Shown here: piece by piece, positions 1 to 64,000 of the stretch | Position numbering within the stretch: position 1 is the first letter of the stretch | Layout: each line of letters starts with the position of its first letter | DNA from: Clostridia bacterium | Lineage (GTDB): Bacteria > Bacillota > Clostridia > UMGS1883 | Direction of reading: 5' to 3' | Assembly: GCA_051866635.1 (NCBI GenBank) | Contig: JBJDXJ010000038.1 | Location: 64,001-128,000 of the forward strand | Length of the DNA: 64,000 bases | Made by a program: the position numbers and the translations under genes | The notes under the pieces: model-generated | Seen by the model: the letters and a program-made list of their open reading frames with translations, nothing else | What the model was told of the DNA's origin: nothing | Database searches by the model: none

Positions 1-249
1 AAAGACGAGGGCTTAAAGGCTATTGAAAAGCTGACAACAACAAATGTTTTAAACATATTTGATAAAGGTATAAAAGAAAGCCTAACAGGCCCCGTTGACA
101 GATTTGATACAGAAACAGTAAAAAAGCACCTTTCTGTTCTTACAGGTGAGGACAGGGAAATTTACAAATTATTGACAAAAAAACTTACTTATATAGCAGA
201 AGAAAAATATAATAAAGATTACTCTTTTTTCAGGAAGGAGTTAGAATGA
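1..249 (+). CDS. 3' end of Rossmann-like/DUF2520 oxidoreductase (PanG-type ketopantoate reductase candidate), partial
   Basis: Frame 1 open from the window edge: ...[18 protein letters not shown]...RKELE*. The LTGPxxRxDxxTVxxH motif is typical of DUF2520; the stop overlaps the panB start. Confidence 0.7.
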
Positions 250-1097
250 TGAAAAATACAACACTTACATTTGCCGCCATGAAGGAAAAAGGCGAGAAAA
301 TTTCAATGCTCACAGCATACGACTATTCAACTGCAAAATTAGTTGATAAGGCAGGAATAAACTCAATTCTTGTGGGCGATTCCTTAGGGATGGTAATGCT
401 TGGCTATAAAGATGCAACCTCTGTTACAATGGAGGACATGATTCACCATTGTAAGGCTGTAAGCCGAGGAAATGAAAATGCCCTTTTAATATGTGATATG
501 CCCTTTATGAGTTACCAGACAAGCGTTTATGATGCAGTAGTGAACGCAGGCAGACTTATAAAGGAAGGTGGTGCCGAGTGCGTAAAGCTGGAAGGCGGTG
601 TGACTGTTCAAGAACATATTAAAGCAATTGTAGATTGCGGTATACCCGTGTGCGGTCATATCGGGCTTACACCTCAGTCAATAAATGCTTTCGGCGGCTT
701 TAAGGTCCAGGGCAAAACATCAGAGCAAGCAATGAAAATTATCCATGATGCAAAGGCAGTTGAAAAGGCAGGTGCCTTTGCGGTAGTATTAGAAGGCATA
801 CCCGAAAAACTTGCGGCTATCATCACAAAGGAATTGACTATCCCCACAATCGGCATAGGTGCAAGTAACGTTTGTGACGGACAGGTTCTTGTTTATCAGG
901 ACATGGTAGGCATGTTTACGGATTTTACCCCCAAGTTTGTAAAACGCTACGAAAACATAGGCGAAAAAATGACTGCCGCATTTAAAAAGTACGATGAAGA
1001 AGTTAAAAACGGCACATTCCCAACAGTGGAATATACTTATAAAATAGATGAAAATGTTTTGAAAGAAATCGAGGCGTGTTTAAATGAAAGTATTTAA
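246..1097 (+). CDS. panB: 3-methyl-2-oxobutanoate hydroxymethyltransferase
   Basis: [32 protein letters not shown] motifs. Confidence 0.97.
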
Positions 1098-1920
1098 AAC
1101 AGTAAAAGAGGTCCGTGAATATGTAAATGCGGCAAAAAAGGCAGGTAAAACTGTGGGCTTGGTGCCTACAATGGGCTATCTCCACGAGGGTCACGCATCC
1201 CTTGTTAAAAAAAGCGTGGAAGAATGTGATGTTACCGTTGTAAGCATATTTGTAAACCCCACACAGTTTGCCCCCAATGAGGATTTTGAAGCATACCCCC
1301 GAGATTTGGAAAGGGACGTTATGCTTCTTACCGAATGTGGTGCAGATGCGGTTTTCAATCCCGAAGCAGAAGAGATGTACTATCCCGATGCCACAACTAA
1401 GGTTGTGCCTGATGTTTTAAGTAAAAACCTTTGCGGTAAAACACGTCCCATCCACTTTGGCGGTGTATGTACTGTTGTGAGCAAACTTTTCAATATTGTA
1501 ACACCCGACAGGGCATATTTTGGTCAGAAGGATGCACAACAGCTTGCAATTATAAAGCGTATGGTAAGGGATTTGAACTTCGGTATAGAAATTGTAGGCT
1601 GTCCCATTGTAAGAGAGGCAGACGGCTTGGCAAAGAGCAGTCGCAACACATATCTTAATGCTGACGAAAGAAAAGCGGCATTGTGCCTTTCACAGGCTGT
1701 TAAAATAGGACAGGATATGGTAAATAAGGGCGAGAAGAACACAAAAGCTATTTTAGACAAAATGATAGCTCATATTGAAAAAGAACCTTTGGCTAAAATT
1801 GACTATGTCCAGGCGGTTGACATGAGTATGCAGGATGTGGAAGAAATTACAGGCGAAACACTTTTTGCAATGGCAGTATATATCGGCAAAACAAGACTTA
1901 TAGATAACTTTATGGTTTGA
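1084..1920 (+). CDS. panC: Pantoate--beta-alanine ligase
   Basis: [39 protein letters not shown] motifs. Confidence 0.97.
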
Positions 1921-1936
1921 TTGACAGGTGATAAAT

Positions 1937-2326
1937 ATGACAATTACAATGTTAAAAGGTAAAATTCACCGTGCCAAGGTGACACAGGCTGAGATTAATT
2001 ATGTAGGCAGTATTACTGTTGACAGCGAACTGTTGGAAGCGGCAGGCATTTTGGAATATGAGAAAGTACAGGTTGTTGACATTACAAACGGCAACCGCCT
2101 TGAAACATATACTATTGCAGGGGAAGCAGGAAGCGGTGTAATTTGCCTTAACGGTGCGGCGGCAAAACTTGTTGATGTTGGTGACAGAATAATCATTATG
2201 GCATATGCACAGATGGATATGGAGGAAGCTGACGGGTTCAAGCCAAGAGTTGTATTTGTTAACAGAGAAAATAAAATAGTTAAAAAAGCCCGGTACGAAA
2301 AAGCGGGGGAATTATTCGACGAATAA
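1937..2326 (+). CDS. panD: Aspartate 1-decarboxylase
   Basis: [14 protein letters not shown] self-cleavage site, [14 protein letters not shown]; start placed at ATG 1937. Confidence 0.96.
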
Positions 2327-2337
2327 AAATTAAGGCA

Positions 2338-2364
2338 AGGCGGAAGTTTCTCACTTCCGCTTTA
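2338..2364 (+). terminator. Stem-loop after panD (possible terminator)
   Basis: ggcggaagt..acttccgct followed by a short T run. Confidence 0.45.
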
Positions 2365-2382
2365 ATAAAAGGAGAGAAAATT

Positions 2383-3357
2383 ATGAATTACAGAAATTTA
2401 GGTAAATGGGGACTTAAAATAAGCGAAGTGTCACTTGGAAGCTGGCTTACTGATTTAGGTAGCGAAGAACAAAGAGACAATGCGGAAAAAATTGTCCGCA
2501 AAGCATTTGAAGAAGGAGTTAATTTCTTTGACTGTGCAGATGCCTACAGCGGAGGCAATGCGGAAATATTTTTGGGTAATGTTTTAAAGGATTACCAGCG
2601 TTGTGACTATGTGGTGTCAAGCAAGGTGTTCTTCCCCATGGGAAAGGGGGTAAATAACCGCGGTCTTTCCCGCAAACACATTGTGGAAGCACTTGACAGA
2701 TCACTTAAAAATATGAACCTTGAATACCTTGATTTGTATTTTTGCCACCGTTACGACAGAGAAACACCTGTAGAAGAAACAATCCAAACCTTAAGCGATA
2801 TGGTTGATAAAGGAAAAATTCTCTATTACGGTGTAAGTGAATGGAGTCCTGTGCAGATTATGGAAGCACTTAACGTAATAGAAAAGAAGAGCTTAAGACC
2901 GATGAGCGTTATTCAGCCCCAATATAATATGATGGACAGGTATATTGAGGACGACATAATGGGTATATGCGAGAAAAACGGAATAGGTATAGTACCTTTT
3001 TCACCTCTTGCACAGGGGCTTCTTACGGGAAAATATCGTAAGGGTGCCCAAATCCCCCAAGGTTCAAGAGCAACATGGCAGTGGGATAAGCAGATAAACA
3101 ACCTTTTGACAGAAGAAAACCTTGACAAGGTGGAAAAACTTATTAAAATTGCAGAAGAGTTAGGTATTACAATGAGCCAGTTGGCACTCTCTTGGATACT
3201 GAGAAAACAGATAATTGCAGGTGTTATCACAGGTGCATCAAGCGTAAGTCAGCTTGAAAGTAATATCGGTGCATCGGGAATTGTTTTATCTTCCGATGTA
3301 CTCAGCGAGATTGATAAAATTTTGGACTATAAACCATTTTACAGAAAGATAGGTTAA
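2383..3357 (+). CDS. Aldo/keto reductase (Kv-beta-like subfamily)
   Basis: LGSW, FDCADAY, SSK, DLYFCH, GVSEW, QPQYN, SPLAQGLLTGKY. Confidence 0.92.
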   Translation: MNYRNLGKWGLKISEVSLGSWLTDLGSEEQRDNAEKIVRKAFEEGVNFFDCADAYSGGNAEIFLGNVLKDYQRCDYVVSSKVFFPMGKGVNNRGLSRKHIVEALDRSLKNMNLEYLDLYFCHRYDRETPVEETIQTLSDMVDKGKILYYGVSEWSPVQIMEALNVIEKKSLRPMSVIQPQYNMMDRYIEDDIMGICEKNGIGIVPFSPLAQGLLTGKYRKGAQIPQGSRATWQWDKQINNLLTEENLDKVEKLIKIAEELGITMSQLALSWILRKQIIAGVITGASSVSQLESNIGASGIVLSSDVLSEIDKILDYKPFYRKIG

Positions 3358-3361
3358 GTAT

Positions 3362-4351
3362 ATGTATTATGCAGATAACAACAGATATAAAGAAGCCGAA
3401 TATAAAAGATGCGGAAAAAGCGGACTCATGCTTCCAAAAGTAAGCTTAGGACTGTGGCATAATTTCGGAACAAATGCCAAAATGGACAACATGAAAAAGC
3501 TGTGCTTTACAGCCTTTGATAAAGGTATAACACATTTTGATTTGGCAAATAACTACGGACCCATTTACGGTGCGGCAGAGGAAAACTTCGGCAGAATATT
3601 GAACACAGAAATGAAACCCTACCGTGATGAAATGATAATTTCCACAAAGGCAGGCTACGATATGTGGGAGGGTCCTTACGGCAATTTCGGAAGTAAGAAA
3701 TATCTTGTTGCAAGCCTTGACCAAAGTTTAAAACGTATGGGGCTTGATTATGTTGATATCTTTTACCACCACCGCCCCGATTACGATACTCCCCTTTGGG
3801 AAACAATGCACGCTTTGGACAGTATTGTTAAAAGCGGCAAGGCACTTTATGTGGGACTTTCAAACTACAACGGTGAAAGAATGAAGGAAGCGGCAAAAAT
3901 CCTTGAAGATATGAACTGCCCATTTATTATTAACCAGAACAGATATTCAATAATGGACAGAACAATAGAAAATAACGGACTTTTAGATGCGGCAAAGGAA
4001 AAGGGCAAGGGTGTAATATGCTTCTGCCCATTAGAACAAGGGCTTTTAACCGACCGCTACATAGACGGCATCCCGATCGATTCAAGAGTTAAAACAGACG
4101 GCAGATTTTTAAACGAGTCGAGAATAACCCCCGAGGTTATAGAAAAGGTGAAACAGCTTAACTGCCTTGCAAAGGAACGTGGGCAGAGCCTTGCACAAAT
4201 GGCACTTGGATGGATATTAAAGGATGAGACTGTTACAAGCGTTTTAATCGGGGCTTCCAAGAGCGAGCAGATTATTGAAAATATTGAAGCGGTGAGAAAC
4301 ACATCATTTACCGATGAAGAATTAAAAATGATTGATGAAATTGTTAAGTGA
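3362..4351 (+). CDS. Aldo/keto reductase, YghZ/MgrA (L-glyceraldehyde-3-phosphate reductase) type
   Basis: SLGLWHNFG, FDLANNYGP, STKAGY, DIFYHHRPD, GKALYVGLSNY. Confidence 0.92.
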   Translation: MYYADNNRYKEAEYKRCGKSGLMLPKVSLGLWHNFGTNAKMDNMKKLCFTAFDKGITHFDLANNYGPIYGAAEENFGRILNTEMKPYRDEMIISTKAGYDMWEGPYGNFGSKKYLVASLDQSLKRMGLDYVDIFYHHRPDYDTPLWETMHALDSIVKSGKALYVGLSNYNGERMKEAAKILEDMNCPFIINQNRYSIMDRTIENNGLLDAAKEKGKGVICFCPLEQGLLTDRYIDGIPIDSRVKTDGRFLNESRITPEVIEKVKQLNCLAKERGQSLAQMALGWILKDETVTSVLIGASKSEQIIENIEAVRNTSFTDEELKMIDEIVK

Positions 4352-4443
4352 GAACACAAAAAATTAACAGTTAAATTGTTGAAAAGCAATGTTGTTTATG
4401 ATAATATAGAACTGTATTAAAGGGACAAAAAGGGGAGATTATT

Positions 4444-7400
4444 GTGAAAATGAAAAAAGTAATTAGCATCCTTCTTGCGATGATCATGGTAATAGGCATT
4501 GTGCCGATTATAAACGCCGAAGAAGAAACTATTGACCTTACAGAGGGCCTTATAGCTTACTATGACTTTGCGGAAGAGGGTACAAATTTGTCAACCATTA
4601 CCGATGCATCAGGTAACGGCAACGATGCAACGGTTCTTAACACCGTTGTAGCGGGTGACGGAGGATGGAATCCGGGGGCAAACAATGTGCTTACGGTCGA
4701 AAAAGGCGTAGCCACTTTCCCGGGTATGACAAACCCCACGCCCTGGAGTACATATAACGGTGCGGCATTAAAGCTGCCTAATGATTTTAACCAAAACGTA
4801 TCTTCCTTTACGTTTTCTGCATGGATTAATGCAGACGGAAGTTATACTTACGCAAATAAGCTGACAAGGTTTTTTGATTTTGGCAACTTAGGTGCGGAGT
4901 CAAATTATGCCTATAACAGCATTTTTGCCAGATACACATCTTCTTCCGGCCTTTTGCGTATTCAGGACAGAGAGATAAATAAGTATAAGGAAACAACACT
5001 TTCAACCATGCCCTTTACAGACGCATGGGGACTTTTCACTTTCATTTATGAAAAAAACGAGGACACAGGCTATTACGAAACAAAGGTTTACGTAAATGGT
5101 GAAGAAGTAAAGGAACTTTCAACAACAAATACTTTTACAAGAGGTCTTTCAGACCTTGGCGAGCTTGACGACAATTCTAACGGACTTTTTATCGGCAGAA
5201 CCGTGTGGGCTGCAACAAACCAGAACACCACGGAAAACCCTGACTTTAAAGGCAAGATGGACGAAATCCGTATTTATAACCGTGCTCTTACAGAAAATGA
5301 AGTTAAAGAGCTTTATAATACAACAAGCCCCGTTGGCATTATTGTAATGGAAAGCTTTGAGGCGGAAGATGTTACAACTCTTGCAGGGGATTACCCCCTT
5401 TTGCCCGAAACAGTAATTGTTATTTATAACACAGGTGCCGTTAAAACAGAACAGGTTACATGGGAACTTATTTCTTCCGATAAATACGCTCATACAGGTG
5501 TTATCCAAGTGAACGGAATAACAGAAATGGGCAATCCGGTTAGCGTAAATGTTACGGTAATAAAAAAGGATATATCAACCTTAAATCAAGGCTTGGTTGC
5601 GTATTACAGCTTTGATAATGACAGTGAACTGCCCAATACAATATCGGATATGTCAGGCAACAATAACAATGCAACTGTTCATAACCTTTACAAGGAGGTT
5701 TCCTCACGTTGGGGAACGTATGTTGTACAGGCAAATATGACTGTTTCAGACGGCGTCCTTTACTTCCCCGGTGCTATGATAGGAAGCGATGCAGGTATTC
5801 CGGGAAACAGCCAGAGAAACACCTTCTACCCCGGTCCGGCAATTAAAATGCCTGACGGAATAAATGAAAATATTGAGGAATTTACATACACAGCGTGGAT
5901 TTATGCAGATACGGATTACCGTTATTCCTCAAGTATTCAAAGATTTTTTGACTTTGGTACAGAAGAGAAAAATTCTTTCTTTTACCGTTACGTTCCCACA
6001 ACAGGTGAGTCACGTTTCCAGGACAGAGGCGTAGGAGCATCAAGTGACGATGCAAATTCATTAGTATCTGCCACACTTACGGATAATCCATTTGCCGATA
6101 AATGGGCACACCTTGCCATAACATATCAGAAAAGTGATTTTGGCGAATATTATACACCACATATTTACATAAACGGCGTTGAACGCTATGAGTACGATAA
6201 TACTCTCACAACGCTTACACGCTCTTTAGCTGATTTAGGTACATCTGAAAGTTCAAATTACGGCTTCTGGATTGGTAAAACACAGTGGGCAGCCAACTCC
6301 TCAGAAAATGCAAACAATCCTGAATTTAAGGGCAAAATGGACGAAATCCGCCTTTATGACAGAGTTCTTTCGGCAGATGAAATTGCAGAGCTTTACAACA
6401 GTAAAAAGCCATCGGATGTACCTGTTGACTATGACTCAATGTCTAAAACTGTAATTAATATTGATGAAGATGTTGAATTAAGCGGAAAATATCCATCTAC
6501 AAATATGAACGGTGAAACGGTCATGATGGTTTCCTCCAACAACGGTGCGGCATATACACGCTACGGTTTAATGCGTAAAAGCGAACTTTCAGCAGGGGAA
6601 ATTACAGCTATGGCAAACTGTGAAAAAGCAGTTTTAAGCGTTTATGTAACTAAGGTTGACAACTCAGGGGAAGACGAATATTACTGCTACGGCTTAACAG
6701 GGAATAGTAACTCATGGAACGTTGACGAAATAACTTACGACAACTATTCCGAATACTTAGGCGGAAATATCTCCAACGTGGGCGTTTTTGACAATGGAGA
6801 ACTTCTTGACACCCAAAAGGCGACAGGTGGCGAAAATAACTTCTATATGCAGTGGGATGTTACTGACTTTGTAAAGGAAAATGCATCTACAGGCTTTTCT
6901 TTCCTTCTCACTTGCGGAAGTGACGTTATGTATCTTTATACATCGGAATCTAATCAGACAGATATGATGCCCCGGTTAATTATCTATCAACAGGGTACAC
7001 CTATTACAATCAGCCGTGTTGATACGGAGGGCAATCGGATTTCTTCATCCGTTGTATACGGCGTTTTGGGCGAGAGCTATACATACTCTGCCCAGGATGC
7101 TCTTGTAAGCTACAACAATTCAATTTACGTTGTAAATAAAGAATTGTCCAATCTTACAATCGATTCTGTCACAGGTGAGGATGTTATAGAGGTTGTATAC
7201 GAAAAAGCTGAAAATGTCAGCATAGAAGAAGTAAACTTAAGAACTTATGTGGGCAAAGCGCCCACACTTCCAAGGGTACTCACTGTTACAAGCGGAGAAT
7301 ACAGTGCAATTTTCCCTGTGCAGTGGAACAGCATTGATCAATCGAGCTACAGTGAAAAAGGCCAATTTTTCCCCGAAGGTAAAATCCAGGGCACTGACAT

Positions 7401-9234
7401 TGACGTAAAAGCTACTGTTACCGTATTCCCCGAATATAACGGTCAGGTAGGCGGTGACTTGACCATAACAATTTTCGCAGATGATACATACAAGGAAACA
7501 ATAACAATAGAGGGTAGCTACGGCTCAACATTTACACTTTCCGAAAAATACGAAACATACCTTGGCAACATGTATGTTCTTACAGGAATTTTAGGCAGTG
7601 CAAATGCAATTGGCGACAGCGTTGTGATGAATGAATTAAATCAGAACATTGAGCTTTCATATACAATGAAAGAAGCTGTTGAAGCAGACCTTAATGTTAA
7701 AATTAAAGCTGATGACCTTGAAGGAACAAGCTACACAATGACTGTAAGTGCCGATGTTCTCAACACAAAACTTAATGACGAAACAGTTAAGGTGGTAATT
7801 GCAGACTATAACGACAACGGTGAACTTTTAAATGCAGTAACAGAAAGTGCAGTGGTTCCAAGCCGTACAGGCGAAACTGTCACCATTGAAAAGAGCCTTG
7901 TATACAACGAAGAAAAGCATAAAAACAGTGTTGTTTTCCTTTGGAATGGAAATGCAGAGCCTTTGACGGACACTGTTAAAATATGCGATGTTAAGATTTC
8001 AAGCTATCTTCCCGATGAAGTAATTAAAATGACCCCCACATATGATGGTGCAGTGGCAACACTCAGAAAGGCAAATGACTACTGGCAGAGTAATTACGCT
8101 TACAACACATGGACAAACGGTATACATCCCGCTTTCTGGGCAAGAGCCGCATATCATACAGGCAACATGGAAGTGTACAAACTTACAGGTGATGAAAATT
8201 ACCTTCAGCACTCCATCGACTGGGCTAATTACAACAAGTGGATGGGTAACGATAACACTTCTGCCGATCCATCCGAATGGACATGGGGCTATGACCAGAA
8301 CCAGGGCAGTAACGCAGTCCTCTTCGGTGACTGGCAGATATGCTTCCAGAGCTACCTTGATATGGCTGAATTTGGCGTAGAAGATGCAAATTTAGACAGA
8401 GTGTTCCAGGTTATGGACTATCAGGTTTCAAAAGAGGAAGATGCTTTCTGGTGGTGGGCAGACTCCCTTTACATGGTAATGCCCGTCATGACAAAACTTT
8501 ATAAACATACAGGTGACGAAAAGTATCTTGATGCACTTTACAAGTGGTTCAGATATGCAAAGGAACTTATGTATGACGGCCCCGGAGGTATTCCTGCAAC
8601 TAAAGACGGTTATACAACAAGTGCATCCTTAAGAAGCGGTGCCTACTATTCGGATCCCGATAACTATGCATACCTCTTCTACCGTGATGCGAATTATGTA
8701 TATCCCTTGAACCCCAACTCAGGTCATGAAAATGAAAAGAACTTCTGGGCACGTGGCGATGGATGGGTATTTGCAGGCTTAAGTAAGGTACTCTCCGATA
8801 TGCCCGAAACTTATGAGCATTACGATGAATTCTATAACACATATATGGAAATGGCACCTGCAATTATCGCTTGTCAACAAACGGATGAATCAGGTTACGG
8901 TTTCTGGACACAGAGCATGCTTCAGAACTATCCGGTAGGCAATAACGGCAACGACGAGGGTTATGAAACAAGCGGTACAGCCTTCTTCACATATGGCTTG
9001 TTCTGGGGTATTAACAACGGCCTTCTTGACGAAGAAACATACCTTGAACCCACGCTCCGTGCATGGGGATACCTTGAAAACGTTGCACTTCACGATAGCG
9101 GTAAAGTTGGCTACGTTCAGCCCATCGGTTCCAATGCAACTCAGGCAACAGCCTATGACACAACACAAGACTTTGGTGTAGGTGCATACTTGTTGGCGTG
9201 CTGTGAAGCTGCACGTTACGCACAAAATCAGTAA
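4444..9234 (+). CDS. Secreted multidomain glycoside hydrolase: 2x LamG-like, Ig-like and DNRLRE-like modules, C-terminal GH105/Glyco_hydro_88-type domain
   Basis: Signal peptide; two GL(I/V)AYYxF...KGKMDEIRxYxRxL domains; C-terminus LFGDWQICFQ, WWWADSLYM, FWARGDGW, ETSGTAFF, FGVGAYLLA. Confidence 0.85.
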   Translation: MKMKKVISILLAMIMVIGIVPIINAEEETIDLTEGLIAYYDFAEEGTNLSTITDASGNGNDATVLNTVVAGDGGWNPGANNVLTVEKGVATFPGMTNPTPWSTYNGAALKLPNDFNQNVSSFTFSAWINADGSYTYANKLTRFFDFGNLGAESNYAYNSIFARYTSSSGLLRIQDREINKYKETTLSTMPFTDAWGLFTFIYEKNEDTGYYETKVYVNGEEVKELSTTNTFTRGLSDLGELDDNSNGLFIGRTVWAATNQNTTENPDFKGKMDEIRIYNRALTENEVKELYNTTSPVGIIVMESFEAEDVTTLAGDYPLLPETVIVIYNTGAVKTEQVTWELISSDKYAHTGVIQVNGITEMGNPVSVNVTVIKKDISTLNQGLVAYYSFDNDSELPNTISDMSGNNNNATVHNLYKEVSSRWGTYVVQANMTVSDGVLYFPGAMIGSDAGIPGNSQRNTFYPGPAIKMPDGINENIEEFTYTAWIYADTDYRYSSSIQRFFDFGTEEKNSFFYRYVPTTGESRFQDRGVGASSDDANSLVSATLTDNPFADKWAHLAITYQKSDFGEYYTPHIYINGVERYEYDNTLTTLTRSLADLGTSESSNYGFWIGKTQWAANSSENANNPEFKGKMDEIRLYDRVLSADEIAELYNSKKPSDVPVDYDSMSKTVINIDEDVELSGKYPSTNMNGETVMMVSSNNGAAYTRYGLMRKSELSAGEITAMANCEKAVLSVYVTKVDNSGEDEYYCYGLTGNSNSWNVDEITYDNYSEYLGGNISNVGVFDNGELLDTQKATGGENNFYMQWDVTDFVKENASTGFSFLLTCGSDVMYLYTSESNQTDMMPRLIIYQQGTPITISRVDTEGNRISSSVVYGVLGESYTYSAQDALVSYNNSIYVVNKELSNLTIDSVTGEDVIEVVYEKAENVSIEEVNLRTYVGKAPTLPRVLTVTSGEYSAIFPVQWNSIDQSSYSEKGQFFPEGKIQGTDIDVKATVTVFPEYNGQVGGDLTITIFADDTYKETITIEGSYGSTFTLSEKYETYLGNMYVLTGILGSANAIGDSVVMNELNQNIELSYTMKEAVEADLNVKIKADDLEGTSYTMTVSADVLNTKLNDETVKVVIADYNDNGELLNAVTESAVVPSRTGETVTIEKSLVYNEEKHKNSVVFLWNGNAEPLTDTVKICDVKISSYLPDEVIKMTPTYDGAVATLRKANDYWQSNYAYNTWTNGIHPAFWARAAYHTGNMEVYKLTGDENYLQHSIDWANYNKWMGNDNTSADPSEWTWGYDQNQGSNAVLFGDWQICFQSYLDMAEFGVEDANLDRVFQVMDYQVSKEEDAFWWWADSLYMVMPVMTKLYKHTGDEKYLDALYKWFRYAKELMYDGPGGIPATKDGYTTSASLRSGAYYSDPDNYAYLFYRDANYVYPLNPNSGHENEKNFWARGDGWVFAGLSKVLSDMPETYEHYDEFYNTYMEMAPAIIACQQTDESGYGFWTQSMLQNYPVGNNGNDEGYETSGTAFFTYGLFWGINNGLLDEETYLEPTLRAWGYLENVALHDSGKVGYVQPIGSNATQATAYDTTQDFGVGAYLLACCEAARYAQNQ

Positions 9235-9243
9235 AATATAATC

Positions 9244-9407
9244 AAAGGGGCTGTAAAAAAAGTCTAATATAAGTTAAGACCATTTGGGACAGTCCCCCTT
9301 ATGGCAAATTGGGAGACAATTTGCCAAAGAAACCTTGCGAGGTTTTGTTGGGACAGTCCCGAAATGGTCTTTTGTTATCTCAGTGCTGACTTTTTTACAG
9401 CCCCTTT
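9244..9407. mobile_element. ~165-bp non-coding MITE/REP-like element with nested inverted repeats
   Basis: Outer IR aaaggggctgtaaaaaaagtc / gacttttttacagccccttt; inner IR aagaccatttgggacagtccc / gggacagtcccgaaatggtctt; two internal hairpins. Confidence 0.7.
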
Positions 9408-9445
9408 ATATGATAAAATTATATAAGTATGGGATGGTGATTAAT

Positions 9446-10147
9446 GTGAAAGCAATACTGTTTGATATGGACGGCACCCTTCTTCCCATGGATGAAGATG
9501 AGTTTACGAAAGGGTATTTTAAGCTTTTGGCACAAAAGCTGTGTCCCTTGGGAATTGACCCTGACACGCTTATTGATGCTGTGTGGTATGGCACAAAGTG
9601 TATGTACCAAAATGACGGCAGCAAGACAAACGAGCAGGTTTTCTGGGAAAGGTTTGCCGAAAAAACGCATCTTGACTATAAACCTTTTTACGATGCATCA
9701 AACGATTTTTACTCTAATGAATTTCACAAGGCTAAAATCTTTTCTGAGGAAAACCCTCTTGCCAAAGTTGCGGTGGAAATTGCACATCAAAAAGCAGATA
9801 AGGTTGTACTTGCCACAAACCCCTTGTTTCCAATGACAGGGCAGATTTCCAGAATGAGCTGGATGAATCTTACCCCATCTGATTTTGTTTTGGTTACAAG
9901 CTATGAAAACTGTTCTTTCACAAAGCCAAATCCAAAATACTTTGAAAAGGTTTGTGAATACATATGTGTTGAACCGAAAGATTGTTTGATGATAGGCAAC
10001 AGCGAAGATGAGGATATGCACGCTGCCGCAAAATTAGGTATGGACACATATCTTGTGGAAGGGTTTGTAAAACCCTCAAAGGTTACACCTTACGAAGGAA
10101 AACGAGGCAATTTTAAAGATATGATTGAATATTTAAAATCATTATAA
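9446..10147 (+). CDS. HAD-superfamily hydrolase
   Basis: ILFDMDGTL motif I, LATNP, KPNP, MIGN..EDM; start moved to GTG 9446 because the upstream extension runs through the repeat element. Confidence 0.9.
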   Translation: MKAILFDMDGTLLPMDEDEFTKGYFKLLAQKLCPLGIDPDTLIDAVWYGTKCMYQNDGSKTNEQVFWERFAEKTHLDYKPFYDASNDFYSNEFHKAKIFSEENPLAKVAVEIAHQKADKVVLATNPLFPMTGQISRMSWMNLTPSDFVLVTSYENCSFTKPNPKYFEKVCEYICVEPKDCLMIGNSEDEDMHAAAKLGMDTYLVEGFVKPSKVTPYEGKRGNFKDMIEYLKSL

Positions 10148-10161
10148 AGGAGAGGTAGAAA

Positions 10162-11364
10162 ATGGCACTTACATATGAATCCGTTGTTGAAAAAATAAGA
10201 AGAGCGGACACTTACTGGCAGAAAAATTTTGACTTTGTTGACTGGAACGGGGGAGCACATCCTGCTTTTTGGGACAAGGCGGCGTACCACACAGGCAATA
10301 TGGAAGTTTACAAGCTGTTAGGCGATAAAGACCTTTTGCAGTATACAATTGACTGGGCAAATTTCTGCAACTGGAAGGGTAACGATTCAGACGCTGACCC
10401 TTCTGAATGGTTCTGGGAATATAACCAGACACAGGGGTCTGCCGCTGTTATTTTCGGCGACTGGGAAATCTGTTTCCAGGTATATATTGATCTTTACAAT
10501 GCAGGCGTTGATGGTGCAACAATTGACCGAGTAATGTATGTAATAAATCATCAGATTGAAAAGGATGTTGACAACTACTGGTGGTGGGCAGATGCTCTTT
10601 ATATGGTGATGCCTGTTTTCACAAAACTCTATAAATTGACAGAAGATGAAAAGTATCTTGATGCACTTTATAAATATTTCCGCTACGCAAAGGAACTGAT
10701 GTACGACGGCAGGGGCGGCATCCCCACAAATAAGGACGGATATACAACTTCCGCAAGCATTTTGGAAGGTGCAAGTTATTCAGACCCCTCTGATTATAAA
10801 AACCTTTTCTTCCGTGATGCAAACTTTGTTTATCCATTAAAGCCTAATCCCGGTCACGAAAAGGAAAAGAACTTCTGGGCACGTGGCAACGGCTGGGTAT
10901 TTGCCGGACTATGCAAGGTGCTTGCCGATATGCCAAAAACTTATAAGCACTATGATGAGTTCTTGACTACATACAAGGAAATGGCTCCTGCCATAATTGC
11001 TTGTCAGCTTAAGGACGGCGACGGCAACGGCTTCTGGACACAAAGTATGCTCCAAAATTACCCCACAGGCAATAACAATAACGACTATGGCTATGAAACA
11101 AGCGGCACTGCTTTCTTCACATACGGTCTTTTCTGGGGCATTAATAACGGAATATTGGATGAAGAAACTTACACAGACTATGCACTTGCAGGCTGGAAAT
11201 ACCTTTCTGAGGTTGCCCTTCACCCTGATGGCAAGGTAGGCTATGTGCAGTACATCGGTTCTAATGCAACTGAGGCTATGAGCTATGACACAACACAGAA
11301 TTTCGGTGTGGGTGCATTTTTATTGGCAGGATGCGAAGCGGCAAGGTATGCACAGAATAATTAA
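10162..11364 (+). CDS. Stand-alone GH105/Glyco_hydro_88-type hydrolase, no signal peptide
   Basis: IFGDWEICFQ, WWWADALYM, FWARGNGW, ETSGTAFF; collinear paralogue of the C-terminal domain of 4444..9234. Confidence 0.88.
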   Translation: MALTYESVVEKIRRADTYWQKNFDFVDWNGGAHPAFWDKAAYHTGNMEVYKLLGDKDLLQYTIDWANFCNWKGNDSDADPSEWFWEYNQTQGSAAVIFGDWEICFQVYIDLYNAGVDGATIDRVMYVINHQIEKDVDNYWWWADALYMVMPVFTKLYKLTEDEKYLDALYKYFRYAKELMYDGRGGIPTNKDGYTTSASILEGASYSDPSDYKNLFFRDANFVYPLKPNPGHEKEKNFWARGNGWVFAGLCKVLADMPKTYKHYDEFLTTYKEMAPAIIACQLKDGDGNGFWTQSMLQNYPTGNNNNDYGYETSGTAFFTYGLFWGINNGILDEETYTDYALAGWKYLSEVALHPDGKVGYVQYIGSNATEAMSYDTTQNFGVGAFLLAGCEAARYAQNN

Positions 11365-11453
11365 CAGGGCGTAGTTTAATAATTCAGACAAAAGCTATAA
11401 TAGAATAAAAAATACCGGTTGGGCTTAGCCATGGCCACATAAGGAAGTTTTTT

Positions 11454-11490
11454 ATGGAGTAGTTCCAAAATCAAGGAACTACTCCATTTT
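11454..11490 (+). terminator. Intrinsic terminator-like hairpin
   Basis: atggagtagttcc-aaaatcaa-ggaactactccat followed by ttt. Confidence 0.65.
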
Positions 11491-11585
11491 AATTGTTTAT
11501 CCACTGTTTAAAGCAATCATTGACAGCTTTAGGATATATTTTATGACGATGGTAAAATATATAAATAAGAAAGGAAGTTGTTTAA

Positions 11586-12437
11586 ATGAAGTTATTAACT
11601 AATGAGCTAATCCAAAAATTCAAAATTTACTTAACAAATGAAGAAAAAGCCCAGGCAACTATTGATAAATACTTGCGTGATATATACGCATTTATGGCTT
11701 GGCTTTGCGGCAAGGAAGTATGTAAGGAATATGTTTTGCAATATAAAAAAGAAATCTTAGAAAATTATGCTCCTGCAAGTGTGAATTCAATGCTTTCATC
11801 GCTCAATGCGTTTTTTGCTTATAATGAGTGGTATGAACTTAGAGTAAAATCCGTTAAAATTCAAAAGCAAATATTTGCAAGCAAGGACAGAGAACTTACC
11901 AAGACTGAGTATGAAAGACTATTGAATGCGGCGAAGAATAAGAAAAATGAAAGGCTGTATTACCTGATGCAGACTATTTGCAGTACGGGCTTGAGAGTTT
12001 CGGAATTAAAATTCATTACTACAGATGCGGTTCGATGTGGACAAGCAACCATTAACTGCAAAGGAAAAATGAGAATAGTTATCTTACCTAAGCAGCTTTG
12101 CAAAATGCTTACCATTTATGCAAAAGCAAACAATATAAAAAGCGGCTCCGTATTTGTAAGCAAAAACGGGAAGCCGCTTAACAGATCAAATATATGGTCC
12201 GATATGAAAAAACTCTGTGAATCTGCCGGAGTATCTGCTGAGAAAGTATTTCCTCATAATTTGAGACATCTTTTCGCAAGAACTTATTACTCTCTCCAAA
12301 AGGATGTAGTACGACTTGCTGATATTTTAGGTCATTCAAGTGTAAATACTACAAGGATTTATACTATGGAAAGCGGAGAGGTTCACAGAAAGCAAATTCA
12401 AAAATTAGGATTACTCCTGTGTAGCAATAAATTATAA
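11586..12437 (+). CDS. Tyrosine recombinase/integrase (Xer-like, probable invertase)
   Basis: Catalytic set intact: TGLRVSE (R), CKGK (K), HNLRH (HxxR), LGHSS (H), RIYT (Y). Confidence 0.95.
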   Translation: MKLLTNELIQKFKIYLTNEEKAQATIDKYLRDIYAFMAWLCGKEVCKEYVLQYKKEILENYAPASVNSMLSSLNAFFAYNEWYELRVKSVKIQKQIFASKDRELTKTEYERLLNAAKNKKNERLYYLMQTICSTGLRVSELKFITTDAVRCGQATINCKGKMRIVILPKQLCKMLTIYAKANNIKSGSVFVSKNGKPLNRSNIWSDMKKLCESAGVSAEKVFPHNLRHLFARTYYSLQKDVVRLADILGHSSVNTTRIYTMESGEVHRKQIQKLGLLLCSNKL

Positions 12438-12460
12438 CATAATTTGTATTATGTAGTGAC
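12431..12460. repeat. Recombination site 1 (Xer/dif-like): attataacataa-TTTGTA-ttatgtagtgac
   Basis: 12-6-12 layout overlapping the recombinase stop codon; the 18-bp core 12437-12454 is the exact reverse complement of 12690-12707. Confidence 0.85.
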
Positions 12461-12510
12461 ATTGTTGATGTATTCTCATTGTAGGAAGATACACAATATC
12501 AAATTTCACA

Positions 12511-12558
12511 CAAAAACAAGACCAATGATATTAGAAATTATTACATTGGTCTGTTTTT
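12511..12558. terminator. Bidirectional terminator-like hairpin inside the predicted invertible segment
   Basis: aaaaacaagaccaatg ... cattggtctgttttt (one bulge), with A and T runs at the ends. Confidence 0.5.
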
Positions 12559-12622
12559 CGTTGCCTCTTTTTGTTTGAATATCTGAAAAAGATATAAAAT
12601 TATGTAAATTAACTGCAAATTA

Positions 12623-12651
12623 TTGACTTTTATATATTCACATGCTATAAT
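12623..12651 (+). promoter_or_regulatory. Sigma-A promoter within the predicted invertible segment
   Basis: TTGACT-17 bp-TATAAT with TGn extended -10 (catgcTATAAT), facing 12848. Confidence 0.85.
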
Positions 12652-12683
12652 GGTAGCGTATAATTAGGTTTATTGTCTGTGCT

Positions 12684-12713
12684 ATTATAACATAATACAA
12701 ATTATGTAGTGAC
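12684..12713. repeat. Recombination site 2: attataacataa-TACAAA-ttatgtagtgac
   Basis: Arms identical to site 1; spacer is the reverse complement of the site-1 spacer. Confidence 0.85.
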
Positions 12714-12847
12714 TGTCAGCAGATAAAACTATGTATATAATATTAAGAATTCAAAGGGGGTTATGCTATGGAAAGGCTTGATAGCAGTTAGTACCGTATG
12801 ACCATGAAAACTCAACAACTAAAACACTCAGAAAGGAAAATGTAAAC

Positions 12848-15800
12848 ATGAAATCTAAAAAATTTACAGCTTGGATATTGGTCATGGCAATGCTTGTTAC
12901 AATGTTACCAAGCTCGCTTGCCTTAGCGACAGGTGATCATACAACACCGGCACCATATCCGGTAATTGTGACTGATGTATTTAGTGAAATGACTAATGAT
13001 ATCAGTGGTGTGGATAAAGGTACAGATTTAGACTTGACAGGAACAACAAATGATGCACTTCCGACTGTTAATTCAGCAGTTGGAGCGGAGACTGTACTTG
13101 ATGGTGTAGATGGTACAGTATACCATAATGCAGACAGCGAAATTAACAACATGAGAAGAAAACAAATTCTCACATTCGTTGCAAAATCTCAGGATGACAG
13201 CAACTTTATTAACAGCTCTACAAGCACGGGTGTGGCTGAACATGCTGTTGAAATCGCTTATTTGGATACAGACAGAGAACCTTTGGAAATAGATTTAGAC
13301 AGTGAGGAATTTGAGGTTATTGGCAGTGGAGATTGGAGCAACGCATGGATAGATCTTTCTCAAGACGTTCAGCAGACAGACCGTACACTGGAAACATTCC
13401 TTACAAAAGAGCTTGAGGGAATCAATCCCGAACTTTTGACCGCTGCACAGCTTTTTGCAACAGGTGATATGGTATCCTTCATGATTTACAATGTTATCAG
13501 AAGCGATTTTGCCGGTTATTTAAGAATTAAGATTACAGATAACAACGGCAACACCACAGTGCAGGACTATCCTATTGTAGCAGATGGTCAGTATCCCGCT
13601 GTTTCTATCAGCACTTCAACTTACAAAAATCCCGTAGGTGAAAATGTTGAAAATAGTGCAGTAACAACTGTTGCAGAAAATACATTTATTAATGAAATGG
13701 ATTTTGTAACTGTTATGGAAGATACAGAGGAAAACAAAGAAGAAAACGAAACCGATAATATTCATAAAAGCTACAGATGGCATAATCTTGATAAAGATGC
13801 ATTACAGAATGCTTTGAATTGGGAAGACGAAAACTATAAGCCGGAAGATATTTGGGCTATGGGTGATATTTCCATAGACGAAATAAAAATTTCAGACTTA
13901 TTAGTAACTTCCGGAATTGAAAGTGTTAAGTATTCGGTTGCAAATTACGGATTAAAAGAAAATGTAACTCCATCTACATTAGAAGGAACAATTGAACTTA
14001 CATATGATCCGGCAACAAAAACTTGTTCGGCAGGAACACCTATTGTAATCAGTAATGAAGGCTTTAATGTTTTGGCAATTACAGCAGTTGACAATTCAGG
14101 ACTTAAAACAACAAACAGATACTATTTCTACATGGATACTACAGCACCCAAAGCAAAGTTTGACCTTGTAGAATTGGATAAGAACGTTGTTTCCTTATTT
14201 ACTGATGCTGATACAGTAACAAACAGACAGCAAGCTATTGATATGAGTGAATCAGATGATGTAACGGCAAGCGTTGATGTGATTTCCGGGCTTGAAGATG
14301 CAACAGCAGGCGAAACAGAAAATAATAAGATGTATCAGTATCGCTTACTTGCAACAAAAGCAGGTGCAACAGAAGGCGGAAATGTACCTGATGGTTATAC
14401 AGCAACTGTTCTCGACAAAGAAGGAAATGATTTAAGCGGTTGGAAAATTTGGACCGGCGAAACAGAAACCCCTGTTATAGATAAAGAATTTGACGGTATT
14501 GTTCAGGTACGTGTTCAGGACAGAGCAGGTAACTGGTCACCTATCGTTTCAGTAACAAGTGATGGAAAAGAAACAATTATTACAGATAACACTAACCCTG
14601 TAATTGATGTTAAGGAATATGCCCTTGACACCAATGGCGATACAATCGGCAATACAGATGCAGAAATAATTGGCGGCACTGCTACAGATATTTTAATTAC
14701 TTCAGCAAGAGTAACTGAAACAACTGACGGTGAAATTGAAAATGAGGTTATTCATACAATCACAGGTGATGTGGCACCTTGGATTAATGATTCTGCAGTA
14801 TTAGAAGTAAAGATTACTGATGAGGATCTTGCTAATGAAATTCGTTCATCAGGTCTTAAAAAAGGTCAGATTAATGTAACAGCAGAATTTAATGCCGAAA
14901 ATGAAAATAAAAAGGTTAAAATCTGGAACAAAAATGGTGTTGACAAGAAAAATGTTGATGATTCTTTCAACCTTACAGAAGACTACATTTTCGGAACAGA
15001 AACCGACAAGGATTTAACATTCTATATTGAATATGAAGGAACAGGTGTTGTTGATATCACGGTTTCTGTTAAAGACCAGGCAGATGTAAATGATGGCGAT
15101 GTTTTCTCAACAATTTATACAACTCAGCTTAGAGTTGATAAAATCAATCCTTACATTATATATAAGGGATACGATATCACAGATAAAGCCAATGAAGATT
15201 TGTTGAAAGCAAACCATGAAAAAGTTGATTACGAAGTTCGTAATATGCCTTGGGGACCGAACAGCCAGGTTCTTGAAGTTGTTGTGAAAGATGATGATAT
15301 TACTCCGATACAGTCTAAGACTAAAAATATAAGATTTAACGCTGACAAAGAATTAGACTTGTATGAATACGTTGGTGGTGTATTCACAAAGATTAAGACT
15401 TATGCCGCAGGTAATGATAATGTAGTATCACTTAGTGATTGTGAAGAACTTGCTAATGAAAAGTATGAATCCAATGTTGGTTATAAGTTCTATCTTGTAT
15501 ATGAGGGTACAGGCATTGCAAAAGTTGAATTCTTTGCAGATGATTCAGCTACAGCACCCAACGTAAGAGATTATCCTTCTATAGCAACTGCTGCTGAGGC
15601 AGAACCTGTATTATACGATGCAATGCTCCGCGTTGATAAAATTAACCCTGAAATTAAAAACGTAAAACTTGTTGAAACAGATATAGACGTTGAAGATAAA
15701 GGTTGGAGTCTCTTCTCTTTCAACGAAACAAATGTTGAAGTTAATACAAGAAAGCAGATGAAGATAACATTTGAGATTGTTGATGAAAACACAACAACAG

Positions 15801-18800
15801 AACAGTCCGGTGTTAATATTCAGAACGAAAAGATATCAGGCGTAGATTTAATTGATGTATATAAAAATTATGTAGAAAAAGATAAAACACATCTTTATGA
15901 TAATAAGCCTACAACATATACAACAGATGATGTAAATGACAAGGCAGTAGATCCTAACATTGATTATATCCTTCTTCCTGTAGAAGCGGGTTCAATTAAT
16001 GGCACAGGCGGCAATTTTGAAGAAGCTGCATCTGCATCTAATGAAGCTATTGAAGCACTCGTAGCTGAATATCTTGATAAGGTATACAATGCAGATGGTG
16101 ATAAGTGTGAATGGAAGAAAGCATCATGGAAAGATGGCGGAATTGTTGTTCCTGATGAATTCCAGGGTGCAATCGTTATCAGAACAATTGACCGTGTAGG
16201 TAATATTGATTACGCAGAAGCTATCACATTTGTTGCTGAATCAAGAGAAGCATTAATTGACTTTAATCCTCAGAACGGATATATTTGGTCTCAAAACAAT
16301 TATGGTTGGTCAAAACGTGATTACGATTATGTTGAAATTCGAGTAAAAGATGATAACGAAGACAAAGTAGATGCTTGGCTCGAAAATGTGTTTATCAGTG
16401 TGACTGACCTTGAAGGTAACGACATCTCAACAAAGGAAACAGTTAAGTTTGCTCCAAATGATCCTTCATTAAAGATTGATCCTTCTGCATATACTTATGT
16501 TTCTTTAAGTGATTTCACAAATGAAGCTGCATACGGTTATGATGTAATTGATGCATACGGTCTTGTTGAAAAACTTTATCGCGATAGCGAAGGATATATC
16601 CACCTTGGTTATGTAAGAGTAGCTGAAAGTGCTCAGATTAAGGTAACCATTTTCGATAAGGCTAAACATAACGATGTTGAATATACAGGTAATAAGACAA
16701 CAGGTATCTGGACATCAAGAATAGACAGAACAGCACCTACTGTAAATGTTAAGGTTGTTGCAATTCCGGCAAGCGAACACGGTGCTGCTGACAACAATAA
16801 GGTTGTTCTTGGTTTGAAAGCCGATATTATTGATAATGAATCCGGTGTTGCACCTTATATTACTGATGGTACTTACAATGTTTATACTCCTGAAAATGTT
16901 CCCGCATCCGGAGTATTTGCCTCTGATAAATCTTTCTTATATAAAGTAACAAATGATGCAGATGCTGAAGTTGAAAGATTTGATAGTGGAACATTCAACA
17001 CAAGACAGTATGAACTTCCCGGTTTACAGTATGCTTTGATTCCTGAAAATGGCAAATTGGAAAATGTTAAACCGTGGAATTTTGAAACTGATCCTAAAAC
17101 CGTTTATGATGAAAACGGATACAACGGAAACATGGGTGCAACATATGTATGGCATAACTATGTTGATGACAAAACACCTATCCTTCCGGAAGAAGGCTTT
17201 GATGGCTACATTGTTGTAAGAGCTATTGACAAAGCAGGCAATATCACTGTTATTGGTTGTGCTCCCACAATTGATATTGAAGCAGCAGAAGGTTGGCAGA
17301 AAGAAACACAGCTTATCCATGTTAAGGCTTCTCCCAAAACAGGAAATATTACAACTGTAGAATATATGGGTAATAACAATCTTCTTACTCATGATGAAGC
17401 GGGCAATTTGGTAACAAGAAATATTTATGCCGAGGCAATCAGTGGTGCAGGTACATTCATTGAAGTTACAGAAGAAGGTATTACAGATGTTATAATTACA
17501 GCTTCTGAAGAGTATACAGCACAGCAAACAGTTAAGGCAGCTTCCGATGAAAGAAATGCAACTTGGGAAGGCTCCATGATTGTTGGTAATGCTACACCTT
17601 CCGGATATGAAGATTTCAAATTCCAAACTGTTCAGGTGAAGATTGATAAGACAGCTCCTACGTTTGAATTTACATTAGTTGATGCAGCAAATGAAGAAAT
17701 AGTTACTTCTTCTAGAGGATTTGGAATTAAAGTAGCAGACGGTGAGGAAATTGTAGATCCTATTCCTAACTTACCTGATGTTGTCGGTTATCGTTCACAT
17801 ATTTCTTCCGGAATTGCAAAGGTTGAATATTGCGTAGCGAGTGAAGGAATGGAAGAATGGCATGAAGTTGATAAAGCAACATGGGAAACAGGTGTTATTA
17901 AAGCATATGAAGACAATGCAGCTATAACAGGTACTGTTAAAGTTCGTGTTACAGATAATGCCGGTAACGTAACTGAAAAATCCAAGTCTATCAATATTGA
18001 TAGTGCAATACCGATTATCAGCATCTCCAAGTCTTATGATTCAAAATGGAGCAATAAGCCTGTAGAAGTGAAAGTAACAGTTTCTTCAGGTGCAGAATTC
18101 TCTGACATTAGTAGCGTTTATTATACAGTAACCGGTGGAACAGAAGGTGAACTTCCTGTTACAGGCGGTACAATCACAATAGGCCAAGAAGGTGTGTATG
18201 AAGTTAGTGTAAAAGCATTAACAAAGAGCGGAAAATCTCTTGAAGCATGGACAGATGTTCATATTGACTGGACAGCACCTGATTTTGAACTTGAATTAAC
18301 GGATGGCGAGGATGTTCTTGCAGACGGTGCTAAGACAGGAAATGCAGTTACAGTAAATGTTAAGGATATTATTGACAACGTATCCGGAGTTAAGTCTATT
18401 GAATGGTGCAAGGTAGCAGAAGGCTCTGTAAATGAGCAGTGGAATAACATAACATCTGCTAAAACTGCAACAATAGAAAAAGCAGAAGCATTTACAGGAA
18501 CAGTAAAGGTTCGCGTAACAGATGAAGCAGGTAATGTTACTGTTAAGACTCAAAGAGTTATCCATAACGATGACGTGGCTATGCCTGAGTTAGTAGGTGT
18601 TGCCTCCGGTTCTTGGAAGATTGACAACGATACAGTAACAGTTGCATCTTATGCCGACGATAAAGTTAAGGTTCGTTATTCAAATAACGGAGAACCTTGG
18701 ACAGATGTAATTGAAAACTCTATCACGCTTGTTCCCGGAGCTAACCGCATCAGACTTCAGGCCTACAGAGAAGATTGCGGCTGTGAAAGTGATGTAAGAA

Positions 18801-20545
18801 CTTATGTAATTAATTACGAACCTATTGAAAATACACCTATTATTGATATTAGACATGATTACGGTAATAAGTACATGACTGTTGGCGGTTCAGATTTTGA
18901 AATTGTAAATTCTACAAATGAATCGGTAACTGTTAGCCTTGTGCCTAATAAAGGAACATGTGAAGCTGATATCCAAAGTGTAGTATACGACTTATATCTT
19001 AATGGTGTGGCTACAGAAAAAAATAAAAATATTTATCTTCCCATAACAGGTGGTACTTTAACGCTTTCTGAAGAAGGCGAATGGGCAATCGGAAATGTAA
19101 GAATAACAACAGAAAGCGGTAAAGAGTATAATCTTCTTCCTGATTATCAAGTAGTTGCTTTAATAGACAAGACTGCTCCTGTATTTGATAATGCAGAAAC
19201 AAAACTTGTTGGTATAGGCGGTGAATTGACATTATTTGGATTGGCTGAACCTACAAATGAGCAACAGAAATTAACAGCAAAAGCTAAAGATAATTGCATA
19301 ACATATAAAGGCGGAGCATCTACTGTTTTATTCTATGAATATGCATTGCTTGAAAAAGGCATGATTGAGCCTAATTGGGAACCATTGAAGTATGAATGGA
19401 ATGACACAAAAGTTGAAACCGATGCAATTATAACAACATCTTTTGAAGGAACAGTTCTTGTTAGAGTTACAGACGTAGCAGGTAACAGCTCCGTAAAATC
19501 CATTCAGGTATTTGCAGAAGGAACCAAACCTGAAATCTCAATTACAGCTCCTTCATCTTGGCAGACAGAAGATGTTATGATCAAGGTTGATGTAGTTGAT
19601 AAAGGATTATCTTCTACAATAAAGAGTGTTACATATGAATTATTAAATGGTGCTCATAAGGAAAAAGGTGAGCTTTCGTCAATAGGTGGTTCTATCGAAA
19701 TCACACGAGAAGGAATAACTAAAGTTAAAATAACTGCAGAAGATTATGCCGGAAACATTGAAACAATAGATACTTGTGAAGTAAAGATTGATAAAACTGC
19801 TCCTGAATACTCAGGCATAGTTGAGTTGCTTGGTGTTTATAATGAACACGAAATTCCCGAAAGTAAATGGAACGTTATCCATGACGGTTGGACATATAAC
19901 CATAATGTAAGCCTTGAAGGAATTGAAGATACTCATTCGGGAATTAAGAAAGTGAATATTACTTTTACAGGTGATGACGGTGCCGTAACTGAAACTACAC
20001 TTAATTCAAGTCAGACAAGTAGCAGCTTCTCTGAAAACGGCAAGTATGATCTTACTTTGATTGACAATGCAGGTAATGTTAGAAATATCAGCTTTACAAT
20101 CAATAAAGATTTACAGAATGTAATCAATGTCATTGGTATAGATGAATTCGGTAAGCTGAATATCGCAGTTACAGATGGTGATGATATGCTTACGTTCTAT
20201 AAGAAAGAAAACAGCGAAAGCAAATACACCAAGATGTATAATGGTATAACAAACCAGTTAATTGATGGTAAGACCGGCGTACGTTATATCTACGGACAGA
20301 ATGATGCAGGTAAGAAATCAAATACATTGTATGTAATTGTTGCTCCAAGTACTGAATATGGAATTTCATTAATGAGTCTTAGCTCGATACCTAACAGATA
20401 TTTGAATATTGATGCTGAAGGCGAAAAGGTTACTGTTACGAAGATTGATGAAATTTTCAATCCCGGAATCAATGAAAACATCTCCGTTGGTTCTGTTGTT
20501 GAAATCAACGAAGATGGTATATATTCAATTACAACTAATGATTAA
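12848..20545 (+). CDS. Giant secreted Ig-like repeat protein (adhesin-like), 2565 aa, no recognisable anchor
   Basis: Signal peptide MKSKKFTAWILVMAML; many DxAGN ... IDxTAP/VDKINP repeat signatures; acidic; no SLH, LPxTG or C-terminal TM segment. Confidence 0.8.
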   Translation: MKSKKFTAWILVMAMLVTMLPSSLALATGDHTTPAPYPVIVTDVFSEMTNDISGVDKGTDLDLTGTTNDALPTVNSAVGAETVLDGVDGTVYHNADSEINNMRRKQILTFVAKSQDDSNFINSSTSTGVAEHAVEIAYLDTDREPLEIDLDSEEFEVIGSGDWSNAWIDLSQDVQQTDRTLETFLTKELEGINPELLTAAQLFATGDMVSFMIYNVIRSDFAGYLRIKITDNNGNTTVQDYPIVADGQYPAVSISTSTYKNPVGENVENSAVTTVAENTFINEMDFVTVMEDTEENKEENETDNIHKSYRWHNLDKDALQNALNWEDENYKPEDIWAMGDISIDEIKISDLLVTSGIESVKYSVANYGLKENVTPSTLEGTIELTYDPATKTCSAGTPIVISNEGFNVLAITAVDNSGLKTTNRYYFYMDTTAPKAKFDLVELDKNVVSLFTDADTVTNRQQAIDMSESDDVTASVDVISGLEDATAGETENNKMYQYRLLATKAGATEGGNVPDGYTATVLDKEGNDLSGWKIWTGETETPVIDKEFDGIVQVRVQDRAGNWSPIVSVTSDGKETIITDNTNPVIDVKEYALDTNGDTIGNTDAEIIGGTATDILITSARVTETTDGEIENEVIHTITGDVAPWINDSAVLEVKITDEDLANEIRSSGLKKGQINVTAEFNAENENKKVKIWNKNGVDKKNVDDSFNLTEDYIFGTETDKDLTFYIEYEGTGVVDITVSVKDQADVNDGDVFSTIYTTQLRVDKINPYIIYKGYDITDKANEDLLKANHEKVDYEVRNMPWGPNSQVLEVVVKDDDITPIQSKTKNIRFNADKELDLYEYVGGVFTKIKTYAAGNDNVVSLSDCEELANEKYESNVGYKFYLVYEGTGIAKVEFFADDSATAPNVRDYPSIATAAEAEPVLYDAMLRVDKINPEIKNVKLVETDIDVEDKGWSLFSFNETNVEVNTRKQMKITFEIVDENTTTEQSGVNIQNEKISGVDLIDVYKNYVEKDKTHLYDNKPTTYTTDDVNDKAVDPNIDYILLPVEAGSINGTGGNFEEAASASNEAIEALVAEYLDKVYNADGDKCEWKKASWKDGGIVVPDEFQGAIVIRTIDRVGNIDYAEAITFVAESREALIDFNPQNGYIWSQNNYGWSKRDYDYVEIRVKDDNEDKVDAWLENVFISVTDLEGNDISTKETVKFAPNDPSLKIDPSAYTYVSLSDFTNEAAYGYDVIDAYGLVEKLYRDSEGYIHLGYVRVAESAQIKVTIFDKAKHNDVEYTGNKTTGIWTSRIDRTAPTVNVKVVAIPASEHGAADNNKVVLGLKADIIDNESGVAPYITDGTYNVYTPENVPASGVFASDKSFLYKVTNDADAEVERFDSGTFNTRQYELPGLQYALIPENGKLENVKPWNFETDPKTVYDENGYNGNMGATYVWHNYVDDKTPILPEEGFDGYIVVRAIDKAGNITVIGCAPTIDIEAAEGWQKETQLIHVKASPKTGNITTVEYMGNNNLLTHDEAGNLVTRNIYAEAISGAGTFIEVTEEGITDVIITASEEYTAQQTVKAASDERNATWEGSMIVGNATPSGYEDFKFQTVQVKIDKTAPTFEFTLVDAANEEIVTSSRGFGIKVADGEEIVDPIPNLPDVVGYRSHISSGIAKVEYCVASEGMEEWHEVDKATWETGVIKAYEDNAAITGTVKVRVTDNAGNVTEKSKSINIDSAIPIISISKSYDSKWSNKPVEVKVTVSSGAEFSDISSVYYTVTGGTEGELPVTGGTITIGQEGVYEVSVKALTKSGKSLEAWTDVHIDWTAPDFELELTDGEDVLADGAKTGNAVTVNVKDIIDNVSGVKSIEWCKVAEGSVNEQWNNITSAKTATIEKAEAFTGTVKVRVTDEAGNVTVKTQRVIHNDDVAMPELVGVASGSWKIDNDTVTVASYADDKVKVRYSNNGEPWTDVIENSITLVPGANRIRLQAYREDCGCESDVRTYVINYEPIENTPIIDIRHDYGNKYMTVGGSDFEIVNSTNESVTVSLVPNKGTCEADIQSVVYDLYLNGVATEKNKNIYLPITGGTLTLSEEGEWAIGNVRITTESGKEYNLLPDYQVVALIDKTAPVFDNAETKLVGIGGELTLFGLAEPTNEQQKLTAKAKDNCITYKGGASTVLFYEYALLEKGMIEPNWEPLKYEWNDTKVETDAIITTSFEGTVLVRVTDVAGNSSVKSIQVFAEGTKPEISITAPSSWQTEDVMIKVDVVDKGLSSTIKSVTYELLNGAHKEKGELSSIGGSIEITREGITKVKITAEDYAGNIETIDTCEVKIDKTAPEYSGIVELLGVYNEHEIPESKWNVIHDGWTYNHNVSLEGIEDTHSGIKKVNITFTGDDGAVTETTLNSSQTSSSFSENGKYDLTLIDNAGNVRNISFTINKDLQNVINVIGIDEFGKLNIAVTDGDDMLTFYKKENSESKYTKMYNGITNQLIDGKTGVRYIYGQNDAGKKSNTLYVIVAPSTEYGISLMSLSSIPNRYLNIDAEGEKVTVTKIDEIFNPGINENISVGSVVEINEDGIYSITTND

Positions 20546-20612
20546 TTAAACTAATTGTGCAGAGAGTAGTTTATGCTACTCTCTGCCAAAACTTAGAGAA
20601 AGGACAGATACT

Positions 20613-21965
20613 ATGAAAAAAATTATTTCTTGCATTCTTGCAGTTACAATACTGTGTTGCAGTGCTGTCGCTTTTGCTGATGAAAAAGAGGTTGTAATTG
20701 ATACTGAAGTGCCTGTATTTAAAGATTTAGTGGATGGTTCAAGCTATTCCGGAAGCAAAACAGTTGAAATTGCAGATTTAAGCCAAGTTAACTGTGTTTT
20801 AATGAAATCCGGAAAAGGAACAGTTAGTTTTGCCGGCAAAACATTTGAAGGTTATACGAAAGTTGCGGAAGAATATAATCTTGATTGTATAAACTACACT
20901 GAGGTAGCTACTGTTTCTGATGTAGGTTCGTATATGATATATGCAACAGACATCTACAATCACGATATTGCTGTAAGATTTACAATAACCAAATCAGGCG
21001 AAGGCACCGGCGGTGGCGGAGGCGGTGGTAGTGACACTACAACAGTTAAACAACCATACGCTAACGGCGATCCTGATAATGTAAAAGGAACTGTGACAGC
21101 AGGTAAAAAAATCACATTAGATACTGATACAGGAAATGCGAAGATATATTATACAACCGATGGAACGACCCCCACAAGTAAAAGCAGGCGTTATGATGCA
21201 AACATCGGCATCATTTTGAAGGAAGGTCAGATCCTGAAAGCAGTTGCGATTAAGGGCGGCATATCAAGTGAAGTCTCCGAGTGGATATGTACTTCATTCA
21301 AAAAGGGTGAATCTGTTGTTAAAGATGTGTTAGAAACAGAAGAACATATTGTTTATATGTTCGGTTATCCGGATAAAACCTTCGGACCAAACGACAATAT
21401 GACACGTGCAGAAGTAGCAACAATGTTCACAAGACTTATGAAGGATAAAATGGATAGTGATGTCGTATATGAATCTTCATTTTCAGATGTTACGCCGGAT
21501 GCATGGTATTATAACTATGTGGGATATATAGAAAAGTTCGGAATCATCACCGGTTATGAAGATGGTACGTTCAGACCTCAAAACACTATAACAAGAGCAG
21601 AATTTGTTACTATGGCAAGTCGTTTCGCAACTGTCAGCAAAGAGTTTGAGTGTGACTTTACAGATGTTACAACAGAACATTGGGCATATGATTACATTGC
21701 ATTTGCCGCCGGCAACAGTTGGATTGGTGGCTATGAGGATAACACATTCAGAGCCGATAATACAATAAGCAGAGCAGAAGTTGTAACTATTGTAAATAAT
21801 ATGCTTATCAGAAATGCTGATAAAGAATATGTGAATGCTAATAAAGCATTGCTTACATTGTTTGCTGATGTGAACGAAGAACATTGGGCTTATTATAATA
21901 TCATTGAGGCAACAAATGAACATACTTATAAAGTAAATGACAATGTGGAAAAATGGAATCAATAA
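20613..21965 (+). CDS. SLH-anchored protein: Ig-like module, Gly linker, Fn3-associated/chitobiase-type domain, 3x SLH
   Basis: Signal peptide; IYYTTDGTTP; GYPDKTFGP..TRAEVA, GYEDGTFRP..TRAEF, GYEDNTF..SRAEVV. Confidence 0.88.
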   Translation: MKKIISCILAVTILCCSAVAFADEKEVVIDTEVPVFKDLVDGSSYSGSKTVEIADLSQVNCVLMKSGKGTVSFAGKTFEGYTKVAEEYNLDCINYTEVATVSDVGSYMIYATDIYNHDIAVRFTITKSGEGTGGGGGGGSDTTTVKQPYANGDPDNVKGTVTAGKKITLDTDTGNAKIYYTTDGTTPTSKSRRYDANIGIILKEGQILKAVAIKGGISSEVSEWICTSFKKGESVVKDVLETEEHIVYMFGYPDKTFGPNDNMTRAEVATMFTRLMKDKMDSDVVYESSFSDVTPDAWYYNYVGYIEKFGIITGYEDGTFRPQNTITRAEFVTMASRFATVSKEFECDFTDVTTEHWAYDYIAFAAGNSWIGGYEDNTFRADNTISRAEVVTIVNNMLIRNADKEYVNANKALLTLFADVNEEHWAYYNIIEATNEHTYKVNDNVEKWNQ

Positions 21966-21978
21966 GGAGGTATGGAAG

Positions 21979-23082
21979 ATGAGAAAAGTACTTTCTATAT
22001 TGATGGCTGTTATTATTATATTGACTCTTAGCAGTGTGATTGTGGTGTTCGGTTACGATGGTAATGTTTTGTATTCAGATGTAAACTCAAATCATTGGGC
22101 ATTTGAAGCTATATCTTTTGCTACGGAGAAAAAGTGGTTTAATGGATATTCCGACGGCACTTTTTGTCCCAACAATACAATTTCACGGGCAGAGGCTACA
22201 AAAGTATTGGTTTCTTTGCTTGAAAGAGACGTTAAAAAAATATCAGATACCAGTTATAGTGATGTATTCGTTACAGATTGGTATGCCCCTTATATAGAGG
22301 CGGGGAAGGATTTGTTTCTCAACGTCAAGGATGGCGGAAAATTCAAGCCAAATACTCCTATCTCTCGTGAAGAAACTGTTTATGCTTTGGTTCGTGGAAT
22401 GAAATTTAACATTTCTGTTGAATATGTGGATCAGTCAATGCTTGAAAAATTCACTGATGCCAAGGAAATAGATGATTCGATAAAGCCATATTTTACAATA
22501 GCGATGCAGAAAAAGTTAATTTCAGGATATAGCGATGGAACTGTTAAAGCAAAAGATTCGTTAACCAGAGCAGAGTTTGCAACATTGCTGTACCGAGCGT
22601 ACCGGATTAGCCAAGGAAAAGGCATTGACCAAATCGAAATGACAAATGATGAGGCAAAAAGTTACGAAGAGTCTTATGAAGACTATGAATTAACCGATTC
22701 AAGTGAAATAGCTTTTAGAAAGGCTGTTGTAACACTGGTTAATGAGATACGTAATGACTATGGTTTGAATCAGCTTTCAGAAAATCCCGATCTTGCAAAA
22801 GTAGCACAGATGAAAGCTGAAGATATGCAAAATAATGACTATTTTGACCATCAGTCTCCGACTTATGGTTCACCTTTCGATATGATGGATGAATTCGGCA
22901 TATCATATATAAGTGCCGGAGAAAACATAGCAAAAGGACAATCAACTCCCCAAGAGGTTGTAGATAGTTGGATGAACTCAATGGGACATAGAGAGAATAT
23001 TTTAGATCCTTCATATGATCAGATAGGAATTGGCTATTCGGCAGATGAAGATATTTGGGTTCAAATGTTTATAGGTCAGTAA
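21979..23082 (+). CDS. SLH (x3) + CAP/SCP domain protein
   Basis: N-terminal SLH motifs; C-terminal LVNEIR, AQMKAEDM, YFDHQSPTYGSPF, GENIA, WMNSMGHRENIL; start after aaggagg. Confidence 0.9.
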   Translation: MRKVLSILMAVIIILTLSSVIVVFGYDGNVLYSDVNSNHWAFEAISFATEKKWFNGYSDGTFCPNNTISRAEATKVLVSLLERDVKKISDTSYSDVFVTDWYAPYIEAGKDLFLNVKDGGKFKPNTPISREETVYALVRGMKFNISVEYVDQSMLEKFTDAKEIDDSIKPYFTIAMQKKLISGYSDGTVKAKDSLTRAEFATLLYRAYRISQGKGIDQIEMTNDEAKSYEESYEDYELTDSSEIAFRKAVVTLVNEIRNDYGLNQLSENPDLAKVAQMKAEDMQNNDYFDHQSPTYGSPFDMMDEFGISYISAGENIAKGQSTPQEVVDSWMNSMGHRENILDPSYDQIGIGYSADEDIWVQMFIGQ

Positions 23083-23105
23083 TTATAAAAGAAAGGGAGA
23101 TTTAT

Positions 23106-25076
23106 ATGAAGAAAATAGTAAGTTTAATAATTTGTGCGGCATTCTTATTTTCCATGACGGTAACATCCTTTGCGGCACTGTCATATGGCTCCGAATGGGA
23201 TGGATATTATCATGACGCAACAACAACGTATGCAGATGTACCTTCTTCTCATTGGGCATACAATGCAATTATGAGATCTACTGAGAAGAATTGGTTTGGT
23301 GGTTATCCCGATGGAACTTTCAGACCTGATGGTCCTATTAAAAGAGCAGAAGCTCTTAAGGTTTTTGTTGTATTTTTAGGATTAGAGCTTGAAGATGTAA
23401 CAGAAAGTACTTTTTATGATGTAGATCCTAATAAGTGGTATGCACCTTACATAGAAGCCGGAAAAGACTTGTTCCCTACACATACAACAAATCAGGGAAA
23501 GACACCATTTAATCCTGAAATGCCTGTGACAAGAGAAGATACAATCTATGCTCTTGTTAAAGCACTGGGTTACAATGTTGGTGTAAAATATGTTGATGAG
23601 TCTATATTAAATATGTTTTCAGATAAAAATAGCATTTCGGGAGATATAAGACCTTATTTTGCTATTGCACTTCAAAACGAATTAGTATCAGGATTTCCTG
23701 ATGGAACAATTCGTGCACAGGATTCTCTTACAAGGGCAGAATTTGCAACGTTGTTATATCGTGGTAGCTTTGTAGGATTTAATGATGCGTATGAAGCTAT
23801 TATAGACTCTGTAACCGTAACACCTACAACCAGCATCGAAATGACTGTCGGCGAAACAATCACATTATCGGCAAGAGCTACATACACAGATAAAACGAAC
23901 AAGCCTTATACCGAATTATCGCCCTATGATGCAAACGGCAATGGAGTTATAACATTAAAAGGAACAACTATCACAGCCGTTAAGGAAGGTACAGCAGTAA
24001 TCAAATACAATGATTCTTATTTGAAAAAAGAATCTTTGACAATAACTGTTAAGAATCCTACTGAAGGTCCAAGCTTGAAAGTTACAGATTATGACGACAT
24101 AACAAAAGAATCAACTATGGAAATCAAGGGCCGTGTTACTGACAAAAACGGTGATGTTGATTTAACCTGTAATGGCAAGGATGTTGCTGTAAAAAGCGAT
24201 GGTAGCTTTGCTGTAACAGTTTCACTTGTAATTGGTACAAATAACATTCAGTTTGTGGCTGAAAATATTTATGGTGTGGAAACAACAAAGAGCGTTACTA
24301 TTATAAGAGAAAAAGAAGAAACAACATCAACAACAGTACCCGACACAGATTCCGATGGTGACGAAAAGGAAGAAAAGGAAGAAAAAGAAGATAAAGAAGA
24401 AACTGTCTCTGCTCCAACAACGCCTTCAAGCGGAGAAGAAGGAACACCTTATTTAACCTTTGATAAGAGCACGGGAACAATTACAAAATGCGGCACAAGC
24501 GTTGCCGATATTGAAATTCCTGACAAAATCGAAGGTGTAAACGTGCACATCATAGGCGAAGGTGCTTTTGAAGGTTGTACTTATCTTGAAAGTATTACAT
24601 TCCCTTCAACTTTAAAGACCATAAAGGCATCTGCATTCAGCAGATGTACACACCTTTTAGAAGTGAAAATTCCCGAAGGAACAACAAGCATTGGTGCAAA
24701 TGCATTTGATGGATGTGTTTATCTTACAGATGCTGTCATACCCGAAGGTATTAAGAAGATTGCAGATGAATTGTTCATCGGATGTAAGAGGTTGAAAAAC
24801 ATCTCTTTACCCGAAACAGTTAAAGAAATCGGTGCAAATGCCTTTGAAGGTTGTAAGAGCTTGGAAGAGGTTGTATTGCCCGAATCTACAACTACTATAA
24901 AAGACGGCGCATTTAAAAATTGTGGCGGTCTTCAGAAAATCGTTATTCCCGACAATGTAACAACTATTGCAGATGATGCATTCGACGGATGTAACGCACT
25001 CACAATCTATGCTTCCGTTAGTTCGTATGCAATAGAATATGCAAAAGAAAACGGTATTGCTTGGGCAATTCTCTGA
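23106..25076 (+). CDS. SLH (x3) + Ig-like + BspA-type leucine-rich repeat protein
   Basis: SLH motifs; acidic linker; repeated IxxxAFxGCxxLxxIxxP units. Confidence 0.9.
   Translation: MKKIVSLIICAAFLFSMTVTSFAALSYGSEWDGYYHDATTTYADVPSSHWAYNAIMRSTEKNWFGGYPDGTFRPDGPIKRAEALKVFVVFLGLELEDVTESTFYDVDPNKWYAPYIEAGKDLFPTHTTNQGKTPFNPEMPVTREDTIYALVKALGYNVGVKYVDESILNMFSDKNSISGDIRPYFAIALQNELVSGFPDGTIRAQDSLTRAEFATLLYRGSFVGFNDAYEAIIDSVTVTPTTSIEMTVGETITLSARATYTDKTNKPYTELSPYDANGNGVITLKGTTITAVKEGTAVIKYNDSYLKKESLTITVKNPTEGPSLKVTDYDDITKESTMEIKGRVTDKNGDVDLTCNGKDVAVKSDGSFAVTVSLVIGTNNIQFVAENIYGVETTKSVTIIREKEETTSTTVPDTDSDGDEKEEKEEKEDKEETVSAPTTPSSGEEGTPYLTFDKSTGTITKCGTSVADIEIPDKIEGVNVHIIGEGAFEGCTYLESITFPSTLKTIKASAFSRCTHLLEVKIPEGTTSIGANAFDGCVYLTDAVIPEGIKKIADELFIGCKRLKNISLPETVKEIGANAFEGCKSLEEVVLPESTTTIKDGAFKNCGGLQKIVIPDNVTTIADDAFDGCNALTIYASVSSYAIEYAKENGIAWAIL
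23230..23765 (+). repeat. SLH-coding direct repeat, copy 1 (copy 2 at about 25282-25817)
   Basis: Near-identical DNA at offset 2052, including an identical run 23346-23470 = 25398-25522. Confidence 0.9.
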
Positions 25077-25145
25077 TAATATATTAACGATACGGAAAGG
25101 CGGCATACTATGCCGTCTTTCCAAAAATAGAAAGGAGTTCTTAAC

Positions 25146-27260
25146 ATGAAATGTAAAGCAAAAAAGATAGTCACATTATTGTTAAGTGTTTTTATAATCT
25201 TATCTGCAATCAATTTTAATGTATTTGCTTTGGGGTACGGTTCTGAATGGGCAGAATACGACAATTCCAAGGAACAAAAGTATGCAGATGTACCTTCTTC
25301 TCATTGGGCATATGAAGCAATTAGCAGAGCAAGCAGCAAAAATTGGTTTGGTGGTTATCCCGATGGAAATTTCAGACCTGATGGTCCTATTAAAAGGGCA
25401 GAAGCTCTTAAGGTTTTTGTTGTATTTTTAGGATTAGAGCTTGAAGATGTAACAGAAAGTACTTTTTATGATGTAGATCCTAATAAGTGGTATGCACCTT
25501 ACATAGAAGCCGGAAAAGACTTATTCCCTACACATACAACAAATCAGGGAAAAACACCATTTAATCCTGAAATGCCTGTGACAAGAGAAGATACAATTTA
25601 TGCTCTTGTTAATGCACTTGGTTATCAGGTTGGTGCAAAATATGTTGATGAGTCTGTATTAGATATGTTTACAGATAAAAATAGCATTTCAAAAGATATA
25701 AGACCTTATTTTGCTATTGCACTCGAAAATGAACTTGTGTCAGGTTTTCCGGATGGAACAATTCGTGCACAGGATTCTCTTACAAGAGCTGAATTTGCAA
25801 CACTTTTATACAGAGGATCTTTCGTAGGACATAGTGACAACTACGAGGCAAAAATATCAAATGTAACAGTTTCTCCGGAGTCACCGATAGAAATTGAAAT
25901 TGGTGAAAGTGTTACGTTGACAGCAAGAGCAACATATACAGATGGAACAAATCAGGCATATTCAAGTTTGCAGCCTTATGATGCCGAAAACAATGGTGTT
26001 ATATCCTTAAGCGGAACAACAATCACAGGAATTAAAGAAGGAACAACAACAATTAAGTATAATGATTCATATCTTAAGAAAGATAGTTTAACGGTTATTG
26101 TTAAAAAGCCGACGGATGCTCCTAAAATAAAAGTTACTGATTATCCTGATACAACTGATGAAAGCAGAGTAACCATTTCCGGTACAGTTATTGACAAAAA
26201 TGTTGCAACTGTTGATTTTACATGCAACAGTAAAGATGTATTGTTAAATGAAGATGGTAGCTTCAGCACGATTGTATCGTTAAGACCGGGTGAAAATACT
26301 ATCAAGTTCACGGCGGTAAATGAATATAGTATGTCAGCAGAGAAAACAATAGAAGTCACAAGAACAAGTGCTCCGATTATCTTTATAACAAAATACAAAA
26401 ATAGCACAGTTGCTTCTAAAACAACTGTTGAAGGTATAATTACAGACAGCGATCTTTCTACCGTAAAACTTTCCTGTAACGGTGCAGATATAAGAATAAA
26501 TGCAGATGGTAGTTTTGCAACGGAAGTTGCATTGAAAATGGGCAAAAATCCTTTTACATTTACTGCAACAAATCAATACGAAAAAACAGCACAGCAGGCA
26601 ATAGAAATAACACGGTATGAGATTATCGATGAACCTAACGATGTTCCGGATGTTCCGGATTATGAAAAAATAAAAGGTAAGGTAGAACTTGTTTTTGTAA
26701 TTGATGCAACAGGCTCTATGTGTGATGAGATAGGAAATGTTAAAACAAATATCAGTGAATTTGCGGCACATTTAGAAGAAATGGGCGTAGATCTTAAAAT
26801 GAGTGTAGTTGAATACAGGGATATTACTTGCGATGAGCCTACTAAAGTTCATAAATATGCAGGCAATACATGGCACACAAGTTCAGAAAGCTTAATAACC
26901 ACATTGGCGTCTATCGATGCTTCCGGTGGCGGAGATGCTCCTGAAAGTGTTCTTGACGGATTCGGTCATGTTTTAGACAACAGACATATGGATTGGTCAG
27001 AGGATGCATTTAAGTTTGCTGTTCTTCTTACAGATGCAAGCTATAAGACAGAAAATACATACGGTTATAGCAGTCTAGAAGAAATTGCTGATAAGCTTGC
27101 ATCAAAGAACTTGAATACATCTGTTATAACTTCAACCTCTCTTTTTAAGACCTATAATGTTTTAACCAGTAAAACAGGCGGTTTACAGGTTGATATAACA
27201 TCAGACTTTGATAAGGCTTTGTCAGATTTGGCAGATAAAATTATTGACAGATCTTTGTGA
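25146..27260 (+). CDS. SLH (x3) + Ig-like + von Willebrand A domain protein
   Basis: SLH paralogous to the upstream gene; LVFVIDATGSM (MIDAS-like), EYRD, GGGDAPES, LLTDA. Confidence 0.9.
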   Translation: MKCKAKKIVTLLLSVFIILSAINFNVFALGYGSEWAEYDNSKEQKYADVPSSHWAYEAISRASSKNWFGGYPDGNFRPDGPIKRAEALKVFVVFLGLELEDVTESTFYDVDPNKWYAPYIEAGKDLFPTHTTNQGKTPFNPEMPVTREDTIYALVNALGYQVGAKYVDESVLDMFTDKNSISKDIRPYFAIALENELVSGFPDGTIRAQDSLTRAEFATLLYRGSFVGHSDNYEAKISNVTVSPESPIEIEIGESVTLTARATYTDGTNQAYSSLQPYDAENNGVISLSGTTITGIKEGTTTIKYNDSYLKKDSLTVIVKKPTDAPKIKVTDYPDTTDESRVTISGTVIDKNVATVDFTCNSKDVLLNEDGSFSTIVSLRPGENTIKFTAVNEYSMSAEKTIEVTRTSAPIIFITKYKNSTVASKTTVEGIITDSDLSTVKLSCNGADIRINADGSFATEVALKMGKNPFTFTATNQYEKTAQQAIEITRYEIIDEPNDVPDVPDYEKIKGKVELVFVIDATGSMCDEIGNVKTNISEFAAHLEEMGVDLKMSVVEYRDITCDEPTKVHKYAGNTWHTSSESLITTLASIDASGGGDAPESVLDGFGHVLDNRHMDWSEDAFKFAVLLTDASYKTENTYGYSSLEEIADKLASKNLNTSVITSTSLFKTYNVLTSKTGGLQVDITSDFDKALSDLADKIIDRSL

Positions 27261-27269
27261 TTTAAAATC

Positions 27270-27308
27270 AGTGTGGTTGCTTCATTAATTTGAGGCAACC
27301 ACACTTTA
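27270..27308 (+). terminator. Terminator closing the SLH gene run
   Basis: agtgtggttgcttca-ttaatt-tgaggcaaccacact followed by tta. Confidence 0.65.
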
Positions 27309-27558
27309 TAATGAGGTAATAATGAAAAATCAAGACGGGGTGCGGACATATTCTTGGACTTTAAAAGGAGTAAATAAATATGTCGCACCCCGTCTCGGCT
27401 GTTCGTTCTTTGGCTCTTTAATCGTATCTACAGAGGCTCATTGTCAAGTAAACCATGGAATAAATGAGAAAACTCAAGGATTGTTACTATTTATTCCGTA
27501 TTTTGCAGCTTTTCCTGACTGTTTTTTTGAGAGGACGCTATTTTATCACTACATTTTA

Positions 27559-27587
27559 TTGACAAATCCTGTTTTCTTCTATAGAAT
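27559..27587 (+). promoter_or_regulatory. Sigma-A promoter for the large LRR gene
   Basis: TTGACA-17 bp-TAGAAT. Confidence 0.7.
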
Positions 27588-27630
27588 AAAATACAGATAA
27601 GTATTGGAAAATTTGAAAGGATGGTGCAAT

Positions 27631-30600
27631 ATGAAAAAACTGGTTTCAATTATTCTGGTTGCCCTTATGGTTCTGTCATTTGTCCCTTCGGTTGGGGCAG
27701 CGTATGTAGCTTACAGCGGAACTTGCGGCGACAATGTCACATGGGAATTGGATGATGAAGGTGTTTTGACCATTTCAGGTATCGGTGCCATGGATGATTA
27801 TAGTTGGTCATCTTCTGACTTACGAGCTCCATGGTCAAAGTACCGTTCCGTGATTGAAAAGGTTATTATAAGAAACGGTGTAACAAGGATAGGCGAGTCA
27901 GCTTTTGACGGCGAATCCTATAGCTATTTGACGGAAGTAACAATCCCTGACAGTGTAAAAAGTATAGGTAATTATGGATTCTATGCTTGCTCTTTTATTA
28001 GTGATGTTTACTATGAAGGTACAGAAGATGAATGGAAAGATATTTCTGTTTATTCGGGAAATACAACACTGAAAAAAGCAAATATTCATTATAACTCATC
28101 AATGGAGGTAGGCGGTAAATGCGGTGAAGAAGCTTATTGGAAGTTTTTTGACGGTGTGCTGACAATCTACGGCAAAGGTGTAATGGATGACTACACCTCA
28201 ATACAGGAAACATCCTGGTACAGTTATGTAAGTGAAATTAAAAAGGTTGTTATCGAAAACGGTATTACAACAGTAGGTGCATATGCATTTTCAGCGTTAA
28301 CACAGCTTAAGGAAATTGATTTTGGTAATACAGTTGAATACATAAAAGATTGTGCCTTTTACAAATGTACAAAGCTTGAAGAGTTGAATTTACCCCAAAG
28401 TTTAAAAGATATTAAAAAAGGTGGCTTTGGCTATTGCATTTTGTTAAAGGAAGTTACACTTCCTGAAAATGTTGTTGCATTGGGCGCGGCTTCCTTCGGC
28501 AACTGTATAGCTTTGGAAAAGGTAATACTTTCAGAACGTATTTTTGCTATGGGAACAGGTGCCTTTGCATATTGTAAATCACTTAAAGAAGTTGTAATCC
28601 CTGCAGAGATGACAGTACTGTCTAAAAATTTATTCGCAGGATGCACAAGTTTGGAATATGTATATATACATAGTGGTATTGAAACTATTTCCGAAGGTGT
28701 TTTTTACGGATGTAAAAATCTTAAAGAGGTGACAATACCTAAAAGTGTAACATCTATTGAGGTAGACTCCTTTTATAACTGTAAAGCCGTTTTAAGTGTT
28801 GTGAAGGGTTCCTATGCCGAAACTTATGCAAAAGAACAGGGCATGAACTATGTATATTTTGTTGGTACACTTCTTTCCATCCAAGTTATAGGTGATGATG
28901 GAGAAGAGTTGAAGGATGGATATACTGTTAATTGGTATGTTCAGGGTACTGACAATGCGGTAGGTCAAGGACCGGAAATCTCGGTGGAAGATACAACAAA
29001 AACCTACGAATGTAAGATTGACTTTGACGAGGATTTAGCTTTAACATATTACCGCTTAAATGAAAGAATAACCGTAGAGTCAACTGATAGAAAGGTCTGG
29101 TTAAAAGCCATTCCTACGGTAGCTTTGGAAGGTGTTGTAACCGATATTGACGGCGAACCTTTGGACGGTGTTTCAGTCCGGGTTGAACAAGACTTCAGCA
29201 TGGGCGTTGAAAAGACAGAAAGTGCGGCTACAGGAAATGATGGATTGTACAGCAAGGACGTAAAGCTTGTACCTACACGTGTCACGTTTTCAAAGGACGG
29301 ATATTATTCAAAAACTATCAACGTAATAGATTATGACAACATATTTGACAGAGAAGCAGGTTCAGAAGTTGTTCTTGACAAATTGCCTGACAGTAAAATA
29401 AAAATGTCCTATGTGGTTAATTCCCTTAAAGAAGACGGAGAGGATATAGAGCAGTTTATATATAATGATATAGCATATTTTGATTATCTATTATATAACA
29501 ACACTGAGGATTGTGAAATTACTGAGTATTCATACGAGCATCCCTATTTTGTAATAGATTCGGGCGTTGCAAAAGAAGGTGATGAAATCACCCTTTCAAT
29601 TACAGATGCACAAAATATTGTAACAGCAGATGATATCACATTTGTGTTGGGTGAAGCAGGCAGTGCGGAAGTTACGGCAGAACTTTTGTATAACGGATGT
29701 TTCAAGGCAGATGTTTTCTCGGAGAATGAAACAATTGTTATTGTTTTTGATAAGACAGGTGAATTTATAAAGACTTATTTTGTACAAGGCACCAAATTTA
29801 AGTCCTCCAATTTGCCCGAAGGTGATTATACAGCAGTATTTTTGAAAAAGACACAGTATTTTTCAAAGGTAGAGTCTTTGGGAAAACTTAGTGAAATCGG
29901 TCTTAAAGAAACTGACTATGTTTTGAAAAATGTAACAGTTGAAAAGGGGAAAATAAATGCGTTAGGTGATGTTAATGTTCCCGATTTTGACGAAGAGCTG
30001 CTATATTGCACCGAATATGCAAGTGTGGTAAATAACAGCTATCAGGCCGTAACAGGTCAGCTTATACAGATTGATGCAAAATACAAGGTTAAAGACGGCT
30101 ATGAAACAGGTGGTGAAAAACTTGTATTTGAACTGCCTGAAAATATAAGCCTTGTTTCAAAGAGCGTGGTTGTAAATTCCCAAGTGGCAAATTATGAAAC
30201 ACAGGGAAATAAAGTTACGGTTTATACTAACACAAATGAAGCAAAGGTACGTTTTTATGTGACAAGTAATGTTTCGGGAGAATATGCAATAACTGGCTAT
30301 ATTGACTGCAAGACAGACCAAAACAACATTATTAAGCCCATAGGCACATGTACCCTTAATGTTACAAATGCCGATATCAGTGTGCCAGAACGCACAAACA
30401 AAAGCAGCGTTACTGTCAGTGGTGTAGCCATGGCAGACAGCACTGTAACAGTGTATGACAACTATAAAAAGGTTGGAACAACAACGACAAACGGTAATGG
30501 TAACTGGAGTTTGACATTCAATCTTCCTAACGGTGACTATTCATACTACTACCACACTATTTACGCAACTATTACAAATCCAAAGTATGCAGGCTGTGTT

Positions 30601-33555
30601 GTGACAAAGACAAAGGTATTGGAATATATAAAGACAAATTCTGTTGGAAGCGGCATATATATTACAAGGATTGATATGAACAGCGGAATTTCAGGTTATG
30701 AAGAATGTAATAACGTAATTTTTGACTTTAAGAAAAATACATCTTTGAATTTGGACGGAAGAAAATATTACAGTGTTCTTACAAATGACACATTTACATT
30801 TAACATTAAGTTTAATGAAAATTCAAAGGACCTTAAAAATGTTATTCTTCATGTTCTTAAAGACAACGGAAGTGTAAGTAATCACGAAGCAACATATAAC
30901 AGTATTACCGACACATGGATGGTCAAAGCCAAATTTTACGGCGATGCTCCCGTTAATGTAAACGTATCCTTTGACGTACCCTCTTATAATACAATTGAAG
31001 ACAGCGTTATTCAGAACGAAGCTATGAATATAACAGGGCAGTGCAGAGATGTAATTGATGCTTCTCTTGATGTGCTTGCAGAAAATGGTTCAAGTTACCT
31101 TACATACACAAAGAGTGTTGATTCTAACGGAAAAATCGTATATACAGCACAAAATCCTGTTACGGGAAAAAAGCTGTGGGACGTAAAATTCAGTAACCGT
31201 AATTACGGCAAGGCATGGAGCGATGTGGGAACGGATAATTTCATAAATAAATTATCTGTTCCGGGCATCTATAGTTGTTATTACGGCATTAAAGCAACAG
31301 ATACAGGCTTTGAACATATACTTCTTAGCGGTAAAGCGGCAATAAGTATTGAGGTTGACTATTCAAATATTCTTAACGAACAGGGCGAAGATACAACAAT
31401 TTATGATTTGTTTACAACAAATGCGGAAGTATTGCCCTTTGTTAAACAGATACTGGGCCAATCCAATGCCAAGTATATGGAAACGGTAATTTCACAGCTC
31501 AATGGACAGTACAGTGACTTATACAGCGAACTGTTGGCACTTATAAATTCCAAAAATGCGTACGGTTCTTATGTAATTGAAGAAGCTGAACGTGAAAAGC
31601 TTACAAAGGAACTTGAAGAATTAAGAACAGGTTCTAAAACCTATGTGGACGAAACTAAGAAAATCGTCGGTGAATACTTAAATGCAATGTTATCGGCAAC
31701 TCTTGTTTCATCTACAGTTGAAGCTGTATTAAATTCTGAGCAATTTGACTCTTCCGATTTTGTATCAACTTGGAACGAAATGGAGGAAGGTATGGTTGAC
31801 GGCGTCCTTCAGAAAGAGTTAATCGTACCTGATTCAACAGAAGCTTTATTGGGAAATGCAAAAACAGTGCTTAAGGAAAGCGACAGTGTTATCCGTTCCT
31901 TAATCTTTAAGACAGGCAGCGAAGAAGCGGAAAGGAATTTTGACAGCTATTTCAGATTTGGCGATAAAGAAACACTGCTTAAGAATAAGCTTAGTTTAGA
32001 AGCGGATATTTATAAGGCAAATTATTATGTATCATATTTAAGAGGTATAGTAAATACAGATATCACAAATCTTCGCCTGAAAATAAGAGAGACTCTTGGT
32101 GATGGTGTTTATGCCCATTATGATAATAAGAAATTTGTTCTTCCCAATATTGGCGTACACCGAGACCCCTTCGGTTATGTTTACGAAGCGGTACCTTCAA
32201 ACCGTTTGGAAGGCGTAACTGCCACAGTATACTACAAGGATGAAAATGGTGTTGCAGTTAAGTGGGACGCAGAAAATTACGACCAGATTAACCCCCATAT
32301 AACCGATGGCTTAGGACAGTATTCATGGATGGTTCCCACGGGCGAATGGAAGGTTGTTTACGAAAAGGACGGCTATGAGGTGATGGAAACCGAATGGCTC
32401 CCCGTTCCGCCACCCCAGATGGATGTAAATGTCTCCCTCACATCCCTTCTTGCACCTACGGTTGAAACTGTAAATGCATATGAAGACAAGGTGGAAATCA
32501 GATTTAGTCAGTATATGAATATTGATTCTGTAAATACTTCTGCCGTTAAAATTATTATGAATAATCAAGCAGTTACAGGAACGATTACACCTAAAAATGC
32601 AGAAAGCACCTTAAATGATGAAAATGTTAAGTACGCAAGCGTATTTGAATTTATCTGTGACAGCGAAATTTCAGGCAACATAGTTGTGGAAGTGGCAGAT
32701 GTTATAAACTATGCAGGTACAAAGATGGATTCTTCATATAGTGAAGAAAGTAAGGTTTATGTTGAACCTAAGATGATATCAGTACCGGAAAGCGTAACAA
32801 TGAACTTTAATGAAAGTAAGTTTATTGAAATTCAGGTGCTTCCCAAAGAAGCAGGTGCTAACCTTAATCTTAGCGTTCTGTCAAGCTCTGATGATATTGT
32901 TTCTGTTTCGGAAGAAAATGTTGTAACAGATGAAAACGGTAAAGCGACTATACTTCTTGAAAGTAGTCTCATTGGTGATGCATTCATAACAATCAGCATT
33001 GACGGAACAGATGTTGAAAAAACAATAGAAGTTTTCGTAGAAGCCGGCAAGGCAGAAGAAGCATTACAGTGTGAAAAGGTTAAGGCAAATTTTGAAAGCG
33101 GAACTGTTGAAAAGGGTGCAGTTGTCAACCTCTTTACAGAAACAGATGGTGCTGACATCTATTACACATTGGACGGAACAGATCCTTCCGATGAAGAAAA
33201 TACTTCAAGAACTCTGTATACGGAAGCTATAAAGATAACGGAAAATACCGTTATTATGGCATGTGCAGTAAAGGAGGGTTATACCGCAAGCCAGGTGGCG
33301 GCATTTAACTACAAGGTTGATCTTAAAGCTGTCGTTGTGGTGGCAGAAGGCTATTACAATACTGAAAATACGCTTATAATGGCGGCATATTCAAATGACA
33401 ATGTTCTTGTTGCACAGAAAACATTTAAACCAAGCGGAACAGGCTACGATGAAGTAATATTGGAATCCGATGAACCCATAAGCTATACAAAGGTAATGGA
33501 ATGGAACAGCTTAGGCAAAATGGTTCCCGCATCTGAAAGCGTGGTTTCACATTAA
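27631..33555 (+). CDS. Large secreted BspA-LRR surface protein with carboxypeptidase-regulatory-like/Ig and Fn3-associated domains
   Basis: Signal peptide; SGTCGDNVTW..GVLTISGxGAM caps; LRR units; DPFGYVYEAVPSNRLEGV; IYYTLDGTDP; start placed at ATG 27631. Confidence 0.85.
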   Translation: MKKLVSIILVALMVLSFVPSVGAAYVAYSGTCGDNVTWELDDEGVLTISGIGAMDDYSWSSSDLRAPWSKYRSVIEKVIIRNGVTRIGESAFDGESYSYLTEVTIPDSVKSIGNYGFYACSFISDVYYEGTEDEWKDISVYSGNTTLKKANIHYNSSMEVGGKCGEEAYWKFFDGVLTIYGKGVMDDYTSIQETSWYSYVSEIKKVVIENGITTVGAYAFSALTQLKEIDFGNTVEYIKDCAFYKCTKLEELNLPQSLKDIKKGGFGYCILLKEVTLPENVVALGAASFGNCIALEKVILSERIFAMGTGAFAYCKSLKEVVIPAEMTVLSKNLFAGCTSLEYVYIHSGIETISEGVFYGCKNLKEVTIPKSVTSIEVDSFYNCKAVLSVVKGSYAETYAKEQGMNYVYFVGTLLSIQVIGDDGEELKDGYTVNWYVQGTDNAVGQGPEISVEDTTKTYECKIDFDEDLALTYYRLNERITVESTDRKVWLKAIPTVALEGVVTDIDGEPLDGVSVRVEQDFSMGVEKTESAATGNDGLYSKDVKLVPTRVTFSKDGYYSKTINVIDYDNIFDREAGSEVVLDKLPDSKIKMSYVVNSLKEDGEDIEQFIYNDIAYFDYLLYNNTEDCEITEYSYEHPYFVIDSGVAKEGDEITLSITDAQNIVTADDITFVLGEAGSAEVTAELLYNGCFKADVFSENETIVIVFDKTGEFIKTYFVQGTKFKSSNLPEGDYTAVFLKKTQYFSKVESLGKLSEIGLKETDYVLKNVTVEKGKINALGDVNVPDFDEELLYCTEYASVVNNSYQAVTGQLIQIDAKYKVKDGYETGGEKLVFELPENISLVSKSVVVNSQVANYETQGNKVTVYTNTNEAKVRFYVTSNVSGEYAITGYIDCKTDQNNIIKPIGTCTLNVTNADISVPERTNKSSVTVSGVAMADSTVTVYDNYKKVGTTTTNGNGNWSLTFNLPNGDYSYYYHTIYATITNPKYAGCVVTKTKVLEYIKTNSVGSGIYITRIDMNSGISGYEECNNVIFDFKKNTSLNLDGRKYYSVLTNDTFTFNIKFNENSKDLKNVILHVLKDNGSVSNHEATYNSITDTWMVKAKFYGDAPVNVNVSFDVPSYNTIEDSVIQNEAMNITGQCRDVIDASLDVLAENGSSYLTYTKSVDSNGKIVYTAQNPVTGKKLWDVKFSNRNYGKAWSDVGTDNFINKLSVPGIYSCYYGIKATDTGFEHILLSGKAAISIEVDYSNILNEQGEDTTIYDLFTTNAEVLPFVKQILGQSNAKYMETVISQLNGQYSDLYSELLALINSKNAYGSYVIEEAEREKLTKELEELRTGSKTYVDETKKIVGEYLNAMLSATLVSSTVEAVLNSEQFDSSDFVSTWNEMEEGMVDGVLQKELIVPDSTEALLGNAKTVLKESDSVIRSLIFKTGSEEAERNFDSYFRFGDKETLLKNKLSLEADIYKANYYVSYLRGIVNTDITNLRLKIRETLGDGVYAHYDNKKFVLPNIGVHRDPFGYVYEAVPSNRLEGVTATVYYKDENGVAVKWDAENYDQINPHITDGLGQYSWMVPTGEWKVVYEKDGYEVMETEWLPVPPPQMDVNVSLTSLLAPTVETVNAYEDKVEIRFSQYMNIDSVNTSAVKIIMNNQAVTGTITPKNAESTLNDENVKYASVFEFICDSEISGNIVVEVADVINYAGTKMDSSYSEESKVYVEPKMISVPESVTMNFNESKFIEIQVLPKEAGANLNLSVLSSSDDIVSVSEENVVTDENGKATILLESSLIGDAFITISIDGTDVEKTIEVFVEAGKAEEALQCEKVKANFESGTVEKGAVVNLFTETDGADIYYTLDGTDPSDEENTSRTLYTEAIKITENTVIMACAVKEGYTASQVAAFNYKVDLKAVVVVAEGYYNTENTLIMAAYSNDNVLVAQKTFKPSGTGYDEVILESDEPISYTKVMEWNSLGKMVPASESVVSH

Positions 33556-33592
33556 AAAACTGGCTGTAGCAAAATAACAGCTCAAAAAAAAG

Positions 33593-33628
33593 AAAAAAGA
33601 AGTTCCCAAAATCGGGAACTTCTTTTTT
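33593..33628. terminator. Bidirectional terminator-like hairpin
   Basis: aaaaaagaagttccc-aaaatc-gggaacttctttttt. Confidence 0.7.
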
Positions 33629-33702
33629 CGTATAAACACTATTTACCACTGTGGACAGGTTCATTTTGGAGTTTACACAAAATCGGGGAAACACCATGTT
33701 TT

Positions 33703-33813
33703 TCAGCGACTAAAGGTTGTAGCAAAATTGCTGCGACCTTTAATGTTATCACAAATGGTAGTAGTTTCAACTGTGAAATCAACAGCTAACACTTTAATCG
33801 TTTTGTTATCCAT
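33703..33813 (-). pseudogene. Truncated four-helix-bundle (S23/IVS-protein family-like) gene fragment
   Basis: aaaggag SD then MDNKTIKVLAVDFTVETTTICDNIKGRS-NFATTFSR*. The first 28 aa resemble, from recall, the N-terminus of clostridial four-helix-bundle proteins; the expected following QLLRSxxSIGAN helix is absent. Too short for the ORF track. Confidence 0.55.
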
Positions 33814-33828
33814 TGTAAAAACTCCTTT

Positions 33829-34018
33829 AGCGATATACTCGCTTTGCTCGTACGATATATTTGCCATTGCAAATGCGATATAACCTCATTTTATTCGGTT
33901 TTGATATGATATAAATCCCTTGCGTGTTCCGCAGAACATATCGCGTGTGTTAACACATATCGCACCGAAGGCATATCGCAAATCCGAAGGATTTATATCG
34001 TTGCTGCGATACGCAACA
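33829..34018. repeat. Structured palindromic repeat element
   Basis: Four (c/t)GATATA motifs followed by four ATATCG motifs, separated by small hairpins (gttccgcagaac, gtgttaacac, ccgaagg, aaatccgaaggattt). Confidence 0.7.
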
Positions 34019-34939
34019 CTAATTTACAGGTACATAGCCTGCATCTTCTATAATTTTACTGCCACGGGAGGATAAAACAGCGTCAACCCATTTTAATGTG
34101 TTTTCGTCAGCATCTGCTCTTGTTACGATAAAGCCATTTGTATAAATGGGGTACTGTCCGCTTTTGATTGTTTCAATTGTGGGGTTAACTCCGTCAACTG
34201 CGAGCATTTTAATGGTGTCCCGTTTGTACATTGTGTTTACATAGTAAAAATATGAATAACCGATAGCATTTTTTGCGTTGTCATATTCGGCAACGGCGTC
34301 GATAAGTTCGCCCATCTCGCCCTGAACTTGGCTTGTGGGCGGCTCAATTATCAGCTTATCCTTCATAACTAAGCTGAGCATTGCCGTCTGACTGCCTGAA
34401 CCTGTAGGTCTTTGATAGGGGATAATCGGTGCATCTTCACCGCCAACCTCTGCCCAGGAGGTAATCTCACCTGTGTATATTTTTTGTATTTCCTCAAAGG
34501 TTAAGCCGTCAACAGGGTTTTCGGTGTTTACAATAAATACAAAGGCGGAGCTTGTTGCGGGGATAATATTTAACTGAACCCCTTTTTCATTTGCGTACTC
34601 TTTGTCCTCCTGACTTATTTCCGATGCAAATATAACATCAACCTTGCCGTCTATAAGGTTGTGGTAAACCTCACTTGAACGGGTGGTTGTGTATTCAAAA
34701 TTCAATTCGCTTTCATCCATGCCTAAAAAGTCTGCGGCGATGGAATTTACAAGTGGGTGAATAGCAAGGGATGCATCAACCTTAGGATAGTCCTCCAATG
34801 TAAAAAGGGGCAAAGCGTTAACCTCTGTGGGTTCTTCAGTTATGGGCGTTGTTGTGGCGGATTTATACCACAGTACACATCCTATAATAATTCCAACCAT
34901 AACTGCAATTGCCAAAAGTATTGCAATAAGTTTTTTCAT
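34019..34939 (-). CDS. PstS-like substrate-binding protein with N-terminal membrane anchor
   Basis: AFVFIVNTENPV, IYTGEITSW..VGG, QRPTGSGSQT, AIGYS, YPIY. Confidence 0.8.
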   Translation of the reverse strand: MKKLIAILLAIAVMVGIIIGCVLWYKSATTTPITEEPTEVNALPLFTLEDYPKVDASLAIHPLVNSIAADFLGMDESELNFEYTTTRSSEVYHNLIDGKVDVIFASEISQEDKEYANEKGVQLNIIPATSSAFVFIVNTENPVDGLTFEEIQKIYTGEITSWAEVGGEDAPIIPYQRPTGSGSQTAMLSLVMKDKLIIEPPTSQVQGEMGELIDAVAEYDNAKNAIGYSYFYYVNTMYKRDTIKMLAVDGVNPTIETIKSGQYPIYTNGFIVTRADADENTLKWVDAVLSSRGSKIIEDAGYVPVN

Positions 34940-34950
34940 GATAAATCCTC

Positions 34951-36468
34951 CTAATCAAATAATTTAAATGACTCTTTGTCAAAACGGTAAAAACTAATAT
35001 ATACATAAAAGTCGTCAATATTTGGTATTGTGGCAATTATGCTGTCGCCATTAAGTGTTATGACAGCATCAGATACGTCATAACCAAAGTAGCCGCTTTC
35101 CGCAAGCTGACTTATAATCTCATCTTCGATAATGTCCATATAGTTACTGTCAGGATAGAAAACGTCCTCCAAAGATGTAAGAGGCTCCTTTGTTATATAA
35201 TTATACAACTTAGTATCGTCTGCTGTCATAACAGTAGCACCTTCGGTTTCTTCGGTGTCAAGATAAACACCGCCTGCCATTGAAAAATATCTGTTACGAT
35301 AGGCGTCTATTATTTTGTTCTTGTATACAGACTCATAAAGCTCCATAGGCATTTGGAAAAACTGTATACTGTTATTTACCGTTGCCATGTCTGAATAATG
35401 GTTAATCCACTCTCCATTTACATGCTCCGATTTACTATACAACGTTATATTTGGCTTCATAAGTAATATGTGGAAATAATCGGGGTTGCTTTTGGCAGAA
35501 AGCCTGTATTCTTCTAATATGTCATGGCATTGAAGGTAAATACTTTCTCTAAAGCTCTTATACTTTTGAGATTGGTAATTATTAATATCATCATCTATGT
35601 AATCCTGCCATACAGTTATATCGTACCACATGTTTTCTTCTATATAACCGTATTCTATTTTGTCAAACATTTCGTAATGGGCATCCGCACAGGTAAATAT
35701 GTTTTTAAAGCCTTTATACTCACCTGTGAATATACTTTCCTCTGTCATATACTTGGAATATATAGCGACTTTATCATAAATGTCAACCATACTCACCTCT
35801 GCCATATAATTACTGGGGGAAAGATAAATTGCCGATGGTGAAAAGATAAATTCCTTATCTCCGTTCATGTAGCTTTTAACTAATTTATATAATTGGTTTT
35901 CATCAGGTGAGGCGAGGTATTCTTCATAGTCAAAGCCCTCGTAGTCCATGGAATCGAAAAAATCAGAAAAAGCGAGTGTATCATAAAATGCTGAACGCAC
36001 AACGGATATAATATCCGCATCCTTTACAAACAAATCTTCAAGCTGAAGAGGGCTTCCGTCCACAAGATTGTAGTTGAAATCCACCTGGTTGTATAAACTG
36101 TCACCTCCGATGTAAAGGCTTATAGATATAACATTGGCAAAATTTCCATAGGTGTAATAGCTTGAATAATCAATTTTTTCAAATTCCAAAAAGGCTTTTG
36201 TTGCTCTTTGGTAAATGTCGTTGTTTATTTTGTCCTGAATTGCAGTGTCTTTAAGCCCTTTTATTTGAGGTATCTCTACTTCGGTACCATTATAAACTTC
36301 AATTATTTTATCCACAAGTAAATCGTTTTGGTCATATGTAGCGTCCAGGTCAATTGTCTGTTCAATAGGTGTACTGTTCTTCTGGTTTATGCACCAATTT
36401 GTTACCCCAAATGCAATAAAAGCAAATACAAGCACAAGTGCTGTAAGTGATGCTGCAAGCCGTTTCAT
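34951..36468 (-). CDS. Membrane-anchored/secreted hypothetical protein (PdaC/DUF3298-like)
   Basis: N-terminal hydrophobic segment; IPQIKGLKD..IQDKIN, NYNLVDGSPLQLEDLF. Confidence 0.55.
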   Translation of the reverse strand: MKRLAASLTALVLVFAFIAFGVTNWCINQKNSTPIEQTIDLDATYDQNDLLVDKIIEVYNGTEVEIPQIKGLKDTAIQDKINNDIYQRATKAFLEFEKIDYSSYYTYGNFANVISISLYIGGDSLYNQVDFNYNLVDGSPLQLEDLFVKDADIISVVRSAFYDTLAFSDFFDSMDYEGFDYEEYLASPDENQLYKLVKSYMNGDKEFIFSPSAIYLSPSNYMAEVSMVDIYDKVAIYSKYMTEESIFTGEYKGFKNIFTCADAHYEMFDKIEYGYIEENMWYDITVWQDYIDDDINNYQSQKYKSFRESIYLQCHDILEEYRLSAKSNPDYFHILLMKPNITLYSKSEHVNGEWINHYSDMATVNNSIQFFQMPMELYESVYKNKIIDAYRNRYFSMAGGVYLDTEETEGATVMTADDTKLYNYITKEPLTSLEDVFYPDSNYMDIIEDEIISQLAESGYFGYDVSDAVITLNGDSIIATIPNIDDFYVYISFYRFDKESFKLFD

Positions 36469-36498
36469 AAAACCCCTCCCTTTTATAAATCCTATAGC

Positions 36499-36533
36499 AA
36501 AAAAAGCGGTGCCGCCTCAGGCTGCACCGCTTT
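36499..36533 (-). terminator. Terminator of the ABC ATPase gene
   Basis: aaagcggtgc...gcaccgc stem with a long T run on the minus strand. Confidence 0.75.
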
Positions 36534-36546
36534 GCTTTTCTTCGTC

Positions 36547-37662
36547 TTAGTTAGTGATAACTCTTTCTGTTTCCTTGTCGAAAAGATGAATCTTTTCGGG
36601 GTCGAAAGCAACCTTAATTGTGTCACCAACCTTAGCTGTTGTAGTAGGCTTAACACGAGCTGTCATGTTGATTTCGTCAATTGTAAGGAACAAGAATGTT
36701 TCAGCACCCATCATTTCTGTTACGTCAACGTGAGCTTCAACAACATTGCCTGCATACTTTGCAAGAGAATCAGCATCATCGTAAAGGTCTTCGGGACGGA
36801 TGCCGAGAGTTACTACCTTACCTGCATAGCCTTCTTCAATAACCTTTGCAGCTCTGTCCTTAGAAAGGTTAATCTTCTTGCCTTCGCCGAATACAACAGA
36901 TACACCGTCGCCTTCCTTAACAACCTTAGCATCACAGAAGTTCATCTGAGGAGAACCGATGAAGCCTGCTACGAATACGTTACAAGGATCATCATAAAGT
37001 GTCTGAGGTGTATCAACCTGCTGGATGAAACCATCCTTCATAACAACAATTCTTGTACCCATTGTCATAGCTTCTGTCTGGTCATGAGTAACGTAAATGA
37101 ATGTTGTCTGGAGTCTCTGGTGAAGCTTTGTGATTTCTGTTCTCATCTGTACACGAAGCTTAGCATCAAGGTTGGAGAGAGGTTCGTCCATCAAGAATAC
37201 CTTGGGTTCACGCACGATAGCACGACCGAGAGCAACTCTCTGACGCTGACCACCGGAAAGAGCCTTGGGCTTTCTTTCAAGAAGATGTTCAATATCAAGG
37301 ATACGAGCAGCTTCATGAACACGCTTGTTAATTTCTTCCTTGGGGGTCTTACGAAGTTTAAGACCAAATGCCATATTTTCAAATACGGACATATGAGGAT
37401 AAAGAGCATAGTTCTGGAAAACCATCGCAATATCTCTGTCCTTGGGAGCTATGTCGTTAACAAGACGGTCACCGATGTAAAGTTCACCTTCAGTGATTTC
37501 TTCCAAACCCGCAATCATACGGAGCGTTGTGGACTTACCGCAACCGGAAGGACCAACCATTATGATAAATTCCTTATCCTTAATTTCAAGGTTAAAGTCA
37601 TGAACGGCTGTAACACCGCCGGGATATTTCTTGTAGATGTGCTTGAGTGATAAGCTTGCCAT
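36547..37662 (-). CDS. Sugar ABC transporter ATP-binding protein (MsmX/MsmK/UgpC type)
   Basis: GPSGCGKS, FQNYALYPH, LSGGQRQR, DEPLSNLD, YVTHDQ, C-terminal TOBE region. Confidence 0.96.
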   Translation of the reverse strand: MASLSLKHIYKKYPGGVTAVHDFNLEIKDKEFIIMVGPSGCGKSTTLRMIAGLEEITEGELYIGDRLVNDIAPKDRDIAMVFQNYALYPHMSVFENMAFGLKLRKTPKEEINKRVHEAARILDIEHLLERKPKALSGGQRQRVALGRAIVREPKVFLMDEPLSNLDAKLRVQMRTEITKLHQRLQTTFIYVTHDQTEAMTMGTRIVVMKDGFIQQVDTPQTLYDDPCNVFVAGFIGSPQMNFCDAKVVKEGDGVSVVFGEGKKINLSKDRAAKVIEEGYAGKVVTLGIRPEDLYDDADSLAKYAGNVVEAHVDVTEMMGAETFLFLTIDEINMTARVKPTTTAKVGDTIKVAFDPEKIHLFDKETERVITN

Positions 37663-37816
37663 TAGTAATTACCTCCTAAAATTTCAAGGTACAATGTACC
37701 TTAACTTTATATCAATAGTATAACATAAAGATTTTTTTTTGCCAATGCACCAAATTACCAAAATTACAAAAATATATTTGTGAGTATTGTATAGAAAATA
37801 GTTCTTGACAGGGTTT

Positions 37817-38515
37817 TCAAAGGGTTCCCCCAATTATGTTAACCTCTTCCTGTGTAAGATAGCGGTATTCCCCCGGTGACAAATCAGGGTCCAACGGAAG
37901 GGAAGCAAATGATATTCTTTTTAAATAAATCACCTTGTTTTCAACGGCTTCAAACATTTTTTTCACCTGATGGAACTTACCCTCCACAATAGTTATTACA
38001 CATTCATTTTCACTTTCCATAACTATCTTTGAGGGCATAGTTATATAACCACCTATGTCAACCCCATTTTCGATTTTCATGCGGTCACATTCCGTCAAAG
38101 GGTACATAAGTCTTGCGAAATATTCCTTGCCAACCTTTTTTGAGGGTGATAAAAGATTGTGGGCAGTTTGTCCGTCATTTGTCAAAAGCAGAAAGCCTTC
38201 GGTGTCAATATCAAGCCTGCCTGCCGGGAAGAGGTCGTATCGCTTAAAGTTTTCGGGAAGTAAGTCCAAAACGGTTTTCTGCCTTTTGTCGTCTGTGGCA
38301 CTGACATAGCCTTGGGGCTTATTCATCATAAGATAAATGAACTTTTTATATTCTGCCTCTTTCCCGTTAACTGAAAGAGAAGCCCTTTCGTTTACATCGC
38401 ATCCTGCATCCTTTATTATTTCCCCATTTATAGAAACAAGTCCCTTTTTTATTAAATTTTTAGCATCTTTTCTTGTAATGCCGATAGCATCGGAAACAAG
38501 TTTGTCTAATCTCAT
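37817..38515 (-). CDS. RsuA-family rRNA pseudouridine synthase
   Basis: MRLDK S4 domain, NKPQG, GRLDIDTEG, EGKFHQVKKMF. Confidence 0.93.
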   Translation of the reverse strand: MRLDKLVSDAIGITRKDAKNLIKKGLVSINGEIIKDAGCDVNERASLSVNGKEAEYKKFIYLMMNKPQGYVSATDDKRQKTVLDLLPENFKRYDLFPAGRLDIDTEGFLLLTNDGQTAHNLLSPSKKVGKEYFARLMYPLTECDRMKIENGVDIGGYITMPSKIVMESENECVITIVEGKFHQVKKMFEAVENKVIYLKRISFASLPLDPDLSPGEYRYLTQEEVNIIGGTL

Positions 38516-38536
38516 GTAATTCTCTCCAAAAAGCGG

Positions 38537-38908
38537 TTATAAAAGCCCTGTCATAAATCCGTCTATGCTTACAGAGGATATATCACCGCCTATAATTTCG
38601 TTTTTATACATTATAATATTGGCATTGCATTTGCCGAAGGGGTGGTTGTATATTTCATAGGTGTACATTACACATTCCTTCCCCTTGAAATTTTCAAGGT
38701 CAAAACCTGCCTCCTTCTGAATTTCATTATAGTTATTATACACCATATCAAACTCTTTTGGAATAGTAAATGTTTTTTTTGAATAATTTTCGGAAAATTC
38801 GTAACCAAGGGCTGTGAGAAAGTCTTTGGGCGACTGTTCTTTAAAAGCGGAAAAAATAAGAATGGCACAGAGGGATAATAAAACTAAATTTTTAGTATTG
38901 AACTTCAT
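38537..38908 (-). CDS. DUF4830-like small exported protein
   Basis: IPKEFDMVYNNYNEIQKEAGFDL..KGK, IIGGDISS..DGFM. Confidence 0.7.
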   Translation of the reverse strand: MKFNTKNLVLLSLCAILIFSAFKEQSPKDFLTALGYEFSENYSKKTFTIPKEFDMVYNNYNEIQKEAGFDLENFKGKECVMYTYEIYNHPFGKCNANIIMYKNEIIGGDISSVSIDGFMTGLL

Positions 38909-38976
38909 ACTGAATTATATGTTTAAAAAGGCGGATGTATAACCGCCTTTTGTCATTAATTACCTGTTTCGGTAGA

Positions 38977-39011
38977 TTTTACCAAATGGGGTCTGACCCC
39001 ATTTGGTAAAA
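38977..39011. repeat. 35-bp perfect palindrome with GGGGTCTGACCCC core (REP-like)
   Basis: ttttaccaaatggggtc-t-gaccccatttggtaaaa. Confidence 0.85.
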
Positions 39012-39146
39012 AGTTAAGTTTTAAATGTTTACCATGCAGCAAGAAGTGCGTAATGAAATGAATAATCAATAATTAATCATTTTCGCCGTAATGCGAAAAT
39101 TTTCCGAAATTATTCATTATTAATTCTTAGTTATTAATTTTTATTA

Positions 39147-40361
39147 TTACTTTCCTGCCGCAATTTTTACGTTTGCCTGGTGCTTTGCATTAACCATTCC
39201 GTCGTTATGGCGTATTGAATTAAGAAAATGGATGTCAAATACACCGTGGGCATTGTTGCCCTTTACCCAGTCATAGTTATAGCCCGCACCGTAATTGTCG
39301 CTTCGCCAGCTTGTCCATACGCCGCCTTGTGCGTTGTCGTTTCCGGCATGGAGCATACTTGTAGCCGATGCGGCAATCTTTCTGCCGTTGTAAATAATAA
39401 TTACAGGTCTGCTTGTCCAGTTTTGACCGCCAAAAATTGAGTTCATCTTAGCTGTGTCCGATGCAGTCAAGGGTTCACAGTCTGCGTGTCCCGAACCTGT
39501 GGTTCTTTTTGCTGTGAAAGACTGACCTGTATAAAAATCCTGAACGGTAAAAACTGCACCTACGGGCACCACGTACTGTGCCCCGGTCCACCAATCAAGA
39601 TATTCGCCGTATTTTGACCCGGGTGTACTTGTGACGGGCACGTGGTGGACAGGTATTGTAAGTTTCTGCCCAGCATAAATATAAGATGATTCCGTAAGTT
39701 TGTTTGTTTCTAAAAGCTCGCTCATGGGTATACCGTAATTGTTTGCAATGTTCCAGTAGGTGTCACCTGATTTAACTGTGTATGTAATATATGTTACGTA
39801 AGGCTTGGAAGAAGATGAAGAAGTTGATGAAGAGGAAGATGACGATGACGAAGACGAACCTGAAGGGATTACTACCCTGTCACCGATTTCAAGCTGTGAA
39901 GTATTTGTGGCACCGTTAGCTTTTAAAAGAGTGTTAAAATCCACTTTATACTGCTGTGAAATTGTCCAGTATGTATCACCTTTTTTTACAATGTGAACAT
40001 TTGATGCCCCGGGGATAATTACCTTGTCGCCAATTTCAAGATGAGAAGAAGTAGTAGCGTTATTTGCCGCAAGTAATGTGTTGAAGTCAACACCGTATCT
40101 TTGAGAAATTGTCCAGTAAGTATCGCCCTTTTTTACAGTGTAGATTGTTGCATCCGTGGGTACGTATACCTTATCTCCAATTTCAAGCTGTGAGGAGGTT
40201 GTGGCACCGTTTGCCTTTAAAAGTGCGTTAAAATCAACGTTATACTGTTGTGAAATTGTCCAGTAAGTGTCCCCCTTTTTGACAGTGTGCGTTGCCGCTT
40301 GTGCATTGGCTGATAACAATAATGCAGATAATCCAAGCGGAATAATTCGTTTTAGTTTCAT
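39147..40361 (-). CDS. Secreted 4x LysM protein with Ser-rich linker and uncharacterised C-terminal domain
   Basis: Start MKLKRIIP after aaaggag; four VKxGDTYWxI repeats. The ORF-track extension to 40688 overlaps hydG and is not accepted. Confidence 0.9.
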   Translation of the reverse strand: MKLKRIIPLGLSALLLSANAQAATHTVKKGDTYWTISQQYNVDFNALLKANGATTSSQLEIGDKVYVPTDATIYTVKKGDTYWTISQRYGVDFNTLLAANNATTSSHLEIGDKVIIPGASNVHIVKKGDTYWTISQQYKVDFNTLLKANGATNTSQLEIGDRVVIPSGSSSSSSSSSSSTSSSSSKPYVTYITYTVKSGDTYWNIANNYGIPMSELLETNKLTESSYIYAGQKLTIPVHHVPVTSTPGSKYGEYLDWWTGAQYVVPVGAVFTVQDFYTGQSFTAKRTTGSGHADCEPLTASDTAKMNSIFGGQNWTSRPVIIIYNGRKIAASATSMLHAGNDNAQGGVWTSWRSDNYGAGYNYDWVKGNNAHGVFDIHFLNSIRHNDGMVNAKHQANVKIAAGK

Positions 40362-40454
40362 GTTAATTCTCCTTTCAGCGGGACAATTGGTTCTTGCCCC
40401 TAAAAAGATTATTCGGGAAAAGCTATCAAAATCTTTTATGTAAATGTTGCCATA

Positions 40455-40482
40455 TTGACAAAAATTAAGAAAGTGATATAAT
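40455..40482 (+). promoter_or_regulatory. Sigma-A promoter upstream of hydG
   Basis: TTGACA-16 bp-TATAAT with TG extension. Confidence 0.6.
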
Positions 40483-40569
40483 GAATACGGCAATGGGGAA
40501 GAGTCTGACCTAAAGCTGTATATATACTGATGCCAAGGGAATTCCCAGGCAAAAGGGAGGAAGAAAAAT

Positions 40570-41994
40570 ATGATAAAATATGATATGTATTCTTCAAAAG
40601 CGGAAGAATTTATTAACCATGAGGAAATAATGGAAACGCTCAAGTATGCAGATGAGAATAAGAATAACCGTGAGCTTATTTTTTCCATTATTGAAAAGGC
40701 AAAGACTTATAAGGGTATTTCACACAGGGAAGCGGCAGTTTTGTTAGAATGTGAAATCGAAGAGGCAAATAATGAAATTTACAGCCTTGCAAAGGAAATA
40801 AAGGAAAAGTTTTACGGCAACCGTATTGTAATGTTTGCACCCCTTTATCTGTCAAACTATTGTGTAAACGGATGCGTGTACTGCCCTTACCACAGGCAGA
40901 ATAAAACAATACCCCGTAAAAAGCTCACCCAGGAGGAAATCCGAAATGAGGTTATCGCCCTTCAGGATATGGGTCACAAGCGTCTTGCCTTAGAGGCAGG
41001 GGAGGACCCTGTGAATAACCCCTTGGAATATATACTTGAAAGCATTAAAACAATTTATTCAATAAAGCATAAAAACGGTGCAATAAGGCGTGTGAACGTA
41101 AATATTGCGGCAACAAGCGTGGAAAACTATACAAAGCTTAAAGAGGCAGGCATAGGAACTTATATCCTGTTTCAGGAAACTTATCATAAGGAACATTACG
41201 AAAGCCTTCATCCCACAGGACCAAAGAGTAATTATGCTTACCATACCGAGGCTATGGACAGGGCTATGGACGGCGGTATTGACGATGTGGGCTTAGGTGT
41301 TCTTTTTGGCCTTAACCTTTACCGCTACGATTTGGTGGGCCTTTTAATGCACGCAGAACACTTGGAAGCGGCAAAGGGTGTAGGACCGCATACAATCAGT
41401 GTGCCCAGAATTTGTCCTGCAGACGATATTGATGTAAATGATTTCAGCGATGCAATTTCAAATGAAATTTTTGAAAAGATTGTTGCAATTATCCGTATTG
41501 CAGTTCCATATACAGGTATGATTATTTCAACTCGTGAAAGTAAGGAAGTAAGGGAAAGGGTTTTGAAATTAGGCATCAGCCAGATATCAGGCGGAAGCAG
41601 AACAAGTGTAGGCGGCTATGTTGACGAAGAAGTTTATGACGAGTCTACAAGCCAGTTTGACCTCTCTGACAGAAGAACGTTGGATCAGGTTGTAAATTGG
41701 CTTATTGATATGGGGCATGTACCCTCCTTCTGCACGGCCTGTTACCGTGAGGGCAGAACAGGGGACAGATTTATGAAACTTTTGAAATCGGGACAGATTA
41801 TAAACTGCTGTCACCCCAACGCCCTTATGACATTGAAGGAATATTTAATGGACTACGCAAGTGAGGACACAAGGGAAAAAGGCGAGAAGATAATAGAACA
41901 GGAAATTGAAAAAATAACAAATGAAAAAGTGAAAGAAAGGGCAAAACAAAACCTTATCGATATTGAAAAGGGTGTCCGTGATTTCAGATTTTAA
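40570..41994 (+). CDS. hydG: [FeFe]-hydrogenase H-cluster radical SAM maturase
   Basis: FAPLYLSNYCVNGCVYC (CX3CX2C), GHKRLALEAGE, C-terminal SFCTACYR...CHPNA auxiliary-cluster motif. Confidence 0.93.
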   Translation: MIKYDMYSSKAEEFINHEEIMETLKYADENKNNRELIFSIIEKAKTYKGISHREAAVLLECEIEEANNEIYSLAKEIKEKFYGNRIVMFAPLYLSNYCVNGCVYCPYHRQNKTIPRKKLTQEEIRNEVIALQDMGHKRLALEAGEDPVNNPLEYILESIKTIYSIKHKNGAIRRVNVNIAATSVENYTKLKEAGIGTYILFQETYHKEHYESLHPTGPKSNYAYHTEAMDRAMDGGIDDVGLGVLFGLNLYRYDLVGLLMHAEHLEAAKGVGPHTISVPRICPADDIDVNDFSDAISNEIFEKIVAIIRIAVPYTGMIISTRESKEVRERVLKLGISQISGGSRTSVGGYVDEEVYDESTSQFDLSDRRTLDQVVNWLIDMGHVPSFCTACYREGRTGDRFMKLLKSGQIINCCHPNALMTLKEYLMDYASEDTREKGEKIIEQEIEKITNEKVKERAKQNLIDIEKGVRDFRF

Positions 41995-42007
41995 ATTATA
42001 ACAAAGG

Positions 42008-42045
42008 AAAGAGGTTTTGCACTGCAGAGCCTCTTTTGATTTTTT
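42008..42045 (+). terminator. hydG terminator
   Basis: aaagaggttttgc-act-gcagagcctctttt followed by gattttt. Confidence 0.7.
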
Positions 42046-42077
42046 GAAAAGAGTATGAGCAAGAATAATTAAAAAAT

Positions 42078-42140
42078 AATTTATCATACTTGACAAATTA
42101 GGTGCTAGATATTATTATAATTATGCAGATATGACAAATT
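42078..42140 (+). promoter_or_regulatory. TA promoter with two imperfect palindromic operator boxes
   Basis: TTGACA-17-TATTAT; boxes aatttatca-tact-tgacaaatt and aattatgca-gata-tgacaaatt. Confidence 0.6.
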
Positions 42141-42153
42141 AAAAGGTGATGGT

Positions 42154-42495
42154 ATGAAAATGGCAGGTAATGAAAGTGAACAAACTATTTTAAAGGAGTT
42201 AAGTCTTCGGATTAAACAATATCGCATATCATTAAATTTGACTCAAGCAGAGCTGGCTGAAAAAGCGGGAGTTTCTTCAAGCACAGTAGTGCGTCTTGAA
42301 GACGGTGCTGATTTGAAAATTTCAAATTATTTAAAAATTTTAAGTAGCTTAGGGCTTGCTCAGAATTTAGATATACTTATCCCCGAACCCCAGGAGGATT
42401 TTAAAGCATTATATGAAAAAAAGCCCCCAAGACAGCGGGTGAAGCAAAGTATGTATAAAACTAAAACCAATTGGGTTTGGGGCGAAGATAAGTAA
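42154..42495 (+). CDS. XRE-family HTH protein, HipB-like antitoxin
   Basis: RISLNLTQAELAEKAGVSSSTVVRLEDG; directly upstream of a HipA-family gene. Confidence 0.85.
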   Translation: MKMAGNESEQTILKELSLRIKQYRISLNLTQAELAEKAGVSSSTVVRLEDGADLKISNYLKILSSLGLAQNLDILIPEPQEDFKALYEKKPPRQRVKQSMYKTKTNWVWGEDK

Positions 42496-42516
42496 ATTAT
42501 GTAAGAGGTGCAATTT

Positions 42517-43812
42517 ATGGACATACGAACTGTTAAGGTTAATTTATGGGGTACGCCAATCGGGTATCTCCACAGACAGGACAACGGCTTAATAGGCTTT
42601 CAGTATGATGAGGATTTTATTTCAAGCGGAATTGAAGTCGCACCGATTAAAATGCCTCTGTCAGATTTGACTTATTCTTTTCCTGCTTTGCCCGAAGAAA
42701 CCTTCAGCGGACTTCCCGGTATGATCGCTGATTCTCTGCCTGACAAATTCGGTAATATTGTAATCAAAAGCTATCTGGAAAGTCAAGGGAAGACAAAGGA
42801 CAGTCTGGGTGTGCTGGAAAAGTTGTGTTATACCGGCAAAAGAGGAATGGGTGCATTGGAATATGAGCCTTCAACAGATATTGTTCATATGAACGAGAAA
42901 GTTGATATTGATGCTCTCACAAAGCTTGCTTCGGATATTCTTTCCGAAAGGGAGGGCGTACAAATAAATTATGATGAAAATATGATAGCACAGCTAATGC
43001 AAGGAAGCTCCTCTGTAGGCGGTGCAAGAGCAAAAACTCTTATTGCATGGAATCCTGAAACAAATATTATTCGTTCAGGGCAAATAAATGCAGGGAAAGG
43101 CTTTGAATATTGGCTTTTGAAATTTGATGATATTTCAAACAACACTGATAAGGACTTGAAGCCTGACGGTGAAGAATATACGAAAATTGAATATGCATAT
43201 TATCTGATGGCAAAGGATGCCGGCATTAAAATGAGTGAATGTATGTTGTTCAAAGAAAATGGCAGAGCCCATTTTATGACAAAAAGATTTGACCGTAAAG
43301 GTGCAAATGGCGAAAAACTCCATATGCAGAGTTTATGTGCAATGGCACATATGGATTTTAATTCTCCAAGGATGTACTCCTATGAAGATGCTTTTAATGT
43401 TATGAGGCAGTTGAAGCTTCCCCACGCTGACTTTGTTCAGCTTTATAAAAGAATGCTGTTTAACGAATGTGCCAAAAACTATGATGATCATACAAAGAAT
43501 ATAACATTTTTGATGGATAAAAAAGGTGTGTGGAGATTATCACCGGCATATGATATAACTTTTTCCTATAACAAAAACAGTACATGGGTAAATGCTCACC
43601 AAATGCTTATAAATGGTAAAGCTGAAGATATAACAACGGAGGATGTATTAAATGTTGCTGAAAAAGCAGGCATTAAAAAATCTGAAGCCTCAAAGTGCAT
43701 TGAGCAGGTTTTAGGTGCATTGTCAAAATGGGAAGAATTTGCCAAAAGTGCCGGTTTAACAGAAAAAAATGCCGAAAATATAAAAGGATACTTCAGGTTC
43801 CAATTAGACTAA
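42517..43812 (+). CDS. HipA-family Ser/Thr kinase toxin
   Basis: DSLPDKFG, SSVGGARAK, WLLKFD, KRFDR, NYDDHTKN, LSPAYD. Confidence 0.92.
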   Translation: MDIRTVKVNLWGTPIGYLHRQDNGLIGFQYDEDFISSGIEVAPIKMPLSDLTYSFPALPEETFSGLPGMIADSLPDKFGNIVIKSYLESQGKTKDSLGVLEKLCYTGKRGMGALEYEPSTDIVHMNEKVDIDALTKLASDILSEREGVQINYDENMIAQLMQGSSSVGGARAKTLIAWNPETNIIRSGQINAGKGFEYWLLKFDDISNNTDKDLKPDGEEYTKIEYAYYLMAKDAGIKMSECMLFKENGRAHFMTKRFDRKGANGEKLHMQSLCAMAHMDFNSPRMYSYEDAFNVMRQLKLPHADFVQLYKRMLFNECAKNYDDHTKNITFLMDKKGVWRLSPAYDITFSYNKNSTWVNAHQMLINGKAEDITTEDVLNVAEKAGIKKSEASKCIEQVLGALSKWEEFAKSAGLTEKNAENIKGYFRFQLD

Positions 43813-43941
43813 AATGAAGTTACGTTGTCAAAGCGTGAACTTTTTAATGAAAAATGTTAAAAAACTCTTTTCAAATGACTATTTATTTGATACAATTATC
43901 GTATGTAATTATGCAAAGTAAATCATAAAGGAGAGTTATGT

Positions 43942-44649
43942 ATGCAACCTAAGTACAAAAGAGTTCTTTTAAAGGTAAGCGGTGAAGCTTTGGCAGGGGA
44001 TAAGGGCTTCGGTCTTGATCAGCCTACTATTGATGCAATATGCGAAAAAATTAAAAAGTGTGCTGAAACAGGCGTTGAAATAGCTGTTGTTGTAGGCGGA
44101 GGTAACTTCTGGAGAGGCAGAAGCGGCGAAAATATGGACAGAAGCCGTGCTGACCACATGGGTATGCTTGCAACTGTTATCAATTCTTTGGCACTTTGCT
44201 CTGCATTGGAAGCTATAGGTGTAACAACACGTGTTCAGACTGCCATCGAAATGCGTCAGATTGCCGAACCTTATATCCGTGGTAAGGCAAACAGCCATCT
44301 TAACCGCGGAAGGGTTGTAATTTTCGGATGCGGTACAGGTAACCCCTTCTTCTCAACAGATACAGCGGCTGCACTGCGTGCTGCAGAAATCAATGCAGAT
44401 GTAATTTTGCTTGCTAAAAAGGTTGACGGTGTTTACGATTCCGACCCCAACGTAAACCCCGATGCAGTAAAGTTTGACACCCTTACTTATTCTGAAGTTC
44501 TTGCAAGGGATTTAAAGGTTATGGACTCCACTGCAACAGCTCTTTGCCGTGATAACAAAATGCCCATTCATGTATTCGGATTGGACGATCCCGAAAATAT
44601 TTACCATGCAGTTATGGGCGAGGCTATCGGCACTATGGTAAGAGAGTAA
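43942..44649 (+). CDS. pyrH: UMP kinase
   Basis: [33 protein letters not shown]. Confidence 0.97.
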
Positions 44650-44689
44650 TTGAGTTAATAATTTAAAGAAAAACATTTATGAAAGGAAG

Positions 44690-45250
44690 ATGAATATTAT
44701 GGAAAAATACCCTGAAATTACAAAAAGAATGGATAAAGCCATTGCATACTACAAGGACGATTTAAACACTATCAGAGTGGGCAGAGCCAATGCGGCTGTT
44801 CTTGACAAGGTAGCGGTTGATTATTACGGAACAATGACCCCCATTGCACAGGTTGGTACAATTTCAACACCCGACCCCAGAACTCTTTGCATACAGCCTT
44901 GGGACGGAACACTTCTCAAAGCTATAGAAAAGGCAATTTTAGCATCTGAAGTAGGTATCACACCCCAGAACGACGGTAAGGTTATCCGTCTTAATTTCCC
45001 TCAGCTTACAGAAGAAAGACGTAAGGAACTTAGCAAAACAGTGTCCAAGAAGGGCGAAGAAGCAAAGGTCAGCGTAAGAAATGTACGTCGTGATGCTATG
45101 GACGAATACAAGGCAATGAAGAAAAAGAACGAAATTACAGAGGACGATTTGAAGAGTACAGAAAAAGATATCCAGGATCTTACCGATATGAAGATTAAGG
45201 AAATCGATGTAATAACAGAAAAGAAACAGAAGGAAATTATGTCCATATGA
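44690..45250 (+). CDS. frr: Ribosome recycling factor
   Basis: IRVGRAN, DYYG, IQPWD, LTEERRKEL, RNVRRD. Confidence 0.97.
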   Translation: MNIMEKYPEITKRMDKAIAYYKDDLNTIRVGRANAAVLDKVAVDYYGTMTPIAQVGTISTPDPRTLCIQPWDGTLLKAIEKAILASEVGITPQNDGKVIRLNFPQLTEERRKELSKTVSKKGEEAKVSVRNVRRDAMDEYKAMKKKNEITEDDLKSTEKDIQDLTDMKIKEIDVITEKKQKEIMSI

Positions 45251-45999
45251 AAATAAAGGACTTTTTCCGTAAAAAAGCCTTAGAGCAAAAAGTGGACTTT
45301 GATAACTTACCTGAGCATATCGGAATTATTATGGACGGAAACGGCAGATGGGCGAAGAAACGCGGTCTGCCCCGTACCTCCGGTCACGCTGTAGGTGCAA
45401 AAACATTTGAGCGAATTGTTGAGTATGCCGGTAACATCGGTGTAAAGGTTGTTACCGTGTATGCTTTTTCGACTGAAAACTGGAAGAGACCAAAAGAAGA
45501 AGTTGACGCACTTATGAATATCCTTGAGGATTATCTGGACCATGGCCTTCAAAGATTGGCAGGCAGAGATGTGCAGATACACTTTATAGGCGACAGAAGT
45601 GCATTTTCGGACTCTTTCCGTGAAAAACAGCTCTACATGGAAAAGGCCACTGAAAATAACAGTGGTCTTTTGCTTAATGTTGCATTAAACTACGGCGGAC
45701 GTGACGAGGTTATAAAAGCGGTAAAAGAAATTGCCCAATTGGTTAAGGAAGGCAAAATGGAAGTTGATGATATATGTGAGGAAGAAATTTCAAAAAGAAC
45801 ATATACCGCTTCCCAACCCGACCCAGACCTTATTATCCGTCCGTCAGGTGAGTATAGGTTAAGTAACTTTTTCCTTTGGCAATCTGCCTATAGTGAACTG
45901 TGGTTCTCTAACATTTTATGGCCTGATTTCTCAAACGAGGACTTACTTGAGGCTATATATGACTATCAACAGCGTACACGTCGTTTCGGCGGTGTGTAA
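45247..45999 (+). CDS. uppS: Undecaprenyl/isoprenyl diphosphate synthase
   Basis: IIMDGNGRWA, YAFSTENW, NYGGR, IRPSGEYRLSNF, RRFGG. Confidence 0.96.
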   Translation: MKIKDFFRKKALEQKVDFDNLPEHIGIIMDGNGRWAKKRGLPRTSGHAVGAKTFERIVEYAGNIGVKVVTVYAFSTENWKRPKEEVDALMNILEDYLDHGLQRLAGRDVQIHFIGDRSAFSDSFREKQLYMEKATENNSGLLLNVALNYGGRDEVIKAVKEIAQLVKEGKMEVDDICEEEISKRTYTASQPDPDLIIRPSGEYRLSNFFLWQSAYSELWFSNILWPDFSNEDLLEAIYDYQQRTRRFGGV

Positions 46000-46026
46000 T
46001 ATGTACTATAGAAAGGTGCTCAAAAT

Positions 46027-46848
46027 ATGAAAACACGACTTTTAACAGCAGCTTTGGGGATAGTTTTGTTTTTTACAATTCTTTTCCTGCCTCCTATGGT
46101 GTTTCACGCTGCATTAATGATTATTGTAGGTATAGCTACATACGAAATATATGCTGTAACAGGCATTAACAAAAATTTGCCCTTGGCACTGTCAGGCTGT
46201 TTCGGAATAGCACTTTGTGCACTTTTGGGATGTATGCATTTGGGCGATTCGGTTATTAATTTTGAAGTATGCCTGGGATGTTTAAGTCTTTATATTGTAT
46301 ACATTTTTTGTATGGTGGTATTTGACCACAAAAACGTAAAGCTTTCCGATGCTTCAGTAGCATTTTTCACATCTGTGTTTATTGCGGTTTTATATTCATA
46401 TATTATTCCCCTTCGTGAGGATGAACACGGAATATGGATGATTATTGTGCTTTTTGCCGCAACATGGTGCTGTGATGCAGGTGCATATTTTATCGGCATT
46501 AAATTCGGCAAGCATAAGCTTGCCCCCGTTTTAAGTCCAAAAAAGACTATTGAAGGCTTTTTCGGCGGAATTCTGGGAAGTGTAGTAGGAATGGGAATTC
46601 TGTCTTTGGTGTTAAACAGCGTGGGAATAGAATGTAACGAAATTGCACTTATGATTACCGGTGTGGGATGCTCTCTTGTGGGACCTGTGGGCGATATTGC
46701 AACAAGTGCCATAAAAAGGGAAGCAAATGTTAAAGATTTCGGAAATCTTTTCCCCGGTCACGGCGGTATACTTGACAGATTTGACAGTATACTTTTAACT
46801 ACACCTTTTGTATATTTTATGAATGAGATTTTTAATCTTATAGGATAA
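46027..46848 (+). CDS. cdsA: Phosphatidate cytidylyltransferase
   Basis: Multi-TM; SPKKTIEG, KDFGNLFPGHGGILDRFDS. Confidence 0.95.
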   Translation: MKTRLLTAALGIVLFFTILFLPPMVFHAALMIIVGIATYEIYAVTGINKNLPLALSGCFGIALCALLGCMHLGDSVINFEVCLGCLSLYIVYIFCMVVFDHKNVKLSDASVAFFTSVFIAVLYSYIIPLREDEHGIWMIIVLFAATWCCDAGAYFIGIKFGKHKLAPVLSPKKTIEGFFGGILGSVVGMGILSLVLNSVGIECNEIALMITGVGCSLVGPVGDIATSAIKREANVKDFGNLFPGHGGILDRFDSILLTTPFVYFMNEIFNLIG

Positions 46849-46860
46849 GAGGCAAGGAAG

Positions 46861-48000
46861 ATGAAAGAAATATCTATCTTGGGTTCCACAGGTTCAATCG
46901 GCACACAAAGTCTGGAGGTTGTGGATAAGGATAACAATTTAAAGGTTGCCGCATTGACGGCATATAAAAATACAGATTTACTTGAAAAGCAAATCAGACA
47001 CTACAAACCTAAAATGGCAGCAATGTACGATAGTGCATGTGCCAATGACTTAAAGGTAAGGGTAGCAGACACTGATACTGTAATTTTGTCAGGAGAAGAA
47101 GGCGTTTGTGAATGTGCCCGTCAGGGCAGTATGGCAGTAACTGCCATTGTTGGCATTGCAGGATTAAGGCCCACCATCTCTGCCATTGAATCGGGAAGCG
47201 ACATTGCCCTTTCAAATAAGGAAACACTTGTTACAGCAGGGGAATATGTTATGAATTATGCCCGTGAAAAGGGTGTGAAGATTGTCCCTGTTGACAGTGA
47301 ACACAGTGCAATTTTTCAGTCAATTGCAAATCAGGGTAAATTTGTGGAAAGAATAATTATCACGGCATCGGGCGGTCCTTTCTTCGGCAAAAAGCGTGAA
47401 GAGCTTTTAAACGTTACCGCTGAAGACGCTCTAAAGCACCCCAACTGGTCAATGGGTGCAAAAATTACAATCGACAGCTCAACCTTGGTAAACAAAGGTT
47501 TGGAAATTATTGAAGCAATGCACCTTTTCGGTGTTGATGTTGACAATATCGTCCCCGTTGTACACCGCCAGAGTATTGTTCATTCTTTGGTTGAGTTTTG
47601 CGACGGCAGTGTTATAGGTCAGTTGGGGGTACCTGATATGAAATTACCCATTTCCTATGCACTTCACTATCCCGATAGGAGCATAAAAGTGTCGGAAAGA
47701 CTTGATTTGGTTAAAATCGGAACACTTACATTTGACGATATTGACCATGAAGCATTCCCGGCTGTTACCATGGCAAAAAAGGCGGCAAAAACAGGCGGTA
47801 CAATGCCCTGTGTATTTAACGGTGCCAACGAAGAAGCCGTGGCAATGTTCCTTAAGGGCAAGTGTAAATTTGGCGATATTACAGAATATATTTCCTATGC
47901 AATGGATAAACATAAGATTACACAGCCTTCCTCCATCGAAGCGGTGGAAGAGGCAGACTTATTTGCACGGCGTATGGTTCGTGAAAAAGCGGGATTATAA
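46861..48000 (+). CDS. dxr: 1-deoxy-D-xylulose-5-phosphate reductoisomerase
   Basis: LGSTGSIG, PVDSEH, TASGGPF, HPNWSMGAKITIDS, ANEEAV. Confidence 0.97.
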   Translation: MKEISILGSTGSIGTQSLEVVDKDNNLKVAALTAYKNTDLLEKQIRHYKPKMAAMYDSACANDLKVRVADTDTVILSGEEGVCECARQGSMAVTAIVGIAGLRPTISAIESGSDIALSNKETLVTAGEYVMNYAREKGVKIVPVDSEHSAIFQSIANQGKFVERIIITASGGPFFGKKREELLNVTAEDALKHPNWSMGAKITIDSSTLVNKGLEIIEAMHLFGVDVDNIVPVVHRQSIVHSLVEFCDGSVIGQLGVPDMKLPISYALHYPDRSIKVSERLDLVKIGTLTFDDIDHEAFPAVTMAKKAAKTGGTMPCVFNGANEEAVAMFLKGKCKFGDITEYISYAMDKHKITQPSSIEAVEEADLFARRMVREKAGL

Positions 48001-48017
48001 TTTCTTGGAGGTTTCTG

Positions 48018-49046
48018 ATGGCTTTTTCGTTGATTGTTACTGTTTTGGCATTTGGAATTATGGTTATGCTCCATGAGGCAGGTCACTTTTTTATGGCAAG
48101 GCGGTTCGGTGTAACCGTTCATGAATTTTCCATTGGTATGGGACCGCTCCTTTTTAAGTGGGGCAAGGGTGAAACACAGTATTCCCTCAGGCTTCTTCCT
48201 TTGGGCGGCTATGTTAAGCTTGAAAGTGAAAATGATGAAAGTGACAACCCTAAGGCTTTTTCAAATGTATCTCCCGTAAAACGTATATGCGTGCTTCTGG
48301 CAGGTGCATTTATGAATGTGCTGTTGGGTTTTCTGTGTTTTGTAATTATCAATAATATATACGGATATGCCGAGATACCTCTTGTATCCGAAGTAATTGA
48401 AAATTCCCCGGCACAACAATCAGGGATTATGGCAGGCGACTGCATTATAAAACTTGACGGAAAAAATGTGGGAACACAGTCCGATGTAAGACTGCACATG
48501 CTTGATAAAAAAGAAACCGTGGAGGTAACTTTTATCCGTGAGGGTGAAAAGCATAAAGTAACACTTAAACCGCTCCTTGGTGAAAACGGTCAGATGTTTA
48601 TAGGTTTTAAGGGCAGTGTGAAAAAACTAACCTTTTTGGAAAGCTTTAAATATTCCTACTACGACACCCGTTATGTGGTAAAGGCAGTATTTTATTCTTT
48701 AAAAATGCTCCTTACAGGCGGTGCTAAAATAAGCGATATGTCAGGACCTGTGGGTATTATTCAGGTGGTTGACCAAACAACCGAGGCAGTAGGAGATTTG
48801 GGCATAATGTATATATTTATAAACCTTCTGAACATTTTTGCAATGATAAGCGTAAATTTAGGGGTGTTCAATCTTTTACCCATACCCGGTCTTGACGGAG
48901 GAAGCATTATTTTCAATTTAATCGAAGTTGTAACAAGGAAAAAACAAAAGCCTGAAATTTTAGGATATATAAATCTTATCGGTCTTGCCCTTTTGTTGGG
49001 GCTTGGCGTTCTGGTAATGATTTCCGATATCATTAAACTGATATAG
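48018..49046 (+). CDS. rseP: RIP metalloprotease (site-2 protease) with PDZ domain
   Basis: HEAGH, FSIGMGP, LGGYV, NLLPIPGLDGG. Confidence 0.93.
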   Translation: MAFSLIVTVLAFGIMVMLHEAGHFFMARRFGVTVHEFSIGMGPLLFKWGKGETQYSLRLLPLGGYVKLESENDESDNPKAFSNVSPVKRICVLLAGAFMNVLLGFLCFVIINNIYGYAEIPLVSEVIENSPAQQSGIMAGDCIIKLDGKNVGTQSDVRLHMLDKKETVEVTFIREGEKHKVTLKPLLGENGQMFIGFKGSVKKLTFLESFKYSYYDTRYVVKAVFYSLKMLLTGGAKISDMSGPVGIIQVVDQTTEAVGDLGIMYIFINLLNIFAMISVNLGVFNLLPIPGLDGGSIIFNLIEVVTRKKQKPEILGYINLIGLALLLGLGVLVMISDIIKLI

Positions 49047-49061
49047 AGAGGATGAGATAAA

Positions 49062-49493
49062 ATGAGCAGAAAATCTGCAAGAGAAAATGCGTTTAAAATT
49101 ATTTACAACAGTGCTCTTTTAAAAGAGCCTCCTCATGATATGTGCCAATATTTTGAAGAAACCTGCAAGGACGAATTATGGGCAGAAGACTCCATGAGCA
49201 AGAATGACAAGGAATATATGAAGATGGTAGTTTTCGGTGCCTGCGAAAAGAAAAACGAAATTAACGAAAAAATTGCACCACTTCTTAAAAAGTGGGATAT
49301 TGCCCGTATTCCCAAGGTAAGTCTTGCGATTTTACAGCTTGCAATTTACGAAATTGACAATGTGGAGGATGTGCCTGAAAAGGTTGCCGCAAACGAGGCT
49401 GTTGAGCTTGCAAAAAAGTACGGTGACGAGGATACTTATAAGTTTATTAACGGTGTTTTGGCAGAATACTTAAAAAACGCACAAAATAACTGA
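49062..49493 (+). CDS. nusB: Transcription antitermination factor
   Basis: SRKSARE, AILQLAIYEI, NEAVELAKKY, FINGVL. Confidence 0.93.
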   Translation: MSRKSARENAFKIIYNSALLKEPPHDMCQYFEETCKDELWAEDSMSKNDKEYMKMVVFGACEKKNEINEKIAPLLKKWDIARIPKVSLAILQLAIYEIDNVEDVPEKVAANEAVELAKKYGDEDTYKFINGVLAEYLKNAQNN

Positions 49494-49515
49494 AAATTGG
49501 GAAGGAAGTAGGGTA

Positions 49516-50721
49516 ATGGCTGACAGGCATATTGCAACGGTAACACAAATAAATAACTACATAAAAGCCATTATCGAGCGTACGGAGGTATTGCAGAACA
49601 TATGGATAAAAGGTGAAATAAGTAACCTTAAATACCACTCCTCCGGACATGTGTACCTGACCTTAAAGGACGAAGGTGCAACATTAAAAGCAGTAATGTT
49701 CAAGGGTGCCGTTATGCGCCTTCCATTTAAAATGGAAAACGGTATGAAGGTCAGTGCAAACGGTCGTATCGGTGTTTTTGAACGTGACGGTGCCTATCAG
49801 CTTTATATTGAAAATATGGAGCAGGAGGGCAAGGGCAATCTGTATCAGCAGTTGGAGGAGCTTAAGAAAAAGCTGTCCAATGAAGGATTGTTTGATGAAA
49901 AGTATAAAAAGCCTATACCGTCTTTTCCAAAAAAGGTGGGCATTGTTACAAGCCCCACAGGTGCGGCTGTAAGGGATATTATAAACATTTTAAAACGCCG
50001 TTACCCCATAGCAGAGGTGCTTTTGTACCCTGCCTTGGTACAAGGTGCGGGTGCATCGCCTACCATTGTAAAGGGTATTGAATTTTTTAATAACAACACA
50101 GATGTTGACGTTTTGATTGTAGGCAGAGGCGGCGGCAGTATTGAAGATTTGTGGGCTTTTAACGAGGAAAATACGGTAAGGGCAATATTCAAATCAAATA
50201 TACCTGTCATTTCAGCCGTTGGACACGAAACAGATTTTACTCTCTCCGATGCGGTGGCTGATTTAAGAGCACCTACGCCTTCTGCGGCGGCAGAGGTGGC
50301 TGTTCCCGATGTGAAGGAAATTGATATAAGGCTCAGAAGATACCTGGAAAACTTAAAAACCCTCCTTTTGAAGAAAGCTGAGGACAGCGAAGTTAAACTT
50401 AACCTTATATCTGCCCGTGCCTCAAAGGAAAGCTTTGTAAGAAAAGTTGAAAACCTTATGCAGATAACCGATAATACCTTTGACAATTTGTGCCGTGTAT
50501 ATACAATGAGATGCGAGGGAAAGTTAAGCACCCTTTCAGCGTATGCGGCGAAACTTGATGCCTTAAGCCCTCTTAAGGTTTTTGACAGAGGATACTCTGT
50601 GGCATATAAGGAAAATAAGGTTATCAGAAGTGTTAAAGATGTTAGTATAAACGATGCGGTTACCATTATGTTAAGGGACGGAAAAATAACCGCACAAGTA
50701 ACCGAAAGTGAAGGAAGATAG
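49516..50721 (+). CDS. xseA: Exodeoxyribonuclease VII large subunit
   Basis: GEISN, SGHVYLTLKD, RGGGSIEDLWAFN, VGHETD, PTPSAAAE. Confidence 0.96.
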   Translation: MADRHIATVTQINNYIKAIIERTEVLQNIWIKGEISNLKYHSSGHVYLTLKDEGATLKAVMFKGAVMRLPFKMENGMKVSANGRIGVFERDGAYQLYIENMEQEGKGNLYQQLEELKKKLSNEGLFDEKYKKPIPSFPKKVGIVTSPTGAAVRDIINILKRRYPIAEVLLYPALVQGAGASPTIVKGIEFFNNNTDVDVLIVGRGGGSIEDLWAFNEENTVRAIFKSNIPVISAVGHETDFTLSDAVADLRAPTPSAAAEVAVPDVKEIDIRLRRYLENLKTLLLKKAEDSEVKLNLISARASKESFVRKVENLMQITDNTFDNLCRVYTMRCEGKLSTLSAYAAKLDALSPLKVFDRGYSVAYKENKVIRSVKDVSINDAVTIMLRDGKITAQVTESEGR

Positions 50722-50723
50722 TA

Positions 50724-50933
50724 ATGACCTTTGAAGAATCATTGAAAGAATTGGAAGAAACAGTTAAGAAACTTGAAAATGGGGAAACAACCTTAGAGGA
50801 GGCAATTACTCTTTTTGAAAAGGGGGTTACCCTTACGAAAAATTGCAGAAAACTGCTTGATGATGCACAGCTAAGGGTAAAAAAGGTTACCGAGGACGGT
50901 GTTTGCGATTTTGAGGAAAGGACGGAAGAATGA
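50724..50933 (+). CDS. xseB: Exodeoxyribonuclease VII small subunit
   Basis: TFEESLKELEETVKKLE..LEEAI..FEKG; position after xseA. Confidence 0.93.
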   Translation: MTFEESLKELEETVKKLENGETTLEEAITLFEKGVTLTKNCRKLLDDAQLRVKKVTEDGVCDFEERTEE

Positions 50934-51799
50934 TGGATTTCAAAGACAAACTGAATGAATATATTTTGCGTGTTAATACGGAGCTTGAAGAGGTATCTGA
51001 GAAATTCCCAGGAGATGTTATTGTTTCCGAGGCTATGAAATATTCCCTTCTTGCAGGGGGCAAAAGAATTCGTCCCGTAATTGCACTTGCCATGTGCGAT
51101 GCACTTGGAGGAGATATGAATACTGCTCTTTATTTCGGATGTGCCCTTGAAATGATACACACTTATTCACTTATACACGACGACCTTCCATGTATGGACA
51201 ACGATACACTCCGCCGCGGCATGCCAACTTGCCATGTAAAGTATGGCGAGGCTTATGCCCTTTTGGCAGGAGACGGGCTGTTGACATATGCATTTCAGTA
51301 TATAACGGAAAAAGTGAAAGATAAAGTTAAGGCTTTTGACTATATATCATATCTTGCCAAAAACGCAGGTATCTGTGGTATGGTAGGAGGACAGACTGAC
51401 GATATCAAAGCGGAAAGCGAAAAGGTGGATATAGACACTCTTAAGTATATTCACTTAAGAAAAACAGGTGGCCTTATAAACGCCGCCGGTGCCGCAGGTG
51501 CCATTGCATCCGGGAAGGATGTAAGATGTTCTGAGCCTTATACAAAAAGTCTCGGTCTTGCCTTCCAGATAAAGGATGACATATTGGACATTGAAGGGGA
51601 CGCAGAAAAAATGGGTAAAACCTTAATGAAGGACATAAAGTCCGACAAGTCCACCTTTGTAACGCTTTTGGGTATAAAACAGGCTAAAGAAGAACTTGAA
51701 AAAGAAACTGAAAAAGCTATCGAAGCTTCAAATACATTCGGCGAAAAGGGCGAGTTCTTAAAAGAACTTGCCATAGCAATGCTGAAAAGAGAAAATTAA
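50930..51799 (+). CDS. ispA: Polyprenyl (farnesyl/geranyl) diphosphate synthase
   Basis: GGKRIRP, SLIHDDLPCMDND..RRG, FQIKDDILD. Confidence 0.92.
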   Translation: MMDFKDKLNEYILRVNTELEEVSEKFPGDVIVSEAMKYSLLAGGKRIRPVIALAMCDALGGDMNTALYFGCALEMIHTYSLIHDDLPCMDNDTLRRGMPTCHVKYGEAYALLAGDGLLTYAFQYITEKVKDKVKAFDYISYLAKNAGICGMVGGQTDDIKAESEKVDIDTLKYIHLRKTGGLINAAGAAGAIASGKDVRCSEPYTKSLGLAFQIKDDILDIEGDAEKMGKTLMKDIKSDKSTFVTLLGIKQAKEELEKETEKAIEASNTFGEKGEFLKELAIAMLKREN

Positions 51800-51821
51800 C
51801 CTTAAGAAGGGTGATAATCAA

Positions 51822-52262
51822 ATGATGGAAATTATAACAACACCGCTTGTGGCAGCTATAGTAGCATGGGCGGCGGCACAGCTTTTAAAGGTGGCAATAA
51901 ACTCCATAATGGAAAGGCGTTTTGCGTGGTATTCATTACTGGCATCAGGCGGCATGCCTTCATCTCACAGTGCCTTTGTAACAGCCCTTGCCTTTTTAAT
52001 AGGTGTTAAGCATGGCTTTTCAAGTGACTTTTTCTCACTTGCGGCGGCATTTGCACTTGTTGTAATGTATGATGCCTGCGGTGTAAGGCGTGCGGTAGGC
52101 GAACAGGCTAAGGCATTGAACAGAATTCTCGATGCAATGAAGGAAAACAGCACCATGCATAACGAAGCTGCCTTAAAGGAAATTTTAGGCCACAGCCCCT
52201 TTCAGGTGGCAATGGGCTTTCTGTTGGGCATTGGCATAGGTCTTGTGTTTATGGTGGGCTAA
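51822..52262 (+). CDS. Divergent PAP2 family (DUF212) membrane protein
   Basis: GGMPSSHS, VMYDA.GVR, LKE.LGH.P. Confidence 0.9.
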   Translation: MMEIITTPLVAAIVAWAAAQLLKVAINSIMERRFAWYSLLASGGMPSSHSAFVTALAFLIGVKHGFSSDFFSLAAAFALVVMYDACGVRRAVGEQAKALNRILDAMKENSTMHNEAALKEILGHSPFQVAMGFLLGIGIGLVFMVG

Positions 52263-52271
52263 AAATTTGAG

Positions 52272-53348
52272 GTGTTTGAAATGTTTAGTAAATTAGCTTT
52301 TATAGAAGAAAAATACAGGGAGCTTTCAGAAAAAATCAGCGACCCTGAAGTAATAGCAGATATAGAGTCATGGCGTAAGCTCATGAAAGAGCATAGCGAT
52401 ATGACTCCTATTGTTGAAAAGTACAGGGAGTATAAGGAAGTAATAAAAACAATCGAAGATGCGGAAGAAATGCTGTCAGAGAGTCAGGATGCAGAATTTG
52501 AAGAATTGCTTCGTGAAGAATTAAGCGATGCAAAAACCCGTGTTCCATATTTGGAGGAGGAGTTAAAAATACTTCTTATCCCCAAGGACCCAAACGATGA
52601 AAAAAGTGTTATTGTTGAAATCCGAGGCGGTACAGGCGGTGAGGAAGCGGCACTTTTTGCTGCCGAGCTTTTCAGAATGTATTCAATGTACGCAGATAAA
52701 AAACGCTGGAAGATTGAAATTATGAACTCCAACCAGACAGAGCTTGGGGGATATAAGGAAATTTCCTTCAGCGTTGAAGGTAGCGGTGCATACAGTCGTT
52801 TTAAGTACGAAAGCGGTGTTCACCGTGTACAGAGAGTACCTGAAACCGAATCCCAGGGCAGAATACAGACCTCTGCCGCATCTGTTGCGGTGTTGCCGGA
52901 AGTTGAAGAAGTTGAACTTGAAATTAACCAGAACGATTTGAAGATTGATGTTTTCCGTGCAGGCGGCCCCGGCGGTCAGTGCGTTAACACAACTGACTCT
53001 GCCGTTAGAATTACACATCTTCCCACAGGACTTGTGGTTTCATGTCAGGATGAAAAAAGCCAGCACAAAAACAAGGATAAGGCATTAAAGGTTTTAAGAA
53101 GCCGACTTTATGAGCTTATGGAGGCAGAAAGAAATGCATCCATTGCCGCAGAACGTAAAAGTCAGGTGGGTACAGGTGACAGAAGCGAGCGAATAAGAAC
53201 GTATAACTTTCCTCAGGGCAGGGTGACAGACCACAGAATTAATCTTACCCTTTATAAAATAGACGCTATTATGGACGGGGACTTAGATGAACTTATTGAT
53301 GCTCTTGCAACATATTACCAAAGCGAAAAGCTGAAAGGGGAAAACTGA
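52272..53348 (+). CDS. prfA: Peptide chain release factor 1
   Basis: GGQ motif, PxT recognition loop (RVPETE), [12 protein letters not shown]; alternative start at ATG 52281. Confidence 0.96.
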
Positions 53349-53349
53349 A

Positions 53350-54309
53350 ATGATGTCCGCTAATCGAAAGGAGAAAGAACTCCTTACAAGAATTATATCG
53401 GAATTCAAACTTGAAGTTATATATGAACCTAAGAATATTGGCGACATATGGATAACATGTAGTGATATTCACCGTCCCGGTATTCAGTTTGCCGCCAATT
53501 ATTATGATTATTTTGACGATGACAGAATACAGGTTTTAGGTAAGGCAGAGCTGTTTTACCTTATGGAAAAGTCCGCTGAAGAAAGATATGAAATTATTGA
53601 AAACCTTTGCAAGCGGAAAATTCCCGCAATTGTTGTAACAAGAAAAGCGGAAATTTTGTCCGAGCTTATGGAAGTGGTACAAAAGTACAACATTCCGCTT
53701 TTAAGGACAGAGGAACATACATCCCAGTTTGTAGCAACATATATTTCCACAATGAACGTACTTCTGGCACCATTTATCACCCGTCACGGCGTATTGATGG
53801 AAATTTACGGTGAAGGTGTGCTTTTACTTGGTGAAAGCGGCGTTGGTAAAAGCGAAACGGCAGTTGAGCTTGTTAAGCGTGGACACCGCCTTGTTGCGGA
53901 CGATGCAGTTGAAATCAAAAGGGTTTCCGCAAAGACACTTGTGGGTTCATCCCCTGAAATTATCCGCCACTTTATTGAGCTTCGAGGCATAGGCATTATT
54001 GACATTAAAAAGATTTTTGGTATGGGTGCCGTAAAGGACACGGAAAATGTTGACTTTGTGGTAAACCTTGAATTGTGGCAACAGGGCAAGAACTATGAAA
54101 GATTAGGTCTTGATAAAACATATACAAATATTTTGGGGATTGACGTTCCCTCCGTTACGGTGCCTGTACGCCCCGGCCGTAACCTTGCCATCATTGTGGA
54201 AATTGCCGCAATGAACTTCCGTCAGCAAAAAATGGGCTACAATGCGGCTGAAGAATTGTCGGAAAGATTAAACAAGCAGATAAATATGGATGCAAACAGC
54301 ATACTATAA
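53350..54309 (+). CDS. hprK: HPr(Ser) kinase/phosphorylase
   Basis: HGVL, GESGVGKSE, GHRLVADD, ELRGIGII, PGRNLA. Confidence 0.96.
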   Translation: MMSANRKEKELLTRIISEFKLEVIYEPKNIGDIWITCSDIHRPGIQFAANYYDYFDDDRIQVLGKAELFYLMEKSAEERYEIIENLCKRKIPAIVVTRKAEILSELMEVVQKYNIPLLRTEEHTSQFVATYISTMNVLLAPFITRHGVLMEIYGEGVLLLGESGVGKSETAVELVKRGHRLVADDAVEIKRVSAKTLVGSSPEIIRHFIELRGIGIIDIKKIFGMGAVKDTENVDFVVNLELWQQGKNYERLGLDKTYTNILGIDVPSVTVPVRPGRNLAIIVEIAAMNFRQQKMGYNAAEELSERLNKQINMDANSIL

Positions 54310-54325
54310 TTGAGAAGGTTACAAA

Positions 54326-55039
54326 ATGATTAAAATTACAGTTGATACACATACACATACAAATGTGAGCCACCATGCCTTTTCCACATTGGAGGAAAAT
54401 ATTGCATTTGCGGCAAAGAACAATCTTGAGGGCATTGCCATGACAAACCACGGACCTGATTTAGGTGACGGTGCCGTGTGGTTCCATTTTAAGTCTGCAA
54501 GACATCTGCCAAAATATGTACGTGGTGTCCGTCTTATAACAGGTGCAGAAGTTGATATTATGGACGAGAGCGGAAGATTGGACATTGACGATGAGCTACT
54601 TAAAAATCTTGAACTTGTAATTGCATCCTTTCATACACCTTGTTTCCCGCCTAATTCGGACAAAGATGTTGTTACACGGGCATGGCTTAATACCTTGGAA
54701 AACGAAAATGTTGACGTTTTAGGTCATATGGGTGACGGCAGATATATGTGTGATTATGAAACTGTTGTAAAAAAAGCTAAAGAAAAGGGTAAAATAATTG
54801 AGATAAATAATCACTCCTTTAAAGTAAGGGCAGGAAGCAATGAAAACTGCAGGGAAATTGCACTTTTATGCAAAAAGTATTCCGTTCCCGTGGTTTTAAG
54901 CACCGATGCCCATTTTTCAGAAGAAATCGGCATTGTGCCAAACAGTGTAAAGTTACTTGAGGAAATTGACTTTCCAAAGGAACTGATACTTAACACATCA
55001 CTAAAAAAGCTTTGTGATTATTTGAATATTGAATGTTAG
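54326..55039 (+). CDS. PHP-domain phosphatase (YcdX-like)
   Basis: DTHTHT, HAFST, TNHGP, EINN, STDAH. Confidence 0.88.
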   Translation: MIKITVDTHTHTNVSHHAFSTLEENIAFAAKNNLEGIAMTNHGPDLGDGAVWFHFKSARHLPKYVRGVRLITGAEVDIMDESGRLDIDDELLKNLELVIASFHTPCFPPNSDKDVVTRAWLNTLENENVDVLGHMGDGRYMCDYETVVKKAKEKGKIIEINNHSFKVRAGSNENCREIALLCKKYSVPVVLSTDAHFSEEIGIVPNSVKLLEEIDFPKELILNTSLKKLCDYLNIEC

Positions 55040-55049
55040 GGAGTAGGGC

Positions 55050-55961
55050 ATGAAAAACATCGGCGTTGATATTGGCGGCACTTTTATAAAATGTGCAATA
55101 GTTGACAAAAAAGGAAATATTACAGCATCGTGTAAAACACCAACACCCAAAATGGGAAGTGACATACCTGATGCGGTTATAGATTTAATATACAGCCTTC
55201 TTAAAAAAAGCAATCTTACAGTGGATGATATTTATACCATAGGCATCGGCACAACGGGCATATGCGACAGCAAAAACGGGATTGTTATTACGGGCGCCAA
55301 CATTGAGGGGTATAAAAATATTGAAATATGCCGTATTATAAAAGAAAAAACAGGAAAAGACACCTTTATTGACAACGATGCAAACTGTGCGGCACTGGGC
55401 GAATATGTGGCGGCAAATGTTAAATGCCACAGCTTTATATTCATAACCTTAGGCACAGGTATAGGCGGCGGCATTATATTAAACGGAAAAATCCTTCGTG
55501 GTGTTAACGGCGGTGCAGGTGAAATCGGTCATATTACATTGGTAAAGGATGGCGAAAAGTGTAACTGCGGAAGAAAAGGGTGCTGGGAAAGGTATGCATC
55601 TGTTTCGGCACTGTCAAGGCAGACAAGAGAGGCAGGCTTCACGGGTGAAGTGAACGGCAAAACAGTATTTGAAAAAAGCCTTAAGGGCGACAAAGTGGCA
55701 CAAAAGGTTCTTGATAAGTGGCTTAATTATGTGTCTGAGGGCATATGTGACATGGTGAACATTTTCCAGCCTGACCTTATTGTAATAGGTGGCGGTGTAA
55801 GTCGTGAAGGGGACAGGATTTTGAAGCCTGTAGCAGATTTTGTAAATAAAAACTCAATGACAGGAAAAATAACTGCCCTTAAGCAGACGGATATAAGAAT
55901 ATCACAGCTTTTTAATGACGCAGGTGTCATAGGTGCAAGCTTCCTATATACTCAAAACTGA
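55050..55961 (+). CDS. ROK-family kinase (glucokinase-like)
   Basis: GVDIGGT, NDANCAALGE, GTGIGGG, GEIGH, CNCG..GCWE. Confidence 0.92.
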   Translation: MKNIGVDIGGTFIKCAIVDKKGNITASCKTPTPKMGSDIPDAVIDLIYSLLKKSNLTVDDIYTIGIGTTGICDSKNGIVITGANIEGYKNIEICRIIKEKTGKDTFIDNDANCAALGEYVAANVKCHSFIFITLGTGIGGGIILNGKILRGVNGGAGEIGHITLVKDGEKCNCGRKGCWERYASVSALSRQTREAGFTGEVNGKTVFEKSLKGDKVAQKVLDKWLNYVSEGICDMVNIFQPDLIVIGGGVSREGDRILKPVADFVNKNSMTGKITALKQTDIRISQLFNDAGVIGASFLYTQN

Positions 55962-55977
55962 AAATCGGTGGTGTGAC

Positions 55978-56856
55978 ATGTACGATTTTGAAAATTGCAA
56001 TGTACTGAAAAATGTACAGATGAAAGAGTATACTTCCTTTAAAACAGGCGGTGTGGCAAAGGTTATGATTGAACCTAAAAGCCCACAGGCTGTTGCAAAT
56101 GTTTTAAGAAAGTTAAAGGATTTAAACGAAAAATATTATATTTTGGGAAACGGCAGTAACCTTCTTGTGTCGGATAAGGGGATAGACAGGCCTGTAATAC
56201 ACATTGGAAAAGCCTTAAGTCAGATTACAACAGAGGGTGAGTATATCATAGCCCAAAGCGGTGCACTTCTTTCTAAAGTGGCACAAGTTGCCTATAAAAA
56301 CAGTTTGACAGGTATGGAATTTGCCCATGGTATACCCGGCAGTATCGGCGGTGCCGTTTGCATGAATGCAGGGGCATACGGCGGAGAAATCGGGGATATT
56401 ATCGACTGGATTGATTATGCAACAGACAGCGGTGAAATTTACCGTATGGATAAAAACACCGCAAATTTCAGCTACAGAAAAAGCTTTTTCTCCGATAAAG
56501 ATTATGTGGTAGTTGCAGTATGTATTAAGCTTGAAAAAGGCGATGGCGAAACTATCCTTGAAAAAATGAAAGAGCTTGGCGAAAAAAGACGGAGCAAACA
56601 GCCTTTGGAATATCCTTCTGCCGGCAGTACATTTAAAAGACCCCAAGGGCATTTTGCCGCAGAGCTTATTGAAAAAGCAGGGCTTAAAGGTACATCTTTA
56701 GGAGGTGCCTCGGTAAGTGAAAAACATTCGGGCTTTATAATAAATAAAGATAATGCCACAACAGAAGATGTACTTTCTTTAATGGAGAAGGTTAAAGAGG
56801 TTGTACGTGAATATTCGGGGGTAGAATTAGAACCCGAGGTGAAATTCTGGGACTAA
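55978..56856 (+). CDS. murB: UDP-N-acetylmuramate dehydrogenase
   Basis: GNGSNLL, GIPGSIGGA..MNAGAYG, QPLEYPSAGSTFKRP, LEPEV; start placed at ATG 55978. Confidence 0.96.
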   Translation: MYDFENCNVLKNVQMKEYTSFKTGGVAKVMIEPKSPQAVANVLRKLKDLNEKYYILGNGSNLLVSDKGIDRPVIHIGKALSQITTEGEYIIAQSGALLSKVAQVAYKNSLTGMEFAHGIPGSIGGAVCMNAGAYGGEIGDIIDWIDYATDSGEIYRMDKNTANFSYRKSFFSDKDYVVVAVCIKLEKGDGETILEKMKELGEKRRSKQPLEYPSAGSTFKRPQGHFAAELIEKAGLKGTSLGGASVSEKHSGFIINKDNATTEDVLSLMEKVKEVVREYSGVELEPEVKFWD

Positions 56857-56871
56857 GAAGGTGACTTTAAA

Positions 56872-57732
56872 ATGAAATTTCTTATTATAACAGGTATATC
56901 AGGTGCAGGTAAAACACATGTGTTGCACTTTTTGGAGGATATGGGTTATTACTGTATTGACAATATGCCCGTGCTTTTCTTATCCGCATTTGCACAGGCT
57001 TGTGCCGAAGGAAAGATAAAGGCTGAAAACATAGCAGTTGTTACCGATATACGTGGCGGTGAGATGTTCGCAAATATCGAAGAAGAGCTTGCAAAAATAT
57101 CAAAAGACACATGCCCTTATGAAATAGTGTTCCTTGAAGCTGACGACCCGTCACTTGTCCGTCGTTATAAGGAAACAAGAAGAGCACATCCCTTAGCACC
57201 TAACGGCCGTGTTGAAGAAGGCATTACAAAGGAAAAGGAGCTTTTGGCAAATATACGCAAAAAAGCTGACCATATTATAAATACCTCAAACCTTTTAACC
57301 CGTGAGCTTTGCGAATTGGTACGTAGCGAGTTCGGAAGCGAAAAAACAAAAAACGGATTTTTTTCCGTAAATGTTATGTCCTTTGGCTTTAAGTACGGAA
57401 TTCCAAGCAGTACCGACCTTGTGATGGATGTAAGGTTTTTGCCTAATCCCTATTATGTGGAAAACATGCGTTACAGAACAGGACTTGAAGAAGATATATA
57501 TAAGTACGTTACAGAAAATGAGCAGTGTGACGAATTTCTGAAAAAGTATACGGATATGATTTTGTATCTTATACCCCTTTATATCCGTGACGGCAGACGG
57601 CAGATAACTATTTCCATCGGCTGTACAGGCGGAAAGCACAGAAGCGTTGCAATAACAGAGGCACTTGCAAATATATTTATTAAAAACGGAATAAGGGCGA
57701 AAAGCTCTCACCGTGATATTGAAAGAAAGTAA
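56872..57732 (+). CDS. rapZ: RapZ/YvcJ P-loop protein
   Basis: TGISGAGKT, RRYKETRR.HPL, SFGFKYG, DVRFLPNP, GCTGGKHRSV. Confidence 0.94.
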   Translation: MKFLIITGISGAGKTHVLHFLEDMGYYCIDNMPVLFLSAFAQACAEGKIKAENIAVVTDIRGGEMFANIEEELAKISKDTCPYEIVFLEADDPSLVRRYKETRRAHPLAPNGRVEEGITKEKELLANIRKKADHIINTSNLLTRELCELVRSEFGSEKTKNGFFSVNVMSFGFKYGIPSSTDLVMDVRFLPNPYYVENMRYRTGLEEDIYKYVTENEQCDEFLKKYTDMILYLIPLYIRDGRRQITISIGCTGGKHRSVAITEALANIFIKNGIRAKSSHRDIERK

Positions 57733-57737
57733 AGATC

Positions 57738-58619
57738 ATGACTTTTCTTGAAGAAGTAAAAGAAGAACTTAATAATATACGTGTTAAAAAAACTTGTTGT
57801 ATGGCATCGGAAATAAGGGCAATACTTATGTTCGGCGGTGTGTGCTATGATGGCAACGTAATCTTTGGTACAGAGGATTTTGCCCTTGCAAAAAAATTCA
57901 GCAGTTATCTTTCAAAAACATGCAAAATTAATTATCCCGACCGATTGGATGAAAATGCGGAAAGCTATAAGTTTTTAATACCGGATGAAATTTTGGGAGA
58001 ATTGGAACTTGATGCCTACATAACAATTGACGAGGCTATCGATATTGAAAAGGAATTGTGCTGTATGCACGCCTTTGTCCGTGGTGCATTTTTGGCATCT
58101 GGCAGTGTTTCAAACCCTGAAAAAGCATATAGGATGGAAATTTTTTCGGAAAACGAGCGTATTGTGGACAAGGTTTATAACATCCTTATAACAATGGGTG
58201 TAGGCGTTAAGAAAACAAAAAGAAAAAACCTTTATGTTGTGTATGCAAATACAAGCGAGTCTGTTCAGGATATGTTAAAGGTAACAGAGGCTCCAAATGC
58301 GGTGTTTACCGTTTTGGAAGCAAAGGTTGTGAAAAACAAGCGTAACAATACAAACCGTGTTATAAACTGCGATATGGCAAATGCGGACAGAGCAAGCGAA
58401 AACAGTTGCCGTGAAACACAGGCTATAAAGCTTATTGAAAAAACAATAGGGCTTGACAGCTTAAAACCCAAGCTGAAGGAAGCGGCACTTTTACGCCTTG
58501 AAAATGAAGGTGCCTCCATAAACGAGCTTGCAAAGCTGTGTGACCCGCCATTATCTAAAAGCACAATGAATAACCGCTTGAATAAATTAGTCCTTATTGC
58601 AAAGGAATTAGGTGATTGA
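57738..58619 (+). CDS. whiA: DNA-binding protein WhiA
   Basis: RGAFLASGSVSNPEK.Y, RNNTNRVINCD.AN, C-terminal HTH; position after rapZ. Confidence 0.9.
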   Translation: MTFLEEVKEELNNIRVKKTCCMASEIRAILMFGGVCYDGNVIFGTEDFALAKKFSSYLSKTCKINYPDRLDENAESYKFLIPDEILGELELDAYITIDEAIDIEKELCCMHAFVRGAFLASGSVSNPEKAYRMEIFSENERIVDKVYNILITMGVGVKKTKRKNLYVVYANTSESVQDMLKVTEAPNAVFTVLEAKVVKNKRNNTNRVINCDMANADRASENSCRETQAIKLIEKTIGLDSLKPKLKEAALLRLENEGASINELAKLCDPPLSKSTMNNRLNKLVLIAKELGD

Positions 58620-58621
58620 AA

Positions 58622-61600
58622 ATGTTTACACATTTACATGTACATAGCGAATACAGCCTTTTAGACGGTGCCTCAAGGATTGAGGATTTGCCTAAAAGGG
58701 CAAAGGAATTGGGGCAAAGTGCAATTGCTCTCACAGACCACGGTGTCATGTACGGTGCCGTGGATTTCTATAAGGCGTGCAAAAAAGAAGGGATTAAGCC
58801 CATAATAGGCTGTGAGGTGTATGTGGCACCAAGACGCCTTACGGACAAATCCACCAAAGAGGATGCGGAAAATTTCCACCTTGTCCTTTTGGCTAAAAAC
58901 AAAAAGGGCTACGAAAACATATGTAAAATAGTCTCCAAAGCGGCAGTGGAGGGCTTTTACTACCGTCCAAGAACCGATATGGAGGAATTAAGAAAACATT
59001 CCGAGGGCATTATCGCCCTGTCAGCCTGCCTTGCAGGCTTAGTGCCTTCACGGCTTCTTGAAAACGACTACCAGGGCGCAAAAAAAGCCTTGGAGGAATA
59101 TAGGGAAATATTTGATGACTTTTATCTTGAAATTCAGGACCATAATATCGAAGAACAAAGGCGTATTATGCCCCTCCTCTTAAAATTAAGTGAAGAAACA
59201 AATACGCCATTGGTTGCAACAAACGACGTCCATTATATAAAAAGGGAAGACGCCGCATATCAGGATGTTTTGTTATGCATACAGACCGGTAAAAACCTTT
59301 CCGACGAAAACCGTATGCGGTTTTCAACGGACGAGTTTTACTTAAAAAGTGAAGATGAAATGCGTGAAAAATTTAAGTTTGCCCCTTCTGCCTGTGATAA
59401 CACAAATGTTATCAGTGACATGTGCGAATTTGAATTTGAATTTCATCAGAAATTACTTCCCCAGTTCCCTGTACCCGAAGGCTTTACAAAGGTTAGCTAT
59501 CTGGAAAAGCTGTGCAAAGAAGGACTTTGTAAAAGGTACGGCGAAAAGGTTACGGATGAGCACAAAAAAAGGCTTGAATATGAGCTTAGTGTTATAAACT
59601 CCATGGGCTTCACCGACTACTTTTTAATTGTGTCCGACTTTGTGGGCTATGCAAAAAGAAACGGCATTTACGTGGGCCCCGGCAGAGGCAGTGCGGCAGG
59701 AAGTGTTGTATCATATGTTCTTGAAATTACAGACATTGACCCCATAAAGCACAACCTCCTTTTTGAAAGGTTCTTAAACCCCGAACGTGTTTCAATGCCC
59801 GATATTGATATTGACTTCTGTATTGAACGAAGGGGAGAAGTTATTGACTACGTTGTGAATAAGTACGGCAAGGACAATGTTTGTCAGATTATTACCTTTG
59901 GCACAATGAAGGCAAAAGGTGCAATCCGTGATGCAGGCAGGGTTATGGGTATGCCATATGCCGAGGTGGATGCAGTGGCAAAGATGGTGCCGAAAACCTT
60001 GAACGTAACTATAAAAGAGTCGCTTCAAACTCCCAAACTTAAAGAGGCTTACGAGGAGGACGAAAGGGTAAAGAAACTTATTGACACCGCTATGAGCATA
60101 GAAAATCTGCCTAAGAGTAGCGGTACTCATGCGGCAGGGGTTGTTATCTGCGGTGACAGGCTTGACAATCATATTCCCCTTTCTAAAAATGAAGATGTTG
60201 TTGTAACACAGTACACAAAAGATACTGTTGAGGAATTAGGTCTTTTAAAGATGGACTTTTTAGGTCTTAAAAACTTGACAATCATCCGTAACTGTATCGA
60301 AATTGCAAAGGCAAACGGCGAAAATATTGACCTTCAGAATATCCCCTATGATGCACCTGAGGTCTATAATATGATTTCAAAAGGTGAAACAGAAGGTGTG
60401 TTCCAGCTTGAAAGTGAAGGCATGACAAACTTCATGCGTAAGCTGGAGCCGGGCTGTCTTGACGACATAACGGCAGGTATTGCCCTTTACCGTCCCGGTC
60501 CTATGGACTTTATCCCCCAGTATATACGAAATAAGAAAAACCCCGATTTAATCACATATAAGCATCCTCTTTTAAGTGATATATTGGACGAAACATATGG
60601 CTGTATTGTATATCAGGAACAGGTTATGGAAATTGTACGAAGCTTAGGGGGATTTTCCTTAGGCAGAAGCGATGAAGTGCGTCGTGCCATGAGTAAGAAA
60701 AAGGAAAAGGAAATGGTAAAGGCACGTGAAGCCTTTATCCACGGTGAAAAGGACGAAAATGGCATTGTGACAGTGCCGGGATGTATTGCAAAGGGTATTG
60801 ACGAAAAAACAGCCAGCAGTATATTTGACGATATGGATGCATTTGCAAAGTATGCCTTCAACAAATCCCATGCGGCGGCATACGCCTATGTGGCATACCA
60901 GACTGCATATCTTAAGTGCTTTTATCCCATTTACTTTATGGCGGCACTTATTACAGGCTTTATGGATGAAAGCGTAAAGGTGGCATTATATGTTGAAAAG
61001 TGTCGTAAGATGGGCATTGACATACTTCCCCCTGACATTAACAAAAGCTACAGTTCATTTAGTGTTGAGGGGCAGAATATTCGCTTTGGCATCGGAAGCG
61101 TAAAAAATGTGGGTATCACTTTTATGGATAAGGTTGTATCGGAGCGTGAAGAAAACGGTCCATTTACATCTTTTACGGACTTTGCAAAGAGAATGTGTGG
61201 TAAGGATATAAATAAGCGTGCTGTGGAAGGTATTATCAGGGTGGGGGCATTTGACAAAATAGTACCCGAGCGTAATAAACTTTTAGCGGCATATGAAGAT
61301 ATAATAGCCTCTGCAATGAGCGAAAAGAAGCAGAACATTGAAGGGCAGATGAACCTTTTCGGCACTATTGTAGGTCATGAGGAGGATACAAAAGATGATT
61401 TGCCGCCTGCACCGCCGCTTCCTAAAAATATGATTCTTGAAATGGAAAAGGAATGGGGAGGGATGTATTTTTCAGGTCATCCCTTAGACGATTACCGTGG
61501 TATTGCAGATAGTGATATATACGACCCCATTGGTGAAATTATGCTCGCAGGGGACGAGGAGAGTAAGTATTACGACAAGCAGGAGGTTGTTTTGGCAGGC

Positions 61601-62062
61601 ATTGTTACATCACGCCGTGACAAACTTACAAAAAACAACACCATGATGAGCTTTGCTGTTTTAGAAGATTTCACCGGCAGTATGGAAATTGTAATTTTCC
61701 CCAAGGTTCTTTCAAAGGTTGACAGTATTATTAAGGAAGGTGAAATTCTCACCCTGTCAGGCAGACTTGACATACGTGAAGATACTCCTTCCAAGCTGAT
61801 ACTTGATACTGCCGCACCGCTGGAAAAGAAAGCGATAGATAATGGCACTAAAAAAACATTGGTTATAAACTTAAATGACGGTGATGAAAAGCATTTTGAT
61901 AAATTAAGAAAAATTATCCTTTCAAAAAAAGGCAAGGATAGTGTTATCTTAAAATTCCCCGAAAGAGAAATAAAAGCACATGAGTCAATTAAGACAAAGG
62001 GTGAAGAAACATTAAAACTTGTAGATGCCTTTTTCGGTGAAAAACGTTGCGAAATTGAATAA
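58622..62062 (+). CDS. dnaE: DNA polymerase III alpha subunit
   Basis: HLHVHSEYSLLDG, GPGRGSAAGS, PDIDIDF, KMDFLGL, YAFNKSHA; no intein evident; alternative start at TTG 58616. Confidence 0.97.
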   Translation: MFTHLHVHSEYSLLDGASRIEDLPKRAKELGQSAIALTDHGVMYGAVDFYKACKKEGIKPIIGCEVYVAPRRLTDKSTKEDAENFHLVLLAKNKKGYENICKIVSKAAVEGFYYRPRTDMEELRKHSEGIIALSACLAGLVPSRLLENDYQGAKKALEEYREIFDDFYLEIQDHNIEEQRRIMPLLLKLSEETNTPLVATNDVHYIKREDAAYQDVLLCIQTGKNLSDENRMRFSTDEFYLKSEDEMREKFKFAPSACDNTNVISDMCEFEFEFHQKLLPQFPVPEGFTKVSYLEKLCKEGLCKRYGEKVTDEHKKRLEYELSVINSMGFTDYFLIVSDFVGYAKRNGIYVGPGRGSAAGSVVSYVLEITDIDPIKHNLLFERFLNPERVSMPDIDIDFCIERRGEVIDYVVNKYGKDNVCQIITFGTMKAKGAIRDAGRVMGMPYAEVDAVAKMVPKTLNVTIKESLQTPKLKEAYEEDERVKKLIDTAMSIENLPKSSGTHAAGVVICGDRLDNHIPLSKNEDVVVTQYTKDTVEELGLLKMDFLGLKNLTIIRNCIEIAKANGENIDLQNIPYDAPEVYNMISKGETEGVFQLESEGMTNFMRKLEPGCLDDITAGIALYRPGPMDFIPQYIRNKKNPDLITYKHPLLSDILDETYGCIVYQEQVMEIVRSLGGFSLGRSDEVRRAMSKKKEKEMVKAREAFIHGEKDENGIVTVPGCIAKGIDEKTASSIFDDMDAFAKYAFNKSHAAAYAYVAYQTAYLKCFYPIYFMAALITGFMDESVKVALYVEKCRKMGIDILPPDINKSYSSFSVEGQNIRFGIGSVKNVGITFMDKVVSEREENGPFTSFTDFAKRMCGKDINKRAVEGIIRVGAFDKIVPERNKLLAAYEDIIASAMSEKKQNIEGQMNLFGTIVGHEEDTKDDLPPAPPLPKNMILEMEKEWGGMYFSGHPLDDYRGIADSDIYDPIGEIMLAGDEESKYYDKQEVVLAGIVTSRRDKLTKNNTMMSFAVLEDFTGSMEIVIFPKVLSKVDSIIKEGEILTLSGRLDIREDTPSKLILDTAAPLEKKAIDNGTKKTLVINLNDGDEKHFDKLRKIILSKKGKDSVILKFPEREIKAHESIKTKGEETLKLVDAFFGEKRCEIE

Positions 62063-62063
62063 T

Positions 62064-62114
62064 TAAAAAGTGCGATTTTGAAAGCTGATAAAGCAGACAA
62101 AATTGCACTTTTTA
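62064..62114. terminator. Bidirectional terminator between convergent genes
   Basis: taaaaagtgcgattttg ... caaaattgcacttttta. Confidence 0.75.
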
Positions 62115-62129
62115 GTTATGTAAAAATGG

Positions 62130-64000
62130 CTATTTTGTTATGGTTACGGTTTTTGCTTTTAAATCGGTTTGCACCGAAACACCGGAAACATATTCCATAA
62201 CGGCGGAAATTTCAGCAATAAGCTCCCCTGATTGGACAAAGAATTCTGCATTTGTAAGGTTTGTTTCATCACCTATGGAAATTGTTGTTTCGCCTTCCGT
62301 AAGGCTTGCACCGCTATCCATGATGGTAAGCTTTACTTTGCCTTGGGTTTCATATGTGTATTGAGCACCCAATGCATCAAGTACGGGACGTACTTCGCAA
62401 AGAACACCTGTTGCCGTGTCGGGTTTGTAAGGCTTCGTGGTAAACTTAACTTCTTCTCCGTTTACAATAACCTTAAAGGTATCCTTCATATCTACCTTTA
62501 TAAGTTGCCATTTCTGGTTAACGGCGCTAAGGGTATTGTCAGGTTTATTTTGAATTACTTTACCCTCCGAAATTTCCATAGAAAGGTTAGAACTTTTTGA
62601 AATTAAACGTACATAGCCGTTTTCTTCACTTTGAATTATCCATTTCTGGTTATCACCGCCGTTTGGTCCGTATACGATAAGTGCAGTTTTTGGTTCCTTG
62701 CTTCGTGCAGGCACATCAATTGCAAGAAGGGTTTTACCATGCTTTATTGTATATGCTTCACCGCCAACATTTTCGAAGGTCCAGATAAGGCTTTCATCAT
62801 TTTCGTCAAAGTCTGTAAGCGTTAATGCACCATCTGTAACTGTAAGTGCTTTGTTTGTTCCTACGTTTTTAATAATGTATTTAACAGTGTTATCTTCGTA
62901 ACTTGGAATACGTGTCTTTTTAATGTTCTTTAAAACAAGGCGGTTAAAGAGGGTATCTTCACGTTCAATTTTAAATGTGTTGACCTTTTCTGCCCTTTGA
63001 GGAAGCTCTGTCATTCCGTTAATTAATGAAAACTCTGTCATGGAAAGTGTAACGGAAGCACTTTCTAAGCCTTGTGCAGTTGCAGTTAATGTAAAGCTAT
63101 TACCCCGTGGTACACTTTGTACAAATACACGGTTCACACCGTTTTCCGCATAGCAGTAGTCTTTATGTATAACACTTGTTTCGTCAAATGTACCTGAGTT
63201 GTAGCCGCCTAAGAATACACCGTCGCCTTCTAATGTGAAGTCAATTCTGTCATATGCCAAGGGGCATACGTTTCCGTCCTCATCCACAATTTCAACATCA
63301 AAGTAACAAACATCGCTGCCATCGGCAATTAATCCGTCAGGTCCCGTATATGGGGTAAGGCGGATGCTTTTTACCTCGCCTGCGGTAACAATTTTGTCCT
63401 TTGCAATTACATCACCGTCACTGTTGTAACCGATAGCTGAAATGTAACCAGACTGCGTAACGTCAATATGCGGGAATTCGTAAACGTAGTTATCATATGG
63501 TGCATCGTTTGTGCCTACCAATCCGCCGTTTACGTACAGCTCAATTTTATCTATCATTTCACTGCCGAAAACGTAAACTGTTTTATCTGTGGGGTCACGA
63601 CGGTCTGTGTTATCAGTTACCTCCCAATATGTGCCATTCCATTCCTTGGTATGGTAGTTATAGTTTTCTTCGCTGTTTTCAGGGTAGTTCCAATGACCTA
63701 CTATGTGAACCATTGCCGTGTCAGACTGCATAACCTGCATTGCGTAAAACACGGGTTTTTTAATTCTTACAGGGTCAACCTTACCTGATGTACGGCAGTT
63801 TTCACTGCCCGCATTTCTTCCGTGCATGTTAGAGTCGCTCCACACCATAATGGCGGCACCTGAATAATAATCCTTACCTGTCAAGCCCCCAACACGGTTA
63901 TTGTAGAAATATGAATAGCCGTCATAGCTTGATGCCTGATAAACGGAAAACTCCTCCTGTGTCTGGTCCCATACATCATAGCCATCGGTTTTCTTGGCAC
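62130..64000 (-). CDS. 3' part of a GH2-family glycoside hydrolase (DUF4982-like and Ig domains, ricin-B/CBM13 lectin, amine-oxidase-N-like tail), partial
   Basis: Frame stays open to the window edge; SGKVDPVRIKK, HIVGHWNY, ADGSD..DVEIVD, NGGDNQKW/NQKW QxW repeats. Confidence 0.75.
   Translation of the reverse strand, partial: AKKTDGYDVWDQTQEEFSVYQASSYDGYSYFYNNRVGGLTGKDYYSGAAIMVWSDSNMHGRNAGSENCRTSGKVDPVRIKKPVFYAMQVMQSDTAMVHIVGHWNYPENSEENYNYHTKEWNGTYWEVTDNTDRRDPTDKTVYVFGSEMIDKIELYVNGGLVGTNDAPYDNYVYEFPHIDVTQSGYISAIGYNSDGDVIAKDKIVTAGEVKSIRLTPYTGPDGLIADGSDVCYFDVEIVDEDGNVCPLAYDRIDFTLEGDGVFLGGYNSGTFDETSVIHKDYCYAENGVNRVFVQSVPRGNSFTLTATAQGLESASVTLSMTEFSLINGMTELPQRAEKVNTFKIEREDTLFNRLVLKNIKKTRIPSYEDNTVKYIIKNVGTNKALTVTDGALTLTDFDENDESLIWTFENVGGEAYTIKHGKTLLAIDVPARSKEPKTALIVYGPNGGDNQKWIIQSEENGYVRLISKSSNLSMEISEGKVIQNKPDNTLSAVNQKWQLIKVDMKDTFKVIVNGEEVKFTTKPYKPDTATGVLCEVRPVLDALGAQYTYETQGKVKLTIMDSGASLTEGETTISIGDETNLTNAEFFVQSGELIAEISAVMEYVSGVSVQTDLKAKTVTITK

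Follow-up and report, generated by a model that had tools for sequence, protein, structure and literature searches.

A predicted self-contained phase-variation cassette with its own tyrosine recombinase precedes a surface-protein operon in a Clostridia bacterium

A tyrosine recombinase gene, a short intergenic segment bounded by inverted sites and a long run of surface-protein genes follow one another in a 64,000-nt stretch of DNA from a Clostridia bacterium (hereafter the window). This arrangement raises the question of whether the recombinase inverts the segment and thereby switches the genes behind it. Judging from the sequence and from comparison with relatives, we conclude with high confidence that the locus is a self-contained phase-variation cassette, in which a recombinase and an invertible promoter, assembled in the ON state, stand before a surface-protein operon. 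The features are collected in Table 1. An earlier note on this DNA had described an intact tyrosine recombinase ending inside site 1, a second site 253 bp further on with inverted 18-bp cores and an asymmetric spacer, and a TTGACT-17-TATAAT extended −10 promoter between the sites that faces the surface genes. Each of these readings was borne out by the measurements below.

Table 1. Features of the recombinase locus and of the genes behind it, in window coordinates.
Feature	Position	Strand	Remarks
Terminator of the GH88 gene, upstream neighbour of the recombinase gene	11454-11487		
Upstream leader of the recombinase gene	11503-11585	+	blastn HSPs with loci L011 and L012 begin at 11503
Xer-like tyrosine recombinase, 283 aa	11586-12437	+	intact; outside the invertible segment
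Recombination site 1	12431-12460		core 12437-12454, ACATAA-TTTGTA-TTATGT; spacer 12443-12448; overlaps the recombinase stop
Invertible segment, 235 nt	12455-12689		ON orientation (assembly consensus)
Conserved hairpin	12510-12561	+	stem AGACCAATG / CATTGGTCT; A-tract before, T-tract after
Two overlapping predicted sigma-70-type promoters	12623-12664	+	face the cargo; 11 of 12 each
Recombination site 2	12684-12713		core 12690-12707, ACATAA-TACAAA-TTATGT; spacer 12696-12701
Fixed 5' leader of the cargo operon	12708-12847	+	
First cargo gene, secreted giant protein, 2565 aa	12848-20545	+	signal-peptide-like N-terminus
Four SLH-domain cell-wall-anchored proteins	20613-27260	+	450, 381, 673 and 704 aa
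92-aa ORF and 1983-aa BspA-LRR / Ig-like surface protein	27322-33555	+	co-oriented
Strong palindromic terminator	33592-33629		17 pairs; only strong one after the array

The recombinase gene is preceded by a ribosome-binding site, AAAGGAAG, read by eye, and no promoter was identified with confidence in its leader. The protein matches Pfam Phage_integrase (8.1e-30) and carries an N-terminal SAM-like domain. Its NCBIfam scores lie below all equivalog cut-offs for XerA (141.3 against 220), XerD (131.1 against 329.6) and XerC (109.6 against 335), and the FimB/FimE-type profiles PRK09870 (37.5 bits against 221) and PRK09871 (27.5 against 222) are likewise below cut-off. The catalytic set R137, K161, H224, R227, H250 and Y259 aligns with the motifs of XerD (1a0p) and is invariant across the four paralogues of the genome. 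The stop codon of the open reading frame (12435-12437) falls within the 30-nt block of site 1.

The two sites start 253 nt apart, and their 18-nt cores are 100% reverse complementary. Each core consists of palindromic 6-nt arms around a non-palindromic 6-nt spacer. Because the spacers are reverse complementary, the sites would be expected to synapse in antiparallel alignment, so that strand exchange would invert the segment between them instead of deleting it. The full 30-nt blocks are direct repeats except for the inverted spacer, a pattern that would have been left by one crossover between sites with different outer arms. The half-site consensus of the switch family is tACCACATAA, and the outer positions in the window are ATA and ACT as against the family ACC.

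Within the segment, the first promoter is TTGACT-17-TGcTATAAT on the plus strand (12623-12651), with a TG extension, and the second is TTCACA-16-TATAAT (12637-12664). Both −10 boxes and the −35 box are retained in the closest relatives, loci L011 and L012. The promoter lies about 38 nt from one end of the segment and the hairpin about 65 nt from the other. The hairpin folds as RNA at −15.7 kcal/mol (z −3.1), is also kept in L011 and L012, and probably serves as a bidirectional terminator or insulator against read-through from the recombinase gene, a role predicted from its stem and flanking tracts. Its motif occurs five times in the genome, three of them within switches. Across the family, the hairpin is found in 88 of 126 switches, 58 of the 88 having the GACCAAT stem; a T-tract follows it in the ON form in 41 of the 88, and 38 of the 88 have a T-tract on neither side. 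The T-tract being so often missing, a terminator role is not general, and we dropped the idea of a canonical intrinsic terminator in every member. Outside the segment, a promoter-like site at 12713-12741 (10 of 12) could drive expression whatever the segment orientation; it was rejected as a fixed second promoter, its last −10 base being altered in L012.

Over positions 12684-12860, which take in site 2 and reach the start codon of the cargo, identity to L012 is 91%, higher than in the coding flanks. A 7-codon mini-ORF in this leader (12768-12791) has a strong ribosome-binding site and is conserved in that its Ser codon changes relative to L012 are synonymous. An Rfam search of the leader and the segment gave two sub-threshold matches only, and a riboswitch or other known RNA family there was ruled out on that ground. 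For the giant protein, Pfam gives just weak Ig-like matches; the L012 orthologue is 58% identical over 1232 residues, with the first ~500 residues far more divergent. The domains across the four SLH proteins are CHB_HEX_C, CAP, BspA-type LRR and VWA. The earlier note had counted five co-oriented surface genes at 12848-27260. The five genes exist, four of them with SLH domains, and what did not stand is the end of the unit, which is probably at 33555. No terminator-like site was found directly after 27260, and open reading frames at 27322-27600 and 27604-33555 continue the co-oriented array. The palindrome behind them likely ends the transcription unit, and these genes possibly belong to the same unit as the SLH genes; a promoter-like site at 27559-27587 could allow independent expression.

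Comparison with relatives brought out the inversion itself. The recombinases of L011 and L012 are 90% and 87% identical to that of the window, the spacer TTTGTA is common to all three loci, and L012 additionally has orthologous cargo. The whole invertible segment of the window matches L011 on the minus strand (82.6%), and 191 nt of it match L012 on the minus strand (84.3%), the flanks aligning on the plus strand in both cases. Furthermore, four near-identical locus pairs with upstream flanks of 97-99% identity differ solely by inversion of the segment, each aligning as plus-strand flank, minus-strand segment and plus-strand flank (L155-L146, L112-L109, L143-L145 and L062-L066). For L155 and L146, the values are 99.0% for the upstream flank, 100% for the inverted segment over 267 nt and 93.3% for the downstream flank; for L062 and L066, they are 97.3%, 99.7% over 301 nt and 98.5%. 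As read from these alignments, both segment orientations occur in nature, in relatives. For the window's own switch, an exact scan of metagenome contigs with 24 nt (fixed flank plus site 1) gave 0 matches, and a protein-seeded metagenome search returned no relative above 77% identity.

The architecture was then followed through 160 related loci, 80 from species representatives and 80 from metagenomes. The earlier note had proposed checking whether paired sites recur at homologous recombinases; they do, with a reverse-complement-spacer pair in 124 of the 160 loci and no direct spacers. The pair was found in 69 of the 80 species-representative loci. Eight of the 11 misses are contigs ending no more than 252 nt past the gene, and the second site is absent in 3 of the 72 assessable genome loci (L050, L058 and L085). 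In the metagenome set, 55 of 80 loci have the pair, and 8 loci with at least 349 nt downstream are also without a second site when at most 1 mismatch per arm is allowed. Counted over both sets, the pairs comprise 147 reverse-complement, 0 direct and 19 other. A separate whole-locus scan of 148 pairs gave 52 distinct spacers, all non-palindromic. Site spacing in the family ranges from 189 to 406 nt, and the recombinase adjoins the switch in every locus examined. These findings, together with the flipped segments of L011 and L012 and the four inverted locus pairs, support the note's central proposal of a self-contained switch assembled ON.

A near-consensus promoter occupies the same relative position in 73 of 73 genome switches, which are assembled ON in 16 cases and OFF in 57. 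All 55 metagenome switches have the promoter as well (11 ON, 44 OFF), giving 101 OFF and 27 ON over both sets. In 61 of 61 assessable loci, a co-oriented open reading frame starts 1-672 nt beyond site 2. The types of cargo seen behind family cassettes include TetR regulators, bacteriocin exporters and giant adhesins.

The genome of the window holds four paralogous recombinases, with 100, 74, 61 and 49% identity. Behind each of them, at a distance of 0-20 nt, begins a site pair whose members lie 210-314 nt apart, and the spacers of the four pairs are TTTGTA, TTGTGA, TCTACA and TGTGTC. Ten exact sites were found in the 2.33 Mb genome, eight of which make up the four pairs directly behind the four recombinases. 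The rule that each cassette of a genome has a spacer of its own was refuted by genome G007, in which TATACA is the spacer of four cassettes that arose by recent duplication; TTCTCA likewise occurs in both L019 and L032, which come from one MAG.

Could the inverted repeat beside the recombinase be a chance product of AT-rich intergenic DNA? The core motif occurs twice in the window, where 0.49 occurrences would be expected, and a count of 2 is reached in 9 of 100 shuffles, so that the count, taken alone, is not beyond chance. What makes the pair significant is that the cores are exactly complementary, that sites are paired behind recombinases across the genome and that the arrangement is conserved among relatives. 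With the architecture kept in 124 of 160 loci and with 52 different compensating spacers, coincidence can hardly be entertained. It is only marginally more credible, and still very improbable, that the sites are chromosomal dif-type or mobile-element attachment sites serving dimer resolution or integration and excision, with no control of genes. The best profiles of the recombinase are indeed XerA, XerD and XerC, and the dif-like core motif had been remarked on in the earlier note. However, the profile scores are far under the equivalog cut-offs (141 against 220, 131 against 329.6), and the inverted pairs, ~250 nt apart, enclose just a promoter and a hairpin. Moreover, this genome has four pairs, single genomes hold up to 8 recombinase homologues, and reverse-complement spacers give inversion rather than excision, with both orientations observed.

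Another reading accepts that the segment was inverted in the past and holds that this particular copy is now locked, without a useful flipping rate, so that the operon is effectively constitutive. The departure of the outer half-site bases from the family consensus ACC speaks for it. Nevertheless, no catalytic residue is missing from the intact recombinase, the 18-nt cores are exactly reverse complementary, and the L011 and L012 orthologues share the same atypical outer arms yet lie in the opposite orientation. These arms have thus supported inversion since the species diverged, and we consider a locked copy unlikely.

If the locus is the switch that we favour, the recombinase would bind both sites. 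In the ON form, recombinase transcripts would halt at the hairpin, and the promoter would read through site 2 and the conserved 140-nt leader into the gene of the giant secreted protein and the four SLH genes, the transcript probably covering the two further genes as far as the terminator at 33592. In the OFF form, the flipped promoter would direct transcription into the recombinase gene from its 3' end, and the palindromic hairpin, with A/T tracts on both sides, would still stop read-through into the operon. Antisense transcription in this form would reduce recombinase expression; on this proposal, the OFF majority in assemblies would follow from it. The spacer may act as the private recombination address of each cassette.

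A broader interpretation of the whole family is more doubtful, and we offer it tentatively. In it, the cassettes would be modular, addressable switches built from shared half-sites and a spacer address, so that several of them on one chromosome, four in the present case, could invert separately and leave its order intact. Antisense RNA from the flipped promoter would act against the recombinase, each cassette thereby setting its own OFF-biased switching rate. The GACCAAT hairpin would be architectural or regulatory beyond any role as terminator, being needed for synapsis of sites ~250 bp apart. Given the diverse cargo, gut Clostridia would have in the cassette a portable, general-purpose module for delivering promoters.

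Several known systems resemble the cassette in part. In E. coli, fimS is an invertible promoter element of ~300 bp, flanked on one side by the FimB/FimE gene, which is directly adjacent and transcribed towards it, and on the other by an operon for a surface structure. Its switching is OFF-biased, and its sites are 9-bp repeats with flanking half-sites. The window shares with fimS the short invertible promoter, the tyrosine recombinase gene beside it and transcribed towards it, the surface operon opposite and the OFF majority. In contrast to fimS, its recombinase falls outside the FimB/FimE family (PRK09870, 37.5 against 221), its sites are of the simple 10-6-10 Xer type, every switch has a recombinase to itself and the genome holds several cassettes. 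In C. difficile, one recombinase, RecV, serves several switches in trans (cwpV, flagellar), and the cwpV switch works by terminator formation downstream of a fixed promoter. Common to both is a Clostridia tyrosine recombinase inverting short segments upstream of genes for cell-wall or surface proteins, whereas every switch here is served in cis by a recombinase of its own, with the promoter inside the segment. With Xer/dif, the family shares the site layout of two inverted arms around a 6-nt spacer, and the recombinase is closest in sequence to XerA, XerD and XerH (5hxy, 1a0p, 5jjv). Its sites differ in being paired, inverted and multi-copy (four pairs) rather than a single dif site per replicon, its scores lie below the equivalog cut-offs, and its predicted role is promoter inversion.

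The earlier note had not recognised the switch with its SLH operon as a described system. This claim fell, since 72 of the 301 genomes sampled from the class contain homologues, with up to 8 recombinase homologues per genome, and a published match is probable. Judged by these homologues, the switch family is very common in gut Clostridia and the window locus is one more member. By description, the family probably corresponds to inverton group 139 with the adjacent tyrosine recombinases of invertase group 35, reported for Clostridia in a survey of the hCom2 community (Microbiome 2025; PMC11892184). In the main text of that survey, group 139 is short, falls in class Clostridia in 32 of 33 cases and has a tyrosine-type recombinase near almost all members; its orientation ratios changed over passaging, and the inverted-repeat starts of two examples are 231 and 241 nt apart (PMC11892184). 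The likeness lies in the class, the adjoining tyrosine-type recombinase and the spacing, 253 nt here against 231 and 241. The inverted-repeat motif of group 139 is absent from the main text, which places it in Supplementary Section S3, and half-site and spacer anatomy, hairpin and promoter position are not given in the passages covered (PMC11892184). In the portion of the literature covered, no ACATAA/TTATGT site was linked to inversion in bacteria, the matches, judged by title and abstract, being lox, primer and unrelated contexts, and the accessible part of the DeepInverton paper gives no Clostridia motif or recombinase link (PMC11602134). In these sources, the family seems to be known in print just as a catalogue entry.

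If the segment does switch, this uncultured member of the Clostridia, from gut or rumen, would have ~14.5 to 21 kb of phase-variable surface-protein genes. A phase-variable coat of the giant protein, the four SLH proteins and possibly the 1983-aa LRR protein would bear on adhesion and on interactions with phages and the immune system. Such cassettes are present in about a quarter of the genomes sampled from the class, frequently with several per genome, and stand before regulators, exporters and adhesins. A 10-6-10 site with a free-choice spacer and a 283-aa recombinase could also make a compact, possibly orthogonal inversion tool. Finally, the switches leave a trace in assemblies that matters for reading MAGs: contig ends lie within 450 nt of the recombinase gene on its downstream side in 13 of 80 loci and on its upstream side in 2 of 80, so that contigs break preferentially in the switch.

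The earlier note's account of the site anatomy, with a recombinase gene ending inside site 1, 18-bp inverted cores and a promoter facing the genes downstream of site 2 (the cargo), was borne out when the sequence was re-read. The two cores are exact reverse complements of the form ACATAA-N6-TTATGT, and the 30-nt blocks are direct repeats except at the spacer. A flip of the segment would give each site perfectly palindromic 12-nt arms. In L011 and L012, the flipped orthologues and closest relatives of the window locus, the palindrome covers 11 of the 12 nt of the site 1 arms; at site 2 it is shorter, with only 9 nt. The number of site motifs in the window is by itself not significant (2 versus 0.49 expected; two or more in 9 of 100 shuffles), so the case rests on the other cassettes of the same genome, the relatives and the observed inversions.

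Features of the switch and its downstream genes (window positions)
Feature	Position	Strand	Description
Recombinase ORF	11586-12437	+	283 aa
Site 1 block	12431-12460		30 nt; contains recombinase stop codon
Site 1 core	12437-12454		18 nt; spacer TTTGTA
Hairpin	12510-12561		between sites; -15.7 kcal/mol, z -3.1 (RNA fold)
Promoter match 1	12623-12651	+	TTGACT-17-TGcTATAAT; faces cargo
Promoter match 2	12637-12664	+	TTCACA-16-TATAAT; faces cargo; overlaps match 1
Site 2 block	12684-12713		30 nt; starts 253 nt after site 1 start
Site 2 core	12690-12707		18 nt; spacer TACAAA
Site 2 to cargo start codon	12684-12860		91% identical to L012
Mini-ORF	12768-12791		7 codons (MERLDSS); strong RBS
Divergent N-terminal region	12848-14350		residues 1 to ~500 of giant protein
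Promoter-like site	27559-27587
Terminator	33592-33629		sole strong terminator

The recombinase joins a SAM-like domain at its N-terminus to a Phage_integrase catalytic domain (8.1e-30). Its top NCBIfam scores, both under cut-off, were for XerA (141 bits, cut-off 220) and XerD (131 bits, cut-off 329.6), and the FimB/E-type model gave 37.5 bits against a cut-off of 221. The nearest solved structures are XerA, a XerC-like protein and XerD, and residues R137, K161, H224, R227, H250, and Y259 align with XerD catalytic motifs. The enzyme is Xer-like. A different tyrosine recombinase with a 390-aa frame (L007, G000:C38:175687-175950), weakly similar to it, lies ~47 kb past the window.

Three paralogues, 74, 61, and 49% identical to the window recombinase, are encoded on contigs C31, C49, and C35 of the same assembly (2.33 Mb, 39% GC, 63 contigs), in which the window spans C38:64001-128000. 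An exact search of this genome for ACATAA-N6-TTATGT returned 10 sites, 8 of which form four pairs, spaced 210-314 nt, right behind the four paralogous recombinases. Each cassette has its own spacer (TTTGTA, TTGTGA, TCTACA, or TGTGTC), reverse-complementary within the pair, and all four segments carry a promoter and a hairpin. The window cassette is ON (segment promoter facing the cargo) and the other three are OFF (promoter facing the recombinase gene); behind these lie a C39-peptidase ABC exporter, a 1739-aa Ig-like protein, and a DUF6625 protein. At the C31 locus (L008, G000:C31:34796 onward), a short ORF separates the OFF switch from the exporter, and the locus would encode phase-variable export of the bacteriocin type.

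Searching species-representative genomes with an alignment of the four paralogues confirmed at least 479 relatives among 598 candidate stretches, and the best 80 of these, all of which come from MAGs of gut or rumen Clostridia, were analysed. A metagenome search confirmed 141 relatives of 260 candidates, giving a second set of 80 loci. The earlier note had proposed looking for paired sites in homologues; allowing at most one mismatch per arm, a pair with reverse-complement spacers was found in 69 of the 80 genome loci and 55 of the 80 metagenome loci. The genome-locus pairs are 189-406 nt apart and begin -4 to +38 nt from the gene end, with a single case at +165. Among the 11 genome loci without a pair, the contig stops within 252 nt past the gene in 8, and in L050, L058, and L085 no second site was found despite enough downstream sequence. 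Of the metagenome loci, 17 lie on contigs that stop too early, and 8 more distant ones have no pair at this arm threshold. Both sets together gave 147 reverse-complement pairs, 0 direct, and 19 other. A whole-locus scan of both recovered 148 pairs, whose spacers take 52 different forms and are never palindromes, and the consensus tACCACATAA is common to all four half-sites. The arms are thus constant and the spacer varies freely but is always compensated, as inversion through tyrosine-recombinase strand exchange demands. About 10 relatives (L051, L053, L054, L056, L065, L077, L078, L079, L087, L088) carry a third site copy downstream of the recombinase, a direct repeat of either site 1 or site 2 at a distance of 29-41 nt. 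Nested inversions among three sites would be expected to leave such an arrangement.

Both orientations were observed among relatives. The recombinases of L011 and L012 are 90% and 87% identical to that of the window and the spacer is identical; the segment aligns full length on the minus strand, and both flanks on the plus strand. The L012 cargo is an orthologue of the giant protein encoded first behind the window switch (58% identity over 1232 residues). In four near-identical locus pairs, the flipped segment is the only difference.

Identity between locus pairs that differ in segment orientation
Locus pair	Upstream flank	Inverted segment	Downstream flank
L155 / L146	99.0%	100% over 267 nt	93.3%
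L112 / L109	97.4%	98.5%	92.9%
L143 / L145	99.4%	95.7%	99.0%
L062 / L066	97.3%	99.7% over 301 nt	98.5%

Genome G007 has five paralogous cassettes (L174-L178), 80-92% identical, one of which is inverted relative to three others; their arms are degenerate (e.g. CCACGTAA / TTCCGTGG). Contig ends fall within 450 nt past the gene at 13 of the 80 genome loci, versus 2 of 80 on the upstream side; for the metagenome loci the counts are 22 and 13 of 80. This excess fits mixed orientations breaking assemblies. Site anatomy and the two orientations support the proposed recombinase-linked promoter inversion, and the window locus is, on comparative evidence, a real, well-formed invertible promoter cassette assembled ON.

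In the ON form, the segment promoter would transcribe through site 2 and the leader into the cargo; in the OFF form, it would fire antisense into the recombinase gene. The latter may reduce the recombinase level, which could explain the excess of OFF consensus orientations (57 OFF and 16 ON among 73 genome switches; 44 and 11 among 55 metagenome switches). The hairpin of the window, with an A-tract ahead and a T-tract behind, looks like a bidirectional terminator. Hairpins were found in 88 of 126 family switches, 58 of the 88 with a conserved GACCAAT stem and compensatory variants, and 3 of 5 occurrences of the motif in the window's genome fall inside switches. Only 41 of the 88 have a T-tract behind the hairpin in the ON form and 38 have one on neither side, so a terminator role is not general to the family.

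From site 2 up to the start codon of the cargo, identity to L012 exceeds that of neighbouring coding DNA. The mini-ORF in this fixed leader recurs in L012, where synonymous Ser codons have been exchanged, and it may act as a leader peptide or regulatory RNA. The five genes claimed as the operon are real: the first encodes a secreted protein of 2565 aa, and the other four encode SLH proteins with CHB_HEX_C, CAP, BspA-LRR, and VWA domains. Two more co-oriented genes (an ORF of 92 aa and one for an LRR/Ig protein of 1983 aa) precede the terminator; the promoter-like site makes independent expression of the last gene possible. Divergence of the giant protein from L012 is far higher in the N-terminal ~500 residues than in the remainder, stretches of which exceed 90% identity; this N-terminal part would fit a surface-exposed variable region.

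The earlier note did not recognise the switch and its SLH operon as a described system, but novelty is not supported: this kind of cassette is already known and very common. Of 301 genomes sampled from the class, 72 have a homologue at E <= 1e-50, as do 48 of 177 genera, with up to 8 matches in a single genome. For a defined gut community, the text of PMC11892184 describes 'inverton group 139' (33 invertons, 32 from Clostridia), whose link to neighbouring tyrosine recombinases ('invertase group 35') was stronger than that of any other group; in two examples the repeat starts are 231 and 241 nt apart, and orientation shifted on passaging. These groups are probably the family of the window cassette, although that text prints no motif. 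Our literature search returned no description other than PMC11892184, and none giving site anatomy.

A co-oriented ORF starts 1-672 nt past site 2 in all 61 loci with enough downstream sequence. These first ORFs belong to 58 families, including TetR_N (17 of 61), double zinc ribbon (7), SPFH/Band_7_1 (6), and SLH, dockerin, and cohesin (3 each). Spacers are unique within the window genome (4/4) and among those found in G213 and G239 (3/3 each). Uniqueness as a rule was rejected, since four duplicated G007 cassettes share TATACA, which could permit recombination between them. In G213, two complete cassettes stand in tandem (L183 and L184, G213:C18:2828-6090), and the switch of the first is directed at the recombinase gene of the second, which could be a hierarchical arrangement.

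Follow-up and report, generated by a model that had tools for sequence, protein, structure and literature searches.

A putative promoter-inversion switch with two classes of recombination arms beside a Xer-like recombinase gene in a gut Clostridia genome

Invertible promoters decide the surface structures of gut bacteria, and the rate and direction in which they flip set the mix of cell types within a population. To our knowledge, the cause of directional bias is obscure for almost all of the invertons known from microbiome surveys, fimS being the textbook exception. This question is raised in a compact form by a 64-kb stretch of DNA (hereafter the window) from the 2.33-Mb genome of a gut Clostridia bacterium, in which a tyrosine recombinase gene is followed by two short sites with direct arms and inverted spacers. 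What would a recombinase make of such a pair, and could the arrangement of the arms favor one of the two resulting states?

The left site (positions 12431–12460, + strand) consists of a 12-bp arm A, the spacer TTTGTA and a 12-bp arm B, and the right site (12684–12713, + strand) of arm A, the spacer TACAAA and arm B. Read in the same direction, the two sites are identical at 26 of 30 positions and all four mismatches fall in the central 6 bases, the spacers being exact reverse complements of each other (6/6 bases matching in inverted alignment, 2/6 in parallel). The original prediction of direct arms around inverted spacers is thereby borne out. Because the spacers are reverse complements, the central 18 bases of the sites (12437–12454 and 12690–12707) make up a perfect inverted repeat whose two arms are separated by 235 bp, while the outer 6 bases of each flank (ATTATA and AGTGAC) are direct repeats. 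All four arms share ACATAA as their inner 6 bases, and the outer 6 bases fall into two classes, ATTATA for A and GTCACT for B when read towards the spacer. Chance does not explain this pair. The 18-mer has two exact matches in the window and no others at up to three mismatches (shuffles expect 0.27), and exact copies occur in the whole genome at these two places only.

According to the proposed mechanism, the recombinase would pair the sites through their spacers, which match in inverted alignment only, and strand exchange inside the 6-bp spacer would invert the segment of ~253 bp between them. The whole exchanged unit, from spacer to spacer, extends from about 12446 to 12698. When this inversion was scripted with every cut point within the 18-bp core, one identical product was obtained for all of them, in which the left and the right site each have fully palindromic 12-bp arms, as had been worked out beforehand by hand; neither of the sites present in the window has palindromic arms. 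The outermost arms are A on the left and B on the right, and the inner pair contains one arm of each class. Since inversion swaps the inner arms, one state, hereafter ON, holds two identical mixed sites (A+B and A+B) and the other, OFF, two different symmetric sites (A+A and B+B). That the two states offer different substrates, as the original prediction held, follows directly from the sequence. An alternative is that the direct-repeat arms, given the parallel match over 26 of the 30 bp, drive excision of a 253-bp circle with no inversion at all. This reading, which we consider close to impossible, was rejected on the spacer match, poor in parallel and perfect in inverted alignment, and on the forms found in other species, three out of three being inverted and none carrying a single fused site.

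The content of the segment is consistent with a regulatory role. A sigma-70-type promoter (12623–12651, + strand) combines TTGACT, a 17-nt gap and TATAAT, with a TG before the second hexamer, and agrees with 11 of 12 consensus positions, a figure that expresses consensus match only. As this promoter faces the downstream gene, the orientation of the window is read as ON. The gene in question (12848–20545, + strand) encodes a protein of 2565 aa, predicted to be secreted or located at the surface, which starts with a signal-peptide-like sequence and shows an OmpL47-type beta-barrel domain together with a weak match to an Ig-like domain. The recombinase gene and the promoter are separated by an inverted repeat (12510–12561), with an A-run before and a T-run after it, that folds as an RNA hairpin at -15.7 kcal/mol (z = -3.1) and is likely a two-way terminator. 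A simple terminator scan does not list this hairpin, and an Rfam scan of positions 12300–12950 gave one sub-threshold match of a microRNA model on it (21.8 vs 68 bits), which was rejected. In the ON state, the internal promoter would read across the right site into the gene of the 2565-aa protein. In the OFF state, it would point towards the recombinase gene instead, and read-through would be stopped by the hairpin within the segment. As in invertons generally, inverted repeats bound a short segment beside a recombinase gene and a predicted outward promoter lies inside. The locus probably works as a phase-variation switch, whose Xer-like recombinase, encoded upstream, inverts the promoter segment via the paired spacers.

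The recombinase gene (11586–12437, + strand) encodes 283 amino acids, and its stop codon TAA (12435–12437) falls within the left site, in arm A. The protein has an N-terminal SAM-like domain and matches the Pfam family Phage_integrase (PF00589) over residues 103–261 with 104.3 bits, for a cut-off of 27.1. Its best NCBIfam matches are XerA, XerD and XerC, every score lying under its cut-off (XerA 141.3/220, XerD 131.1/329.6, XerC 109.6/335.15, and XerS 61/267), and the Fim-type tyrosine-type DNA invertase models give 37.5 and 27.5 bits, below cut-offs of 221 and 222. Among solved structures, XerA (4a8e) comes closest, and the motifs GLRVSEL, HNLRH, GHS and IYT align with it, in columns that we take to be the catalytic Arg, His-x-x-Arg, His/Trp and Tyr. 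The system thus resembles XerA, XerH, XerS and XerC/XerD in its best protein matches and in the dif layout, i.e., arms of about 11–12 bp around a 6-bp spacer. Three paralogous recombinases with 74, 61 and 49% identity are encoded in the same genome, and after each gene comes a separate pair of ACATAA-N6-TTATGT sites, 210–314 bp apart and with their spacers inverted. Unlike Xer/dif, therefore, where one dif site serves a chromosome, the genome holds four such paralogs, each with two inverted, promoter-flanking sites straight after its gene, which do not amount to a single chromosomal dimer-resolution site.

This resemblance to Xer proteins could also suggest that two proteins share the sites, the adjacent recombinase acting on one arm class and a paralog or a host Xer protein on the other, as XerC and XerD share dif. 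Besides the dif-like layout and the Xer-like nature of the enzyme, this reading could draw on the three paralogs, on three more distant tyrosine recombinases that the genome also encodes, and on the switch of the C31 paralog, where the outer-right arm (ATTACT+ACATAA) resembles arm B. We nevertheless judge it improbable. Every paralog has a separate switch next to it, with a separate spacer; the recombinase beside the present sites already is of the Xer-like type, and no finding points to a second recombinase. A single protein is also in keeping with the family, most of whose switches have four arms that are nearly identical, and the nearest solved relatives are XerA and XerH, which act alone. 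Reasoning from the geometry, the subunits that cleave the same strand would moreover always sit on unlike arms, unlike XerC and XerD at dif. A single recombinase acting on both arm classes is the reading retained below.

Orthologs of the switch were found in three other species (L033, L034 and L035; L014 equals L034 over the compared stretch and the two were counted once). In all three, the interior of the segment (12461–12683 in the window) aligns as the reverse complement (query positions 338–608, minus strand) while the flanks are collinear, which corresponds to the OFF state. The promoter is kept there on the opposite strand, aimed at the recombinase gene, and the hairpin stem is conserved. 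The gene after the switch in L034 and L035 is orthologous to that of the 2565-aa protein, with 55–59% identity over about 800–870 residues. The left site of the three species agrees with the predicted symmetric A/A site at 29 of 30 letters and the right site with B/B at 27 of 30. Hence, the two junction types that the original prediction proposed to look for in related genomes are present, recombination has followed the orientation of the spacers and inverted the whole interior, and both orientations of the switch exist in nature, as seen between species. An excised product, named in advance as the contrary outcome, did not appear, there being no single-site form among the 79 genome-contig stretches that carry the 18-base core. 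Three of these stretches are the known orthologs (L132, L133 and L174 share contigs with L034, L035 and L033, respectively), and the remaining paired ones carry other arms. Among metagenome contigs, the exact 24-base left-site pattern had no match, and a protein-based scan gave 141 relatives, the best at 77% identity, with no ortholog of this switch.

It could be argued that one fixed ancient inversion separates the window from the other species and that the sites are relics of an inactive switch. The evidence for the ortholog group is indeed between species only, and the window genome shows a single orientation with one copy of each site; a search for sequencing runs covering positions 11586–13600 gave none. 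Against this very improbable reading, the recombinase frame is intact with its catalytic motifs present, the 18-bp core has no mismatch, and the arms do not vary between species whose regulated gene has diverged to 55–59% identity. Furthermore, closely related loci with a sister design are assembled in opposite states, and a Clostridia inverton group of similar description changes its orientation in culture, according to excerpts of its report (PMC11892184).

Several known systems help to place this switch. C. difficile, likewise one of the Clostridia, has a single recombinase for several distant switches, whereas every switch here has its own adjacent recombinase. Going by their description in abstracts, the RecV switches of that species (cwpV, flgB and others) are otherwise alike, a tyrosine recombinase flipping a regulatory segment that lies between short inverted repeats and upstream of genes for surface structures or motility (PMC2784873, PMC5903667, PMC12282940). 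The group mentioned above, inverton group 139 with tyrosine invertase group 35, was described in a defined gut community and comprises Clostridia segments of 254–256 bp with a recombinase within 5 kb (PMC11892184). Matched by size and by the description of its neighbor, it probably belongs to the same broad family as the switch of the window, while arm classes and a state-dependent composition of the sites, which characterize the latter, go unmentioned for it in the excerpts of that report (PMC11892184). We judge the switch of the window to be real and its two-class arm layout to be a new variation on known ones. Literature searches found no paper describing the ACATAA-N6-TTATGT site family or this arm layout, and a search with the site motif returned unrelated matches only.

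For the consequence of the layout, fimS and the engineered lox sites provide the closest models. In fimS of E. coli (FimB/FimE), as the excerpts seen describe it, a promoter segment is likewise inverted by a tyrosine recombinase encoded by an adjoining gene, and the ON-to-OFF bias of FimE rests on differing half-sites around the crossover, so that ON and OFF are different substrates (PMC6083910). Unlike fimS, the present locus has a Xer-like rather than a Fim-type recombinase, one recombinase gene instead of two, and regular arm-spacer-arm sites with two clean arm classes, as a result of which one of its states has two perfectly symmetric sites. By analogy, the recombinase may bind A and B unequally. 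If so, the sorted OFF state would hold one poor site and the return from OFF to ON would be slower than the passage from ON to OFF, a built-in bias towards OFF that we advance tentatively and with some doubt. Were it real, one could foresee from the arm composition seen in genomes which state a switch adopts by default. The locus could then serve as a compact natural module for one-way or biased inversion, and its clean layout (two arm classes, one recombinase, ~250 bp) suits direct arm-swap tests of bias on plasmids.

A stronger version of this idea would make the locus a natural counterpart of lox66/lox71. Recombination of lox66 with lox71 by Cre yields loxP and the poorly bound double mutant lox72, which makes the reaction one-way (excerpts of PMC8116776, whose reference list also cites the use of lox66/lox71 for one-way inversion). 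As in that system, each starting site has one arm of each kind and recombination sorts them into like pairs; the same left-element/right-element logic, in the sense of a shared principle rather than of homology, appears in the in-silico inversion and in the sorted sites of the three species. Unlike the engineered sites, those of the window are natural, conserved across species, built around a 6-bp spacer and associated with a Xer-like enzyme. In such a counterpart, concerted change would keep the two arm classes apart and each of them uniform, the passage from ON to OFF would sort a good and a poor site, and the switch would lock itself OFF and rarely return to ON. The letters of the arms would then be a heritable dial for the switching bias that arose in at least two recombinase clades. 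We regard this version as rather unlikely.

A survey of the family gives these proposals a wider frame. In 183 related loci, 127 of 191 recombinase matches have an ACATAA-N6-TTATGT pair directly after the gene, and 38 of 106 family rows were classed as having four arms all alike. Over the 308 arms of 77 switches, information reaches as far as position -10. At position -8, 88% of the family arms have C, as against T in arm A, and at position -7, 56% have C, as against A in arm A and T in arm B; by this alignment, the differences between A and B fall at family-constrained positions. The two classes of the window depart from the consensus alike, with scores of 1.8 for A and 1.7 for B and a median of 4.9 in the family. 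Such departure is a weak proxy for affinity, since arms and recombinase may have co-evolved in each system. A separate clade with the spacer TCGAAA has the same two-class layout, with P = AATACC, which is the family consensus, and a deviant Q that reads CTTGCA or CCTGCA, and its sister loci L074/L089 and L095/L200 are in opposite states. With ON and OFF called by a simple hexamer score, the mixed sites of this clade and L028 comprise 4 ON, 4 undecided and no OFF, and the sorted sites 8 OFF, 2 undecided and no ON. Counts of assembled states were rejected as a test of bias, since OFF prevails in every arm design (63 OFF, 14 ON and 24 undecided among 101 single-pair loci), so that its excess does not single out the two-class one, and selection on expression is a confounder. 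Likewise, a family-wide rule of symmetric sites in the OFF state was rejected, a few clades carrying the effect. In a sign-flip test, the association of sorted sites with OFF had p = 0.003 with switches as units, p = 0.075 with spacer groups as units and p = 0.22 once the TTTGTA and TCGAAA groups were left out, and it is therefore claimed for these two clades only. Elsewhere in the tree, L218 and L219 have sorted-type sites and were called ON.

The history of the arms bears on the same question. In a careful tree, the window falls inside the ortholog group (support 99/97 and 100/99), and an AU test rejected the other three species as a clade (p = 0.0016). Since the window is nested in the group, its own lineage must have changed four outer-arm letters, and all four changes made arms of the same class identical, for which four random substitutions would have a probability of about 1.9e-5. 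On this phylogeny, the perfect arm identity of the window is derived, and the comparison shows two arm classes that are conserved across species and homogenized in the window lineage. The earlier suggestion that the assembled state is itself a recombination product holds in a trivial sense only, as the two states interconvert; what the phylogeny adds is the derived identity of the arms.

Homogenization could, however, arise without any kinetic role. The switch would be real and its arm layout kinetically neutral, a by-product of a long stay in one orientation, during which template switching at the near-palindromes of the sorted state, or short-patch conversion, equalizes the arms within one site and leaves the two sites unlike each other. 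Studies of bacterial mutagenesis have documented template switching at near-palindromes during replication. In agreement with this route, all four changes of the window lineage raise identity within a class, the Q arms of the TCGAAA clade are usually identical within a genome and differ between genomes (CCTGCA, CTTGCA, CCTGCG, TTTGCA), and OFF is both the commonest assembled state of the family and the state with palindromic sites. In addition, the outer arm halves of the right site, taken in the OFF frame, match perfectly in 16 of 60 distinct switches, as compared with 3–5 of 60 for other pairings. This neutral explanation is possible, and we doubt it on several counts. The palindromy of the window ends exactly at 12 bp in both sites, which is more suggestive of a protein footprint than of a random conversion tract. 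Its B arm is a mosaic of the inner and outer arms of the other species, so that two separate conversion events would be required. The class differences lie at family-constrained positions and are thus unlikely to escape the enzyme. Finally, neutrality accounts for the origin of the layout, with which a kinetic consequence such as the proposed OFF bias would be compatible.

Sequence comparison bore out the site architecture of the original prediction, the left (12431-12460) and right (12684-12713) sites having in common a left arm A (ATTATAACATAA, 12 bp) and a right arm B (TTATGTAGTGAC, 12 bp) in direct order, with 6-bp spacers, TTTGTA (left) versus TACAAA (right), that are reverse complements. 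Because the inner six bases of arm A (ACATAA) are complementary to those of arm B (TTATGT) and the spacers are reverse-complementary, the central 18 bp form a perfect inverted repeat, and the direct repeats are limited to the outer six bases at each side. This 18-mer core had two exact matches in the window and no others with up to three mismatches (0.27 expected), and its exact matches in the 2.33-Mb genome were confined to these two sites. As anticipated, inversion in silico with any cut point inside the core led to a single product in which both new sites carry fully palindromic 12-bp arms, a feature of neither (0 of 2) of the present sites. Inversion exchanges the two inner arms. In the window group, each class has one outer and one inner member, the outer-left arm belonging to class A and the outer-right arm to class B.

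The stop codon of a 283-aa tyrosine recombinase gene (11586-12437) lies inside arm A. Its product matched Pfam Phage_integrase with 104 bits, an N-terminal SAM-like domain being also present, and its best curated matches were XerA, XerD and XerC, each well under its cut-off; XerA (4a8e) is the closest solved structure, and the conserved active-site motifs align. Inside the segment, a hairpin (12510-12561; -15.7 kcal/mol, z = -3.1) is preceded by an A-run and followed by a T-run, and was absent from the output of a simple terminator scan. A near-consensus promoter on the + strand (12623-12651; TTGACT, 17 nt, TATAAT, extended TG; 11/12 matches) is directed through the right site toward the gene at 12848. 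The 2565-aa product of this gene begins with a signal-peptide-like stretch and contains an OmpL47-type barrel domain; the genes that come next are for S-layer-homology, BspA-type leucine-rich-repeat and von Willebrand factor A (VWA) domain proteins. Since the promoter reads toward the surface-protein gene, the window represents the ON state of a promoter switch. Just outside the switch, a second promoter-like site on the + strand (12713-12741; CTGTCA, 17 nt, TATAAT; 10/12 matches) is largely kept in other species; activity there would make OFF leaky, not silent. Between the right site and the 2565-aa gene, the 5' leader also holds a 7-codon mini-ORF (MERLDSS, then stop; 12768-12791) that, read by eye, is preceded by a G-rich ribosome-binding-like stretch and encodes a peptide identical in one orthologous switch (L034) and changed once in another (L035); its product may act as a leader peptide, or the stretch may belong to a conserved leader RNA. 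The upstream neighbourhood (4444-11364) contains glycan-degrading genes, including one for a 1596-aa protein (GH88, laminin-G and sialidase N-terminal domains) and a second GH88, and the downstream one (20613-33555) a run of S-layer-homology, BspA-like leucine-rich-repeat and VWA surface proteins. The upstream GH88 gene does not adjoin the switch in other species, and the conserved module therefore comprises recombinase, switch and large protein.

When 40 related genomes were searched at the DNA level, one match was returned (genome G023), in which both flanks are direct with 86-87% identity and the counterpart of 12437-12707 is in reverse-strand orientation (82% identity); arm A stands on both sides of its left site, one letter off the prediction, and arm B on both sides of its right site. 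A protein-based scan of species genomes recovered this locus again together with two further orthologs, a locus (L014) identical to L034 over the compared stretch being counted once. The flipped orientation was found in all three other species (L033, L034 and L035, with recombinases 90, 87 and 82% identical to that of the window), and the junctions predicted for it were present there with 29 of 30 letters at the left sites and 27 of 30 at the right sites. The interiors of these three loci align only with the reverse-complemented window interior, and their promoter and hairpin are kept, the promoter facing the recombinase gene; the downstream gene of L034 and L035 is an ortholog of the 2565-aa protein (55-59% identity), the L033 sequence stopping short of it. 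The element is a recombinase-linked invertible promoter of which both orientations exist in nature, between species, with crossover within the 18-bp core; that it would be a dead switch is unlikely. ON has two identical mixed sites (one arm of each class) and OFF two different symmetric sites (like arms sorted together). From known tyrosine-recombinase chemistry, strand exchange would occur inside the 6-bp spacer, and spacer homology would dictate inversion, not excision; the spacers match at 6/6 positions in inverted alignment and at 2/6 in parallel alignment. Excision instead of inversion is unlikely, and no single-site form was found among 79 stretches carrying the 18-bp core. At least six contigs of other Clostridia genomes (L129, L130, L149, L166, L190, L191) end within ~90 bp of an 18-bp-core site; assemblies tend to break in this way where both orientations coexist in a sample.

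In all four species, 11 bases of arm A and 9-10 of arm B are unchanged, and the interior adjoining the inner B arm is poorly conserved. The three other species have slightly imperfect arms in common (outer-left A ATTATA, inner A GTTATA, inner B TACACT, outer-right B GTTACT), the window reading ATTATA in both A arms and GTCACT in both B arms. A careful recombinase tree, taken as a stand-in for the history of sites lying <300 bp from the gene, placed the window inside the group as (L035, (window, L033, L034)), with supports of 99/97 and 100/99, and an AU test rejected L033, L034 and L035 as a clade (p = 0.0016). Parsimony assigns four outer-arm changes to the window lineage, each of which made same-class arms identical, an outcome with a chance of about 2 in 100,000 for four random substitutions among 24 outer-arm positions. 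Therefore, selection or a conversion process keeps same-class arms identical, the classes staying different. Alternatively, the layout may have arisen neutrally, each near-palindromic site being homogenised internally during the time spent in OFF; this reading gives a good account of the origin but leaves room for a kinetic effect as well. On these sequence comparisons, the unusual site design is conserved and actively maintained.

Three paralogs of the recombinase (identities of 74, 61 and 49%) are also encoded in the window genome, and after each of them comes a dedicated pair of ACATAA-N6-TTATGT sites whose spacers are inverted and which lie 210-314 bp from each other. CATAA-N6-TTATG had 22 matches in this genome, eight of them from these four switches, and the reversed control pattern seven. 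The search match of the 74%-identical paralog (L007; contig C31 of window genome G000, 33598-34443) has one TAA inside; in several relatives the recombinase gene ends at the TAA contained in ACATAA of the site itself (offset -5), and the TAA of L007 may be an ordinary stop past which the search extended its match, not the mark of a broken gene. Stretches encoding relatives numbered 293 in public genomes and 141 in metagenomes. At the 183 loci examined, a site pair stood directly after the gene for 127 of 191 recombinase hits, many of the 64 without a pair having the contig cut there. Among 308 arms drawn from 77 distinct single-pair switches, positions as far out as -10 carry sequence information, the consensus from -10 to -7 being T-A-C-C. 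In most family switches the four arms look alike. A FastTree analysis of 106 rows, excluding those without a site pair or full-length frame, gave arms all alike in 38, an ordinary two-class layout in 1, a swapping layout in the sorted state in 16 and in the mixed state in 7, and an unclear one in 44.

The same layout with different letters recurs in a separate well-supported clade with spacer TCGAAA (~15 rows), where class P (AATACC) is the family consensus and class Q (CTTGCA or CCTGCA) departs strongly from it. Sister loci of this clade (L074/L089 and L095/L200) are in opposite states, which points to frequent flipping. With states called by a simple promoter hexamer score in this clade and locus L028, mixed sites were ON in four, undecided in four and OFF in none, and sorted sites ON in none, undecided in two and OFF in eight, these relatives being related to one another and not independent; mixed goes with ON and sorted with OFF, matching the window group. 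The within-site symmetry excess in the OFF frame was significant when switches were the units (p = 0.003), weak when the units were spacer groups (p = 0.075) and gone once the window group and the TCGAAA clade were removed (p = 0.22). Given this last value and two contrary sorted-type loci elsewhere called ON (L218, L219), sorted-with-OFF was rejected as a whole-family rule. Many TCGAAA-clade switches (L074, L089, L021, L026, L027, L096, L097, L105, L110, L205) have a third site with the same spacer inside the segment, 32-33 bp from one end (3843, 3876 and 4138 in L089), with more than three in L205; L074 and L089 resemble two states of a single three-site switch, and a third site could allow alternative inversions or nested control.

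The arm classes are distinguished by positions -8 and -7, both under constraint throughout the family. If they bound the recombinase unequally, the sorted state would have one poor site and be slower to leave, giving an OFF-biased switch, a reading to which we give somewhat less than an even chance. Unequal binding would also fit the TCGAAA clade, where one of the classes equals the consensus and the second clearly deviates from it. One of two precedents for biased sites is Cre, with which lox66 and lox71 yield poorly bound lox72 and loxP (PMC8116776). More speculatively, the OFF promoter, antisense into the recombinase gene, could cut recombinase supply and reinforce the lock. A second recombinase serving one arm class is possible, but the one-gene-one-switch pattern does not suggest one. 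The arm-swapping design makes directional bias directly testable.

The switch is of an ordinary type, an inverton of the tyrosine-recombinase kind that lies ahead of a surface-protein gene in the genome of a gut member of the Clostridia. According to PMC11892184, a Clostridia inverton group of 254-256 bp is linked to a nearby tyrosine recombinase and changes orientation in culture; it is probably the same family. No description of the arm-swapping layout was found in the limited literature collection searched. The identical 18-bp core, including spacer TTTGTA, was also found as inverted pairs 250-270 bp apart with different outer arms (L144, L146, L172 and others) in distant cultured Clostridia (Anaerofilum hominis, Lientehia hominis, Guopingia tenuis) and in Lachnospiraceae genomes; hence, this spacer is reused widely across genera.

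Follow-up and report, generated by a model that had tools for sequence, protein, structure and literature searches.

The window, a 64,000-nt stretch from a gut Clostridia bacterium in which all positions are numbered, contains the gene of a giant Ig-repeat protein, preceded by a recombinase gene and followed by the genes of a smaller SLH protein, here called the partner, and of three further SLH proteins (Table 1).

Table 1. Features of the locus with their positions in the window.
Feature	Position	Strand	Basis
Tyrosine recombinase, 283 aa, with a conserved place immediately upstream of the giant gene	11586..12437	+	Pfam Phage_integrase, E 8e-30
Invertible promoter segment, perfect 18-nt inverted repeats (12437-12454 / 12690-12707)	12437..12707	.	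Repeat search, alignment
Promoter-like site TTGACT-17(TG)-TATAAT in the segment, toward the giant gene (ON)	12623..12651	+	11/12 matches
Giant secreted Ig-repeat protein, 2565 aa	12848..20545	+	ORF, translation, Pfam, NF047446
Family-specific terminal module of the giant, residues 2500-2565, final conserved hairpin VEINEDGIYSITTND	20345..20542	+	Conservation, profiles
Intercistronic stem-loop without T-run	20559..20586	+	12 predicted pairs, 8 with compensatory changes, 5 loci
SLH partner (putative adaptor), 450 aa	20613..21965	+	ORF, Pfam
Mature N-terminal extension DEKEVVIDTEVP, residues 23-34, candidate donor strand and junction	20679..20714	+	Alignment, AF2
Ig-like module of the partner, about residues 35-127, own last strand included	20715..20993	+	AF2, structure alignment
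Fn3_assoc / CHB_HEX_C_1 domain of the partner, residues 158-222	21084..21278	+	Pfam, E 8e-14 / 6e-15
Three SLH domains of the partner, wall anchor	21351..21872	+	Pfam SLH, E 5e-36, 3 stretches
Three more SLH proteins: SLH+CAP; SLH+Glucodextran_B+LRR_5; SLH+Glucodextran_B+VWA	21937..27260	+	Pfam

The giant protein and its upstream switch

The giant protein carries a signal peptide, and its translation runs into the stop codon as ...INEDGIYSITTND or, over a longer stretch, ...VVEINEDGIYSITTND. Scores above the curated cut-offs for NF047446 barrel_OmpL47 (59.4 bits vs. 40) and for Big_3_2 (PF12245, its only Pfam family; 25.9 bits vs. 23.3) make it a member of the OmpL47-type/Big_3_2 Ig-repeat proteins. 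A pattern scan found 11 D.AGN-like sites, all of them behind a G/hydrophobic strand, as well as seven [IV]D.[TI].P junctions, in agreement with the D.AGN-strand-IDxTAP repeats described in the original prediction. The last position of the curated OmpL47-type domain model is the I of IDKTAP; thus, the strand before the junction is part of the preceding domain. The lack of an SLH, LPxTG, or transmembrane anchor, also claimed originally, was confirmed: no SLH domain or C-terminal LPxTG signal was found on the giant, no anchor family matched it in Pfam at E<=0.1, and the only hydrophobic 19-mer runs belonged to the signal peptide. LPVTG (1769) and LPITG (2064) were rejected as sorting signals, being internal module motifs rather than C-terminal ones.

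In a Pfam search of the host genome (completeness 96.6%), sortase (PF04203), WxL (PF13731), and WxLIP_PGBD (PF06030) had no match. SLH had 76 matches, and other frames of 1816–2740 aa carried SLH in cis; wall attachment in this host thus proceeds via SLH. The genome also has three PS_pyruv_trans genes, which would fit a pyruvylated wall polymer, although such genes are not specific to it. A 1983-aa LRR_5 protein (27604..33555) was likewise without an SLH match in Pfam.

The 283-aa recombinase gene occupies the same place in the related genome G027, and matches were found in G027, G033, G064, and G065. The arms of the adjoining inverted repeat are 100% complementary with 235 nt between them, and the same repeat was found in G027. 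The segment aligned with G027 in reverse while both flanks aligned forward, and it is reversed in G033 as well. The G027 counterpart of the promoter-like site lies on the minus strand and points away from the giant gene. Flanking repeats, an adjoining recombinase, and both orientations, the latter across genomes and not within one population, were all found. Judged from these alignments, the giant operon stands behind an invertible promoter, which is ON in the window and flipped in the two relatives G027 and G033. The three SLH genes at the downstream end have counterparts in the same order in G027, and L002 and L003 contain ORFs of similar size.

The cwpV switch of Clostridioides difficile acts by formation of a terminator downstream of the promoter, and the gene of its recombinase lies elsewhere. 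In the window, by contrast, the recombinase gene directly adjoins the switch, and the promoter-like site is part of the segment. The two systems otherwise resemble each other in a repeat-flanked invertible element upstream of a large surface-protein gene and in a tyrosine recombinase; the cwpV element is described as short, with inverted repeats, and as turning the gene of a large wall protein ON or OFF (PMC2784873).

The partner and conservation of the gene pair

The partner gene begins after a 67-nt spacer with no promoter-like site, and the stem-loop in this spacer was not called as a terminator in the terminator scan. A GAAAGGA motif is located 8 nt ahead of the ATG. The protein starts with MKKIISCILAVTILCCSAVAFA, followed by DEKEVVIDTEVPVF, with the signal-peptide cleavage between them; the cleavage site was read by eye from the AxA pattern rather than with a prediction tool. 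The motif and the translation bear out the earlier claim of a separate SD and signal peptide for this gene. The signal peptide is followed by DEKEVVIDTEVP, a single Ig-like module, the Fn3_assoc domain, and finally three SLH domains (PF00395, 122.8 bits vs. a cut-off of 20.8, three stretches). The Fn3_assoc domain aligned with 8ayr_A in VIA (Z 10.2, rmsd 1.8, 73 aligned). In the AF2 model of the Ig-like module, strands were placed at residues 43–126 with pLDDT of 57–84 per block; VIA alignments spanned model residues 31/32 to 126–128 at Z of about 6, with 4qrb as an example of a complete Ig/MG-like domain (Z 6.2, rmsd 2.5, 74 aligned).

Conservation of the pair, and homologues fused or split at the same position, had been named as checks on the original prediction. 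The 13 orthologues of the giant are 2267–2936 aa long, share 35–83% identity over the last 316 aa, and end at the identical point (..EDG[IV]Y.[IV]..) without exception. None has SLH in the precomputed Pfam column, and no fused giant-partner form occurs among them, so that the split position is the same in 13/13. The partner gene directly follows the giant gene in all five loci with readable context (window, L002, L003, G027, and G033), which come from related genomes and are not independent samples. A single co-change between the two proteins, too little for a test, was seen in G033, where the giant tail SIITNN goes with QTVIID in the partner.

Ig repeats, Fn3_assoc, and SLH do occur together in cis-anchored proteins (P0016, P0019, and P0040), and the host genome has its large SLH-bearing frames. 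The pair might accordingly be the product of a decayed or accidental fission of a once-continuous Ig-repeat-SLH protein, with a downstream part that is inert or independently expressed. However, besides the shared stop place in 13/13 orthologues, an SD and a signal peptide of its own accompany the downstream gene at each of the five loci, the frames differ, in-frame stops lie in the spacer (TAA TTA AAC TAA), and both termini are under strong protein-level constraint. Fission is therefore strongly disfavoured.

The terminal module and the N-terminal extension

The terminal module of the giant is at the extreme C-terminus in 13/13 orthologues. Its profile retrieved seven family members from 1.84 billion representatives, with the match ending no more than two residues from the C-terminus in each (7/7), and no internal copy was found among these representatives. 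An hmmsearch of the giant itself gave no match beyond the module. Whole-domain homology to the other Ig modules of the giant was not detectable by hhalign, which returned probabilities of 9–27% and covered one hairpin. This last hairpin aligned with the E-F hairpin of modules M1–M3 over 16–18 columns (E 7e-4 to 4e-3); past it, M1–M3 run on for 23–29 columns and the giant for only 2, and the stop falls about two residues ahead of the position of the D of DxAGN. The original statement that the giant lacks its last strand thus held for the hairpin match and the early stop, but not as homology of the whole domain to the other modules; since the last hairpin alone aligns, "one strand short" is a claim about a short motif. 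As no whole-domain similarity to Ig modules was detectable, the terminal module may be a small domain of a different kind that is complete in itself. For the last 175 aa, AF2 gave a model with a mean pLDDT of 45.7, too low to read a fold.

On the partner side, residues 24–36 are near-invariant in 13 sequences (E24, V27, I29, D30, T31, E32, V33, and P34 are invariant), and the Ig module behind them diverges. Compared with the G027 counterpart, 37 of the 40 leading positions are identical; for the remainder of the Ig module the figure is 25 of 67. Synonymous changes occur in the leading stretch, which indicates that the constraint on the extension acts at the protein level. The signal peptide is conserved just as strongly, so the conservation of the extension may partly have another cause. 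Residues 1–33 had pLDDT below 50 and no secondary structure in AF2, and residues 34–127 formed a sandwich; because the model was built on 13 close sequences (pTM 0.29), little weight can be put on the low pLDDT of the N-terminus. Residues 23–30 were also not covered by the alignments to complete Ig-like domains. By sequence, only V27 and I29, perhaps with T31 and V33, form an alternating apolar face. An extension beyond the partner's own fold with alternating apolar residues, as in a donor subunit, was thus found, though weakly, on a shallow model of 13 rows; to that extent, the N-terminal peptide first read as a strand with its junction was recovered.

The candidate donor strand is short, has K at position -4 vs. 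V/I/T at the junctions of the giant, and continues into IDTEVP, not IDKTAP. In the partner, strand and junction stand without a preceding domain. The window has 35 frames of at least 250 aa, in total 19,337 residues, in which the pattern [VIL]x[IV]Dx3P occurs nine times: six times in the giant, once at the mature N-terminus of the partner, and twice elsewhere. Its presence at that N-terminus by chance is improbable, which, along with the lasting adjacency of the pair, a stop position exact across 35–83% identity, and a partner almost without payload besides one Ig module and the Fn3_assoc domain, argues against the absence of any specific interaction. We consider such an absence possible, though doubtful. 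The giant would then be released to the medium or matrix or be held by unrecognised means, the SLH protein would be independent, its N-terminus would be kept because of export or processing or because of some other ligand, and IDTEVP would simply be the start of such an Ig module. The interface between the two proteins is a proposal read from sequence, the signal peptide of the partner is also unusually conserved, and IDTEAP-type junctions occur inside ordinary cis-anchored proteins, e.g., P0016, all of which are in keeping with this explanation. In addition, the 1983-aa LRR_5 protein, with no SLH match, shows that large proteins here can lack both an anchor and an obvious partner.

A proposed two-part fibre and related systems

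We propose as our best explanation, with a probability of roughly 0.4, that the locus is an operon under phase variation that encodes a two-part surface fibre in which the SLH partner is the adaptor of the giant. The giant would be exported by Sec with no wall anchor of its own, and the partner would be a dedicated adaptor whose three C-terminal SLH domains grip the wall polymer. Its free, invariant 12-residue extension DEKEVVIDTEVP would bind the conserved 66-aa C-terminal module of the giant. The most likely mode would be antiparallel, along the last strand of the giant (GIYSITTN), with the extension filling the place that the G strand and the IDxTAP junction take between consecutive modules; giant and partner together would then approximate one continuous tandem-Ig stalk with an SLH end. 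We infer both the binding and strand complementation as its mode. Completion of the last Ig-like module in trans by the 12-residue strand, as a recombinase-switched and apparently chaperone-free single joint, is put forward tentatively. The two-part adhesin of the original prediction is supported in part: the gene pair and the split position are conserved, and the N-terminal peptide is near-invariant and outside the modelled fold of the partner.

Docking might also take place without strand complementation, with a complete terminal module binding the whole Ig module of the partner or another SLH protein of the operon (e.g., the VWA protein), and the peptide serving at most as a flexible tail. 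The terminal module is indeed family-specific and without whole-domain similarity to Ig modules, and the three other SLH proteins kept in the operon bear the binding-type domains LRR_5, VWA, and CAP. A cellulosome-style design offers a model for such docking: in cellulosomes, cohesin-dockerin pairing links the C-terminal module of a giant extracellular protein, itself anchorless, non-covalently to an SLH scaffoldin. The arrangement proposed here shares the anchorless giant and its tethering to an SLH wall protein via a C-terminal module. However, neither Cohesin nor Dockerin_1 was found on giant or partner at E<=0.1 (Pfam), and the interacting element would be a 12-residue peptide rather than a folded receptor domain. 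Moreover, the Ig body is the most variable part of the partner and the peptide is invariant, whereas a conserved interface between two domains would predict the reverse. We regard docking of this kind as unlikely.

Strand complementation would resemble chaperone-usher and type V pili in that an incomplete Ig fold is completed by the N-terminal extension of another subunit. These pili are Gram-negative homopolymers built by periplasmic chaperone/usher or lipoprotein-protease pathways; the present case would be a single heterodimeric joint. To our knowledge, donor-strand systems use a chaperone, and no chaperone candidate was found among the Pfam matches of the operon. The cis-SLH OmpL47-type/Big_3_2 proteins (e.g., P0016, Paenibacillus) have the same repeats with the D.AGN...IDxTAP pattern and, when giant and partner are read jointly, the same Fn3_assoc and SLH end. 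They are one polypeptide, whereas here the cut lies between the F-like strand and the strand with its junction, and the downstream part carries its own signal peptide.

The nearest precedent is the Elr/WxL pilus of Enterococcus faecalis, as a 2026 preprint describes it: the terminal Ig-like domain of the tip adhesin lacks the final strand, and a small base subunit combines an LPXTG wall anchor with a donor strand at its N-terminus that lies antiparallel to the acceptor's C-terminal strand (bioRxiv 10.64898/2026.10.17.759780). Both are Gram-positive, with a large adhesin and a small anchored subunit that bears, here as proposed, an N-terminal donor strand. Set against that description, the giant has no WxL match and no W in its last 200 aa, the host genome has no match for the DUF916/WxLIP membrane chaperone (PF06030), the anchor is SLH in a genome with no sortase found, a polymerising pilin is missing, no chaperone candidate was recognised, and the partner includes two further parts, its complete Ig module and the Fn3_assoc domain. 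The original view that this mode was new to Gram-positive SLH systems thus holds for SLH, since nothing was found in print on donor-strand docking in SLH-anchored systems, but not for Gram-positives, given the preprint's account.

The giant family is rare and patchy in its occurrence, and two sequencing runs, from bovine gut and manure, contain a small share of its words as a lead only; the ecological reach is therefore modest. If the proposed joint is correct, the reach of fold completion in trans would widen, from pilus polymerisation to include how a single giant adhesin is anchored, and from sortase/LPXTG to include SLH wall binding, which is dominant in many Clostridia and other Bacillota. 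It would explain how "anchorless" giant surface proteins are retained on SLH-using gut anaerobes, make the 12-residue peptide a handle to detach or label giant adhesins, and supply protein engineers with a natural split-Ig pair. The invertible promoter is a further, clear example of surface architecture under phase variation in uncultured Clostridia of the gut.

The giant protein and its C-terminal end

On the Kyte-Doolittle scale, only one hydrophobic 19-mer run of the giant Ig-repeat protein exceeded 1.6, namely the signal peptide at its N-terminus. Its Ig-like modules are of the OmpL47/Big_3_2 type (NF047446, 59.4 bits vs. a cut-off of 40; PF12245, 25.9 bits vs. a cut-off of 23.3). The repeat pattern described in the original prediction proved to be real, with 11 D.AGN-like sites and seven [IV]D.[TI].P junctions, and the claimed lack of an anchor was likewise borne out: no SLH domain or any other wall-binding family of Pfam matched the giant at E ≤ 0.1, and the LPxTG-like strings, LPVTG at 1769 and LPITG at 2064, were both internal module motifs. 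The coordinates of the features are collected in the table.

Features of the giant–partner locus and its surroundings in the window
Feature	Position	Strand	Basis or description
Genes upstream of the recombinase	4444-11364		
Recombinase	11586-12437		283 aa
Inverted repeats of the invertible segment	12437-12454 / 12690-12707		perfect, 18 nt, 235 nt between
Imperfect hairpin inside the segment	12510-12561		18 nt, 83%; A-run before, T-run after
Promoter-like sequence within the segment	12623-12651		TTGACT-17(TG)-TATAAT, near-consensus
Giant secreted Ig-repeat protein, 2565 aa	12848..20545	+	ORF and translation
Intercistronic stem-loop	20559-20586		no T-run
SLH partner, 450 aa	20613..21965	+	ORF; GAAAGGA-N8-ATG start
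Signal peptide of the partner	20613-20678		
Second large protein, 1983 aa	27604-33555		LRR_5, CarboxypepD_reg, Big_6, Fn3_assoc; ends ...ASESVVSH

No match to sortase, WxL, or WxLIP_PGBD was found in the organism's own genome (96.6% complete), in which SLH matched 76 times; frames as long as 1816, 2448, and 2740 aa bear it in cis. SLH is therefore the wall-anchoring route of the organism, to which the giant, among the large surface proteins, forms an exception. The same genome has three pyruvyl-transferase genes. The second large protein of the window also had no SLH match, and no partner gene lies behind it; its place is taken by a subtilase in the related genome G027.

A search with residues 2250-2565 yielded 13 orthologues of the giant (P0003-P0015; 35–83% identity, query coverage 92–100%, 2267–2936 aa). 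All of them shared the stop position, ..EDG[IV]Y.[IV].. followed by 0–4 residues (in the window, the protein ends in VGSVVEINEDGIYSITTND), and PF00395 (SLH) was listed for none of the 13 in the precomputed Pfam column. Comparison of these sequences indicates that the end of the giant is not an accident. The search for homologues in which giant and partner are fused or split at the same position went the way of the split, in 13 of 13 near-length orthologues, with no fused form among them; none of 190 longer candidates for a match to partner residues 23-135 reached E ≤ 0.01, in a search that was weak by the tool's own mark. A decayed gene fission, which these comparisons address, is very improbable.

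A profile of the terminal module (last 76 residues, five rows) gave 14 matches at E ≤ 0.001 among 1.84 billion representatives. Half of them were members or fragments of the giant family (P0063, P0064, P0013, P0014, P0010, P0011, and P0066), and all seven ended no more than two residues from the end of the protein. Of the other seven, P0065, P0068, P0070, and P0072 were inspected, and the module was nowhere found internally, in an unsplit form. P0065, P0070, and P0072 were rejected as unrelated repeat proteins having only an SVSINSDGTY-like hairpin in common with the module. The 151-aa protein P0068 has a 26-residue stretch (KKIDEIFNPGINKNISVGSVVEINE) in common with the module, beyond which its sequence is acidic, rich in Pro, and unrelated; it could be a recombinant or the product of chimeric assembly.

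The 66-aa terminal module (residues 2500-2565) had no significant HMM match to the other modules of the giant. In the profile-profile comparison, its last 16–18 columns (VGSVVEINEDGIYSITT) aligned to the E-F hairpin of three other Ig modules of the protein, M1-M3 (template columns 50-66 of 89, 71-86 of 115, and 51-68 of 92; E-values 0.003, 0.0036, and 0.00068; probabilities 9–27%). Past this hairpin, M1-M3 run on for 23–29 columns that comprise the end of F, the D.AGN loop, the G strand, and the junction, whereas the giant stops after two residues. Counted by hand between P and the acidic residue, the terminal module is 66 aa long, close to the 72 aa of M3 without its G strand. Length and hairpin alignment fit a truncated Ig module, although they do not prove homology. 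The AF2 model of the last 175 aa (12 rows) had a mean pLDDT of 45.7, and its penultimate domain was also poor. A PDB sequence search with the alignment of the giant's C-terminal end (A1) returned only spurious RecA P-loop-like matches and no solved relative by sequence. A Peptidase_G2 lead for the terminal 76 aa was dropped, as the best ESM Atlas score (0.84) and the recognition value (1707) were both below the tool's marks.

The SLH partner and conservation of the gene pair

As originally predicted, the next gene has its own SD and signal peptide, and the mature N-terminus of its product carries a strand plus junction, EVVID-TEVP. The order along the partner is MKKIISCILAVTILCCSAVAFA, DEKEVVIDTEVPVF, one Ig-like module, a Gly run, Fn3_assoc/CHB_HEX_C_1 (158-222), and three SLH domains. 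In the giant, the curated OmpL47-type model stops at the I of IDKTAP (residue 2314); in this family, the strand that leads up to the junction is therefore part of the domain before it. In the partner, strand and junction stand without any such domain. Of nine occurrences of the junction motif [VIL]x[IV]Dx3P in the window's long frames (19,337 residues), six are in the giant, one is at the N-terminus of the partner, and two are elsewhere.

In an alignment of 13 partner sequences (A2), residues E24, V27, I29, D30, T31, E32, V33, P34, and F36 were invariant, and E26 and V28 were at least 90% conserved. Compared with G027, 37 of the 40 leading aligned positions of the partner were identical and then 25 of 67; the values for the relative G033 were 26 of 40 and 31 of 67. 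Because synonymous changes occur in the first 40 codons (2–4 per 20 codons), the constraint acts on the protein, and an RNA or DNA element was ruled out as the main cause of the conserved 5′ end. Invariance is nearly as strong in the signal peptide as in the peptide that follows it, with MKKIISCILAVTMLCCSAVAFA in most of the 13 sequences, and is unusual for a signal peptide.

The AF2 model built on A2 had a mean pLDDT of 56.6 and a pTM of 0.29. Residues 1-33 had no secondary structure (pLDDT < 50), and a sandwich was predicted over about residues 34-127 (pLDDT 57–84 per block). Complete Ig/MG-like domains aligned by VIA-align covered model residues 31/32 to 126-128, e.g., 4qrb (Z 6.2, rmsd 2.5, 74 aligned) and 2p9r_B (Z 6.2, rmsd 3.4, 80 aligned), and DEKEVVID fell outside the aligned range. 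These middling Z values show only a common fold.

In the window, a 67-nt spacer separates the two ORFs. They do not share a reading frame, and the spacer contains stops in that of the giant, which rules out their joining by readthrough or frameshift. The partner gene directly follows the giant, with a spacer of ~70 nt, in L002 and L003, the loci of the closest giants (C-termini 83% and 82% identical), and it also lies behind the giant in G027 (62%) and G033 (52%). The predicted conservation of the gene pair was thus found in all five loci with readable context, which come from related genomes and are not independent samples. That giant and partner have no specific interaction, despite this adjacency, is a reading we hold to be rather unlikely. 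The cluster of G027 is the same as that of the window: recombinase, giant, partner, SLH protein, SLH/Glucodextran_B/LRR_5, and SLH/Glucodextran_B/VWA.

The giant family is rare and patchy, being present in three of 64 genomes of the bacterial family and three of 87 genomes of the order (G000 included), and absent from all nine congeners. The JGI metagenome scan with A1 revealed no further giant loci, and the genome-contig search with A1 returned the four loci already known. In genome contigs, the back-translated EVVIDTEVP pattern found nothing beyond three partner genes already known; in metagenomes it matched three stretches, of which L015 and L016 were inspected and rejected as unrelated proteins.

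Across the five loci, compensatory changes kept 8 of the 12 pairs of the intercistronic stem-loop; the structure may serve to set the ratio of expression or to stabilise the mRNA upstream of it.

An invertible promoter upstream of the giant gene

The inverted repeats begin at the stop codon of the recombinase, and the promoter-like sequence between them is directed toward the giant gene. The switch lies at 12437-12707 in the window and at 2605-2883 in L011. G027 carries the same repeats; its segment aligned to that of the window in reverse (82.7% over 272 nt) with both flanks forward, and its promoter is directed away from the giant gene. The segment of G033 is likewise reversed relative to the window. 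Judging by these orientations, compared between genomes, the window represents the ON state and G027 and G033 the OFF state, at least in the assembled consensus. Sequencing runs searched for both orientations of the switch in one sample gave only two contig-level holders, sharing 0.04 of the words, and minority orientations do not show up in contigs.

The hairpin inside the segment has a counterpart in G027 and may be a terminator whose placement with respect to the promoter changes when the segment inverts. Paralogues of the recombinase (65–74% DNA identity) are located elsewhere in relatives (G027:C20, G033:C28, G064:C9, and G065:C30/C28), which suggests that each genome has several such switches. 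The distance from recombinase to giant is about 1.1 kb in G064:C69 and G065:C62 (L002 and L003) vs. 0.4 kb. The window's switch segment had no match in these two contigs, and the regulatory region has therefore been replaced or has diverged there. Upstream of the window's recombinase is a glycan-degrading context, with a 1596-aa protein (GH88, Laminin_G_3, Big_4, sialidase N-terminal domain), a HAD hydrolase, and a second GH88, whereas an MgsA-type AAA+ ATPase precedes the recombinase of G027.

A possible joint between giant and partner

We tentatively propose, with a probability of about 0.4, that the two proteins make up a single adhesin in two parts, the SLH partner serving as wall adaptor of the anchorless giant. 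The joint would be formed by the invariant N-terminal peptide of the partner and the conserved C-terminal module of the giant, the peptide most likely being added as an antiparallel strand that mimics the normal inter-module junction. That the joint is made by strand complementation specifically, as originally predicted, is doubtful. The main weak points of the proposal are that the candidate donor strand is short, with K at position -4 vs. V, I, or T in the giant's junctions, and that the terminal module lacks whole-domain homology to Ig modules. That the giant docks through a different interface, or onto one of the operon's other SLH proteins, is improbable in our estimate.

The nearest precedent for the proposed two-part adhesin is the Elr/WxL pilus, described in a preprint, in which the Ig-like WxL domain at the end of ElrA lacks its last strand and ElrB combines an N-terminal donor strand with LPXTG (10.64898/2026.10.17.759780); the logic of the proposed giant–partner joint would be the same. 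Each of the defining components of the WxL/Elr pilus family was looked for in the giant–partner system and its genome, and none was found; the system is therefore not a member. A full-text literature search returned no paper on donor-strand or strand-complementation anchoring with S-layer homology/SLH, as far as the accessible text of its matches, an archaeal AbpX preprint and two reviews, goes. If the proposed joint is true, the donor-strand principle would be one already known, and its SLH-linked form would be new.
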